A DNA stretch of 36,800 bases from Nanobdellati archaeon (GTDB lineage: Archaea > Nanobdellota > Nanobdellia > Woesearchaeales > JAADFO01). A model generated the notes under the pieces. The model was not told the DNA's origin. It worked only from the letters and a program-made list of their open reading frames with translations, and did no database searches. Below are positions 1-36,800 of this stretch, piece after piece. The first letter of the stretch is position 1. Every line of letters begins with the position of its first letter. The stretch spans positions 1 through 36,800 of the forward strand of contig JAADFO010000028.1 in NCBI GenBank assembly GCA_013152815.1, in the 5' to 3' direction. A program made the position numbers and the translations under genes.

Positions 1-479
1 TGTTCGAGTTCCTAATCCTGGAAGGAGCGCAGGCCGGCCTGTCCTGGGCGACCATCCTCGGACGCAGGGACACCTACCGGAAAGCCTTTGCCAATTGGGA
101 TGTCAAGAAAGTCGCAAATTTTACCAAAAAAGATCTTGATAGGTTGATGCAGGATACTGGCATCATCCGAAACCGATTGAAGATCCGATCCGCAATTGAT
201 AATGCAAATGCCTTCCTTGCTGTGCAGAAAGAGTTTGGTTCATTCGACAGATACCTTTGGGGCTTTGTCAACAACAAGCAGATCGTCAACACATTCAAAT
301 CTCATGGGGATTTGCCGGCCAAGACAGCATTATCCGACAAGATCAGTAAGGATCTCAAGAGACGAGGCTTCTCCTTCGTCGGTTCCACCATCATCTACGC
401 CTACCTGCAGGCCGTCGGCCTGGTCAACGACCATGAAGTCTCCTGCCCGAGATGGAAAGCCATTCAGCAAAAGCATTAA
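1..479 (+). CDS. tag: DNA-3-methyladenine glycosylase I (5'-truncated by window edge)
   Basis: Frame is open from base 3: FEFLILEGAQAGLSWATIL...GIIRNRLKIRSAIDNA...DLKRRGFSFVGSTIIYAYLQAVGLVNDHEVSC, all hallmark Tag motifs. Confidence 0.95.
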   Translation, partial: FEFLILEGAQAGLSWATILGRRDTYRKAFANWDVKKVANFTKKDLDRLMQDTGIIRNRLKIRSAIDNANAFLAVQKEFGSFDRYLWGFVNNKQIVNTFKSHGDLPAKTALSDKISKDLKRRGFSFVGSTIIYAYLQAVGLVNDHEVSCPRWKAIQQKH

Positions 480-504
480 ATACGTCCTTTCTAACTTTAT
501 TTTC

Positions 505-816
505 ATGAAAACCCTTAGGATGGTCCTTATTATTCTTGCTGCCGTCATCGTTGCGATTCTTTTCATCCGTTGGAACTTTAGCTCGCCAGAAATTGAGATA
601 TCTATCGAGCATAATTCCTGTCAGACAGATGATGACTGCACCTATATCACTTTAGATTGCGGTGATTGTAAACCCGTTCCAATCAACAACGAATATCTTG
701 GATTCTATCATGACCAGAAGAATTGCAATGGTTATCGCGGAGCAATGTGCGATATGTTTATTTGTCCTGTAGCATGTATAAATAATCGATGTGCCTTTGA
801 CTGCCCTGTAGCTTAG
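505..816 (+). CDS. Small membrane-anchored/secreted cysteine-rich protein (103 aa, 10 Cys)
   Basis: ATG at 505 gives MKTLRMVLIILAAVIVAILFIRW (signal/TM), then CQTDDDC...CGDC...C...C...CPVACINNRC...CPVA. The upstream part of the track ORF overlaps tag and is ignored. Confidence 0.75.
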   Translation: MKTLRMVLIILAAVIVAILFIRWNFSSPEIEISIEHNSCQTDDDCTYITLDCGDCKPVPINNEYLGFYHDQKNCNGYRGAMCDMFICPVACINNRCAFDCPVA

Positions 817-855
817 GATTAGACAAAAGCATTAAATAATCAAAATTTTCTAGCA

Positions 856-1332
856 ATGCCTATGGTGAAAAAAGTCCATCTTGATACCCCCCTCGCTGAA
901 CTGACCCTCAGGAAATACGAGAAGCCCCATACGCTTCAAGGCAGAGAACTGGTCAAGAAACTCCTCCTTTCCTTGGGCCTGCTCCAGCCGGGAGATTCCC
1001 GCGATGTCATCGTCGACCTCTTCCTCGTGCTTCTCGAGGAACAGGATCCCTTGACCTCTGAGAAGATCAGGCAGCGGGTCGAGGAGCGACGGAAGGAGAC
1101 AGGCCTTTCTCTGGTCGGCATCACCGGATCCAACATCAGGCGACAGCTCAAACGTCTCAGAGAAGCGTTCCTAGTCGAGAAGGTCGCAGCAAGGTACAGG
1201 ATACTGGAAGGAGAATCCCTTTCAAACCTTTTCGAGGAGAAGGTCGAGACCTATCTGCTCTCATCCATCACCGAACGCATCAAACTCTATCTCAAGAAGG
1301 TGGACGAGCATTTCGGCCGTAACAGCGGATAA
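856..1332 (+). CDS. Conserved hypothetical protein, probable winged-helix DNA-binding fold
   Basis: 158 aa ORF with ATTAAATA box about 20 nt upstream; LTSEKI...SNIRRQLKRLREAFLVEKVAARYRI resembles a wHTH recognition helix plus wing. Confidence 0.7.
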   Translation: MPMVKKVHLDTPLAELTLRKYEKPHTLQGRELVKKLLLSLGLLQPGDSRDVIVDLFLVLLEEQDPLTSEKIRQRVEERRKETGLSLVGITGSNIRRQLKRLREAFLVEKVAARYRILEGESLSNLFEEKVETYLLSSITERIKLYLKKVDEHFGRNSG

Positions 1333-1340
1333 TAAGGGCA

Positions 1341-1568
1341 TTATCTGCCGAGTATCTTCCTCAGCCTGAGTATCCTCGGACGTTTGCACTCTTTGGTCAT
1401 GCCGCTCTTCAATGAGTAGGTATCGTCTCCTCTGAACGGGCATTCATAACGCAGGTCAGAACATAAGTCTAGGTCAAGGCCTGACATGAAAGGACATCTC
1501 TCATCATCCGGCAGATTCCTGATGAACTTCCGGAAAGAATCTTCATCATCACGGAGCGGTTTCTCCAT
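1341..1568 (-). CDS. Small hypothetical protein with 4 Cys (possible Zn binding)
   Basis: GGAGGTG RBS precedes ATG at 1568; MEKPLRDDEDSF...CPF...C...CPF...C. Confidence 0.6.
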   Translation of the reverse strand: MEKPLRDDEDSFRKFIRNLPDDERCPFMSGLDLDLCSDLRYECPFRGDDTYSLKSGMTKECKRPRILRLRKILGR

Positions 1569-1644
1569 CAACACCTCCCTCAGCCTCAACACACACACCA
1601 TGAAGAACCATAGCTATTTAAAGGTTTTTCACAAAACAGGCATT

Positions 1645-2184
1645 ATGGTCTATGAACCACGGGAGGACTCCTATCTTATGGAGCTCCAGGTCAGGAGGCT
1701 TGCCCGCGGCGATGTGCTTGACATGGGGACGGGTTCAGGCATCCAGGGACGCGCAGCCCTCTCCCAGAACAGGGTAAGCAGCGTCCTGTTCAGCGACATC
1801 GACCAGGAAGCCATCGACCGATTGAAGGAAGCTGTCCATGACACGCGCGCCTCTTTCGCGGTCTCTGATCTCTTTGAACGCATCCAGAAGACCTTTGACA
1901 CCATCGTCTTCAATCCTCCTTACCTTCCCGATGACCCACGGGTGAAGGAGACATCCCTTGATGGCGGTCCGAACGGCTATGAGGTGGCTGTCCGCTTCAT
2001 CGGCCAGGCAAAGGCCCATCTGAGAAAAGACGGCATGATCCTTCTCCTCATCAGCAGCCTCACCGGAAAACGCCGGGTGGAACTCGCGCTGCAGGAAAAC
2101 GGATTCATCTTCTCCATCATCGCCGAGAAACACATCGATTTTGAGACACTTTATGTCTATGAAGTCGGAGTCCATCATGATTGA
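1645..2184 (+). CDS. HemK2/Mtq2-family release-factor glutamine methyltransferase
   Basis: MVYEPREDSYL, SAM motif VLDMGTGSG, FNPPY, DGGPNG, LLISSLTG; TATTTAAA box at about 1615-1622. Confidence 0.92.
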   Translation: MVYEPREDSYLMELQVRRLARGDVLDMGTGSGIQGRAALSQNRVSSVLFSDIDQEAIDRLKEAVHDTRASFAVSDLFERIQKTFDTIVFNPPYLPDDPRVKETSLDGGPNGYEVAVRFIGQAKAHLRKDGMILLLISSLTGKRRVELALQENGFIFSIIAEKHIDFETLYVYEVGVHHD

Positions 2185-2791
2185 ATGCAAAGACAAGGCG
2201 GTGTTTGCCAGGGGGAAACGAGGCATCATCTCCACCGCCACCTGGAAAGGGAAAAAGGTCGCCATCAAAGAGAAGAATCCCCGTTCCACCGCAATACACC
2301 GCATCCGGCACGAAGGGAACATGCTCGTCCTGCTGAACAGCCACAAGATCGGTCCCAGGTTGCTCGCGTCAGACGAACTTCAGCTGGTCTACCTCTTCGT
2401 CGAAGGGGAGCCCATCGAGGCATATCTGGCACGTGCTGACCGTAAGCACATCATCCGGGTCCTCGCTGCTGTTTACGACCAATGCCGGACGATGGACCTG
2501 CTGCATATCAACAAGCTTGAGATGACCAATCCCTTCAAGCATATCCTGGTGACAAGAGAACACGACCCTGTCCTCATAGACTTCGAGCGTGCGAAAAGAT
2601 CATTGCGACCGAGGAACGTGACCCAGTTCGCCCAGTATCTCATGAGCAGGAAGATCGGTCGTCTCCTCCAGGAGAAAGGCATAACCCTCACGAAGGAGGA
2701 CCTCATCAGGGCCTGCGAATCCTACAGCCGGGATCCGACCGCCCGTCATTTCGGTGCTGTAAAAGAACGTTCTGGAATGGGTAGGCCGTGA
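2177..2791 (+). CDS. Atypical archaeal Ser/Thr protein kinase (RIO/Bud32-like)
   Basis: ARGKRGII Gly-loop, VAIK, helix-C Glu (HEGNML), LIDFE; overlaps the methyltransferase stop. Confidence 0.8.
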   Translation: MIECKDKAVFARGKRGIISTATWKGKKVAIKEKNPRSTAIHRIRHEGNMLVLLNSHKIGPRLLASDELQLVYLFVEGEPIEAYLARADRKHIIRVLAAVYDQCRTMDLLHINKLEMTNPFKHILVTREHDPVLIDFERAKRSLRPRNVTQFAQYLMSRKIGRLLQEKGITLTKEDLIRACESYSRDPTARHFGAVKERSGMGRP

Positions 2792-3242
2792 AGACACCTC
2801 TGCGGATGTTGTTGAGATACATGGTCACATAATCATGGAGCCTGCTTCCTGAACTGTAGGGCTTTCTCTGGTCTTTCCAGCTGTTCTCCCTGAGGTCCAG
2901 GTCATATCTCTTCAGCTGCCCTGCTGAAGGTGTGCTGGGAAAGCGGACCAAGAAAGGGAAATAGGCATCATCTTCATCGTGCAGATGCAGAGGGTAGCCT
3001 CCAGGATATTCTGCAGCAAGGAACGCGAGGAAGGCCTCTGCATCCCGGAGGTCCTGTTTCCGACGGACAAGGAGGTGACCATACTCTGTTCGATGCTTCC
3101 CCAGAAACGCGAGCTCTGCCTCCAGCTGCGGTATGATACGTTCGAGCGTCTTGTCAGGATGCCTGAAGATGGTAGTCTCGATGGTCTCTGGTATCCTCCA
3201 GAGCGGATTTTCCTCGATGAAGCGTTGACGGTCATCCATCAT
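2706..3242 (-). CDS. Hypothetical protein
   Basis: 178 aa ORF with natural composition downstream of purS; overlaps the kinase 3' end by 86 nt. Confidence 0.55.
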   Translation of the reverse strand: MMDDRQRFIEENPLWRIPETIETTIFRHPDKTLERIIPQLEAELAFLGKHRTEYGHLLVRRKQDLRDAEAFLAFLAAEYPGGYPLHLHDEDDAYFPFLVRFPSTPSAGQLKRYDLDLRENSWKDQRKPYSSGSRLHDYVTMYLNNIRRGVFTAYPFQNVLLQHRNDGRSDPGCRIRRP

Positions 3243-3316
3243 CGACCCCGATCAACCAACCCAAAAACCCAACAGAAGAGCGACGGTGTCTGCCCTTTCC
3301 AGGACAGTTCTGCCGT

Positions 3317-3772
3317 TCAGACGAGCCGGACATATTCCTGATAATGGGGCGTGTAGAGCAGCTCCAGGATGGCTTTCTCTGCCATGCCTATGGGTTCTGC
3401 GTCCCCCTGGGCGAAGAATTGCCAGAGCGTCCCTTTCCTGACACTTGTCAGCTGCCCGAATCCTAGGCGGTCCCTTAACGTATGTAAGAGGCCTCCTTCT
3501 TGTTCCCTGTCAAAGACGATGAACGTGACCCCTTCCCTGAAGACAGGGGCGAGATGGGCATGGTGCTTGTTTGCATTTACGATGATGTCTGTCTTGACGA
3601 TCCGTGATGCAAAGGTGTCCTCCGTGTCTTCCTCATCGACCTCGAATTCATAGTAGTCCATCCTCCTGAGGTCGATGAGCTCGTCATGGCCCAGCCGTCT
3701 CAGGGTCGTCAACGCGCTGAAGGCGGTGTTGTCCGGTATCCTGAGCCCGACCGCAAGCGTGATCTTTTTCAT
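3317..3772 (-). CDS. purS: PurS-like FGAM synthase subunit, double length (tandem domain)
   Basis: ATGA-coupled to purQ; two halves each with a 'L..LG...L..(L/V)R...' pattern; C-terminal LLYTPHYQEY resembles PurS LLANPVIEDY. Confidence 0.7.
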   Translation of the reverse strand: MKKITLAVGLRIPDNTAFSALTTLRRLGHDELIDLRRMDYYEFEVDEEDTEDTFASRIVKTDIIVNANKHHAHLAPVFREGVTFIVFDREQEGGLLHTLRDRLGFGQLTSVRKGTLWQFFAQGDAEPIGMAEKAILELLYTPHYQEYVRLV

Positions 3773-4680
3773 GGTCCTTCTCCCGGGTTTCCTTCTGCAC
3801 CCTGCCTTTCCTCGATATATTCCCGCATGGACCCGAAGATAGGCCGGCCTGGTCCTGCTGCCTCTGCCTCTTCCCAGCCTTCCTGCATCCCCGGCAGCTG
3901 CCGCATGAAGTTGGCTCTCTCGGGGTGGGGCATCATGCCCATGACATTACCTTCGCTGTTGCATATGGCGGCGATGTTCTGCTCTGCCCCGTTGGGATTG
4001 ACCGGGAAATCCTCTGAGATGTTCCCCTTGACATCACAATACCTGAACATGACCTGCCCCTTCTCCACCAGCCTGGCTGCAAGCGTATGATCCTTCGACA
4101 CTAACCTGCCCTCTCCGTGGGCTATGGGCATCCTGATGACCTGCCCTTCCTTGAGAAACCGGTTGAATGCATTCCTCTTCCCGGCAGACACCTTCACCCT
4201 GATCCATGTGCAGTAATATCCGCAGATGAAAGGATTCCTGTTCGGTGCGAGGGCGAACGATGCCCGATGGGTTCCCTGGGCCGTTCCCTTCCCTGCCGTT
4301 CCGAGACCCGGAAGCATCCCTGACTCGGCAAGCACCTGGAAGCCGTTGCATATGCCCAGGACCGGCTTGCCCTTCGCCGCCTCCTTCCTGATCTGTTCGA
4401 CGATGGGCTCTTTCGCTGCGATGGCGCCTGCCCTCACCCTGTCTTCATAGGCCCAGCCTCCCGGCAGGACATAGCCGTCGAACTTCTCAAGAGTCTCTGG
4501 ATCCTCATTCCAGCGGAAGAGGCTCGGTTCCATGCCCGCGGTCCTGATGGCCACCATGGTCTCCTCTTCGCAGTTGTTGCCGGGGAAATAGATGACCGCT
4601 ATCCTGGCCTTCCTGCCTTCTCTCCTGCCGCCCGCTTCATCGGCAGCCCTGTTCTTCCCTGTCCTGTCTGCCGCGTCCAT
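3769..4680 (-). CDS. purQ: Phosphoribosylformylglycinamidine synthase subunit PurQ
   Basis: FPGNNCEEE, PGGWAYED, LGICNGFQVL (catalytic Cys), PIAHGEGR, NPNGA, GMMPHPER. Confidence 0.96.
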   Translation of the reverse strand: MDAADRTGKNRAADEAGGRREGRKARIAVIYFPGNNCEEETMVAIRTAGMEPSLFRWNEDPETLEKFDGYVLPGGWAYEDRVRAGAIAAKEPIVEQIRKEAAKGKPVLGICNGFQVLAESGMLPGLGTAGKGTAQGTHRASFALAPNRNPFICGYYCTWIRVKVSAGKRNAFNRFLKEGQVIRMPIAHGEGRLVSKDHTLAARLVEKGQVMFRYCDVKGNISEDFPVNPNGAEQNIAAICNSEGNVMGMMPHPERANFMRQLPGMQEGWEEAEAAGPGRPIFGSMREYIEERQGAEGNPGEGP

Positions 4681-7076
4681 CAGAAGATGCCTCCCAGTCC
4701 GTTCTTCCAGGCATCTTCCATCTCGTCGACGGTCGCCTCGATGACCTTCCGGTCCTCGTCCCTGACGATGAACCCTTCCTTCGTGGTCCTGCCCAGGTTG
4801 AAGACCTGGACGTCTCTCTTCTCCATGATGGCTGCGAAGGCCTCTTCCTTCCCCTGCCGTATCTCGACGACGATGCAGGGCGTCTCCCCGAACAATGCAC
4901 GGTCCGGCCGGAGCCCGGTGAAAGCGAGATCGACATCGATGCCTCTCCCGCCCTGGATGGCCATCTCGGCGAGCGTGACACCGAGGCCGCCGTCGCTCAC
5001 ATCATGGGCGGCCGCGACCGTCCCCTGGTCGATGGCCTCCAGGAGGCCATAGATCTTGTTCCGTTCCTCGCCATATTCCATCTGCGGGAGGCGCTCTCCT
5101 GCTCTCTCGGTCCCGTCAGTCTTCTCTGCCTGTTCCCTGAGCTCGAGATAGGCAGATCCGCCCAACTCATCCTTCACCCTGCCGAGCAGGACGAGCGTAG
5201 AGCCGGTGCCCTTCAATGATGAGGTCACAGCCTTCGCATAGTCCTTCATCACCCCGACACAGGATATGATGGGAGACGGGTCGACAGAGGAACCCTTTGC
5301 AGACATGTTGTAGAAGGACACGTTCCCCGAGACGATGGGGACCGGGCTCTTCTTCTTCTCTTCAGGATAATAATAGAGGTTTCTCGCCGCCTCGGCTATG
5401 CCCTTGACTCCCAGGACAAAATCCCCGAAGGCCTCTGGAATCTCTGGATTGCCGTAGTTCAGGCAGTCGGTCAATGCCGTCGGCACCGCACCTACGCAGG
5501 CGACGTTTCTCATGGCCTCATGGACTGCGAGCACAGCACCCTGGAAAGGGTCGATGCGGTTGTATCTCGGAACAGAGTCCACGCTCAGGGCGATGCCGAA
5601 GGAGGATCCTCTCAACGGGGCGATGACCCCTGCGTCGGCCTGGCCCGGCGTGATGACCGCATTGCCCTGGACCTCGGTATCATAATGCTTATAGATCTTT
5701 TCACGGGAGCAGATGTTCGGATGGCCGAGAAGCTGCAGGAGGACTGACCGGCAATCCGCAGGTTCAGATAGTGATATCCTGCTGTCCAGGACAGCCTTTC
5801 CTGCCTGTCTGCCGCGTTCCCTGAAAGGACGCTCGTAGCTCACCCCTTTGGTGACCTCGTCGATGGGCGGGTTGCAGACGACCTTCCCTTTATGAGAAAG
5901 GCGGTACTGTCTCTCCTTGGTGACCGTGCCGACCACCGAGGCCTTCGCCCCCTTGGCCACCAGCGGCAATTGGAACTCATCGTTGTAGATCTGCAGCAGA
6001 CGCGGGCTGAAGCTCTTCGGGACTATCCAGCAGAACCGTTCCTGGGTCTCGGCGGCCGCGATGACATGAGGTGTGAGCCCGTCCATGGCGACATGGATCC
6101 TGTCCAGGTCGATGTCGACGCCGAAGCCGGCATCGGACGCCATCTCTGACGTGGCGCACATGATGCCTCCTGCGCCCATGTCCTTGAACCCTGCCGTGAT
6201 ATGCTGTTCCCTGAGCTCCCGGAAGACCTGCCGGCTCGCCCTGATGAGGATGTTCTTCAGGAAGGGGTCGGGCACCTGGACAGCCCCTTTGTTGCTGTCC
6301 TCCTCTTTCTCGTCGAGGACGAGCGAAGCGAAGGCGGCCCCTCCAAATCCGGAGGCGTCGGTCGCCTTTCCCACCACTATGAGGTCATGGCCGTCTGCAC
6401 CTTCCGGTGCATAGGAGTGGATGATGTCCTTTTCCTTTACGAGGCCCATGCAGACCACGTTGACCAGGCAGTTCTCGTCGAAGGAGCCGTTGAAGTAGAC
6501 ATCTCCGGCGATGACCGGCACGCCCAGAGGATTCCCATAGCCCGCTATGCCCTCCACGACCGAACTGGCCACATAGGTCGACCGGTCCCTGTTCTTTCCT
6601 GTGGGATCTCCGAAGCGGAGCGGGTCTGCGCTGGCTATCACCTCGCCGCCCATGCAGAGCACATCCCGCACGATGCCGCCGATGCCTGTGGCAGCGCCCT
6701 CATAGGGGACAACCTGGCTCGGATGGTTATGGGACTCGTGGGAGATGATGATGCCGTAGGTCTCGCCCCGATGCGCTCCCAGGCGCACGATGCCCGAATC
6801 CTCGACCGGGCCGAGGATGACCTGGCTCCCTTCTGTGGGAAGCAGCTTGAGCCATTTCTTGGAGGACTTATACGAAGAATGCTCGCTCCACTGGATGTTG
6901 AAGATGTGCAGTTCGGTCAGGGTGGGATCGCGTCCGAGCTTCGACGGCAGGCTCCTGACCTCTTCCAGCGTCAGTGAGATGACCCGGTCTTTCAGGAACC
7001 GCGACAGCTCTTCATCGCCCATGCTGCTGACCGCGACGATCTGGTCAGCGTCGACCGCATTCATGGCCTTCTCCAT
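4680..7076 (-). CDS. purL: Phosphoribosylformylglycinamidine synthase subunit PurL
   Basis: WSEHSSYKSS, ESHNHPS, GAATGIGGIVRD, VQVPDPF, DMGAGG, ETQER, DCLNYGNPE, SGNVSFYN, HDVSDGGL. Confidence 0.97.
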   Translation of the reverse strand: MEKAMNAVDADQIVAVSSMGDEELSRFLKDRVISLTLEEVRSLPSKLGRDPTLTELHIFNIQWSEHSSYKSSKKWLKLLPTEGSQVILGPVEDSGIVRLGAHRGETYGIIISHESHNHPSQVVPYEGAATGIGGIVRDVLCMGGEVIASADPLRFGDPTGKNRDRSTYVASSVVEGIAGYGNPLGVPVIAGDVYFNGSFDENCLVNVVCMGLVKEKDIIHSYAPEGADGHDLIVVGKATDASGFGGAAFASLVLDEKEEDSNKGAVQVPDPFLKNILIRASRQVFRELREQHITAGFKDMGAGGIMCATSEMASDAGFGVDIDLDRIHVAMDGLTPHVIAAAETQERFCWIVPKSFSPRLLQIYNDEFQLPLVAKGAKASVVGTVTKERQYRLSHKGKVVCNPPIDEVTKGVSYERPFRERGRQAGKAVLDSRISLSEPADCRSVLLQLLGHPNICSREKIYKHYDTEVQGNAVITPGQADAGVIAPLRGSSFGIALSVDSVPRYNRIDPFQGAVLAVHEAMRNVACVGAVPTALTDCLNYGNPEIPEAFGDFVLGVKGIAEAARNLYYYPEEKKKSPVPIVSGNVSFYNMSAKGSSVDPSPIISCVGVMKDYAKAVTSSLKGTGSTLVLLGRVKDELGGSAYLELREQAEKTDGTERAGERLPQMEYGEERNKIYGLLEAIDQGTVAAAHDVSDGGLGVTLAEMAIQGGRGIDVDLAFTGLRPDRALFGETPCIVVEIRQGKEEAFAAIMEKRDVQVFNLGRTTKEGFIVRDEDRKVIEATVDEMEDAWKNGLGGIF

Positions 7077-7127
7077 GCGTCTTTGAGAATGTGGAACGGT
7101 TTTATAGGTTTCGCTTCATAGACTGGC

Positions 7128-7907
7128 TTAGTCCCGGGGGCTGATCGAGCAGTTCCCCGGCGGCATCATATGCATGACCTCATCCAGGTCTGCCTTGAAC
7201 CTTCTGGCGACCTGTTTCGCTGCATCGCTCTTCTTCATCTCTCCCTGATGGAGAAGAAGGTAGTCTTCTGTCTGCGCCTTCACTGCAGACAGCGGTCCGG
7301 ACACCACCCTGCCGTCTGCCACGCCGATGGCGATCTCCATCTTCACGTCCACATAATTGGTCTTGCCCCTGATCATGAAGGCCCCTCTGGGCAGGAACTC
7401 TCCGGGATTCGGGGTCTTGGAGACCTGCTCCGGCTTCACCCAGAATGTTGCCAGGGTGGTCAGCCCCTTGGTCCATCCCCTCGAGAATGATGCGGTGGCA
7501 TCCGCTGCTTCCCGGATGCTCGGCTCTTTGGGCTGCTTTCCCCCTGTCTTGATGACAAAGAACGGCGACCCTGCCATGTCGGTATGGAAGACGAGGTCAT
7601 CCTTCTCGACGTGCTTCTTGACGATGATGTCATTGGAGGTGGCATCCCGTCCGCCGATGACCAGAAAACCTTCTGACGTGAAGAACCATCGGTATTTCTC
7701 ATACCACTCTTTCTTCCGTGTCTTCTTGACCTCCTGCTTCTCGGCGAGCACTGACCGGAATCTCGCCTCCTTCTCGGCGAGCCGCTTCTGAAGCTTCAGG
7801 ATGGCCTCTTCCGCCCCCTTTACTTTCTTCTTCATCTTCTTGGCCTTCTCGAAATAGGCAGAAGCGTTCTGTTCAGCGGTCTGGTCGTAGAAGAGCGTGA
7901 GTCTCAT
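7128..7907 (-). CDS. Short NFACT RNA-binding (DUF814) protein: C-terminal half of the Rqc2/NEMF family
   Basis: NASAYFEKAKK, WYEKYRWFFTSEGFLVIGGRDATSND, FHTDMAGSP, QVSKTPNPGEFLPRGAFMIRGK; start taken at ATG 7907. Confidence 0.9.
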   Translation of the reverse strand: MRLTLFYDQTAEQNASAYFEKAKKMKKKVKGAEEAILKLQKRLAEKEARFRSVLAEKQEVKKTRKKEWYEKYRWFFTSEGFLVIGGRDATSNDIIVKKHVEKDDLVFHTDMAGSPFFVIKTGGKQPKEPSIREAADATASFSRGWTKGLTTLATFWVKPEQVSKTPNPGEFLPRGAFMIRGKTNYVDVKMEIAIGVADGRVVSGPLSAVKAQTEDYLLLHQGEMKKSDAAKQVARRFKADLDEVMHMMPPGNCSISPRD

Positions 7908-8025
7908 CGTTTTAGCGGTTTCAGTGCAGAAACAGGGGCAGTACATAAAAATGTTTTGCCCAGCACCGTTCATGCCTTTTATCCATGGGCAGGCCCGGTC
8001 CCATCAACGGCAGCCCTTCTAAAGT

Positions 8026-8823
8026 CTAAAGCAGCGGTGGCTGTCCCCCATAGAGCACCTTGAACTTGCCGTTCTTGAACTCCAGGGTCCATACGTCGTT
8101 GTTGCAGTTGGTCGCGCGCATCTTGACCACCGAAAGCTCCCTCGTGACCTTGCGCTGCCGTTCGGTGAGTTCCAGGAGGATGATGCCGTCGGCAAGGTAG
8201 TCCTCCACCTCGAACTGGGAATACTTCGACCGGTCCAGGGGCATCTCTGAGATGAGGAACGAGGTGATGCCTGAATCGCGCAGGAACTCGAAGATGTGGA
8301 AGAGCGCGGCTCTCGGATGCTCGAAATGGGTCAGCACATAGAGCGCAGACATGGAGTCCAGCACGAAATGGTCCAGCGTGTTGGCTTCTTTCATCCTGGA
8401 GATGATGTTCTTGATGACGTTGAGCCAGTCTGCCGATGGGCCCATCTCCATGCCTTTGACCTGTTTGCGGATGGCTGCAACATCGGCAATCACCAGGTTT
8501 CCCGATTGCTTCATCTCAGACATCTTCTGGGTGAGTTTTGCGATGTCGTTGATGAGCACGATGTTTACCTTGCTCAGGTCATAGCCCAGATTATTGATAT
8601 GCGCAAGGAGCGATCGTGATGACTGCTCCAGCGAGATATAGAGCGAATTCTTCCCTGCGAGGGATTCGTTGTAGAGGATGTTGAAGCAGAGACTGGATTT
8701 CATGGTCCCCGCAGAGCCGGATATGAGCGTGATGTTCCCTTTGGGGATGCCTCCCTGCAGATTGGCGTCGAGGGATTCGACATAGGTGGGAACGCGTTCA
8801 ATGGTTGGGTAGTCAAGGGCCAT
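8026..8823 (-). CDS. KaiC/RAD55-family RecA-superfamily ATPase (single domain)
   Basis: RVPTYVESLD...GGIP, Walker A variant GSAGTMKSS, YISLEQ, Walker B FVLDS, YLADGII, RELSVVKMR; AGGTGA RBS favours ATG 8823 (8829 is the alternative). Confidence 0.9.
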   Translation of the reverse strand: MALDYPTIERVPTYVESLDANLQGGIPKGNITLISGSAGTMKSSLCFNILYNESLAGKNSLYISLEQSSRSLLAHINNLGYDLSKVNIVLINDIAKLTQKMSEMKQSGNLVIADVAAIRKQVKGMEMGPSADWLNVIKNIISRMKEANTLDHFVLDSMSALYVLTHFEHPRAALFHIFEFLRDSGITSFLISEMPLDRSKYSQFEVEDYLADGIILLELTERQRKVTRELSVVKMRATNCNNDVWTLEFKNGKFKVLYGGQPPLL

Positions 8824-8868
8824 TATCATTCACCTTCGTTTTTTTTCTTTTCTTGGATCGTCCATCCC

Positions 8869-10140
8869 TCATTCCCGGTGGACAAAGACACTTACCTTGC
8901 CGTCTCTGGTGCTGACCACGATCTCATGGTTGTCCTGTTCGAAGCCGGTCCCCACGATCAGAGAATCAAGCTTGTATTCCCAAAGCTTCTTTCCGGTATA
9001 GTGTCCTGGGTCTGTGGTGATCTGGTCGCTATAGCTTCCTGATTGCATGGCGACAGCAGAGACGCCGGGGATGTAGTTGAGCATGAATTCTCCCTGTGAA
9101 TCCAGCACGTAGAGCGATGCGTCATAGCTGCCGACGATGATCTCGAACTTCTTGTCATTGTCGAGGTCGACGATGAGAGGCCTGTCCACTACCCAGAAAT
9201 CGGTCTCATAGCTCCAGAGCTTCTCGCCCCGGTCGTTGAGCGCATAGACCCGGTTGTCGTTGGATCCGAAGACGATCTCTTTCCTTCCGTCCTGGTTGAT
9301 ATCCTCCACAGCAGCCGTACTCCTGATGGAACCTTCGCTCGAGAAATGCCAGATCGGGTTCCCCTGTTCATCAAGCGCGTAGAAGTTCTTGTCATAGCTG
9401 CCGATGAGGATGGTCTGCCGGTGCTCAGGGTTCGAGATGAGCTCTGTGATGATCGGTTTTGCCCTGATCTGACCTCCTGTCTTGAATTTCCAAAGGAGCC
9501 GTCCCAGGGGTGAGATGCCATAGACATACCCCTTGTTGTCGCCGAAGACGATCTGGTCATCCCTGCCGCCTTTCAGCAGGACAGATGGAGAAGATTCGAT
9601 GCCTGACTCTGCCATGAACGTCCAGATGTTCTTTCCTTTGCCGTCCAATGCATAGAGCAGATGGTCAGACGATCCGAAAAGCAGGATCTTTCCATGCGGA
9701 GAACCCGCATCATAGAGGATGGGGGTCGAGCGGATGGTCCCTTTGGTCTGGAACTCCCATTTGAGCTTGCCTTCATGGTCGATGACATAGAGCTTGCCGT
9801 TCTCTGAACCGACCACGATCTCCTTCCGCTGATCGCCGTCGATATCCTCAAAGAGAGGGATGGTCGAGACGGTCTTGCTGCGCTCCTTGTCCGCAAAGAG
9901 CATCTGGATCTCATCGAGCGTCTCCTCTATCTCGAATGTCCAGCGCACTTTCTTGTCCGTGGAGAGCACATAGACCTTGCCGCGGGTGGTCGCAAAGATG
10001 ATGACATAGTTGCCGTCATAGTCCTTCCCGACAAAGGGTGCAGATATCAAAGGTTCACCCACTGTAAAATCCCAGCGTTTCTCCAGCTTTCCTGTCTTCT
10101 TCCCTGAGAGTTTCTTGAGAACAGAACCTAATCTGGCCAT
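8869..10140 (-). CDS. PQQ-like/FG-GAP repeat beta-propeller protein, no signal peptide
   Basis: Repeated W.F...G.I.S.P....D(I/L)DGD..EI..GS.D...YALD..G units across 423 aa. Confidence 0.85.
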   Translation of the reverse strand: MARLGSVLKKLSGKKTGKLEKRWDFTVGEPLISAPFVGKDYDGNYVIIFATTRGKVYVLSTDKKVRWTFEIEETLDEIQMLFADKERSKTVSTIPLFEDIDGDQRKEIVVGSENGKLYVIDHEGKLKWEFQTKGTIRSTPILYDAGSPHGKILLFGSSDHLLYALDGKGKNIWTFMAESGIESSPSVLLKGGRDDQIVFGDNKGYVYGISPLGRLLWKFKTGGQIRAKPIITELISNPEHRQTILIGSYDKNFYALDEQGNPIWHFSSEGSIRSTAAVEDINQDGRKEIVFGSNDNRVYALNDRGEKLWSYETDFWVVDRPLIVDLDNDKKFEIIVGSYDASLYVLDSQGEFMLNYIPGVSAVAMQSGSYSDQITTDPGHYTGKKLWEYKLDSLIVGTGFEQDNHEIVVSTRDGKVSVFVHRE

Positions 10141-10284
10141 GGTCCATCACGCGCAGGCACCTTATTTAAGATTTTCGCCTAATTCAGTGGTAAAAACGCG
10201 TTTGTCCATTTTGAGGACTGCCTGGCGACATATATCCACCTATAAAAAGAAAGGTTTATAAGAATCAATCTCTGTCACCCCTCC

Positions 10285-11667
10285 ATGCCTGATCTTGTAG
10301 GCGATATAAAAAAGAGGTTGACCTTAGGTGAAAGGGAGGAGTCCATACGGGCAGACCTTCTTGCCAAAGGATATCTCGAAGAGGATGTCACGCTGGCTCT
10401 TTCCCGGTCCCAGGCCTCTGCTGTCAGGATGCAGCAGCGGAACGCCCTGAGAGCGAAGACCCGGGGCCTGACCCTGAAAGAGATCTTCGACCGGCTGGCT
10501 TTCGGTCTGGGCTCTCAACAGTTCATCAACATCCTGCTCTTCCAGACAGGAGCATCCCTCTTCCTCATCGGGATACTCAACGGGCTCAAGGTGTTCTTCC
10601 ATCCCTTCATCAATTCTTATCTCGACGAGTCCTTCCATTACGTGAAGCGTCTCAAGACCCGGATGGTCGTCTCCGGAATGTTCAATGCCCTGGCCTTCCT
10701 GGCCTTCGGCGCGTCCATCGCCCTCCATGATGTGGCATTGTTCGCAGTATCGGTCATCCTGGGAGGCATCTTCGGAGAGATCCATGGCAGCACCTACGAT
10801 GAGTTCCTGACCCGGACGCTGGGAACCCATAAGACCCCCTTTCTCCAGCGGCACGCTACCCTGGGCCTGTTTATCGCAGGGGTCGCCCTGGTCATAGGCG
10901 GTCTTCTGCTGGACCAGGTGGTCGACGGTTATCTCCTGCTGTTCATCATCATCTTCTTCAGCCTTGTCATCGCACTGCTCGCTTTCCTTCGGACAAGAGA
11001 GCTGCCCCGAAAAGACCTGGAGTCAGGGATACGCATCTCTCTCTTCGGTTTCCTCCTGGATCTCTTCAAGGACATCGGGCCCTTCTTCTCAGACAAGGCG
11101 ATCATCATCCTGCTCCTCACCGGGAGCATCACCAGCTTCATCCAGGTGCTCGGCTATTCCTATTACGGCATCTTCATCTGGGAAGCCCTGGGAAATACAG
11201 GCTTCGGCCCGTTCATGAATGTCGCTCTCATCTTTGTCTTTGCCCTGCTCGGAACCTTTGCCGGAAACTTCATCACCCAGTCCAATGCCAAAGAATACGG
11301 CAAGTTCCCCCTGCTCGTGTTCGGGACCATCCTCATGGCCATCATGCCGCTCACCTATTTCTATAACCCCAACCTGCTCTCTGTCGCCATGGCCACCATC
11401 CTCGGCGTGGTCGGTTCTTCCATCGTCGGCATAGCACGGAGCATCCTGGCCGTCGAGATCGTCCCCCTGAAAGAGCGGGCATCCTTCTTCCGGCTCTCTG
11501 GCCTGCTTTCCTCCCTGCCTCTCCTCCTCTTCATCCCTCTTGGTGCCTGGTACGCAGACGCGTTCTATTTCCGGAAACTCTTCCTGCTCCTGGGAATGAT
11601 CCTCATCCTCATCGTCGTCCCGCTCTATATGTACATCCTGCTTGCGCATGACAGGAACAAGATCTGA
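10285..11667 (+). CDS. MFS transporter with a soluble N-terminal helical extension
   Basis: About 12 hydrophobic segments; MFS-like loops (AKEYGKF; EIVPLKERASFF); AAGGTTTATAAG box about 25 nt upstream. Confidence 0.8.
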   Translation: MPDLVGDIKKRLTLGEREESIRADLLAKGYLEEDVTLALSRSQASAVRMQQRNALRAKTRGLTLKEIFDRLAFGLGSQQFINILLFQTGASLFLIGILNGLKVFFHPFINSYLDESFHYVKRLKTRMVVSGMFNALAFLAFGASIALHDVALFAVSVILGGIFGEIHGSTYDEFLTRTLGTHKTPFLQRHATLGLFIAGVALVIGGLLLDQVVDGYLLLFIIIFFSLVIALLAFLRTRELPRKDLESGIRISLFGFLLDLFKDIGPFFSDKAIIILLLTGSITSFIQVLGYSYYGIFIWEALGNTGFGPFMNVALIFVFALLGTFAGNFITQSNAKEYGKFPLLVFGTILMAIMPLTYFYNPNLLSVAMATILGVVGSSIVGIARSILAVEIVPLKERASFFRLSGLLSSLPLLLFIPLGAWYADAFYFRKLFLLLGMILILIVVPLYMYILLAHDRNKI

Positions 11668-11722
11668 ACATGGGAAGACACGATGACAAGATATAAATAC
11701 CGGAAAAGTCGGTGAGCAAACG

Positions 11723-12211
11723 ATGGCAAGATTATCGAAGAGCAGACGGGGTGTGTCTCCTCTTATAGCTACGGTGCTCCTGATAGCCTTCGCCGTCGCA
11801 CTGGGCGCTGTGGTCATGAACTGGGGAAAGACCCAGATCCAGGACCAGATCATTTCAGAAGAGGAGTGCCGGCTGGTGAAGTTCACATGGTTCCAGCGGG
11901 ACGGCCAGGACCATATCTGTCTCCTCGACGACAAGCTCACCATGACCATCCAGAACGGTGCCCAACGGGAGATCGACCGCCTCAAGCTCATCGTCGACGG
12001 GTCAACAGACATCTATGTGAACGAGAACATCATCGACCGGGCCATCGGCAAGGCAGAGCCCCGTCGCATCTCCGTGCCCTATGATAGCGCCGCCTATGGC
12101 CCTCCTGTATCGATCAGACTCGTCCCCATACTCGTCAAGGGCGACCGTACTCTTGTCTGTCCCATAGAATACGCTCTGGACAAAGGGAACATCCCCACAT
12201 GCAAGAACTGA
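11723..12211 (+). CDS. Archaeal type IV pilin/archaellin-like protein
   Basis: Class III signal peptide SRRG|VSPLIATVLLIAFAVALGAVVMNWG; ATATAAATA box upstream. Confidence 0.9.
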   Translation: MARLSKSRRGVSPLIATVLLIAFAVALGAVVMNWGKTQIQDQIISEEECRLVKFTWFQRDGQDHICLLDDKLTMTIQNGAQREIDRLKLIVDGSTDIYVNENIIDRAIGKAEPRRISVPYDSAAYGPPVSIRLVPILVKGDRTLVCPIEYALDKGNIPTCKN

Positions 12212-12252
12212 AAGGACAGTCTGGTTTATAAGTTCACTTTCTTTATCAGGCA

Positions 12253-12636
12253 TCACAGGCCTTTTTGGTCTCTGGCGCCCTTCGTCCCTTCCACGCCGAA
12301 GATCTGCTGCGTCCGGGTCATCCCACTGAGCCTGGTCTGTTCCTCGAGCTTCTTGAGCTTATAACGCTCCTTCAGAAGGTTCCTCATCCTATCATCCTGG
12401 GTGATGTGACGTTCATACTGCTTGTCCTTGATCATCTCAGCGACTTCCTTCTGGAGCCTGTTCTTCTCCGCCTTCAGAAAAGCCCTTATCTTTGCAGGTA
12501 TGTGGATGTCATATCTCTTGTACTCCTCTTCCATGATGAAGATCATCTGTGCCTCGACCAGCGGGTCGTCTTTGGTGGATTCTATCATCATCAGACGGAA
12601 TCGCAGGTTCTCAGCCATCTCTTCTTCTGATACCAT
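12253..12636 (-). CDS. Hypothetical charged helical protein
   Basis: E/K/R-rich ORF with ATTTAAATA box at about 12672-12681; start at ATG 12636. Confidence 0.65.
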   Translation of the reverse strand: MVSEEEMAENLRFRLMMIESTKDDPLVEAQMIFIMEEEYKRYDIHIPAKIRAFLKAEKNRLQKEVAEMIKDKQYERHITQDDRMRNLLKERYKLKKLEEQTRLSGMTRTQQIFGVEGTKGARDQKGL

Positions 12637-12891
12637 GGTCCTTTCTCCCCTCTTCTTTCTGGTCACTGAGCTATTTAAATGTTCTTATTCTCCTTCTCGT
12701 TCTTCATGTTCCTTTTCTTATTCTCTTTGTCCCCTCCCCTTCTTCTTCACTTTCTTCTTTTCCTTCTTTTCCTTCTTCTCCTGTCATCGTGTCTTTTCCT
12801 TCTGCTGGATCGCCGGATCCATTCTGTTGGATCCATCCTGCCTGATCCATTTTATGATAGATTTATTAAGCGCAGGGGTTCATCTCCCGCC

Positions 12892-14136
12892 ATGACCTTC
12901 ACCGACGCGGTCAGATTTCTCGAGCAGACCCTGGGAACTACGAGGATATCCCTGGGTCTCACCCGGATGCGACGGATGCTTGCTGAACTCGGCGATCCGC
13001 AGAAGGCATTCCGGATCATCCATGTGGCAGGGACCAACGGCAAGGGCTCTGTCAGCGCGATGCTCACCTCTGTCCTCACGCACTCCGGCATCAGGACAGG
13101 GATGTACATCTCGCCCCATCTCTCGTCGGTGACAGAACGCATCTCCATCGACACCATCTCAATCACCTCCCGATCGTTCGCAGCACTCACCTCCCGCCTG
13201 AGACCTCTTTTCCTGCGGCATGGAGCGACCTACTTCGAGGCGCTTACCGTGATGGCCCTGCTCCATTTCAAGGAACAGAAGGTAGACCTTGCCGTCGTGG
13301 AAGTGGGACTCGGCGGTCGTCTGGACGCCACCAACATGTGCGATGCCATGTTGGCCATCATCACCAACATCTCCCTTGAACATACGGACTGGCTCGGCCA
13401 TGACCTGGCCTCCATCGCCAATGAGAAAGCAGGGATCATCAAGCCTGGCCAGCGGGTCCTCACCGGTACCCTCGGGGTGGCACGACAGGTCATCCGACGT
13501 GTCGCAGCGGATAAGGGCGCTGTCTTGCTCTCCCTTCCAAGGATACAGCGGCCGAAGGGGGGTGCCCTGGCCATCGGAAATCACCATGATCTCCATCTCG
13601 GGCTCAGGGGGAAGTTCCAGGAGGACAATGCCCGGCTGGTCATAGGGGCCATCGACTGGTTGCGGACACAGGGATTCCGCATCCCTCCGGAGAATGTCCG
13701 GAAAGGGCTGGAACACGTGCGATGGCCCGGAAGGATGGAACAGGGAACGAACATCCTCCTCGACTGTGCCCATAACCTCACCGGCGCAAAAGCGCTCGCA
13801 GGAGAAATCCGTTCTTCAGGGAAGAATATCATCCTGGTCATAGGCATCCTGGATGACAAGGACTATCAGGGCATGATCCGGGCCTTCATGGGCATGAGCT
13901 CTCTCGTGATATTGACGGCTCCGCAGAGCATCCGGGCCATCATGCCCTCTGAACTTGAAAAACTATTTATAGGAAAATCCATCCAGCATACCATCGAGAA
14001 GACCATACCCTCTGCTCTCCGCAGAGCATACCATGAGCTGAACGAGCAGAAGAAGGACACCATCATCCTCGTCACCGGCTCCTGCTACACCGTCGGAGAG
14101 GCGAGGACCTATCTTCAGAAGAAAGGGCTGCTCTAG
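12892..14136 (+). CDS. folC: Folylpolyglutamate/dihydrofolate synthase
   Basis: IHVAGTNGKGS, SPHL..ERI, EVGLGGRLDATN, EKAGIIK, WPGRME, LDCAHN, TGSCY; start at ATG 12892. Confidence 0.95.
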   Translation: MTFTDAVRFLEQTLGTTRISLGLTRMRRMLAELGDPQKAFRIIHVAGTNGKGSVSAMLTSVLTHSGIRTGMYISPHLSSVTERISIDTISITSRSFAALTSRLRPLFLRHGATYFEALTVMALLHFKEQKVDLAVVEVGLGGRLDATNMCDAMLAIITNISLEHTDWLGHDLASIANEKAGIIKPGQRVLTGTLGVARQVIRRVAADKGAVLLSLPRIQRPKGGALAIGNHHDLHLGLRGKFQEDNARLVIGAIDWLRTQGFRIPPENVRKGLEHVRWPGRMEQGTNILLDCAHNLTGAKALAGEIRSSGKNIILVIGILDDKDYQGMIRAFMGMSSLVILTAPQSIRAIMPSELEKLFIGKSIQHTIEKTIPSALRRAYHELNEQKKDTIILVTGSCYTVGEARTYLQKKGLL

Positions 14137-14143
14137 AACCACC

Positions 14144-14800
14144 ATGGACATTATCCCCACAGGAGAAACAAAGGTCATCGTCCTATTCCTGTCACTTCCC
14201 CTGCTTCTCGTCATGGCCTTTCTCATCATGCCTGCTCCGGTCCTCGGAGAGAGCAGCCAGGCAACAGCTTTTGTCACGTTCACGATGGTGAACCGGGCAC
14301 CGTCCCTGACCCATGTCTCGTTCGAACCCTCGCAGCCTCATGCCGACGAGCGGCTCCATTGCCTGGCAGAAGCAGATGATGAACTGCCCCTTTCGGTCTC
14401 CTACACCTATCTCTGGAAGGTGAACGACAGGCCGAGCAGAGCATCCTCCGGATGGTTCGGGGATTTCAAAGAGGGCGACAACATCACCTGCACGGTCTTC
14501 CCGACAGATGTCCACGGAGTCAAAGGCGGATCCCTGACCGTGAAGGCCCGTATCGCTCCGGCCCCTCTTTCCACCAGAATCCTCGACAGCCTCCTGCATG
14601 CGGCAGGGGCGAAGACCCAGCTTCAGGACACTGCGGCTCTTCAACATGAAGGTCTGGGCGCCATCACCGGCTTTGCCGTCCGAAAGAGCATCGAGAACCG
14701 GCCGGCCTTTCCCGTCCTGGGCATCCTGGTGCTCTTGCTGAGCATCATCAACCTGCATCTCCTGATGCGCAGACATGCTTTTGCAGGCATTTACCCATGA
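14144..14800 (+). CDS. Membrane-anchored surface protein with Ig-like domain and C-terminal TM
   Basis: N-terminal hydrophobic signal; NRAP...C...YTYLWKVND...GDNITCTVFPTD Ig-like pattern; GAITGFAV followed by a C-terminal TM. Confidence 0.65.
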   Translation: MDIIPTGETKVIVLFLSLPLLLVMAFLIMPAPVLGESSQATAFVTFTMVNRAPSLTHVSFEPSQPHADERLHCLAEADDELPLSVSYTYLWKVNDRPSRASSGWFGDFKEGDNITCTVFPTDVHGVKGGSLTVKARIAPAPLSTRILDSLLHAAGAKTQLQDTAALQHEGLGAITGFAVRKSIENRPAFPVLGILVLLLSIINLHLLMRRHAFAGIYP

Positions 14801-16305
14801 TATCGACGAGCGAGATGAGGGCTGCAGAGGACTATGCTGAAAAGCATGGCGTCTCCAGGGCACGGCTCATGCATAATGCAGGGTTCGAATCGTTCATCAT
14901 CCTGCAGGACAGCTATGATCTCACCGACCGGAGGATCCTGGTCGTCTGCTATCACGGGAACAACGGCGGAGACGGTCTCGCTCTTGCCGAGCATCTCATG
15001 GAGGTCTCCAAGGTCACGGTCTTCTTCTTCGGCGACCCGGCGAAGCTGAGCGACGAGGCCCGTTCTCACTTCAACCGTATCGACCAGGCCGAACCGAGCA
15101 TCCTCGTCACTGCATGGGACCAGATAGACCTCGATGACTATGACCTCATCATCGATGCCATGCTCGGCATGGGCATCCATGGTATGCTGAGAGAGCCCTT
15201 CGTCTCACTCATCGAAGCGATCAACGGCTGCAGGGCCAAGGTCGTCTCCCTGGATGTCCCTTCGGGCGTCGATCCGGACAAGAAGGAGACCCCCTCTCTT
15301 CATGTCCATGCAGACCGGATCATCACTTTCCATGACCTGAAAGAAGGGCTCCTTCCCTTCGAGGATTCCACCATCATCGCAGACATCGGCATCCCGCCCT
15401 TCATCGGCGGCATCGGCGGCATCGGCGGGGATGACAAGAAGGCCCTGGTCACCCGACAGCTGGTGCATAACATCCTTCGGCAGAAAGACCAGAGAAGAAA
15501 GAAACATGCGCATAAGGGCGATTTCGGCCATGTGCTGGTCCTCGCAGGAAGCGATGATTTCCACGGAGCTTCCTATCTTGCGGCAGCATCGGCCATCGCA
15601 GCCCTCCGGGCAGGCACCGACCTCGTTACCGTAGCATCGGTGGAGACGGTCTCCCGGTCCATCAATGCCCTCAATGCAGATATCATCACCCTCAAGCTTC
15701 CGGGCAAGGTCCTCGGCCAGGAACATTATGCTGCTCTGTTGCCCTATCTTGAAAAAGCGGACGTGCTGCTTCTGGGACCCGGCATGGGCACAGCAAAGGC
15801 CACACAGTCGTTGGTCCGGATGATCCTGAAGGATTTTCCTGCCAAGGAGAAGGTCATCGATGCGGATGCGCTGAAGATGATATCCCTGCGAGAGGTCTCC
15901 TCCTCCATCCTGACGCCTCATCAGAACGAGCTCCGGGCGCTTCTGGAGCATTCCGGATGCTCGCATGATCCGGCGGATGAGCAGGTGAAAGCGCTCCTGG
16001 GATCCAACGTCCTCCTCATCAAGGGAAATGAAGACGAGATACGTACCTCGTCGGGCTCGCTCTGGAACCGCACCGGGAATCCTGGCATGACCGTCGGCGG
16101 CACCGGCGACCTCCTTGCCGGACTCGTCGCAGGGCTTCTCGCATCTGACCATGGAGACCATGCACGGTTCCTGCTGGCGGCCGCGGCATCCTTCATCCTG
16201 GGTTCCATCGGGGACAAGCTCAAGGAGACCTATGGTTTCGGGTTCATCGCGAGCGATTTCCTCCCTGTTCTCGCGTCGACCTTACACGATCTGGCCCAAG
16301 GATGA
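14797..16305 (+). CDS. nnr: Bifunctional NAD(P)H-hydrate epimerase/dehydratase
   Basis: LMHNAG, GNNGGDG, DAMLGMG, SLDVPSG, HKGDFGHVLVLAGS, GPGMG, VIDADAL, LTPHQNE, GNPGMTVGGTGDLLAG. Confidence 0.95.
   Translation: MISTSEMRAAEDYAEKHGVSRARLMHNAGFESFIILQDSYDLTDRRILVVCYHGNNGGDGLALAEHLMEVSKVTVFFFGDPAKLSDEARSHFNRIDQAEPSILVTAWDQIDLDDYDLIIDAMLGMGIHGMLREPFVSLIEAINGCRAKVVSLDVPSGVDPDKKETPSLHVHADRIITFHDLKEGLLPFEDSTIIADIGIPPFIGGIGGIGGDDKKALVTRQLVHNILRQKDQRRKKHAHKGDFGHVLVLAGSDDFHGASYLAAASAIAALRAGTDLVTVASVETVSRSINALNADIITLKLPGKVLGQEHYAALLPYLEKADVLLLGPGMGTAKATQSLVRMILKDFPAKEKVIDADALKMISLREVSSSILTPHQNELRALLEHSGCSHDPADEQVKALLGSNVLLIKGNEDEIRTSSGSLWNRTGNPGMTVGGTGDLLAGLVAGLLASDHGDHARFLLAAAASFILGSIGDKLKETYGFGFIASDFLPVLASTLHDLAQG
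15402..15428 (+). repeat. 3x CATCGGCGG in-frame tandem repeat (IGG x3) in the NnrE-NnrD linker
   Basis: Read directly: catcggcgg catcggcgg catcggcgg. Confidence 0.9.
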
Positions 16306-16405
16306 AGGCTGTCCTTTCACTCTTCTGGTGACGTCCATCAGATTGGCCCTGTAGAAAGTTACGCTGATGCGTAGTCAGCATCTTCCTTGTCCGCTGCGTG
16401 TTGCT

Positions 16406-16759
16406 CTATGAGGCGCGCGTCCGTCGACGGTGATGGATGATCGTCTGTGGAGGAGGTGGAGATGCAGGTTCCACAACAGACGTCTGGACCGCTTTCTTTG
16501 CTGGTCGGGCGACTTTCGCATTCTTTGTCGTCTCCTTCATCTCTGCATTCTCCTCCGGAAGCGCAGCATTGCTCATGATGACGATCTTCTGGGCAGGCAG
16601 CTCTTTCGGGTCGGTGATCGCGGCAACGTTCTGGGCGGGCAATTCCCTGACCAGACGATCATCTTTGGCCAAGGTCCCCGAGACGATGATGTTGCCCACT
16701 ACAAAGAAGAAGACTATCAGCGCGATGCCCACTGAAATGCGCAGTCTCTTGAATCTCAT
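16406..16759 (-). CDS. Single-TM protein with Pro/Ala/Lys-rich linker and C-terminal RTRAS; candidate flavinylation substrate
   Basis: ATGA-coupled to the reductase; MRFKRLR plus TM, 2x ELPAQ, PASPPPP, ends HHRRRTRAS*. The function is inferred. Confidence 0.75.
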   Translation of the reverse strand: MRFKRLRISVGIALIVFFFVVGNIIVSGTLAKDDRLVRELPAQNVAAITDPKELPAQKIVIMSNAALPEENAEMKETTKNAKVARPAKKAVQTSVVEPASPPPPQTIIHHRRRTRAS

Positions 16760-18072
16760 CTGAAATCGAACGCCTCCTCATGGATGTGGCTTCTCCGCAC
16801 CCCGCTTGCCAGAAGCCCTTTGATGATGCCTTCTTTGAACCCTGTCGGTCCGCAGAGGAAGAACTGCTTCTTCTTCAGTGTTCCGCAGACATCACGGACG
16901 GTCTGCGCGGTCATCCTTCCCTGCCTGTGTGATATCCACGGGATGAAGCTGAACCGGGACACCCGTCTGTCGATCTCTGAGAAGAGCGCGCCTCCGATAA
17001 GGTCTTCCTGTCGCTTCACCGAATAGAAGAAGAGGATGCTGCCTTCCAAAGGCGTCCCTGTAAGGGTGATGTCCCTGGCCATTCCAAGGAACGGAGTGAC
17101 GCCGATCCCGCCCGCGATCCATACTCGTTCATCTTGACCATATCTCTTGTGGTCGAATCGCCCGTAGGGGCCCTCTACCGAGACCTTGTCCCCTTCCCTG
17201 AGATGGACAAGTTTTCTGGTGTAGTCACCCAGCTCCTTGACCACGACGACGATGTCATGATCATCCGATCCGGACGCGATGGAGAAGGGATGCGCCTCCT
17301 TCGGGATCTGCTCGTTGTAGAACCGGAGGAAGATGAACTGTCCTGCCTTGTAGGACAGGGGCTTGTGTTCAGGGGTGATGGTGATCTCGAAGATGTCTTT
17401 CTTCCGTCGTATCGACTTGACCGCATAGACCGCGTTCTTGAAGAGCCTGTTCTTGATGAAAAGGCTGTAGGAAAATCCGAACAGGCCGATCGCCGCGACC
17501 ACCGACGCATAGGCATAATAGCCGGCGAAGATGTCATCCTGGGAGATGGTCCCTCTCACAAGGAAGATATGGAGAACCGTGAGGAGGAACATGAGCCCCA
17601 TGAACTCATGGGTGAATTTCCAGCGGTCATACCTCATCTTGGTGAAGAGCGTGATGAAGAGCAAGACGACCATGCCGAGCAGGGCGATGATGCCGAGATT
17701 GACGCTCCAGGAGGAACTGGGAAGAAGATAGGCCGCGGCCTGGTCCATCCTAGACGGGACAAACTTCAGCACCAGGAAGATGGGATGGGCCAGGATGAGT
17801 ATCAAGGCGGTCCCTCCCAGGATCCCATGCGTCATGTACACCCTGTCCAGCCCGCCGAAGACATCTTCGATCCAGGAGATCCGCGCTGAAAGGAGGAAGG
17901 TGAGGGCGAACATGGTCATGGCCACCAGTCCGAACAGCTCTCCCAGGCTATGGGTGATGGAAGCATAGTCGACAAACTCTCGGGTCCCCGGGCCCCATCT
18001 CATCCAGAGAAATACAGGGATCAGTGAGATGAGCAACAATGCTGTCCATCCGGCAGCCGGCTTTGTCCTCAT
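16756..18072 (-). CDS. Ferric reductase-like transmembrane domain plus FAD/NAD(P)H-binding FNR domain (NOX-like)
   Basis: Heme-ligand His pairs (YMTH...LAH; FTH...VLH), GQFIFL, HPFSIAS, VEGPYG, IAGGIGVTPF, LCGP, EEAFDFR. Confidence 0.92.
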   Translation of the reverse strand: MRTKPAAGWTALLLISLIPVFLWMRWGPGTREFVDYASITHSLGELFGLVAMTMFALTFLLSARISWIEDVFGGLDRVYMTHGILGGTALILILAHPIFLVLKFVPSRMDQAAAYLLPSSSWSVNLGIIALLGMVVLLFITLFTKMRYDRWKFTHEFMGLMFLLTVLHIFLVRGTISQDDIFAGYYAYASVVAAIGLFGFSYSLFIKNRLFKNAVYAVKSIRRKKDIFEITITPEHKPLSYKAGQFIFLRFYNEQIPKEAHPFSIASGSDDHDIVVVVKELGDYTRKLVHLREGDKVSVEGPYGRFDHKRYGQDERVWIAGGIGVTPFLGMARDITLTGTPLEGSILFFYSVKRQEDLIGGALFSEIDRRVSRFSFIPWISHRQGRMTAQTVRDVCGTLKKKQFFLCGPTGFKEGIIKGLLASGVRRSHIHEEAFDFR

Positions 18073-18932
18073 ATCTTTCCCTCTTCGATGATCTCCTCAA
18101 AGCCGTTGAGCATGCTCAGGGTACTGTCTTTTCTGACCACCAACGCCCGCACGTCGGGTCGCCCATCAAGGAGAGACTTCCTCTCTTCATCCGATGTGGT
18201 GAACAGGGCGGTCGCATACACATCTGCCTCTTCGGCGGTGGGTGCCACCACGGTGACTGAGGTCGCGTCCTTCTGGTTGACGATATGAGACAGCCCGAAC
18301 TCTCCCACATATTGATGATAGTCTCCTGAGGTCGCGACAGCCTGGTCCTTCAGCCTGATGGAGCAGATGCTCTGTTCCTCCCGCGGATGCTGTATCCCCA
18401 GGACATGGACCTGTCCGCCCTTCACGCAGATATCTCCCCTTGCATCGATGAGAAAAGCGGTGATTCCCCTCTGCTGCAGCGCCTCTGCCAGCCTGTCAAC
18501 CATGTATCCTTTGGCGATGCTTCCCAGATCGACGAGGACGTCCGGATGGGTCAACGTCACCTCATCCCCTTCTATTCGGATATCCTCGTAGGAGCATCCC
18601 TGTTCTGCGCTCTCGCCCTTCTTGCGCAGGAGAATGATCCTTCCCAACGTTACATCATAGCTTCCCCGGGTCTTCCTGCTGAACAGCAGTGCCTTCTGCA
18701 GCACATCCAGCAGTTCTCCAGAGACCCTGGCCTTCCTGGCCTGGTTGAGCCTGGAGAGTTCGCTCCAGGGGTCATAGATGTTGAAGATCCTCTGCAGACG
18801 CAGAGCCTCCCTGTAGACGTCTTTCATCACTTCTTCAACCGGATGTTGAGATGCACCATAGACCAGAAAATCTATCTTTCCTCCGAAAAGCTCTTTGCTG
18901 ACGGTGATCGGCCCTGTTCTCGACAGTGTCAT
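18069..18932 (-). CDS. apbE: FAD:protein FMN transferase (ApbE family), no signal peptide
   Basis: SELSRLN, GSYDVTLG, DLGSIAKGYMVD, GIQHPR, ATSGDY, SHIVN, SVTVVAPTAEEADVYATAL. Confidence 0.92.
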   Translation of the reverse strand: MTLSRTGPITVSKELFGGKIDFLVYGASQHPVEEVMKDVYREALRLQRIFNIYDPWSELSRLNQARKARVSGELLDVLQKALLFSRKTRGSYDVTLGRIILLRKKGESAEQGCSYEDIRIEGDEVTLTHPDVLVDLGSIAKGYMVDRLAEALQQRGITAFLIDARGDICVKGGQVHVLGIQHPREEQSICSIRLKDQAVATSGDYHQYVGEFGLSHIVNQKDATSVTVVAPTAEEADVYATALFTTSDEERKSLLDGRPDVRALVVRKDSTLSMLNGFEEIIEEGKI

Positions 18933-18942
18933 CTCTCATCAT

Positions 18943-20679
18943 TCATCGAGAAACTTTCTTAAATCTTGTGGAACTGCCTTTCCTGAGCCTGCTCCCTGCC
19001 CGGTCCAGCGCGGCCATGCTCTCCTCGTGTTCTTTGATGAATGCGGCCACCTCGCCCCGGTGTCTCTCCTGCTCCTCCATCCCCCGGGTCACTGCCTGGT
19101 CGATGTTCTGGACGACCTTGCCGATCCGTGCATCCATGGTCTCTATGAATCCGAATGCGCTGTTGTTGAGGCGCTCCAGGAAATCGGACCGGATCCTGCC
19201 GGCGTTCATGTCCAGCTGCTGGGCGACATTCCCCTCGATTTGCTTCCAGAGCATCTTCCTGAAGGCGAACTTCGGCATCAGGAGCCTGAGCTCGTCGCCA
19301 AGAAGACGGAACATCTCATCTATCCTGTAATCCAGGGCGCTCTCCAGGGTGAAGACGTCCCCTGTCGGCAGATGCCCGATGTCTGTCTCGAAGAGGGTGG
19401 AAGAACGCTCCCTGATCCTCTCGATAAGACCGTTGGTCGTCTCGGAGAACCGTCTCACGATGTTCTCGAAACGTCCTCGGACCTTCTTCTCTTCCTCGGC
19501 TCTCCATGGTTCGAAGAACTCCTGCATCATCCCGAGGTACATCCTCTGGACGTGTTCCAGAAGCTGTCTGTTCGAAGACCCTGCCATCTTCCGGTAGGCC
19601 TTTCTCAGCTTCTCCAGCAAAGGTGCATGGTTCTTCTTCATGAATGCCCGGAGGTCTTCATCCAGCATCTCCATGATCCTTTCGATCTCTGCCCTGATGA
19701 GCGGTGCTGCGTCCTGCTGCTCCTCCCTGATCCTTCTCGCCGTCTCCCTGAACGCTTCACGTCTTCGTCCGGTCTCTTCAAGGGGCATCTGCGCCACCCT
19801 GATGCTGAGCGCATGGGCATTCCTCGCCTCTTCGACGATGCCCAGCAGACGCCTGTTCAGCGATTGCAGGAGTATCTCCCCTTTCTCTTCCAGGAAGAAG
19901 GCGGACAGGATATCCTTGAATCCTTCGATGTTGCTCGACGTTTTCTTCCCGTTGAGCGCGAGCTTCGCCGAGACCGGCGAGATGGCGACGGGTTCGCCGA
20001 GCTCCTTCTCCAGGGTCCTGCTGTTGAACCCGACGATCTCCTCCTGTTCTCCGGACGACAGATAGTCGATCTTGTTCAGCACGAAGAAGATCTTCGGGAC
20101 CTCTCTCTTCACCTCTTTGAGGAAGTCTATCTCGTTCTGGCTTACCGGCGGGTCTGCCGAGAGCAGGAAGATGGCTGCATCGATACGCTTCAGATACCCA
20201 TAGGTCATGGCCGTGTTATGGAGAAAGGTCGAGCCGATGCCGGGTGTGTCTATGAGGGAGATGCCTTCCTGGAGGTAGGGTGAAGGATGACCTATCTTAA
20301 CGAGCAATACCTGCTTCTGGTTCTTCGGGTTCTCCTTCTCGGTGATGTAGGCGTGAAGCTTATCGAGGGTGATGATCTTCTCGGTCCTGTCAAGGAAGAT
20401 GACCCGGATGTTCTCCTCTTCCGCATAGCTGATGATGGTGATGATCGATGTGAGCGGGACGATGGCCGTGGGAAGGAGCGCTTTTCCCAGCAGGGCGTTG
20501 ATGAAGGAGGTCTTCCCCCTCTTGAACTGTCCCACCACTGCCAGGTTGAACTTCCCTTTGCTGAGCTTGTCCTTGAGGGTGTCGAGTTCCTTTCTCTCCT
20601 CCGGACCGTCGACCAGCTTCCTGATGCGGTCTATCTGTTCCTCGACCAGCCTCGTCTGCATCCCGTATCGGTCGGTCAT
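18943..20679 (-). CDS. Bacterial-type dynamin-like GTPase
   Basis: G1 GQFKRGKT, G2 LPTAIVPLTS, G3 DTPG, G4 NKID, PVSAK, long helical C-terminal stalk; start at ATG 20679 coupled (ATGA) to the upstream stop. Confidence 0.9.
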   Translation of the reverse strand: MTDRYGMQTRLVEEQIDRIRKLVDGPEERKELDTLKDKLSKGKFNLAVVGQFKRGKTSFINALLGKALLPTAIVPLTSIITIISYAEEENIRVIFLDRTEKIITLDKLHAYITEKENPKNQKQVLLVKIGHPSPYLQEGISLIDTPGIGSTFLHNTAMTYGYLKRIDAAIFLLSADPPVSQNEIDFLKEVKREVPKIFFVLNKIDYLSSGEQEEIVGFNSRTLEKELGEPVAISPVSAKLALNGKKTSSNIEGFKDILSAFFLEEKGEILLQSLNRRLLGIVEEARNAHALSIRVAQMPLEETGRRREAFRETARRIREEQQDAAPLIRAEIERIMEMLDEDLRAFMKKNHAPLLEKLRKAYRKMAGSSNRQLLEHVQRMYLGMMQEFFEPWRAEEEKKVRGRFENIVRRFSETTNGLIERIRERSSTLFETDIGHLPTGDVFTLESALDYRIDEMFRLLGDELRLLMPKFAFRKMLWKQIEGNVAQQLDMNAGRIRSDFLERLNNSAFGFIETMDARIGKVVQNIDQAVTRGMEEQERHRGEVAAFIKEHEESMAALDRAGSRLRKGSSTRFKKVSR

Positions 20680-21509
20680 CCTGCTCGACGCTCCTCGCTG
20701 CCTTTTGTTGCTCCTTCCTTGTCGCTCAACCATTTCAGTATCCTTATCGCATGATAGGTCGATTCCAGCGTCGGTACCGTCGTGCTCTGCCTGCCGAAAC
20801 CGCCGTTCTTTGCCCTGCACCGTTCCACGAACCGGATACATGCCTGTTCCTTTTCCGGCCGTTGCCCCAGTTCGACGAGCGCTTCGACCGCAAGGCAGGT
20901 CTCTTCCAGAAAGGACGGCGCTCCCTTCTCGGTGAACGAGAATCCGCCATCATGCCCCTGGAACCGCTTGATGCGCCGGGCCATACTGGCCATGGCCATG
21001 CCATCATCCAGGATTCCCTGTCTCCTGTCGGCTATCGCTGCATAGCAAAGATCGCTGAGGAGATCCTCTTCTCCGGCGATGCCTGCGTCCTGGTTCTTGA
21101 AGCTTTGCTTTCTGAGGGAGCGCTTCAATGCCGGATCCTCGACGATGCTCAGGATCTTTGCTCGGTAATAGGCTGTCTGCGGTCCGATACGCTTCTTCCT
21201 TGACAGGTCTCTTGACAGGGCCATTGTCAGAGTCTCTGGCTCAGGCCATAGGGTATGCATCCGGTGTGTCCTGGCCAGATGCGCCAACCGGTAGAGCTGC
21301 TTCACCTGGCGAGTCTTCACTGAACGCAGGAAGTCCTCGGCATGATCTTCCATGCCCGATATCTCCAGCTCATGGGCTATCCGGAGGGCGAAATAGGTGT
21401 CCTCCAATGTGGCCGGCGCTTCATGGGCAAAGCTGAAGCCACCGTCCTTCTGCCTGCGCGCGAGGAGGAAGCGGCGGATGCTTGTCCTGTCTATGATGTC
21501 CTTACCCAT
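20676..21509 (-). CDS. Prenyltransferase/squalene-cyclase repeat (alpha/alpha barrel) protein
   Basis: Three repeats: RQKDGGFSF...TLEDTYFAL; FQGHDGGFSF...LEETCLAV; CRAKNGGFG...TLESTYHAI. AGGTGA RBS before ATG 21509. Confidence 0.82.
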   Translation of the reverse strand: MGKDIIDRTSIRRFLLARRQKDGGFSFAHEAPATLEDTYFALRIAHELEISGMEDHAEDFLRSVKTRQVKQLYRLAHLARTHRMHTLWPEPETLTMALSRDLSRKKRIGPQTAYYRAKILSIVEDPALKRSLRKQSFKNQDAGIAGEEDLLSDLCYAAIADRRQGILDDGMAMASMARRIKRFQGHDGGFSFTEKGAPSFLEETCLAVEALVELGQRPEKEQACIRFVERCRAKNGGFGRQSTTVPTLESTYHAIRILKWLSDKEGATKGSEERRAG

Positions 21510-21518
21510 GTCTGTCAC

Positions 21519-21956
21519 CTATCCGGATGGCTTCCCTCTGATGATCCTGCTGCTTGTTATCCTCTCGATGCCTTCAAAGATGTCTTGATATGCCTGTGCG
21601 CAGGCCATGATATCTTCTTTGCCTTCTCTCATCCTGTTCCCGTTGATGGCTGCATAGGCTTTCTGCATCCTCTTCTGGAGCAGGGAAAGGTCTGCATGAA
21701 TCCCGATGAATTCCGGCAGGGTCTTTCTCAGGAACTCTGTCCTGAAGAGGGCCATCTCCAGGAGGCTTTTGGCTTTCACCATGAGACCGAAGAAGGTGAA
21801 CTGGAAATATCTGAAGTGCTTTATCCGCGGGTTCAGATAGGCGAGGTCCAAGTTCTCGCAGATGTCTGAAAGGATGCCCAGAAGGTCATTGAGGCTGTTG
21901 CTCTTGATCAAGAGATCCAGCAGCTGTCCCTGGTCCTGTCTCCTGTTGCCCATCAT
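21519..21956 (-). CDS. Hypothetical all-helical protein
   Basis: ORF coupled (TGATG) to the upstream gene and abutting the RBS of the downstream gene. Confidence 0.65.
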   Translation of the reverse strand: MMGNRRQDQGQLLDLLIKSNSLNDLLGILSDICENLDLAYLNPRIKHFRYFQFTFFGLMVKAKSLLEMALFRTEFLRKTLPEFIGIHADLSLLQKRMQKAYAAINGNRMREGKEDIMACAQAYQDIFEGIERITSSRIIRGKPSG

Positions 21957-22228
21957 CACACCAACCGGAACATCACCTGGAAGATGATGACCACGATGGC
22001 TGTCATCGCCACTCCCATGATGGTCGCGTTCTTCACGCTCAGGGCGATCCTTTTCTGCCTCTCCATCTTGGGGAAGTGCAGATAGGTCTGAAGAAAGGTC
22101 ATGATCCCGATGATTGTTCCGCCAATCACTCCAAACGCCATCTCGATCAGATATGCCTGCACAGGCTTCACCCTTAAGAAGAAGTCATCAGCTGAAGCGG
22201 TTTTAGCGTGAGCCGAGGCGGACTTCAT
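21956..22228 (-). CDS. Small 2-TM membrane protein, first gene of the minus-strand run
   Basis: ATATATAAAG box at about 22255-22264 on the minus strand and ATG at 22228; two hydrophobic segments flank YLHFPKMERQKR. Confidence 0.65.
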   Translation of the reverse strand: MKSASAHAKTASADDFFLRVKPVQAYLIEMAFGVIGGTIIGIMTFLQTYLHFPKMERQKRIALSVKNATIMGVAMTAIVVIIFQVMFRLV

Positions 22229-22431
22229 CACCTTCCATCCCTGACTGGTGTCCGCTTTATATATTTTGCTTTCTTCAGGGTCAATATGGGCGCCTATGCC
22301 GCGGTCTCCTTTAGTCTTATTGTGATATTCCTTTCTCTTCTTAAAAGAATAGCTAAGATTTATAAAGAGTGACACAACTATGCCACCCAAATATTATTGA
22401 TTTGTGCTTTAAACACGGAGTGTGAAAAACA

Positions 22432-22593
22432 ATGGATTATGGCAGAGATGGTTTCAGAGGAAGCCAGGGCCCCAAAGAGATGCATAAGGCAGTCTGCGCC
22501 GATTGCGGCAATGAATGTGAAGTCCCTTTCAAGCCGTCAGGAGACAGGCCTGTCTACTGCAGAGACTGTTTCAGAAAACACAAGAAGTTTTAG
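22432..22593 (+). CDS. CxxC-x17-CxxC zinc-ribbon domain protein (53 aa; not in ORF track)
   Basis: Hand translation: MDYGRDGFRGSQGPKEMHKAVCADCGNECEVPFKPSGDRPVYCRDCFRKHKKF*; GGAGTGTGA RBS, TTTATAAA box at about 22359, T-tract downstream. Confidence 0.93.
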   Translation: MDYGRDGFRGSQGPKEMHKAVCADCGNECEVPFKPSGDRPVYCRDCFRKHKKF

Positions 22594-22619
22594 GATCATA
22601 TTTCTTGGTATGTCTCTGG

Positions 22620-22640
22620 TTTTTTGTTTTTTTTCTTTTC
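22620..22640 (+). terminator. Oligo-T archaeal terminator after the CxxC-x17-CxxC gene
   Basis: Near-pure T run about 27 nt after the stop codon. Confidence 0.6.
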
Positions 22641-22726
22641 TAGCCCGACCTTTTCAGAGATCATATCCCTCAAAGCAGATCGTTCTCCACAAGGTTTATA
22701 ATGACTGTCCGTCGCCCATCCATGCC

Positions 22727-23167
22727 ATGCTGAGCAGATATGTCGACTACACCCGGCTGAAAGAGGCCAACAGGAAAGCACTGAAGGGCCTGTGGAACAT
22801 GCTTCCTCTCCTCCTGGGTGTCCTGCTGCTCGTCAGCATGATGACCGTCCTCGTCCCCAGGTCAGCCTATGGCATCCTCTTCAACGGCAACCTCCTCTGG
22901 GATTCCATCATGGGAAGTCTTCTCGGAAGCATCCTCACAGGAAATCCGGTCACCAGCTACATCATCGGCGCCGGTTTCCTCGACAATGGCATCAGCATCA
23001 TCGCAGTCACCTCTTTTATCGCAGCCTGGACCACGGTGGGCTTCGTGCAGCTGCCCGTCGAATCCATGGTCCTGGGCAAGCGGTTCGCCCTCGCACGGAA
23101 TGTCAGCGCATTCCTCATGTCCATCATCGTCGGCATGGTGACTGCGCTCATCATTGGTGTGCTCTGA
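22727..23167 (+). CDS. Permease, DUF318/ArsP-like subunit 1
   Basis: ATG 22727 about 25 nt after AAGGTTTATAA; GSILTGNPVTSY, FIAAWTTVG..QLPVE...LGKRFALARN. Confidence 0.8.
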   Translation: MLSRYVDYTRLKEANRKALKGLWNMLPLLLGVLLLVSMMTVLVPRSAYGILFNGNLLWDSIMGSLLGSILTGNPVTSYIIGAGFLDNGISIIAVTSFIAAWTTVGFVQLPVESMVLGKRFALARNVSAFLMSIIVGMVTALIIGVL

Positions 23168-23219
23168 AGTACCCGTATGAAGTACTAGTATGAAGCACCC
23201 GTGCAATCATTGAACGCCC

Positions 23220-23753
23220 ATGGAAAAAAAGACACGATCCGGCTTGAAAAAGAACGGAAGAGGGTATTTCCTGCTGGCCAGCATCACCCTTTATCTCTTG
23301 ACATTCTTCTTCTCTCCTGACCGCATGATGCCCATACTTGAGTCCTATCTCAAGCTCATCCTGCAGATACTGCCCATCTTCATCATCGTCTATGCGTTCA
23401 TGGTCCTGATAGACTATCTTGTCACCGAGGACCTGCTCAAGCATATGATGGGAAAAGAAGCAGGCATCAGGGGTTGGTTCATCGCCATCGTGACCGGCAT
23501 CATCTCTGTCGGGCCGGTCTATGTATGGTATCCTCTGCTCAGGAACCTGCAGAAGCGCGGCATCAGGGTAAGGTTCCTCTCCACATTCCTCTACAATCGG
23601 GGCATCAAGCTCCAGTGGGCATCCCTGCTGATCCTCTATTTTGGATGGACCTATACCCTCGTCCTCCTGACGGTCATGGCCGTCTTCTCCATACCACAGG
23701 GACTCATCACCGAACGCTTCACCATGCTCTCGAAAAAGAAGGGCGCCTCCTGA
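23220..23753 (+). CDS. Permease, DUF318/ArsP-like subunit 2
   Basis: MGKEAGIRGW, GIISVGPVYVWYPLLRNL, FLYNRGIK; multiple TM segments. Confidence 0.8.
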   Translation: MEKKTRSGLKKNGRGYFLLASITLYLLTFFFSPDRMMPILESYLKLILQILPIFIIVYAFMVLIDYLVTEDLLKHMMGKEAGIRGWFIAIVTGIISVGPVYVWYPLLRNLQKRGIRVRFLSTFLYNRGIKLQWASLLILYFGWTYTLVLLTVMAVFSIPQGLITERFTMLSKKKGAS

Positions 23754-23779
23754 GAATGGATGTGTCCGTTGTGATGCTG

Positions 23780-23818
23780 AAAAAATGAAAAAAAAGAAAA
23801 ATAGGAAAAAAAGAAAAA
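23780..23818 (-). terminator. Oligo-T terminator downstream of the cold-shock gene
   Basis: A-runs on the + strand (T-runs on the - strand) about 30 nt past the csp stop. Confidence 0.55.
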
Positions 23819-23848
23819 GGGTTGTGGACCCGAAATCATGAAGTAGGA

Positions 23849-24040
23849 TCACTCCTTCTTGACCTTGACCGCTTTCGGACCTCTGTCTCCTTGTTCTCCT
23901 TCGAACTCGACAGCGTCGTTCTCGTCCAGCGATGTGCCTTCCTGCAGTTCAGACTGGTGCACAAAATATTCTTTGCCGTCTTCTCCAGCGATGAAGCCAA
24001 ATCCCTTCATGTTGTTGAAGAATTTAACTGTTCCTTTCAT
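23849..24040 (-). CDS. csp: Cold-shock domain protein
   Basis: MKGTVKFFN..KGFGFI (RNP1), YFVHQS (RNP2), GDRGPKAVKV; GGAGGTGA RBS. Confidence 0.96.
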   Translation of the reverse strand: MKGTVKFFNNMKGFGFIAGEDGKEYFVHQSELQEGTSLDENDAVEFEGEQGDRGPKAVKVKKE

Positions 24041-24224
24041 GTTCTCACCTCCTTCCGTTCATTCTGTGATTTGTCTTTTGGTTGACCATAAAATCATGTT
24101 CCTGGTGGTTTCTTGGTTCTTATCAGCATTCATCAGAAATAGTCAATCTTGCCTGGTACATTGTCCTGTTGTACGAAAAGAGTGAAAGCATCCTGATTCT
24201 TAGACAGGGAAGTGGAACTCCCTT

Positions 24225-24248
24225 TTTAAATGCTTCTGTTTCTGAGGC
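24225..24248 (-). promoter_or_regulatory. Putative BRE-TATA promoter of csp
   Basis: GCCTCAGAAACAGAAGCATTTAAA on the minus strand; near-identical to the element upstream of fur. Confidence 0.5.
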
Positions 24249-24392
24249 GTTCTGGCCGTTCCTGGCGGGAAGGGCTGATGAAATCCTGCAAGAATGTGCC
24301 CGATACATGACCTACTCCATCGACGATGCTCAGCAACAAGTTGCTGGCACCAAAGGGAACCGTATACGTTGCATACGAACCCCGTCGATCAC

Positions 24393-24397
24393 NNNNN
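24393..24397. other. Assembly gap (5 N)
   Basis: nnnnn in the sequence. Confidence 1.
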
Positions 24398-24543
24398 GTC
24401 TGGCCAGCCATCATTGTCCTCCTTTCAGTCGGAAATGCTGACATTGATGGCGCAGACGATCATGCATCTGGCAAAAAAGCAGAGGATTTCATAATGGCCA
24501 CGGGAAGATAAAGTTTATAAGCTCTTCAGGTTCCTATGTCGGG

Positions 24544-25797
24544 ATGCTTTCCCGGAAGAAGAACAACAATGTCATCTATGAGCTTCTGTCATCTCCACGG
24601 AAGAGGCTCTCTCATTTTCGGGATGTGCCGGCGAACAAGCAGGGGTTCATCCTGCTGAGCCTCTCCAAGAAGCTGCAGATAGAGGTCATGCACGCGCTCA
24701 AGATAACAGAGGTCGTCAGGCTCATAGAATATCTCGACCCTGATGAGGCCACCGACCTGCTCCAGAGCCTCTCTGCTGCGAGGAGGAAGCGGATCCTCAA
24801 ACGTCTCAGCAAGAGCATCAAGGAGAAGGTGGAGTTCCTCCTGCGTTTCGACCCCAGGACAGCGGCAGGTCTCATGAGCCTGGATTACATCGAGGTCAGC
24901 CAGCACATCAACTTCGAGCATCTCTCCCGCATCGTCCGTAAGCATGAACAGAAAGGCGGGAAGATACCGACCATCCTCATCGTCGAGGACGGGTTCCTCC
25001 TGGGAGAGCTGCCGCTCTATAGCCTCGCCCTCGCCAGACGGAACGAGCGCATCAGGAACTACATCGAGAAGGTCCCTTCCATCAGATACGACGTGGATGA
25101 GACCGAGGTCATCTCCCTCTTCCGCAAACACCCCCACAACAAGGTCGTGGTCCTGGACGAGGACAACAGCATCATGGGCATCATCTACTCCGATGACGTG
25201 CTCAAGCTCATCGAGAAACGGTCGGCCACCCATCTCCGTGACTTTGCCGGTATCAGGCAGGAAGAGGACGTCCTGGACTCTGCCCTGATGAAGGTGAAGT
25301 ACCGCTACAAGTGGTTGATCATCAACCTGGCGACTGCATTCCTCGCCGCTTCGGTCGTGAGTCTCTTCCAGAAGACCATCTCGTCCTTCGTGCTCCTCGC
25401 AGTCTACATGCCCATCGTCGCCGGCATGGGAGGCAATGCAGGGACCCAGACCCTCGCGGTGATGGTAAGAGGGATGACCCTGAAGGAGATCAACAGGAAG
25501 ACCGCCAGGAAAGTCATCCTGAACGAGGTCATCGCAGGCGGAACGAACGGTCTGATCAACGGCATCCTGGTGGCGGCTGTCGCTGTCCTCTGGAACAAGA
25601 ATCCCCTGCTCGGCCTCATCATCGGCATGGCCATGATCATCAACCTCGTCATCGCAGGATTCTTCGGAGCCGTCACTCCGCTCATCATGAGAAAGTTCGG
25701 GAAAGACCCTGCATCCTCTGCGACCATCTTCATCACGACAGCGACCGATGTCTTCGGCTTCTTCGTCTTCCTGGGGCTGGCGACCATCATGCTGTGA
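24544..25797 (+). CDS. mgtE: Magnesium transporter MgtE
   Basis: LDPDEATDLL, TAAGLM, CBS pair, RYKWLIINL, MPIVAGMGGNAGTQ, DPASSATIFITTATDVFG. Confidence 0.95.
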   Translation: MLSRKKNNNVIYELLSSPRKRLSHFRDVPANKQGFILLSLSKKLQIEVMHALKITEVVRLIEYLDPDEATDLLQSLSAARRKRILKRLSKSIKEKVEFLLRFDPRTAAGLMSLDYIEVSQHINFEHLSRIVRKHEQKGGKIPTILIVEDGFLLGELPLYSLALARRNERIRNYIEKVPSIRYDVDETEVISLFRKHPHNKVVVLDEDNSIMGIIYSDDVLKLIEKRSATHLRDFAGIRQEEDVLDSALMKVKYRYKWLIINLATAFLAASVVSLFQKTISSFVLLAVYMPIVAGMGGNAGTQTLAVMVRGMTLKEINRKTARKVILNEVIAGGTNGLINGILVAAVAVLWNKNPLLGLIIGMAMIINLVIAGFFGAVTPLIMRKFGKDPASSATIFITTATDVFGFFVFLGLATIML

Positions 25798-25868
25798 CTG
25801 CTGTGAATGTTGTGAGTGTCCTCGGGAGCAGAAGGGCCTGGAAGAAAGGGCTCGGGGTCTGAGGCTGA

Positions 25869-26291
25869 TCAGGTTGGTGTCTCCCGGCTTTCCTCCACCT
25901 CCAGCACCAGGACTTCTTTCCCCCGCTGCTCTGCCTGTTCTGTCAGCTGCTCGATGCGTGCCATGATAAGCTGTTGTTCATCTTTCCTTCCGGTCTCCTG
26001 TTCCAGGAGGTCTCTGAACGGTGATATGAGCAGGATGTCGTATCCCTGGTGCTGTTCGTTGCCTTCCCACGTCTCCAGCTGGCCTATCAGTTCATCGACG
26101 CGTCCGATCTTTTCTATGAACAGGCTGTCCACAAGGAACGGAAGATCCTTCTCATGGAAGAGGTATGATGATCTGTTGTCAGAGCAGTCCAGGAAGAGCG
26201 TCCGTTTCTTCTGGAGGATCTTCGCGGTGATGGTGTCTGCAAGAAGGGTGTCACAGGCTTTCCTGTCCTTGGCTTTGAGTGTCGTTGCCAT
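25869..26291 (-). CDS. Hypothetical protein, possibly a degenerate RecA-like fold without Walker A
   Basis: RTLFLDC...SLFIEKI...DILLIS...EVLVL strand pattern; no P-loop. Confidence 0.55.
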   Translation of the reverse strand: MATTLKAKDRKACDTLLADTITAKILQKKRTLFLDCSDNRSSYLFHEKDLPFLVDSLFIEKIGRVDELIGQLETWEGNEQHQGYDILLISPFRDLLEQETGRKDEQQLIMARIEQLTEQAEQRGKEVLVLEVEESRETPT

Positions 26292-26427
26292 GGATGTATG
26301 ACCTGGGGCGAGCAATAAATATGCTGTGGGCAGATGTCTAGTGGGGTGTGCCCTGAAGACCGTGTTCCTTGTTCCCTGTCAGGCCGGTCGCGAACAATTT
26401 ATATATCTCGATGACCCCGGAAACTCC

Positions 26428-26994
26428 ATGAAGCGGTTCCTCTTCAACAGGGCATTGCGGATATTGCTCGTCACCAATGGTCTGGTTTTGCTTGCCGGTG
26501 CCATGCTGGGTCCTATCTACGCCCTTTTTGTCGAGCATATCGGCGGCGACCTTCTGGATGCCAGCCTGACCGGAGGCTTTTTCGCTTTGGCAGCAGGAGT
26601 GACCACCCTGGTTGCCGGAAGATTTGCAGACAAGAAGAAAAGAGATGAACTGATAGTCGCTTTCGGCTATGCTGTGATGGGGATAGGATTTCTTCTGTAT
26701 CTCTTCGTGGATTCCATCTGGTCATTGTTCGGCGTGCAGATCCTGGTCGGTTTTGCTGAGGCGTTCTACTCTCCTGCTTTCGATGCGCTCTACTCGAAAC
26801 ACATCACCAAAAGAAAGGCCGGCAGAGAATGGGGCGCGTGGGAGTCGATGAATTATTTCTCCATCGCCGTCGGTGCTGTATTAGGAGGTCTGATAGCGAG
26901 CAATCTCGGATTCGACGCGATCTTCCTCTTCATGTCTGCTCTCTGCTTCCTGAGCGCGTTTGCTGTCCTTCACCTGCAGAGAGGAACGCTCTGA
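26428..26994 (+). CDS. Half-size (about 6 TM) MFS-family protein
   Basis: ATG 26428 after ATTTATATAT; motif A-like GRFADKKKR, AFYSPAFDAL, GREWGAW, GAVLGG; 188 aa. Confidence 0.82.
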   Translation: MKRFLFNRALRILLVTNGLVLLAGAMLGPIYALFVEHIGGDLLDASLTGGFFALAAGVTTLVAGRFADKKKRDELIVAFGYAVMGIGFLLYLFVDSIWSLFGVQILVGFAEAFYSPAFDALYSKHITKRKAGREWGAWESMNYFSIAVGAVLGGLIASNLGFDAIFLFMSALCFLSAFAVLHLQRGTL

Positions 26995-27058
26995 TTCGTG
27001 CGATGGTTTCATGCCCCGCGCTTTAGCGCGTGAAACCTTTGCACAGCCTGATTTCTGC

Positions 27059-29179
27059 TCATCCTTTCAGGAACAGCAGATAGAGTCTGCCGTCAGTGAA
27101 GAAGAGATCGCCGGTGAAATTGCTCCCCAACTTCGGCTTCACGAATTCCTGTTTTTTTGTGGTGGCTATCATGCCTGTCCTTTTCAGATCCCTGAAGAGG
27201 AATTCTCTTTCGGTGTCGATATCAGGGTTTATCCTGTGGGTGACTCCCCATTTGATGCCGCTGTCGAAACTGGCGGTCCCGACGTAGATATGCTCTCCAT
27301 CCGGGGTGACATACGCTGTCTTCCAGAGACGTGCATGATGTCGTGTGCGGACGTTGTTCTCCTTTGTCTCTTTCTCAAAACCGAAGTCATGCACCTCTGA
27401 ATTCCAGAAATCCGGCGTCATGGGAGCCTGCGGATACGGCTCTTTCAATAAAGCGGCTTTCGCTGCCTTGTAGACACTGAATATGTCCACCTTATCGGCC
27501 AAGGTCCAGTCGGCCTTCGCAAAGAGATCGATGAGTTGTTGGTCGTCCTTGGCGACGATGATGAGACTGAGGGGTTCCTGCCTGTTGCCCAGCAACGTCT
27601 CTGTGTATCTTGACTGCTCTGTCCGGAAGATGGTCATGATGTCATCGACAGAGACGGTCTGTGCCTCGGTCGATATCGGAGCAGGGATCTGATCAGGGAT
27701 CTGATACTGAAGCGCGAAGAGAACATAAAATCCGATCGCCAGGACGATGATGCCGGCGGTCGCAAGGAGTCTTCTCGTGTCTGCCCGAACGACACGTCTC
27801 TTCTTTCTCCTGGAGAGCAGATATTCGGACAGGCTCATGCCGATGATCAGCCAGATCGCGCCGACCAGATATCCGCCCCAGACATCGCTCAGATAATGGA
27901 CACCAAGATAGAGCCTGCTGAACCCGACGAGCAGTATGATGAGCAGGCCGGCAAAGAATATGTTGATCTTATATCTCCACTTCCGGGTGTTGCGTATCAC
28001 ACAGTATGCGAGGAAGCCGTAGAAGGCGACGGCGATGGCGGCATGTCCGCTGGGGAAGGAATAGGACTGCTCTGTATAGAACGCCACCGCTGGTCTCGCA
28101 CGACGGATGATAATCTTCCCGATGAAGGTGAATGCTTCACTGCCCGCAAGCGTGAGCAGAAACGGAACAACATGGGTTCGTCTCTTCCAGAACCATAACA
28201 GGAAAAGGAAGGCGATGGTGAAGCTGAGGATGACCTGCCATTTGCCGAGCAACGTTATCCAGAAGAAGAAGCTTGTCACGTCTGTGCTCCTGAAGACAGC
28301 GAGCAGATTGGCGACGCGGATATCGACAGAGACGATGAGGTCGGAACGGATAATGTCCTCGACGATCCCTCCGAACAAGGCCACCGTATAGAACAGGGCC
28401 AGAGAGAGGAGGGTGAGAGGCAGACCATAGAAATCATCCTTGTCCAGGCGTTTCCGTGACCAGGAGAAAAATCGTTCATGCCTGGCGGTGAACGCTTTGA
28501 TGCCTGGATCCTCCATGAGGGCTTGTCTTACCGACAGCCAGAGCGAGGAGAGGAACGAGAAGAACTCCTTCCCTTTCCTGACAAGGAGGGTCCTGAGGAC
28601 ATAGGACAGGAGGAACAGGACCAGAAGGATGGTCAGGAAGAACCCGGTACGGGTCAGCCATATCTTCGCGACGGCGAGAGACCGGGCGAAGAAATATCCG
28701 GGCAGGATCCAGACGAGACTCCAGCCGATCGCTCCGAGCGTGTTCCAGACCATGAAAGGCAATCGTCTCATGCCGAAGGTCCCTGCAGTCAGAGGGATCA
28801 CCTCTTTTATGCTGGGTATGAAGCGGCCTATAAAGACACTTTTTGGACCGTGTCTCTCAAAGAACGCTTCTCCTTTCTTGAAATGCGCAGGTTTGATGAA
28901 CCAGAAACCCTTCTTGAATATCCTTGCACCATATCTCTTTCCGATGATATAATTGATGTTGTCTCCGATGATTGCGCCGATCACGGCGAACCAGAGAAGA
29001 TCACCCAGATCAAGATAGCCTTTGGCCGCCAATGCACCCATGAGGAGGAGGATGGTGGAACCGGGTATGAGCAGACCGACGCCGATCGTCGTCTCAAGCG
29101 CCGCCACCAGAAGGGCGATCCAATAGCTGATTATAGGGAAGTGCTCTATCGCCGGCAGCAATGATTGTATGAATGTCAT
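27059..29179 (-). CDS. DedA/VTT + PAP2 phosphatase + LssY C-terminal domain fusion
   Basis: DedA motifs LETTIGVGLLIPG, GDNINY, GRFIP; PAP2 motifs K...RARP, SFPSGH, SRLYLGVHYLSDV; LssY_C motifs EPLSL, RHHARLW, THRINPDIDTERE. Confidence 0.9.
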   Translation of the reverse strand: MTFIQSLLPAIEHFPIISYWIALLVAALETTIGVGLLIPGSTILLLMGALAAKGYLDLGDLLWFAVIGAIIGDNINYIIGKRYGARIFKKGFWFIKPAHFKKGEAFFERHGPKSVFIGRFIPSIKEVIPLTAGTFGMRRLPFMVWNTLGAIGWSLVWILPGYFFARSLAVAKIWLTRTGFFLTILLVLFLLSYVLRTLLVRKGKEFFSFLSSLWLSVRQALMEDPGIKAFTARHERFFSWSRKRLDKDDFYGLPLTLLSLALFYTVALFGGIVEDIIRSDLIVSVDIRVANLLAVFRSTDVTSFFFWITLLGKWQVILSFTIAFLFLLWFWKRRTHVVPFLLTLAGSEAFTFIGKIIIRRARPAVAFYTEQSYSFPSGHAAIAVAFYGFLAYCVIRNTRKWRYKINIFFAGLLIILLVGFSRLYLGVHYLSDVWGGYLVGAIWLIIGMSLSEYLLSRRKKRRVVRADTRRLLATAGIIVLAIGFYVLFALQYQIPDQIPAPISTEAQTVSVDDIMTIFRTEQSRYTETLLGNRQEPLSLIIVAKDDQQLIDLFAKADWTLADKVDIFSVYKAAKAALLKEPYPQAPMTPDFWNSEVHDFGFEKETKENNVRTRHHARLWKTAYVTPDGEHIYVGTASFDSGIKWGVTHRINPDIDTEREFLFRDLKRTGMIATTKKQEFVKPKLGSNFTGDLFFTDGRLYLLFLKG

Positions 29180-29353
29180 GGTTCCTGTGATATGACTGCG
29201 GTTATATCGTCATAGTATATAAAAAGGCACAGTAAGTGCAGTATATGCGAGCAGGGCATCCTATGCTCAAAAGATTTCCATTCTTGAGCAGGCATCACCG
29301 GACAAGGCTGCTGCCGATGAGATCATGCATCGCAGACCCAGTCCTCTGCAGGA

Positions 29354-29632
29354 TCAGCCCAGACCGTAGGAATCGACAAAACCTCTGATCATCTTATAAT
29401 CGTTCAGATACTGATGGCCCTTGTCTGTGAGCTCATAGTATTTCTTCTGTTTCTTGTCCTCTTTCTCGATCATGAACCCTTTTCCGATCAGTTCCCCGAC
29501 ATATTTCACAAGCATCTGGTGTGAGAGGTTTGATTTATAGAGTATATGGGTCTGTCTGACCAACCCTGCCTTCCTCCGTATGGTGTTCAATATGTCATGT
29601 ATGATCTCAAGGTGATCACGCTTCTTGTTCAT
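29354..29632 (-). CDS. Archaeal winged-helix transcriptional regulator
   Basis: MNKKRDHLEIIHDIL...THILYKSNLS...YELTDKG; ATGA-coupled to the upstream membrane gene. Confidence 0.88.
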   Translation of the reverse strand: MNKKRDHLEIIHDILNTIRRKAGLVRQTHILYKSNLSHQMLVKYVGELIGKGFMIEKEDKKQKKYYELTDKGHQYLNDYKMIRGFVDSYGLG

Positions 29633-30291
29633 CTTTTCCGCACCAGGTAGAGGTTGAGAAGTATGAGCGAATAGGCGACCAGTTCCAGCACATGTCCTAT
29701 CGCATAGAACGCCCGGTGGTCCACGGCCATGAGAAAATGCACGCTTCCGAAAAGCATGAAGAGGAAGGCCACGGCTATGAGCAACGTCTTCTTCTGCCTG
29801 TTCTGCAGATAGTTGGTGATGAAATGCCAGGATATGAACATCAGATAGATCGTCGAGAACAGAAAGAACATATACAGCGTATTCATGCTCAGGAAGATCC
29901 CCAGCAAGGAGGTTGCGATCAGCAGCCAGAGTATCCTGCTCTTCTCTGTCTTGAACGTCATGTAGACGAGCGTCACAAGACCAAGGGTCATGAAGAGGAT
30001 GTGCGCATACAGACCGACGGCATCGAACCACGCGATGGATCGGATCTTCAACGCCCTGCAGATATGCTCGTTCGCTTTCGAGATGATGAGATAATTGAAG
30101 AGGGATTGTATGAGATATGCCAGGGATATGCAGGCGAAAGACGCTCCGAAGAGCCTGATCTGCTTCTGACCGGTCGCCTTGTATATCCTGAACGCGAAGA
30201 TCGAGACCATAAGTGCGATCGCCGCAAACAACAGTTCAAGGACCACATCATATCCGAAGAACCAGGAGGGGGAGAGATAGGTCAGGGACAT
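29629..30291 (-). CDS. Multi-pass (6-7 TM) membrane protein of unknown function
   Basis: 220 aa, strongly hydrophobic; CTTAAAT-type box about 20 nt upstream. Confidence 0.8.
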   Translation of the reverse strand: MSLTYLSPSWFFGYDVVLELLFAAIALMVSIFAFRIYKATGQKQIRLFGASFACISLAYLIQSLFNYLIISKANEHICRALKIRSIAWFDAVGLYAHILFMTLGLVTLVYMTFKTEKSRILWLLIATSLLGIFLSMNTLYMFFLFSTIYLMFISWHFITNYLQNRQKKTLLIAVAFLFMLFGSVHFLMAVDHRAFYAIGHVLELVAYSLILLNLYLVRKR

Positions 30292-30316
30292 GGTGTCCTT
30301 ACTGTCCTTAAATGCC

Positions 30317-30340
30317 TTTTTTAAAGTTTTTTAAAGTTTT
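30317..30340. repeat. Tandem TTTTTTAAAG x2 (third partial copy at about 30384-30394)
   Basis: Read directly in the divergent promoter region. Confidence 0.75.
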
Positions 30341-30427
30341 GGGCGTTTATCCCGGATTCGTCTCCGTCGTGCCCAGGGTCCTCTTTTTAAAGTTTCAGTA
30401 GGTCTCCTACCGCAGGTATTTAAGGGA

Positions 30428-30449
30428 CATATGTTCTCCATAGCATATG
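30428..30449 (+). promoter_or_regulatory. Putative ArsR/SmtB operator CATATG-N10-CATATG
   Basis: Inverted repeat between the TATTTAAG box and the arsR start codon; spacing matches the ATATG-N10-CAnAT pattern of SmtB/CzrA boxes. Confidence 0.6.
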
Positions 30450-30758
30450 ATAAAGCGAGCATACGACCTGTTCCTGACGACCCTTGCGAACATGAACCGG
30501 CTCAAGATCATCAGTTCACTGAGGCGTAAGAACCTCAATGTCGGTGAGATCCTTACTGAGACCGGCCTGAACCAGACGACGGTCTCCCATAACCTGAATC
30601 GGCTGAAGACCTGTGGTTTTGTGACCGTCGAACAGAAAGGCAGGTACAGGTATTATCAGCTGAATAAAGAGACCATCACTCCCTTGTTGGATATCATCGA
30701 TAAGCATGTGAAGAACAATTGCAGAAACGTTATCGCAAAAAAGAACCGGCAGAGGTGA
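30447..30758 (+). CDS. ArsR/SmtB-family metalloregulator
   Basis: LANMNRLKII, NVGEI...LNQTTVSHNLNRLKTCGFV..EQKGRYRYYQL; C-terminal DKHVKNNC. Confidence 0.9.
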   Translation: MIKRAYDLFLTTLANMNRLKIISSLRRKNLNVGEILTETGLNQTTVSHNLNRLKTCGFVTVEQKGRYRYYQLNKETITPLLDIIDKHVKNNCRNVIAKKNRQR

Positions 30759-30763
30759 TGAGG

Positions 30764-30973
30764 ATGTATTATATAGAGCACATGGGCTATCTCGGATGGT
30801 TCTGGATGATCCTGTTCTGGGGAGCCTTCATCTGGCTTATCGTCTGGCTGGTGGACAAGAACAAGGACACGAAGAAAGACAAGACCCCCTCGCAGATCGC
30901 GAAAGAGCGGTATGCGAAAGGAGAACTGACAAAGAAAGAATATCAGGACATCAGCAAGGAGATCAGGGAGTAG
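30764..30973 (+). CDS. Small TM + SHOCT domain protein
   Basis: GWFWMILFWGAFIWLIVWLV, then IAKERYAKGELTKKEY; GAGGTGA RBS (ATG 30758 is the alternative). Confidence 0.88.
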   Translation: MYYIEHMGYLGWFWMILFWGAFIWLIVWLVDKNKDTKKDKTPSQIAKERYAKGELTKKEYQDISKEIRE

Positions 30974-31029
30974 CGTTTCGTAAAGAGCGCTGCCTTGGTC
31001 TGCGGCACTGCCTGAGGAGGTTGATCAAG

Positions 31030-31293
31030 ATGGCTGAAGGATTACGATTGGATGCTTTGGGATTGGGATACGCCGCTGCCGTCGTCTCGGCAGCATCCAT
31101 GCTCCTGCTGGGGATCGCAGGAAACATCGGCGTGTACACCGGCGCCGTGGCCATGATGCAGCAATGGCATATGTTCTTCTCCCTGGGTCTGCTTGGGATA
31201 GTCGCCGGGATGATAGAGGCTGCGATCATCGGTTTTGTGTTCATATATGCGTTTGGCCTGCTCTATAATGGATTCATAGGGCGGCGGAGGTAA
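31030..31293 (+). CDS. Small membrane protein (DUF5676-like) with MMQQWHM motif
   Basis: GGAGGTTGA RBS; two hydrophobic helices, ending LYN. Confidence 0.7.
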   Translation: MAEGLRLDALGLGYAAAVVSAASMLLLGIAGNIGVYTGAVAMMQQWHMFFSLGLLGIVAGMIEAAIIGFVFIYAFGLLYNGFIGRRR

Positions 31294-31682
31294 TGAAGAT
31301 GGAATACAAATATAAGAAGGAGCTCACCCTCCCCTATGCTGAGGCAGTGGAAAAGGTGAAAGATGAGTTGGGCAAAGAAGGGTTCGGCATCTTGACCGAG
31401 ATCGATGTCAGGGAGACCTTGAAGAATAAGCTTGACGTGGACATGGACCCCTATGTGATCCTGGGGGCGTGCAATCCGCCCAATGCACACCGGTCTCTTC
31501 AGGCAGAGCAGGATATCGGATTGATGCTGCCCTGCAATGTCATCGTCTACGAGAAGGACAAGAAGACCTATGTCTCGGCCATCCTCCCGACGGTCGCGAT
31601 GGGGATGATAGAGAACGCCGATCTCAAGGACGTCGCTCACCTGATAGAGGCCAAACTCAAGAAGGCGATGGATGCCGTCTGA
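31293..31682 (+). CDS. DUF302 domain protein
   Basis: GFGILTEIDV..TLK.KL, YVILGACNP, IGLMLPCNVIVYE. Confidence 0.92.
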   Translation: MKMEYKYKKELTLPYAEAVEKVKDELGKEGFGILTEIDVRETLKNKLDVDMDPYVILGACNPPNAHRSLQAEQDIGLMLPCNVIVYEKDKKTYVSAILPTVAMGMIENADLKDVAHLIEAKLKKAMDAV

Positions 31683-31796
31683 GACACCCCGCTGGGAAAC
31701 ATACCGAAACATATCTTGTTTTGATGGGCAGACCATGATGAGCAGAGGATCGTGGATGCCCTCTTTTTGCATCTGACCTGAGGAGGACAAAACAAA

Positions 31797-33914
31797 ATGG
31801 CAGCATACCTATGCCCGAAATGCGGAATGGAATACGACAAGCCCGGAAAGTGCACCATGGACGGCGCGACGCTCGTCAAGGCAGATGACCATGACTCTGG
31901 CCATGACAAGAACAAAGGCCAGGACCATGATGAGAGGCAGGACAAGAGCCAGCATAAGAGCCCTGCCCATCACGATCACCATAGGATGATGATGCAGGAC
32001 TTCAAGAAAAGATTCGTCGTCTCAGCGATCGTCACCGTCCCCATCCTTATCCTTTCCCCTCTCATCCAGAGATTATTGGGGCTCTCGTTCGTCTTTCCAG
32101 GGGACAAATACATCCTCTTCGCCCTTTCAAGTTTCCTGTTCTTCTGGGGCGGCTTTCCCTTCCTGAAAGGCATCTTCACCGAGCTGAGGACGAAACGTCC
32201 CGGCATGATGACATTGATAGCCCTTGCCATATCTGTCGCCTATTTCTACAGTGCCGCCGTCGTCTTCGGCCTGAAAGGAAAATTCTTCTTCTGGGAACTG
32301 GCCACCCTTATCGACGTCATGCTTCTCGGCCATTGGATCGAGATGAAATCGGTCATCGGAGCCTCCAAAGCCCTTGAAAAGCTTGCGGAACTCATGCCTG
32401 ACAGCGCTCATCTGGTCAAAGGGGATGATATTGTCGAGATAAGGATCTCTGAACTGAAAAAGGACGATATCGTGATGGTCAAAGCAGGAGAGAAGGTTCC
32501 GGCAGATGGTACCATCGTGAAGGGTGAAGGGTATATCGACGAGTCTATGCTCACCGGAGAGTCCAAACCGGTCAAAAAGAATGCAGGGCTCGGCGTCATC
32601 GGCGGTTCGATAAACGGCGACGATGTATTGGAGATAAAAGTTCTCGGGACAGGTGAAGATTCCTATCTTGCGAAGGTCATCGATCTGGTGAAACAGGCCC
32701 AGAAGACAAAATCCAAGACAGAGAAGTTTGCAGACATCGCTGCCCGATGGCTTACTGCGATCGCGATAACCGCGGGTGTCGGCACGTTCTTCTATTGGTT
32801 CATCTACGGACCTGATACTGCTTTCGCTGTTGAACGGCTCGCGACGGTCATGGTCATCGCATGCCCCCATGCCTTGGGCCTTGCGATCCCTCTCGTCAAT
32901 GCCGTCTCGACGTCCATATCTGCCAAGAACGGGCTGCTCATCAGGAACAGGACAGCCTTCGAGAACGCGAGGAAGATAACGACGGTCGTGTTCGACAAGA
33001 CAGGAACATTGACCGAGGGAAGGTTCGGAGTCAGTTCGGTCCTGTTGTTCGACCGGTCCTATGAAGAGGACCAGGTGCTGCGACTGGCAGCATCCCTCGA
33101 GAAGAGTTCAGAACATCCCATCGCCAAGGGCATCATCCAGAAGGCCAAGGCCGCCGGATTAAGCCTGTCGGGTGTCTCTCATTTCAAAGTATTGAAGGGA
33201 GAGGGGATCGAAGGGACCATAGGCGGTAAACATGTTCAGTTGTTGAGCAGGAAGGCTCTTGAGAAGAGCGGCAGGGCCATCCCGAAGAATGCGGAGATGG
33301 ATGATGTCGCCACTCTGGTCTTCATGCTCGTGGACAAGAAGCTCGTCGGGGTGTTGACGCTAGAGGACCAGATAAGGAAAGAATCCTTTGACGCCATACG
33401 CAAGCTGAAGGAGCAGGGCATAAAGTGTTTCATGCTCACAGGAGACAACAGGATGATAGCAGGGAATGTCGCAAAAAAACTGGGTCTTGATGGCTACTTC
33501 GCCGAAGTGTTGCCCCATGAGAAACAGGAGAAGATAAAAGAGCTGCAGGAAAAGGGCGAGTTCGTGGCCATGACCGGAGACGGGATAAACGACGCTCCTG
33601 CATTGGCGTTGGCTGATATCGGCATCGCCATCGGTTCAGGGACCGACGTGGCTGCGGAGACCGCAGACATCATCCTGGTGAACAGCAATCCGGAGGATGT
33701 CGTCTCCCTGCTCCTTTTCGGCAAGGCGACCTATAAAAAGATGGTCCAGAACCTGTTCTGGGCGACAGGATACAACGCCATCGCCATACCTCTGGCGGCG
33801 GGTGTGCTCTACGGTTACGGGATCCTGATATCCCCTGCGATCGGTGCCGCGCTCATGTCCCTGAGCACCATCATCGTGGCGATAAACGCGAGACTCCTGA
33901 AGGTGAAACGGTAG
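31797..33914 (+). CDS. copB: Copper-exporting P1B-3 type ATPase
   Basis: His-rich N-terminus, PGMMTLI, TGES, CPHALGLA, DKTGTLT, SEHP, GDGINDAP, YNAIAIP, MSLST. Confidence 0.95.
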   Translation: MAAYLCPKCGMEYDKPGKCTMDGATLVKADDHDSGHDKNKGQDHDERQDKSQHKSPAHHDHHRMMMQDFKKRFVVSAIVTVPILILSPLIQRLLGLSFVFPGDKYILFALSSFLFFWGGFPFLKGIFTELRTKRPGMMTLIALAISVAYFYSAAVVFGLKGKFFFWELATLIDVMLLGHWIEMKSVIGASKALEKLAELMPDSAHLVKGDDIVEIRISELKKDDIVMVKAGEKVPADGTIVKGEGYIDESMLTGESKPVKKNAGLGVIGGSINGDDVLEIKVLGTGEDSYLAKVIDLVKQAQKTKSKTEKFADIAARWLTAIAITAGVGTFFYWFIYGPDTAFAVERLATVMVIACPHALGLAIPLVNAVSTSISAKNGLLIRNRTAFENARKITTVVFDKTGTLTEGRFGVSSVLLFDRSYEEDQVLRLAASLEKSSEHPIAKGIIQKAKAAGLSLSGVSHFKVLKGEGIEGTIGGKHVQLLSRKALEKSGRAIPKNAEMDDVATLVFMLVDKKLVGVLTLEDQIRKESFDAIRKLKEQGIKCFMLTGDNRMIAGNVAKKLGLDGYFAEVLPHEKQEKIKELQEKGEFVAMTGDGINDAPALALADIGIAIGSGTDVAAETADIILVNSNPEDVVSLLLFGKATYKKMVQNLFWATGYNAIAIPLAAGVLYGYGILISPAIGAALMSLSTIIVAINARLLKVKR

Positions 33915-34009
33915 AGAAAGCCAGGGCAGGGGAGTTCAGTTCAAGAGATGTCCGCGGTGTCTATGGTCCCTGGACAGCGATTTCTGGTCCGATCCTAAGA
34001 CCGGGAGCA

Positions 34010-34108
34010 GAATAGAGAAAAATAAGAATATGAAAGAATAAAAAGAATGAATCAGAGAATGAATAGGAGAATGAATAAGAGAATAAATAAAAAAATAAAA
34101 AGATAAAC
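34010..34108. repeat. Purine-skewed imperfect GAATGAATAAGA-like repeat tract between convergent genes; probable terminator on the minus strand
   Basis: gaatgaatcaga gaatgaatagga gaatgaataaga gaataaataaaa (12-nt period). Confidence 0.65.
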
Positions 34109-34110
34109 GA

Positions 34111-34401
34111 TCAGTGTCTCTCTTCGAGGGCGGCCACGTCTCCGGTCTCAGCAAAAAGATACTCTTTGAGTTCCTTCGCGAAATGCCCGTCGTTCTGCCT
34201 GATCCATTCCAGGAGCATGGACGCGTGCTCTTTCTCTTCATTTGCGTTATGGACAAGGACCTTCTTGAGATTCTCGTCTGTGCATGCATCCGCTCTCTGA
34301 TTATACCAATCCACCGCTTCCAGCTCTTCTTTCAGGGAGTCGATGGCTCTCTTCATGTCCAGCGTCTTCTTGGAAAGCGCTGACCTGTCTTCATGCATCA
34401 T
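34111..34401 (-). CDS. Encapsulin-associated ferritin-like protein (EncFtn type)
   Basis: RAIDSLKEELEAVDWYNQRA...HNANEEKEHASMLLEWIR...LKEYLF; GAGGTG RBS before ATG 34401. Confidence 0.92.
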   Translation of the reverse strand: MMHEDRSALSKKTLDMKRAIDSLKEELEAVDWYNQRADACTDENLKKVLVHNANEEKEHASMLLEWIRQNDGHFAKELKEYLFAETGDVAALEERH

Positions 34402-34492
34402 TTTGCACCTCTTTCTTCTCATCCTTCTTGAAGCGGCTGGACCGGCCGAGGCAGTATCGCTTCGTCACCTGTTCTTCAGCTTCTTCTTTCAT
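34391..34492 (-). CDS. Putative 33-aa micro-protein between fur and ferritin (not in ORF track)
   Basis: MKEEAEEQVTKRYCLGRSSRFKKDEKKEVQNDA*; overlaps both neighbours, with purine-rich RBS-like sequence upstream. Confidence 0.5.
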   Translation of the reverse strand: MKEEAEEQVTKRYCLGRSSRFKKDEKKEVQNDA

Positions 34493-34889
34493 TCCTCTCT
34501 GCCTCCTTGCACTCTTTGCACATCCCATAAAAATGAACATTAGACGATTCGACATCAAAATCCCCGATCTGCTTCCCGACCCTCAGGGCATGTGAAGACA
34601 GCTCTTCAGACTCGATATCGATTATCTTTCCGCATGCTCTGCATATCACATGGTGGTGAGGATCTGATCTTGGTTCATACCGCTGCACGCCCTTCACCTC
34701 TACTTCCTGGATCAACCCTTCATCACAGAGGAAATGTAGCGTGCTGTAGACGGTCTTCTTGCTTATCCGGGGAAGCTTGTTCTTGACATGCTTGAAGATC
34801 TCTTCGACCGATGGATGATCATGGTTCTCCTTAAGATACTCTGAGATGATCGCCCTTTGATTGGTCAATCTGAAATCATAATTCACCAT
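34476..34889 (-). CDS. Fur/PerR-family transcriptional regulator
   Basis: RLTNQR, HPSVEEI, ISKKTVYSTL, HHHVICRACG, FYGMCKEC. Confidence 0.93.
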   Translation of the reverse strand: MVNYDFRLTNQRAIISEYLKENHDHPSVEEIFKHVKNKLPRISKKTVYSTLHFLCDEGLIQEVEVKGVQRYEPRSDPHHHVICRACGKIIDIESEELSSHALRVGKQIGDFDVESSNVHFYGMCKECKEAERNERRS

Positions 34890-34939
34890 CCGATGTCGGA
34901 TGACACTAGATGTTATTTAAATCTTCTGTTTCCTGAGGC
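34887..34939 (-). promoter_or_regulatory. fur promoter: BRE-TATA (34916-34939) and 7-2-7 inverted repeat CATCCGA-TG-TCGGATG (34887-34902)
   Basis: Read directly; the inverted repeat overlaps the start codon and the expected transcription start. Confidence 0.55.
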
Positions 34940-35186
34940 TTTGTAGTTTTGTAGAAAGTGAGGCCGGCATCCTTCGCGAGACCTTACCCTGCTCAGGACC
35001 GGAAGAGTTCTGGGGGACCCCTTCGGGCGGGAACGGCAGAAGCAGCGTCAGCGGTGGCCGAGCCCGATGCTGCCATGCACCATCGTAGCATTCCAGAGCC
35101 TATCAGGAGCTTTTTCTCGTAACGCTTCAGCTGCAGATCGTCAAAGAACGACGTGTCAGGGAAAACGTGCGATTATCGAGAAACAT

Positions 35187-35351
35187 TCATCCCCTGCGGT
35201 GCCGCTGCCAGGACAGCAGGAGAAGGACAGCCAGGAAGAGGAAGCCGGTCAGGGCATACCACAGGAAGTTCGTCTCGGGTTCAGGGAAGAGGAACAGGAC
35301 GACAAGAGCAAGGACCAGTACGATTAAAGAAGAGGAACGCGGGATCTTCAT
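35187..35351 (-). CDS. Small 2-TM membrane protein (54 aa; not in ORF track)
   Basis: MKIPRSSSLIVLVLALVVLFLFPEPETNFLWYALTGFLFLAVLLLLSWQRHRRG*; starts 2 nt after the TIM-barrel stop. Confidence 0.7.
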   Translation of the reverse strand: MKIPRSSSLIVLVLALVVLFLFPEPETNFLWYALTGFLFLAVLLLLSWQRHRRG

Positions 35352-35353
35352 CG

Positions 35354-36800
35354 TCACTCCAGCTGGACTCCTGACCAGAGGGTCCAGTCGTTGCTGGGAG
35401 AATAGCCGCCGAAGACAAAATTGGGCGGATAGGAACGGCCAAAGTAGGAGTTCTGGACCTCGCCCCAGTTCCTCGGGGGGGCGCCCACAGAAGTGCCGGC
35501 CGCGCCCATGCCATACACCTCACTGCCGAAATGCCGCCAGGTCTTCATGAGGCCGTGGAAGTCGGAGTTGTCGGTCGACGCGTCGGCACCCGGCTCGACC
35601 GTATAGGCACCGTCATAGCCGTACTTCTTGATGACCTTGACGATGTCCTTGATCGGCGAGTTCCCCTGGCCAGGGGCAAGGTGCTCATCCTCGAACCCGT
35701 AGTTGTCTGACATATGGACATTGCCGATGTAGCCGTCCTTCGCCAGGGATTCCATCTGGCCTACGGCCCACTTGTTGAACGCCTGCTGGTTCTGTTCCGG
35801 CGACTTGTCAGGGTCGTTCTGCCAGTACTTCCGCCACATGTTGAGATGGCCGGTGTCGATGGTCGCCTTGATATGCTGCGCAGCGATCTTTTCTGCCTCC
35901 TCTCGCGAGATGCCCGGCCGGTAGTTCGGGTTCCTCGGGTCGTTGTAGGAGCCGTACTGCGGGTTGCTCTTGACCATCTGCTCATGCCACTGCGAACCCT
36001 GAAGGTCCTTCGGGATCTCTTTCTTGGTCATGAAGTCGACCATCCGTTCCCTTGCCTTCCTGATGATCCACTTCAGCTCCTGGGGATGCCCTCCGAACCG
36101 TTCCGGAAAGATGTGCTCCAGGGTCAGCACGACAGGTCGTGAGGTATCACGGGACTGGTCCATGGCCCGGAGGCCTGCCAACGCATAGTAGTTCACGAAG
36201 TTCTTCTCGAAGTACTTCTCCGGCGTCTTCAGGTGCTTCATGGTCTCGATGGTGTCCATGGCCTGCAGTTCCTGCGAGTTTCCCGATTGCTGGGCATATT
36301 CCAGAAGTTTCTGCTGGTGTGAGATCTCTTCATTGATCATGGCAAGAGGGTCCTTCATCTCCGGGCCGAGCAGGCCTTTGGTGAATTGTGCCATGGTGGC
36401 GTCCTGTTTGAGGAGCTTCCATTTCTCCTCTTCAGGCAGGTTCCGGTCGATCGTCTCATAATGTTTCCTGAGCTTCTTGAGACGTTTGATGCGTTCGATA
36501 TAGCCAGGAACCTCATTGGAGAACTGCAATGCCCATCCAAGAGAGTATCCTGCCTGGGTCTGCATCGTGCTCTTCATGTACATCTCCCGACCAGAGGTCT
36601 GGTTATAATAATCTGGCTTCTGCCCGGTGATGTTCGAGAAGGAACGGTTATACTCAAAAGCTTCCTTCTCGAAATACTCCAGGTCCTGGTAGCGTGTCTT
36701 GAACCGGCCGGTCTTCGAGTCGATCTCAGGAACCCTGCCTCCGACGAACTTGTCGGTCATCCCGCGCTCGAACTTGATGCCGAAGGGGTCCTCGATCTTC
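35354..36800 (-). CDS. Large xylose-isomerase/endonuclease IV-like TIM-barrel metalloprotein with helical insertions (5'-truncated)
   Basis: Frame is open to the window edge; LTLEH, TIDTGHLN, VHMSDN, DEHLAPGQG, TVEP metal-ligand motifs. Confidence 0.82.
   Translation of the reverse strand, partial: KIEDPFGIKFERGMTDKFVGGRVPEIDSKTGRFKTRYQDLEYFEKEAFEYNRSFSNITGQKPDYYNQTSGREMYMKSTMQTQAGYSLGWALQFSNEVPGYIERIKRLKKLRKHYETIDRNLPEEEKWKLLKQDATMAQFTKGLLGPEMKDPLAMINEEISHQQKLLEYAQQSGNSQELQAMDTIETMKHLKTPEKYFEKNFVNYYALAGLRAMDQSRDTSRPVVLTLEHIFPERFGGHPQELKWIIRKARERMVDFMTKKEIPKDLQGSQWHEQMVKSNPQYGSYNDPRNPNYRPGISREEAEKIAAQHIKATIDTGHLNMWRKYWQNDPDKSPEQNQQAFNKWAVGQMESLAKDGYIGNVHMSDNYGFEDEHLAPGQGNSPIKDIVKVIKKYGYDGAYTVEPGADASTDNSDFHGLMKTWRHFGSEVYGMGAAGTSVGAPPRNWGEVQNSYFGRSYPPNFVFGGYSPSNDWTLWSGVQLE

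Follow-up and report, generated by a model that had tools for sequence, protein, structure and literature searches.

A conserved ApbE-reductase module with a candidate C-terminal T-R-A-S flavinylation motif in DPANN archaea

Gene content and organization of the locus

The window analyzed here is a 36,800-nucleotide stretch of DNA from a Nanobdellati archaeon of the order Woesearchaeales (GenBank assembly GCA_013152815.1, contig JAADFO010000028.1). It contains three minus-strand ORFs, encoding an ApbE-family flavin transferase, a NOX/MsrQ-like reductase and a 117-aa protein, hereafter the tail protein, which are chained via two ATGA overlaps:

18069..18932, minus strand: apbE, signal-less class IIa FAD:protein FMN transferase (287 aa; Pfam PF02424, E 5.5e-48)
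18069..18072, minus strand: ATGA overlap of the apbE stop and the reductase start (sequence reading)
16756..18072, minus strand: NOX/MsrQ-like FRD-FAD-NAD reductase (438 aa; Pfam PF01794, PF08022/PF00970, PF00175)
16756..16759, minus strand: ATGA overlap of the reductase stop and the tail-gene start (sequence reading)
16406..16759, minus strand: tail protein with an N-terminal membrane helix, an Ala/Pro/Lys-rich linker and the end ...RRRTRAS-stop (117 aa; without a Pfam family)
16409..16420, minus strand: T114-R115-A116-S117, candidate FMN acceptor motif (codons ACG CGC GCC TCA, then TAG)

This chain, including both overlaps, had been proposed in a preliminary description of the locus and was confirmed by the ORF list and the sequence. 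The 4-nt overlap of the reductase and tail genes is seen again, by locus coordinates, in most type-A loci, and the module of three genes is conserved and translationally coupled. The assignment of the host to the DPANN archaea likewise agrees with the closest loci, which belong to Woesearchaeota, Nanoarchaeota or Bilamarchaeum; at the level of the ApbE sequence, relatives are also present under the labels Micrarchaeia and Nanoarchaeia. The possibility that the tail position holds a truncated FMN_bind gene was rejected, as the convergent neighboring gene, with its end at 16305, leaves only ~100 nt after the tail stop.

Class, leader and active site of ApbE

The catalytic His, the Ser of ATSGDY and the Asp of EAD in the window's ApbE align to the V. 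cholerae ApbE structure 6nxi (His257); the alignment references also included 6nxj, which lacks the catalytic His. All 39 homologues compared have H216, S202 and D237, and by these residues class IIa ApbE looks active. An N-terminal lipoprotein leader is typical, although not universal, for ApbE. A leader on the window's ApbE is impossible because an in-frame TGA stop precedes the apbE ATG by two codons. A lipobox and a hydrophobic N-terminus are both lacking in all 39 class IIa sequences, which have a median of 9 residues ahead of the first strand, whereas a lipobox is found in 28 of 30 ApbE proteins of the lipoprotein class. Class IIa ApbE is predicted to be cytoplasmic, a location for which a cytosolic ApbE in Klebsiella provides an example (PMC12052999).

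Membrane reductase and its neighbors

Pfam searches assigned the reductase to Ferric_reduct (PF01794, E 2.3e-14), FAD_binding_8/6 and NAD_binding_1 (PF00175, E 1.3e-06). The pairs His82/His96 and His155/His168 are invariant in a three-sequence alignment, and their spacing is NOX-like. These two bis-His pairs lie on two helices and are combined with domains that bind FAD and NAD(P)H, as in NOX-type enzymes; by its domain content, the protein is a NOX/MsrQ-like two-haem reductase of the FRD-FAD-NAD type. Homologous loci contain fused and split haem domains, all of which keep the four His ligands. In variant B, the adjoining 3-TM protein has an acidic C-terminal tail, and in the split variant C, the DH protein lacks its own membrane anchor.

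The reductase was considered as a general target of ApbE and rejected, since it has no ApbE-specific xA[ST] site. Its residue S267, within HPFSIAS, is equally conserved in reductases without ApbE, a comparison set that took in five truncated loci (L089, L097, L099, L101 and L108) which may carry ApbE past the contig end, and the split DH-only variants lack it. The SIAS string is a general FNR flavin motif. The homologous loci of CPR bacteria and Sporolactobacillus continue, downstream of the reductase, with a gene for a protein that has two Cyt-b5 domains (E 1e-18 to 1e-45) and a membrane or lipid anchor. In these bacteria, an extracytoplasmic electron carrier thus takes the place held by the tail gene in the archaeal loci.

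Tail proteins and conservation of the C-terminal motif

The earlier view of the small protein as a TM anchor, a tether and a terminal RRRTRAS was borne out by the sequence. A script found no [S/T]GA[S/T] motif in the three proteins, as had been claimed; the only [ST]xA[ST] strings among them are SIAS (reductase residue 264) and the terminal TRAS. The 117-aa protein gave no match in a Pfam search, and an ESM Atlas search yielded only unnamed clusters with scores all below 0.9. The AlphaFold2 model consists of a single helix (residues 2-35) followed by coil, so that the tail protein is modeled without a folded domain.

Conservation of the terminal motif in syntenic homologues had been set beforehand as a test. 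Among 63 class IIa ApbE loci, 12 end before the tail gene would be visible, leaving 51 evaluable loci; in 48 of these, which are relatives and not independent samples, we found a membrane-anchored ORF ending in [STA][RKHGS]AS-stop (47 by script, and L091 added from its sequence). By comparison, such a tail is present in 0 of 22 loci with a NOX homologue and no ApbE. The family census comprised the fetched loci and the 18 matches of a word-based search. In a logo of 49 unique tails, both the final Ser and the Ala at position -1 are invariant (49/49). Position -2 is occupied by Arg in 44 tails, His in two, and Lys, Gly or Ser in one each, and position -3 by Thr in 44, Ser in four and Ala in one (Ser/Thr in 48/49). 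At position -6, the eight commonest residues (R, T, P, K, V, Q, S and A) account for 45/49 tails, and Asp is not among them. One tail ends in TSAS (L104), and another in VSGAS-stop, that is, in the canonical SGAS (L096). Of 12 additional proteins fetched from databases, 11 are tails, 10 ending in TRAS and one in TAAS (P0014, with Ala at -2); the final Ser is present in all 11. The tail gene is frameshifted in L077, and the reductase is broken in L086.

The degree to which the C-terminal motif is conserved far exceeds chance expectation. Its codons vary fully across homologues, with all four Ala, six Ser and six Arg codons and all three stops in use, which indicates selection on the peptide rather than on DNA. 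The N-terminal helix is well conserved, whereas the linkers, of disordered or coiled-coil character, are unrelated and could not be aligned. Among 11,584 ORFs of at least 40 aa in the window's genome, 32 end in [ST]xA[ST], and an N-terminal membrane helix is present only in the tail protein of the window.

Relative to the canonical ApbE site D-x-x-[S/T]-G-A-[S/T], the tails have the acceptor Ser, the Ala at -1 and the Ser/Thr at -3, and differ at -2 (Gly) and -6 (Asp). This departure from the canon, with Arg for Gly at -2 in 44/49 tails and no conserved Asp, counts against flavinylation. In the canonical motif, substitution of Gly by Ala halves flavinylation, while substitution of Asp by Ala has minor effects only (PMC12052999).

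Search for other ApbE substrates

In the published ApbE substrates that we considered (FMN_bind, NqrB/RnfD, DUF2271, DUF3570, Flavodoxin_4 and FMN_red), the flavin sits in or beside a folded domain. A second test set beforehand was whether a canonical FMN-binding substrate elsewhere in the genome could account for ApbE; none was found in the genome of the window, which is 90.8% complete. In this assembly, FMN_bind (PF04205) gave no match at E <= 0.1, no NqrB/RnfD, DUF3570 or FMN_red was found, and the best DUF2271 match had an E-value of only 0.09. The ORFs of at least 80 aa contain no D..[ST]GA[ST] pattern. A Flavodoxin_4 homologue on contig C4 was rejected as a substrate: its phosphate loop is an ordinary TGKS, and no motif is inserted in it.

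We then compared the distribution of both ApbE classes in 301 sampled genomes of the order. FMN_bind is present in 33 of them, and 31 of these 33 also encode a high-scoring lipoprotein ApbE; one locus with a lipoprotein ApbE adjoins rnfCDGEAB. Class IIa ApbE occurs in 18 genomes (~6%), 15 of which lack FMN_bind, while the other three also possess the lipoprotein class. Within the order, FMN_bind and Rnf track the lipoprotein class of ApbE, and the tail tracks the signal-less class. One genome (G055, 95% complete) contains a class IIa ApbE with neither a reductase nor a tail in its vicinity, and no tail was convincing in the rest of the genome, which counts against the tail as the substrate of this ApbE class.

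Membrane topology of the tail

The tail protein starts with a putative signal-anchor-like helix. A Tat signal was rejected, since the N-termini (MRFKKLR, MKIK etc.) lack a twin arginine. The net charge of the helix flanks is +2.65 on the N-terminal side vs +0.12 on the C-terminal side, and the N-terminal flank is the more positive in 43/49 tails. The linkers are rich in Thr, Gln, Pro, Ser and Asn and contain 86 N-x-S/T sequons vs 56.5 +/- 6.5 in shuffled sequences, with 0 of 2000 shuffles reaching 86, in a test that ignores the relatedness of the loci and in which the reversed motif scored 67. These features predict a C-terminus outside the cell and a linker that is probably N-glycosylated. 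The coiled coils of the partner proteins in variants B and C are also predicted outside, on the basis of loop charges.

ApbE and the end of the tail are therefore predicted on opposite sides of the membrane, unless modification precedes export. The preliminary description had overlooked the missing signal peptide, and the simple picture of an extracytoplasmic ApbE working beside its substrate cannot hold as written for a leaderless ApbE (0/39) and a tail predicted outside. The broader proposal of that description, that the tail is an ApbE substrate with a variant motif, survives in part: the motif is conserved and no rival substrate was found in the genome, whereas the location of a leaderless ApbE relative to an external tail still speaks against it.

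Proposed function and alternative explanations

On balance, we consider it somewhat more likely than not that the tail protein is a fold-less ApbE substrate that carries FMN as a phosphoester on Ser117, within the variant motif T-R-A-S, and acts as an outward electron carrier. Modification of Ser117 is favored because one homologue ends in SGAS and because the Ala at -1 and the Ser/Thr at -3 match [S/T]-G-A-[S/T]. On this reading, ApbE would attach FMN to Ser117 in the cytoplasm, on the last part of the unfolded chain and before the tail is threaded across the membrane. The cytoplasmic site is suggested by the leaderless ApbE and by the cytoplasmic location of FAD, and modification before export would explain both the position of the motif at the extreme C-terminus and the absence of a folded FMN-binding domain. 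We know of no precedent for flavinylation ahead of export. NAD(P)H would then reduce FAD, electrons would traverse the membrane via the two haems, and the outer haem would reduce the FMN tethered outside, which the flexible linker would allow to reach an extracellular acceptor. This acceptor would most likely be Fe(III) or another oxidant, resulting in iron reduction or NAD(P)+ regeneration. A fuller scheme is put forward more tentatively, as a possibility less likely than not to hold in full: the signal-less ApbE would flavinylate the last residue inside the cell, the chain would export FMN as a glycosylated "flavin on a string" of DPANN archaea, and electrons from the NOX-type reductase would pass to iron, other oxidants or a host cell.

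The opposed locations of ApbE and the tail end, together with a motif lacking the canonical Gly and Asp, could alternatively mean that the tail belongs to the reductase as a structural or regulatory subunit, as p22phox does to NOX2. Under this view, R-T-R-A-S would mediate docking or recognition (with the envelope, an acidic tail of a partner, a kinase or a protease as examples), and ApbE would serve another purpose, such as FAD/FMN handling for the dehydrogenase domain or flavinylation of a target outside the recognized ones. A well-conserved N-terminal helix is what a membrane partner would have, the acidic tail of the 3-TM neighbor in variant B could pair with a basic tail, and G055 has the ApbE without the tail. 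We nevertheless regard this explanation, in both its parts, as unlikely. The ApbE-linked reductases have no alternative Ser/Thr site that all of them share, SIAS being a general FNR string absent from DH-only variants, and no known ApbE substrate family is found in the genome. Invariant Ala and Ser, Ser/Thr at -3 in all tails except one and a single SGAS give the motif the look of an ApbE site, which charge docking would not need, and the tail is missing from every ApbE-less reductase locus of the 22.

The discrepancy in location would also disappear if the tail were flavinylated with its C-terminus in the cytoplasm, where ApbE and FAD are located, and its FMN served the inner face, for example as a flavin held at the interface of the dehydrogenase and haem domains, or as a means to anchor the soluble DH of the split variant to the membrane. 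The strongly basic last residues would favor retention inside, the DH protein of variant C has no anchor of its own, and, according to the available portion of PMC12525009, E. coli MsrQ binds FMN at the cytosolic side. Against this, the positive-inside rule places the N-terminus inside in 43/49 tails, and the composition of the linkers and their sequon excess fit exposure outside. Retention of four His ligands in fused and split haem domains leaves no inner-haem position for a flavin, the bacterial positional analogues are exported cytochrome b5 proteins, and the variant B and C coiled coils are predicted outside; an inner-face flavin thus appears quite improbable. Least credible of all, and very improbable in our view, is that the terminal Ser bears another modification (phosphate, glycan or lipid) or that the small ORF is not a gene. 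Basophilic kinase sites resemble R-x-R-x-S, and the tail end has this look, whereas the module contains no kinase and ApbE is always present. That the ORF is a real gene follows from its translational coupling and from 49 unique homologues in which the frame is kept and the end is invariant while the length varies.

Implications

Woesearchaeota are usually described as fermentative. If the proposed function is correct, members with small genomes would gain a membrane module for electron export or iron reduction, present in ~6% (18/301) of the sampled genomes of the order. A naturally occurring C-terminal acceptor that has no domain and carries Arg where the canon has Gly would widen the known specificity of ApbE, provide a new motif-search pattern, [T/S]-R-A-S-COOH, and represent a redox protein that bears a cofactor without a fold. 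Many "orphan" leaderless ApbE genes would also be explained. To our knowledge, no FAD exporter is known for such cells, which have no periplasm; if modification precedes export, it would constitute a new route to external flavin in a cell of this kind.

Comparison with known systems

The archaeal module is a variant of the published MsrQ-like flavinylation clusters. As presented in the available portions of PMC8238504 and PMC11334425 (Huang et al. 2024), these clusters combine apbE with a di-haem membrane protein of PF01794, to which PF00175 is often fused, and the path proposed for them leads from NAD(P)H through the haems to an extracytosolic flavin, with iron reduction suggested. The same adjacency of apbE and a PF01794/PF00175 reductase is seen in the archaeal locus (compared with the accessible text of PMC8238504). 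The archaeal locus differs in having no FMN_bind in the genome, a leaderless ApbE, a domain-less T-R-A-S protein as the candidate acceptor and a DPANN host. In the accessible text of Meheust et al. 2021 (PMC8238504), the clusters contain a PF04205 protein, were chosen for carrying, on ApbE or its substrate, a signal peptide or a lipidation site, and are mostly actinobacterial. The window's ApbE has neither feature and the tail is only signal-anchor-like, so the archaeal cluster would have been missed by this operational filter. Our literature searches for a domain-less C-terminal T-R-A-S ApbE acceptor beside a NOX-type reductase retrieved no paper.

Two precedents for terminal acceptors are closer to the tail itself. 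In the engineered flavin-tag (Tong et al. 2021), as covered by the available part of PMC12052999, a short unstructured terminal peptide with Ala and the acceptor Ser/Thr suffices for ApbE, and 7-residue tags perform best at protein termini (C-terminal position). The man-made tag follows D-x-x-[S/T]-G-A-[S/T], while the tail is natural, with Arg for Gly and no Asp. According to the available part of PMC11334425, ApbE also flavinylates Ser on unstructured C-terminal extensions of FMN_red proteins, which co-expression and Ala mutants demonstrated; in those proteins, the flavin returns to a conserved flavin-binding site of a folded domain, in contrast to the tail, which has no such domain. In Rnf/Nqr systems, an ApbE family member likewise installs FMN, on RnfG/RnfD, and such a system is present in the archaeal order; it differs from the archaeal module in its lipobox class of ApbE, its folded substrates and canonical motif, and the window's genome has no such system.

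The archaeal reductase shares the FRD-FAD-NAD architecture and four His ligands with the SpNOX-type prokaryotic NOX enzymes. SpNOX acts alone and reduces O2. In the NOX homologues of CPR bacteria and Sporolactobacillus, the downstream anchored carrier is a haem b5 protein, whereas in the archaeal module, this carrier would be a tethered FMN.

Organization of the three-gene module

The module occupies the minus strand of the window and consists of the following genes:

18069-18932, minus strand: apbE, 287 aa (Pfam ApbE, E 5.5e-48)
16756-18072, minus strand: reductase, 438 aa (Pfam Ferric_reduct, FAD_binding_8/6, NAD_binding_1)
16406-16759, minus strand: tail gene, 117 aa (no Pfam match)

As proposed in the preliminary description, the genes are chained by two ATGA overlaps and the small tail protein ends in T-R-A-S, its terminal codons being followed by TAG; both features were read in the window sequence, and a script search confirmed that [ST]GA[ST] is absent from all three proteins. 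An in-frame TGA two codons upstream of the apbE ATG makes a leader on this ApbE impossible. The assembly containing the window comprises 1.49 Mb and is 90.8% complete, and the attribution to a DPANN archaeon stands, since the nearest loci are assigned to Woesearchaeota, Nanoarchaeota or Bilamarchaeum.

A fluoride riboswitch (RF01734, 39.9 bits; 22172-22241, minus strand) lies upstream of the module on the same strand, and closely spaced genes run from it down to the tail gene. The stop codon of a dynamin-like GTPase gene (18943-20841) lies 10 nt before the apbE start (gap 18933-18942). Given this close spacing and the 10-nt gap, the fluoride-switched operon and the module may share a transcript in this genome; the genes upstream of the module show no synteny in the two orthologous genomes.

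Conservation of the tail family

Full-length reductase orthologues were found in two genomes among 60 relatives (61% and 59% identity), and in both of them apbE lies upstream of the reductase gene and an overlapping small gene downstream, the encoded proteins ending in ...FRARAS and ...RRRTRAS. The comparison was extended to loci from genome contigs (36), metagenome contigs (47) and genomes of the order (29 more stretches). Window-class ApbE, defined by E below 1e-60 to a three-member profile, was detected in 63 loci, several of which represent the same contig twice; 12 of them stop short of the tail-gene position, leaving 51 evaluable. The terminal motif proved to be retained in syntenic homologues: in 48 of the 51 evaluable loci (47 by script, plus L091, where the helix filter passed over a tail evident on inspection), a protein of 60-210 aa encoded downstream on the same strand has an N-terminal membrane helix and ends in [S/T/A]-[R/K/H/G/S]-A-S-stop. 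In the metagenomic locus L077 (3808-4182, plus strand), one of the three exceptions, the tail gene reads ...HHQRRTVPLK... and extends a further 20 codons, with ...CAS-stop appearing in another frame where tails normally end; a single base shifts the frame, whether genuinely or through an assembly error. The reductase of L086 is broken. The third locus, L172 (G055:C16:2300-10558), is an exception to the ApbE-reductase-tail rule: its window-class apbE stands alone, convergent with an H+-pyrophosphatase-like gene and beside a poly-ferredoxin, and neither a reductase nor a tail was detected there.

Among 49 unique tails, the last two residues are invariant (Ala and Ser, 49/49 each), the preceding position is Arg in 44 (His in 2; Lys, Gly and Ser in 1 each), and the first is Thr in 44 (Ser in 4, Ala in 1); the L104 tail ends in TSAS. 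Residues ahead of the motif are mostly Arg or Val. Every Ala, Ser and Arg codon, as well as all three stops, is in use in the motif. The tail proteins form a conserved family recognizable by their two ends; the linkers of homologues do not align. A search of 5.8 billion proteins retrieved 12 further proteins, none with a name or a Pfam family, of which 11 are tails (10 ending in TRAS, one in TAAS). The AlphaFold2 model of the tail (29 sequences) contains one helix (residues 2-35, pLDDT 90-98), the remainder being coil, and no folded flavin-binding domain.

Two classes of ApbE and their probable substrates

The window's ApbE aligns with that of Vibrio cholerae at the catalytic His, which 6nxi retains and 6nxj has lost by mutation, and at the ATSGDY Ser and the EAD Asp; all three residues are invariant across 39 window-class sequences. 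No canonical FMN-binding substrate was found elsewhere in the 90.8% complete genome: FMN_bind, NqrB/RnfD, DUF3570 and FMN_red were not detected, DUF2271 reached E 0.09 at best, the one Flavodoxin_4 protein lacks a motif insertion, and D..[ST]GA[ST] occurs in no ORF of at least 80 aa. The reductase has no x-A-[S/T] Ser or Thr peculiar to ApbE-linked members; S267 in its HPFSIAS stretch is general to the fold and missing from DH-only proteins.

ApbE is encoded in 60 of 301 genomes of the order, and two of its classes go with two probable substrate types. Members of the lipoprotein class score ~240-300 bits to Pfam and carry a lipobox in 28 of 30 cases; window-class members score ~130-165 bits, carry none (0/39) and have a median of 9 residues ahead of the first strand. 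FMN_bind occurs in 33 of the 301 genomes, 31 of which have the lipoprotein class, the other two being 84% and 75% complete. At the single locus checked, Woesearchaeal L201 (G178:C2:119500-131500), lipoprotein-class apbE adjoins a complete rnfCDGEAB. Conversely, FMN_bind is absent from 15 of the 18 genomes with window-class ApbE, and in the remaining three the lipoprotein class is present as well. Three unpublished genomes (G134, G209 and G211), all of the lipoprotein/Rnf type, were counted in these censuses; statements on the tail family are independent of them. A third signal-less ApbE-like group (L154-L158, L160-L163, L166, L168, L169 and L175), matching the window-class profile at E 1e-18 to 1e-27, is encoded close to neither a reductase nor a tail.

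The ApbE P0052, from a MAG named Kerfeldbacteria (CPR), is 52% identical to that of the window, and others bear the names Micrarchaeia and Nanoarchaeia; judging by these names, the class may extend past Woesearchaeales. In L041, L042 and L044, from MAGs labelled Anaerolineae or Methanosarcinales, the module is present, with reductases 59-68% identical to that of the window. L044 coincides with a contig of the relative G002, and mis-binning or mislabelling is likely for all three.

Architectures of the loci

Three locus types share a constant set of signal-less ApbE, di-haem domain, FAD/NAD module and tail. Type A, that of the window, comprises apbE, the fused reductase and the tail. Type B has an additional three-TM protein between reductase and tail, which contains a coiled coil and terminates in acidic residues (...EDDD); the tail linker of this type is likewise coiled-coil-like. 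In the split type C, a Fer4_15 4Fe-4S ferredoxin, a soluble ~215-aa FAD/NAD protein and ApbE are accompanied by a separate Ferric_reduct membrane protein, which by our reading consists of seven helices with four His and ends in a coiled coil; the tail comes next. A secreted His/Asp-rich protein is frequently encoded upstream, followed by the ferredoxin (~76 aa), which hints at metal handling and at ferredoxin as a second electron donor.

Additional proteins of types B and C
L171:6038-6607 (plus), L167:2167-2730 (minus), L103-L115: type B three-TM protein, C-terminus ...DEREDDD, no Pfam family
L177:3208-3795 (plus), L178:3712-4407 (minus), L181:2632-3219 (plus): type C operon-first secreted protein, His/Asp/Glu repeats (DDHEDDHEDDH...), hydrophobic C-terminal end

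ApbE is absent from all 18 more distant reductase loci (L056-L073; CPR bacteria, Crocinitomix, Mucispirillum, Sporolactobacillus), and likewise from four distant metagenome loci and L109; a tail ending of the [S/T]-R-A-S type was found in none of 22 ApbE-less reductase loci. In the Wolfebacteria-type loci and Sporolactobacillus, the gene right after the reductase codes for a protein that has a membrane or lipid anchor and two Cyt-b5 domains, an exported electron carrier occupying the tail's position. The CPR cytochrome-b5 partners also have acidic tails (...DEFDD, ...DDDEDDD); these, like those of the type B three-TM proteins, could bind cations (iron) or pair with the basic tail.

Proposed mechanism and alternative readings

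The observations cover gene content, conservation, the terminal motif, the catalytic residues and haem ligands, and the lack of other substrate families. Beyond them, a mechanism can be proposed, in line with the preliminary description, in which ApbE would pass FMN from FAD onto Ser117, the last residue of the tail. Electrons would then flow from NAD(P)H through FAD and two haems to the tethered FMN and an outside acceptor, the likely gain being NAD(P)+ regeneration. Fe(III) would be the first guess for this acceptor, given the His/Asp-rich proteins and acidic tails found in types B and C and the connection between MsrQ-like clusters and iron described in Meheust 2021 (PMC8238504).

The mean net charge is +2.65 in the N-flank of the tail helix and +0.12 in the C-flank, the former exceeding the latter in 43 of 49 tails. 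The linkers are rich in Thr, Gln, Pro, Ala, Ser and Asn, with one Cys in all, and contain 86 N-x-S/T sequons versus 56.5 +/- 6.5 in shuffles (reached in 0/2000, relatedness being ignored) and 67 occurrences of the reversed motif. From flank charges, linker composition and sequon excess, we predict an N-in, C-out tail; a rival reading would keep the tethered flavin in the cytoplasm. As both ApbE and FAD reside inside the cell and the tail's end is predicted to lie outside it, the free C-terminus would be flavinylated before translocation, which is the least secure step of the scheme. The terminal motif itself could also, with less probability, be read otherwise: the tail protein would be a structural subunit that docks through this motif, or the terminal Ser would bear another modification.

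Comparison with known flavinylation systems

Our literature search on Woesearchaeota or DPANN ApbE, ferric reductase/NOX, and C-terminal or archaeal flavinylation covered papers outside their supplementary lists (file 1 of eLife PMC8238504 could hold related archaeal clusters); it returned no description of domain-less flavinylated tails and no paper combining Woesearchaeota with ApbE. Meheust 2021 (PMC8238504) defines MsrQ-like clusters by an FMN_bind gene together with a filter for signal peptides. The ApbE motif, a 7-residue tag, the effect of a Gly-to-Ala change and a cytosolic ApbE are treated by Fan and Fraaije 2025 (PMC12052999), and flavinylation of FMN_red C-terminal extensions is shown in Huang 2024 (PMC11334425). 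The L096 tail (3054-3311, plus strand) ends in YHPYMVSGAS-stop, with a canonical [S/T]-G-A-[S/T] at the extreme C-terminus, and bridges T-R-A-S and the known ApbE site.

What the first reader, a model, noticed from the sequence alone, without database searches (positions are those of the whole stretch)
18943..22228. Dynamin-like GTPase translationally coupled to a prenyltransferase-repeat protein and two unknown genes in an archaeon
Seen: a 2-TM protein, a helical protein, a (D/N)GGF-repeat alpha/alpha-barrel protein and a 578-aa GTPase with all four G motifs follow one TATA box with gaps of at most 9 nt or overlaps. Known: bacterial dynamin-like proteins remodel or repair membranes, some limit phage spread, and they often occur as tandem pairs. 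Here the GTPase is single, has no clear TM segment, and its partner has an isoprenoid-binding-type fold. Inference: a membrane-remodelling or stress module in which the barrel binds or transfers isoprenoid chains (archaeal lipids are isoprenoid) and the 2-TM protein recruits the dynamin. This could matter for a symbiont that contacts host membranes.
Basis: partly seen in the sequence, partly recalled or inferred. Interest (0 to 1): 0.75.

Follow-up and report, generated by a model that had tools for sequence, protein, structure and literature searches.

The report
Fluoride-switched archaeal dynamin operon
A fluoride-sensing RNA switch sits in front of four genes in a small-genome archaeon (a tiny membrane protein, a helical protein, a ring-shaped protein and a dynamin-like GTPase), and relatives of these genes mostly sit behind the same switch elsewhere, so they likely form an undescribed, possibly membrane-protecting part of the microbial response to fluoride.

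Summary
The four genes, tight gaps, TATA box and G1-G4 motifs are real. It contains the ATG used as the 2-TM start; the likely start is 22162.

Relatives keep the switch, not the gene set. Of 80 dynamin loci, 64 have it upstream on the same strand (49 directly). Of 24 loci of the helical gene, 19 have it; the other 5 lie at contig edges. The barrel adjoins the dynamin in only 7 of 80 loci and the 2-TM gene in none. The barrel lacks prenyltransferase zinc ligands. An isoprenoid-transferring machine with a 2-TM recruiter is therefore not supported.

Best reading: co-regulated fluoride-stress cargo, with the dynamin likely stabilising the membrane (inferred, untested). No Fluc or CLC exporter was found in this genome, but most relatives lack them too.

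I found no paper linking the switch to dynamins; the 2012 discovery paper was not available. This scan has noted the switch with dynamin and barrel on other DNA before. The 2-TM plus helical pair had no earlier look-alike.

The parts
22256..22263 (-). Archaeal TATA box (TATATAAA), 23 nt above the aptamer's first stem
   Evidence: Sequence; similar A/T boxes lie upstream of the archaeal homologue aptamers
22172..22241 (-). Fluoride riboswitch aptamer (crcB motif, RF01734); P1 starts at 22232
   Evidence: Rfam 39.9 bits, E 8.5e-8; only match in the genome; P1 plus pseudoknot 99.7% paired with 7 of 10 pairs covarying in 38 copies
22168..22173 (-). Likely Shine-Dalgarno (GGGTGA) abutting the aptamer's 3' end
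   Evidence: Sequence; role inferred
21956..22162 (-). 2-TM microprotein, 68 aa from the likely GTG start; conserved F-L-x-T-Y-x-H-F-P-x-M loop; no Pfam or NCBIfam family
   Evidence: atlas gave no hit above 0.87
21519..21953 (-). 144-aa four-helix-bundle protein of no known family (alternative GTG start 21959); conserved YLNPRIKHFRYFQFTFFG
   Evidence: 83 homologues besides itself, alignment, model pLDDT 91, no Foldseek match at E<=0.001, no named family in atlas
20676..21509 (-). 277-aa alpha/alpha-toroid ('barrel') protein with three GGF repeats (alternative start 21518); conserved E36, D37, T38, S199, E202, R240; no zinc ligands
18943..20679 (-). 578-aa dynamin-like GTPase, G1-G4 intact, no TM helix, amphipathic segment near 447-480 with conserved L468-P469
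16406..18932 (-). Possible read-through tail: apbE (18069-18932), ferric-reductase/FAD-NAD oxidoreductase (16756-18072), 117-aa ORF (16406-16759); not part of the conserved switch-led set
   Evidence: absent from the loci; near but pointing away from the switch-led genes in L166 and L167

Best explanation
This is an operon headed by a fluoride riboswitch whose four genes are likely made when fluoride builds up in the cell, and whose dynamin-like GTPase likely protects the membrane during that stress. Shown: the switch, its place between the TATA box and the first gene, and its recurrence in front of relatives of these genes in many lineages. Inferred steps: (1) fluoride enters as HF, acidifies the cytoplasm and drains the proton gradient (established, PMC11139923 passages). 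(2) Mg-fluoride binding folds the aptamer and likely frees the ribosome-binding site next to it; no terminator was seen. (3) The GTPase would bind the inner membrane face through its amphipathic trunk tip and polymerise, as BDLP and DynA do, limiting leak and lysis. (4) The 2-TM and helical proteins likely act as a pair at the membrane, and the barrel as a separate enzyme or binding protein with an acidic/arginine site. The genes are mix-and-match cargo of one regulon, gathered here behind one switch, rather than a fixed four-part machine.
For: Switch passes Rfam's gathering score and is the only one found in 1.49 Mb. Its pseudoknot, which the Rfam structure line does not model, is 100% paired with 4 of 6 pairs changing on both sides across 38 copies. 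Dynamin loci: 49 of 80 have a switch within 450 nt of the G1 codon and 15 more have one 0.9-7.9 kb upstream on the same strand (own model); 38 of the 54 loci not used to train the model are positive. Rfam itself finds a switch in 18 of 20 and 9 of 10 loci. Switch-led loci are spread over the whole tree, and 11 of the 16 negatives form one clade. Helical gene: 19 of 24 loci are switch-led (14 at Rfam's cut-off, 5 by my models) and the other 5 lie within 342 nt of a contig end. All 6 of 401 order genomes with the gene have one switch match, and it heads this unit. Neighbours among the 80 loci are the documented fluoride set: one Na+/H+ antiporter cluster 15 loci, a second 7, MFS 13, USP 13, enolase 9, CrcB 6, DUF190 6, HAD 6, plus hydrogenase-4-like and MutS-domain genes (lists in PMC2864571, PMC11139923, PMC5533749 passages). 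Control: 0 of 5 more distant plasmid dynamins have a co-oriented switch, and E. coli and B. subtilis show no RF01734 match.
Against: No expression, binding or phenotype data. The membrane role rests on family analogy: no model of this GTPase was built, and identity to solved dynamins is confined mostly to the G domain. 16 of 80 dynamin loci show no switch in the DNA held, and the one genome of the switch-less clade that was searched has no match at all. The 80 loci are the best of 476 from 25 of 64 parts of the collection and are rich in Nitrospirota and deltaproteobacteria, so they are not independent. A 322-aa barrel relative in G058 has no switch in the 9.6 kb held. The ligand-free fold puts SD and start in weak hairpins but shows no clear coupling to the aptamer. 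The full four-gene order was seen in no other locus.
Confidence: 0.55

Rival explanations
1. Fluoride-regulated, but the GTPase is on the list because fluoride acts on it directly: metal-fluoride with GDP mimics the transition state, so the cell either makes extra copies of an inhibited enzyme (as for enolase) or uses fluoride-locked dimers as the active form.
For: Extra copies of fluoride-inhibited enzymes are a documented switch output (PMC11139923, PMC5533749 passages). GDP plus aluminium fluoride gives the GTPase homodimer of the relative GBP1 (PMC2862293 passage). G1-G4 are intact.
Against: It is not a housekeeping gene: this subfamily was found in 1 of 401 order genomes and there is no second Dynamin_N copy in the genome to back up.
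Confidence: 0.15
2. The 2-TM and helical proteins form a new small fluoride exporter or sink that replaces Fluc/CLC-F in these archaea, with dynamin and barrel as extras.
For: All 15 2-TM loci also hold the helical gene (adjacent in 14). None of 8 genomes with the helical gene that were tested has a Fluc or CLC match. The 3 of 150 order genomes with crcB have it behind a switch match and had no helical-gene match.
Against: 147 of 150 order genomes lack a CrcB match and 147 of 150 lack a CLC match over cut-off anyway, so absence is the background. Most of these genomes are incomplete. Several such operons also carry an MFS or Na+/H+ antiporter. The 2-TM protein has no CRCB match. In four loci another unknown gene stands before the helical gene in place of the 2-TM gene (L025).
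Confidence: 0.12
3. The switch serves as a general acid or ion-stress sensor on a mobile island, and these genes are passengers with no specific anti-fluoride role.
For: Patchy distribution (1, 6 and 4 of 401 order genomes for dynamin, helical gene and single-domain barrel or its fragment), variable gene order, and one clade that kept the dynamin without a switch.
Against: The dynamin often has its own switch even when another lies 1-4 kb away (for example L045, L046, L049, L088, L100), which points to selection for fluoride control of this gene.
Confidence: 0.08
4. One reading: an isoprenoid-lipid remodelling complex in which the barrel transfers prenyl chains and the 2-TM protein recruits the dynamin, for host contact.
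For: Tight gaps. Barrel adjoins the dynamin in 7 of 80 loci. The barrel profile matches Rab GGTase beta (E 8e-9) and its model matches squalene-hopene-cyclase-like and GGTase folds.
Against: 2-TM gene in 0 of 80 dynamin loci. No conserved Asp-x-Cys/His zinc set and DxDD in 1 of 132 family members. Glycoside hydrolases match the fold equally well. Most barrel-dynamin pairs are bacterial.
Confidence: 0.06
5. An anti-virus dynamin system like DynA or the LeoABC-type systems.
For: PADLOC LeoA E 7.8e-16 and LeoBC 2.5e-9. DynA delays phage lysis (PMC8844932 abstract).
Against: NCBIfam LeoA score 18.5 against cut-off 325 and DynA 73.5 against 1600. The recurrent neighbours are ion-stress genes, and fluoride control makes little sense for defence.
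Confidence: 0.04

Closest known systems
Fluoride riboswitch regulons (crcB motif RF01734; Enterobacter cloacae FRM ppaC-uspA-eno-gpmA-crcB-orf5249, PMC5533749; Thermococcus kodakarensis TK0513, PMC4247193)
   Same: Same aptamer family in the 5' leader; relatives share operons with CrcB, enolase, USP, antiporters and HAD enzymes; archaeal precedent for a switch ahead of a non-crcB gene
   Different: None of the four cargo genes is a known exporter or known fluoride-inhibited enzyme; no Fluc or CLC found in this genome; dynamin and GTPase are not mentioned in the 2024 review
Bacterial dynamin-like proteins: Nostoc BDLP (2j68), Campylobacter 5owv pair, mycobacterial IniA (6j72), B. subtilis DynA
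   Same: Dynamin_N G domain with G1-G4; E 5.6e-24 to 1.5e-17 against these structures; long helical C-terminal part
   Different: Single gene, 578 aa, no TM hairpin; far below DynA, CrfC and LeoA cut-offs; lies in a small clade with archaeal-labelled proteins (support 0.947); under fluoride-switch control
Protein prenyltransferase beta subunits and squalene-hopene-cyclase-like alpha/alpha toroids
   Same: GGF repeats and toroid fold
   Different: Only three repeats in about 255-280 aa; zinc ligands and DxDD not conserved; own conserved acidic/arginine set

Membership tests
Fluoride riboswitch (RF01734) | Score at or above Rfam gathering threshold | tested here: met
   39.9 bits against 34
Fluoride riboswitch (RF01734) | P1 stem plus pseudoknot with covariation | tested here: met
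   99.7% of 380 cells paired, 7 of 10 pairs change on both sides, slid controls 39-57%; the 38 copies were chosen as Rfam hits
Fluoride riboswitch (RF01734) | Lies in the 5' leader between promoter and first gene | tested here: met
   TATA 22263-22256, P1 from 22232, SD 22173-22168, start 22162; transcription start inferred
Fluoride riboswitch (RF01734) | Binds fluoride and switches expression on | not testable with these tools
   Needs probing or a reporter
Canonical fluoride-resistance operon | Encodes Fluc/CrcB or CLC-F exporter | tested here: not met
   No match in the operon or genome, 90.8% complete
Bacterial dynamin-like proteins | Dynamin-type G domain with G1-G4 | tested here: met
Bacterial dynamin-like proteins | Helical neck/trunk with lipid-binding paddle or TM tip | tested here: inconclusive
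   No TM; amphipathic segment with conserved Leu-Pro near 447-480; no structure predicted
Bacterial dynamin-like proteins | GTP-dependent polymerisation and membrane remodelling | not testable with these tools
   Needs liposome assays
DynA / CrfC / LeoA named subfamilies | NCBIfam cut-off | tested here: not met
   73.5/1600, 27.2/1146, 18.5/325
Protein prenyltransferase beta subunit | Alpha/alpha toroid with GGF repeats | tested here: met
Protein prenyltransferase beta subunit | Zinc ligands Asp-x-Cys and His (motif recalled, placed by repeat register) | tested here: not met
   Matching positions are F/Y, E (89%) and S/A/Y in 132 members; no His conserved at 70%
Class II terpene cyclase | DxDD catalytic motif (recalled) | tested here: not met
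   1 of 132 members; NCBIfam 14.4 against 322.7

The most novel reading that the evidence does not exclude
An exporter-independent branch of fluoride defence shared by bacteria and archaea. A dedicated dynamin subfamily seals or reshapes the membrane under HF stress, possibly switched by metal-fluoride in its own active site. In Fluc/CLC-less Woesearchaeota a new 2-TM plus four-helix pair serves as a third type of prokaryotic fluoride outlet.
Probability: 0.15. Interest if true: 0.85.

Novelty: new variant of a known kind. Interest (0 to 1): 0.58.

Why it matters
The fluoride riboswitch names the trigger for four protein families without an assigned role. It gives prokaryotic dynamins a defined physiological cue, which most lack, and makes their role testable with NaF. 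It also offers candidate resistance genes beyond exporters, which the 2024 review says must exist and which bear on engineering organofluorine degradation. The 2-TM plus helical pair is a cheap first test in an exporter-less laboratory strain.

Tried and rejected
Complex prediction (helical plus 2-TM) was not available, so no binding test was run. No sequencing run, RNA or DNA, was listed; this is no evidence on expression. PADLOC, NCBIfam and atlas gave no family for the 2-TM or helical proteins. PDB sequence search with the single barrel found nothing. The sigma-70 and terminator scan found no terminator in the leader; it does not cover archaeal U-tract termination. My first pseudoknot register was wrong (32.9% paired) and was corrected from the sequence. 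An unfiltered search of 8 switch-less loci found nothing better than E 0.64. 'Dynamin replaces the exporter' was rejected as a general rule: of 49 genomes with a directly switch-led dynamin, 14 have CrcB, 37 a CLC-family gene (not typed as CLC-F) and 11 neither. Multi-repeat 530-960-aa prenyltransferase-repeat proteins found (4 genomes) were set aside as a different group. The 632-aa dynamin start at 20841 was rejected because homologues begin near 20679. Literature: 'fluoride riboswitch' plus 'dynamin' 0 papers; 'COG1689' 0; searches showed no listed title or abstract on this link. Baker et al. 2012 is not held; its gene tables could already list these families.
Full report
Observation. The window is contig C28 of a 1.49-Mb genome, 90.8% complete. 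It is probably a Woesearchaeota: the best named hits of the barrel and helical proteins and one of the two closest dynamin loci carry that name. Four minus-strand ORFs lie at 21956-22228, 21519-21959, 20676-21518 and 18943-20679 with gaps of at most 9 nt. The GTPase has intact G1-G4 motifs, matches Dynamin_N and solved bacterial dynamins, has no TM helix and is the genome's only Dynamin_N match. The barrel has three GGF repeats. GC content of the genes (0.51-0.58) is close to the genome's 0.53.

What was missed. Clustering the neighbours of related loci returned MFS, Na+/H+ antiporters, USP, enolase, CrcB, DUF190 and HAD genes, which suggested fluoride. Rfam then found a fluoride riboswitch at 22172-22241 on the minus strand, the only match in the genome. 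It starts 23 nt below the TATA box and is followed at once by GGGTGA and a GTG at 22162. Across 38 Rfam-positive copies P1 and the pseudoknot are 99.7% paired, with 7 of 10 pairs covarying. No terminator-like site lies in the leader, so control is likely translational; the ligand-free fold does not show the switching step clearly.

The dynamin's relatives. One search kept the best 80 of 476 relatives from 25 of 64 parts of the genome collection. With a model built from 38 hits, 49 of 80 have a switch within 450 nt of the G1 codon, 15 have one further upstream on the same strand, and 16 have none in the DNA held. Among the 54 loci not used in training, 38 are positive. Rfam confirms a switch in 18 of 20 loci that I chose as close, short or barrel-bearing, 9 of the next 10, and four more upstream copies, while that of L108 is below cut-off. 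Of the 16 negatives, 11 form one clade, 2 lie near contig ends, L059 has a switch just outside the locus heading a hydrogenase-4-like operon, L068's genome has a similar operon on another contig, and L095 has none nearby. Of five more distant plasmid dynamins none has a co-oriented switch, though the Lichenicola one is back to back with a switch-led crcB-usp pair. In the own order this subfamily was found in 1 of 401 genomes. The window's protein groups with Woesearchaeota-, Methanofastidiosum- and Methanocella-labelled proteins (support 0.947, FastTree, midpoint root, 89 rows); no donor is claimed.

The 2-TM and helical genes. The helical protein has 83 homologues at 44-70% identity, folds as a four-helix bundle and has no named family. 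Of 24 loci, 19 are switch-led and 5 are cut by contig ends; L015-L017 are close kin. It was found in 6 of 401 order genomes, each with one switch match heading this unit, one of them below cut-off. All 15 2-TM loci hold the helical gene, 14 adjacently. Neither gene is in any of the 80 dynamin loci. They do meet the dynamin under separate switches: back to back in L004, and 14 kb apart in a single-contig Woesearchaeota chromosome. None of 8 genomes tested has a Fluc or CLC match, but only 3 of 150 order genomes have each, so this is weak.

The barrel. It belongs to a family of about 225-300 aa (132 full-length members among those fetched). It is an alpha/alpha toroid whose best fold matches include squalene-hopene-cyclase-like proteins, a polysaccharide hydrolase and Rab GGTase beta, all weak. 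The zinc-ligand positions (motif recalled) are not kept, DxDD occurs in 1 of 132, and the conserved residues are E36, D37, T38, S199, E202 and R240. Of 15 barrel loci, 12 are switch-led, 2 are cut by contig ends and 1 is not; most were found through the other genes, so this count is biased. It adjoins the dynamin in 7 of 80 loci, follows the helical gene without a dynamin in L007, L008, L011 and L025, and in a Methanocella genome has its own switch on another contig. The single-contig chromosome above has no barrel match.

Mechanism. Shown: a switch-led operon and recurrent switch control of these families. Established: fluoride enters as HF, acidifies the cell, lowers the proton-motive force and can cause lysis (PMC11139923 passages); BDLP binds lipid through a paddle at the trunk tip (PMC2862293 passages); DynA supports membrane integrity (PMC8844932 abstract). 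Inferred: this GTPase does the same under fluoride stress through its amphipathic 447-480 segment, the 2-TM and helical proteins work as a pair, and the barrel is a separate accessory. I put fluoride control at about 0.85 and the whole statement at 0.55. The full four-gene order was seen only here; equal contig lengths among protein hits (7185 for P0002, P0056, P0117) hint at another case, which I could not check.

Prior knowledge. Papers seen: passages of PMC11139923, PMC2864571 (plus a term search of its 8 held supplements: no 'dynamin', 'COG0699' or 'COG1689'), PMC4247193, PMC5533749, PMC2862293 and bioRxiv 10.64898/2026.10.21.760802 (no 'dynamin' or 'GTPase'; supplements not seen); abstract of PMC8844932. 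Searches showed no paper on the link; for most I saw listings only. Baker et al. 2012 was not held and may list these families. Earlier notes of this scan report the switch with dynamins (135 notes hold the words) and with the barrel; I reached my reading before opening them.

Verdict. A real operon, reinterpreted as a new variant of the fluoride-riboswitch regulon with four uncharacterised cargo genes. Interest 0.58.

Noticed in passing
window 16406-18932 (-): apbE, a ferric-reductase/FAD-NAD oxidoreductase and a 117-aa membrane-anchored ORF follow the dynamin with gaps of 10, -4 and -4 nt. The same apbE-reductase pair lies near the switch-2TM-helical unit in L166 and L167 but points away from it.
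   Followed up: partly
L003:3096-3509, L012:447-875, L025:9054-9482, L143:1063-1485: A further family of about 140 aa with no clear Pfam match stands directly behind the fluoride switch, often in place of the 2-TM gene; a similar-looking family occurs in bacterial dynamin loci (L041, L065, L080, L084).
   Followed up: partly
L059, L068, L085, L108: Hydrogenase-4/formate-hydrogenlyase-like operons directly adjoin the dynamin gene.
   Followed up: partly
L044, L056, L057, L061, L062, L069, L076, L086, L091, L104, L109: One clade keeps the dynamin without a detectable switch, mostly between a lytic transglycosylase gene and housekeeping genes; a natural control for loss of fluoride control.
   Followed up: partly
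L081:9725-10561 and L027:12475-12762: The barrel gene is in two ORFs in L081 and only a fragment in L027.
   Followed up: no
L030 and L167 (G406): A record titled 'uncultured Methanosarcinales archaeon' has neighbours 70-83% identical to a Woesearchaeota chromosome, so its label may be wrong or the region recently shared.
   Followed up: no
L170:2446-5512: In cultured Lichenicola cladoniae a plasmid dynamin gene is back to back with a switch-led crcB-usp pair.
   Followed up: partly
window 22432-35000: The divergent side holds a zinc-finger microprotein, ArsP-type permease genes, a cold-shock protein, MgtE, an MFS, a DedA/PAP2/LssY protein, an ArsR regulator and a P-type ATPase: an ion and metal stress neighbourhood. 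There is a short run of N near 24390.
   Followed up: no
L006, L018, L027: A HerA-like ATPase of about 350 aa follows the helical gene's operon in three loci.
   Followed up: no
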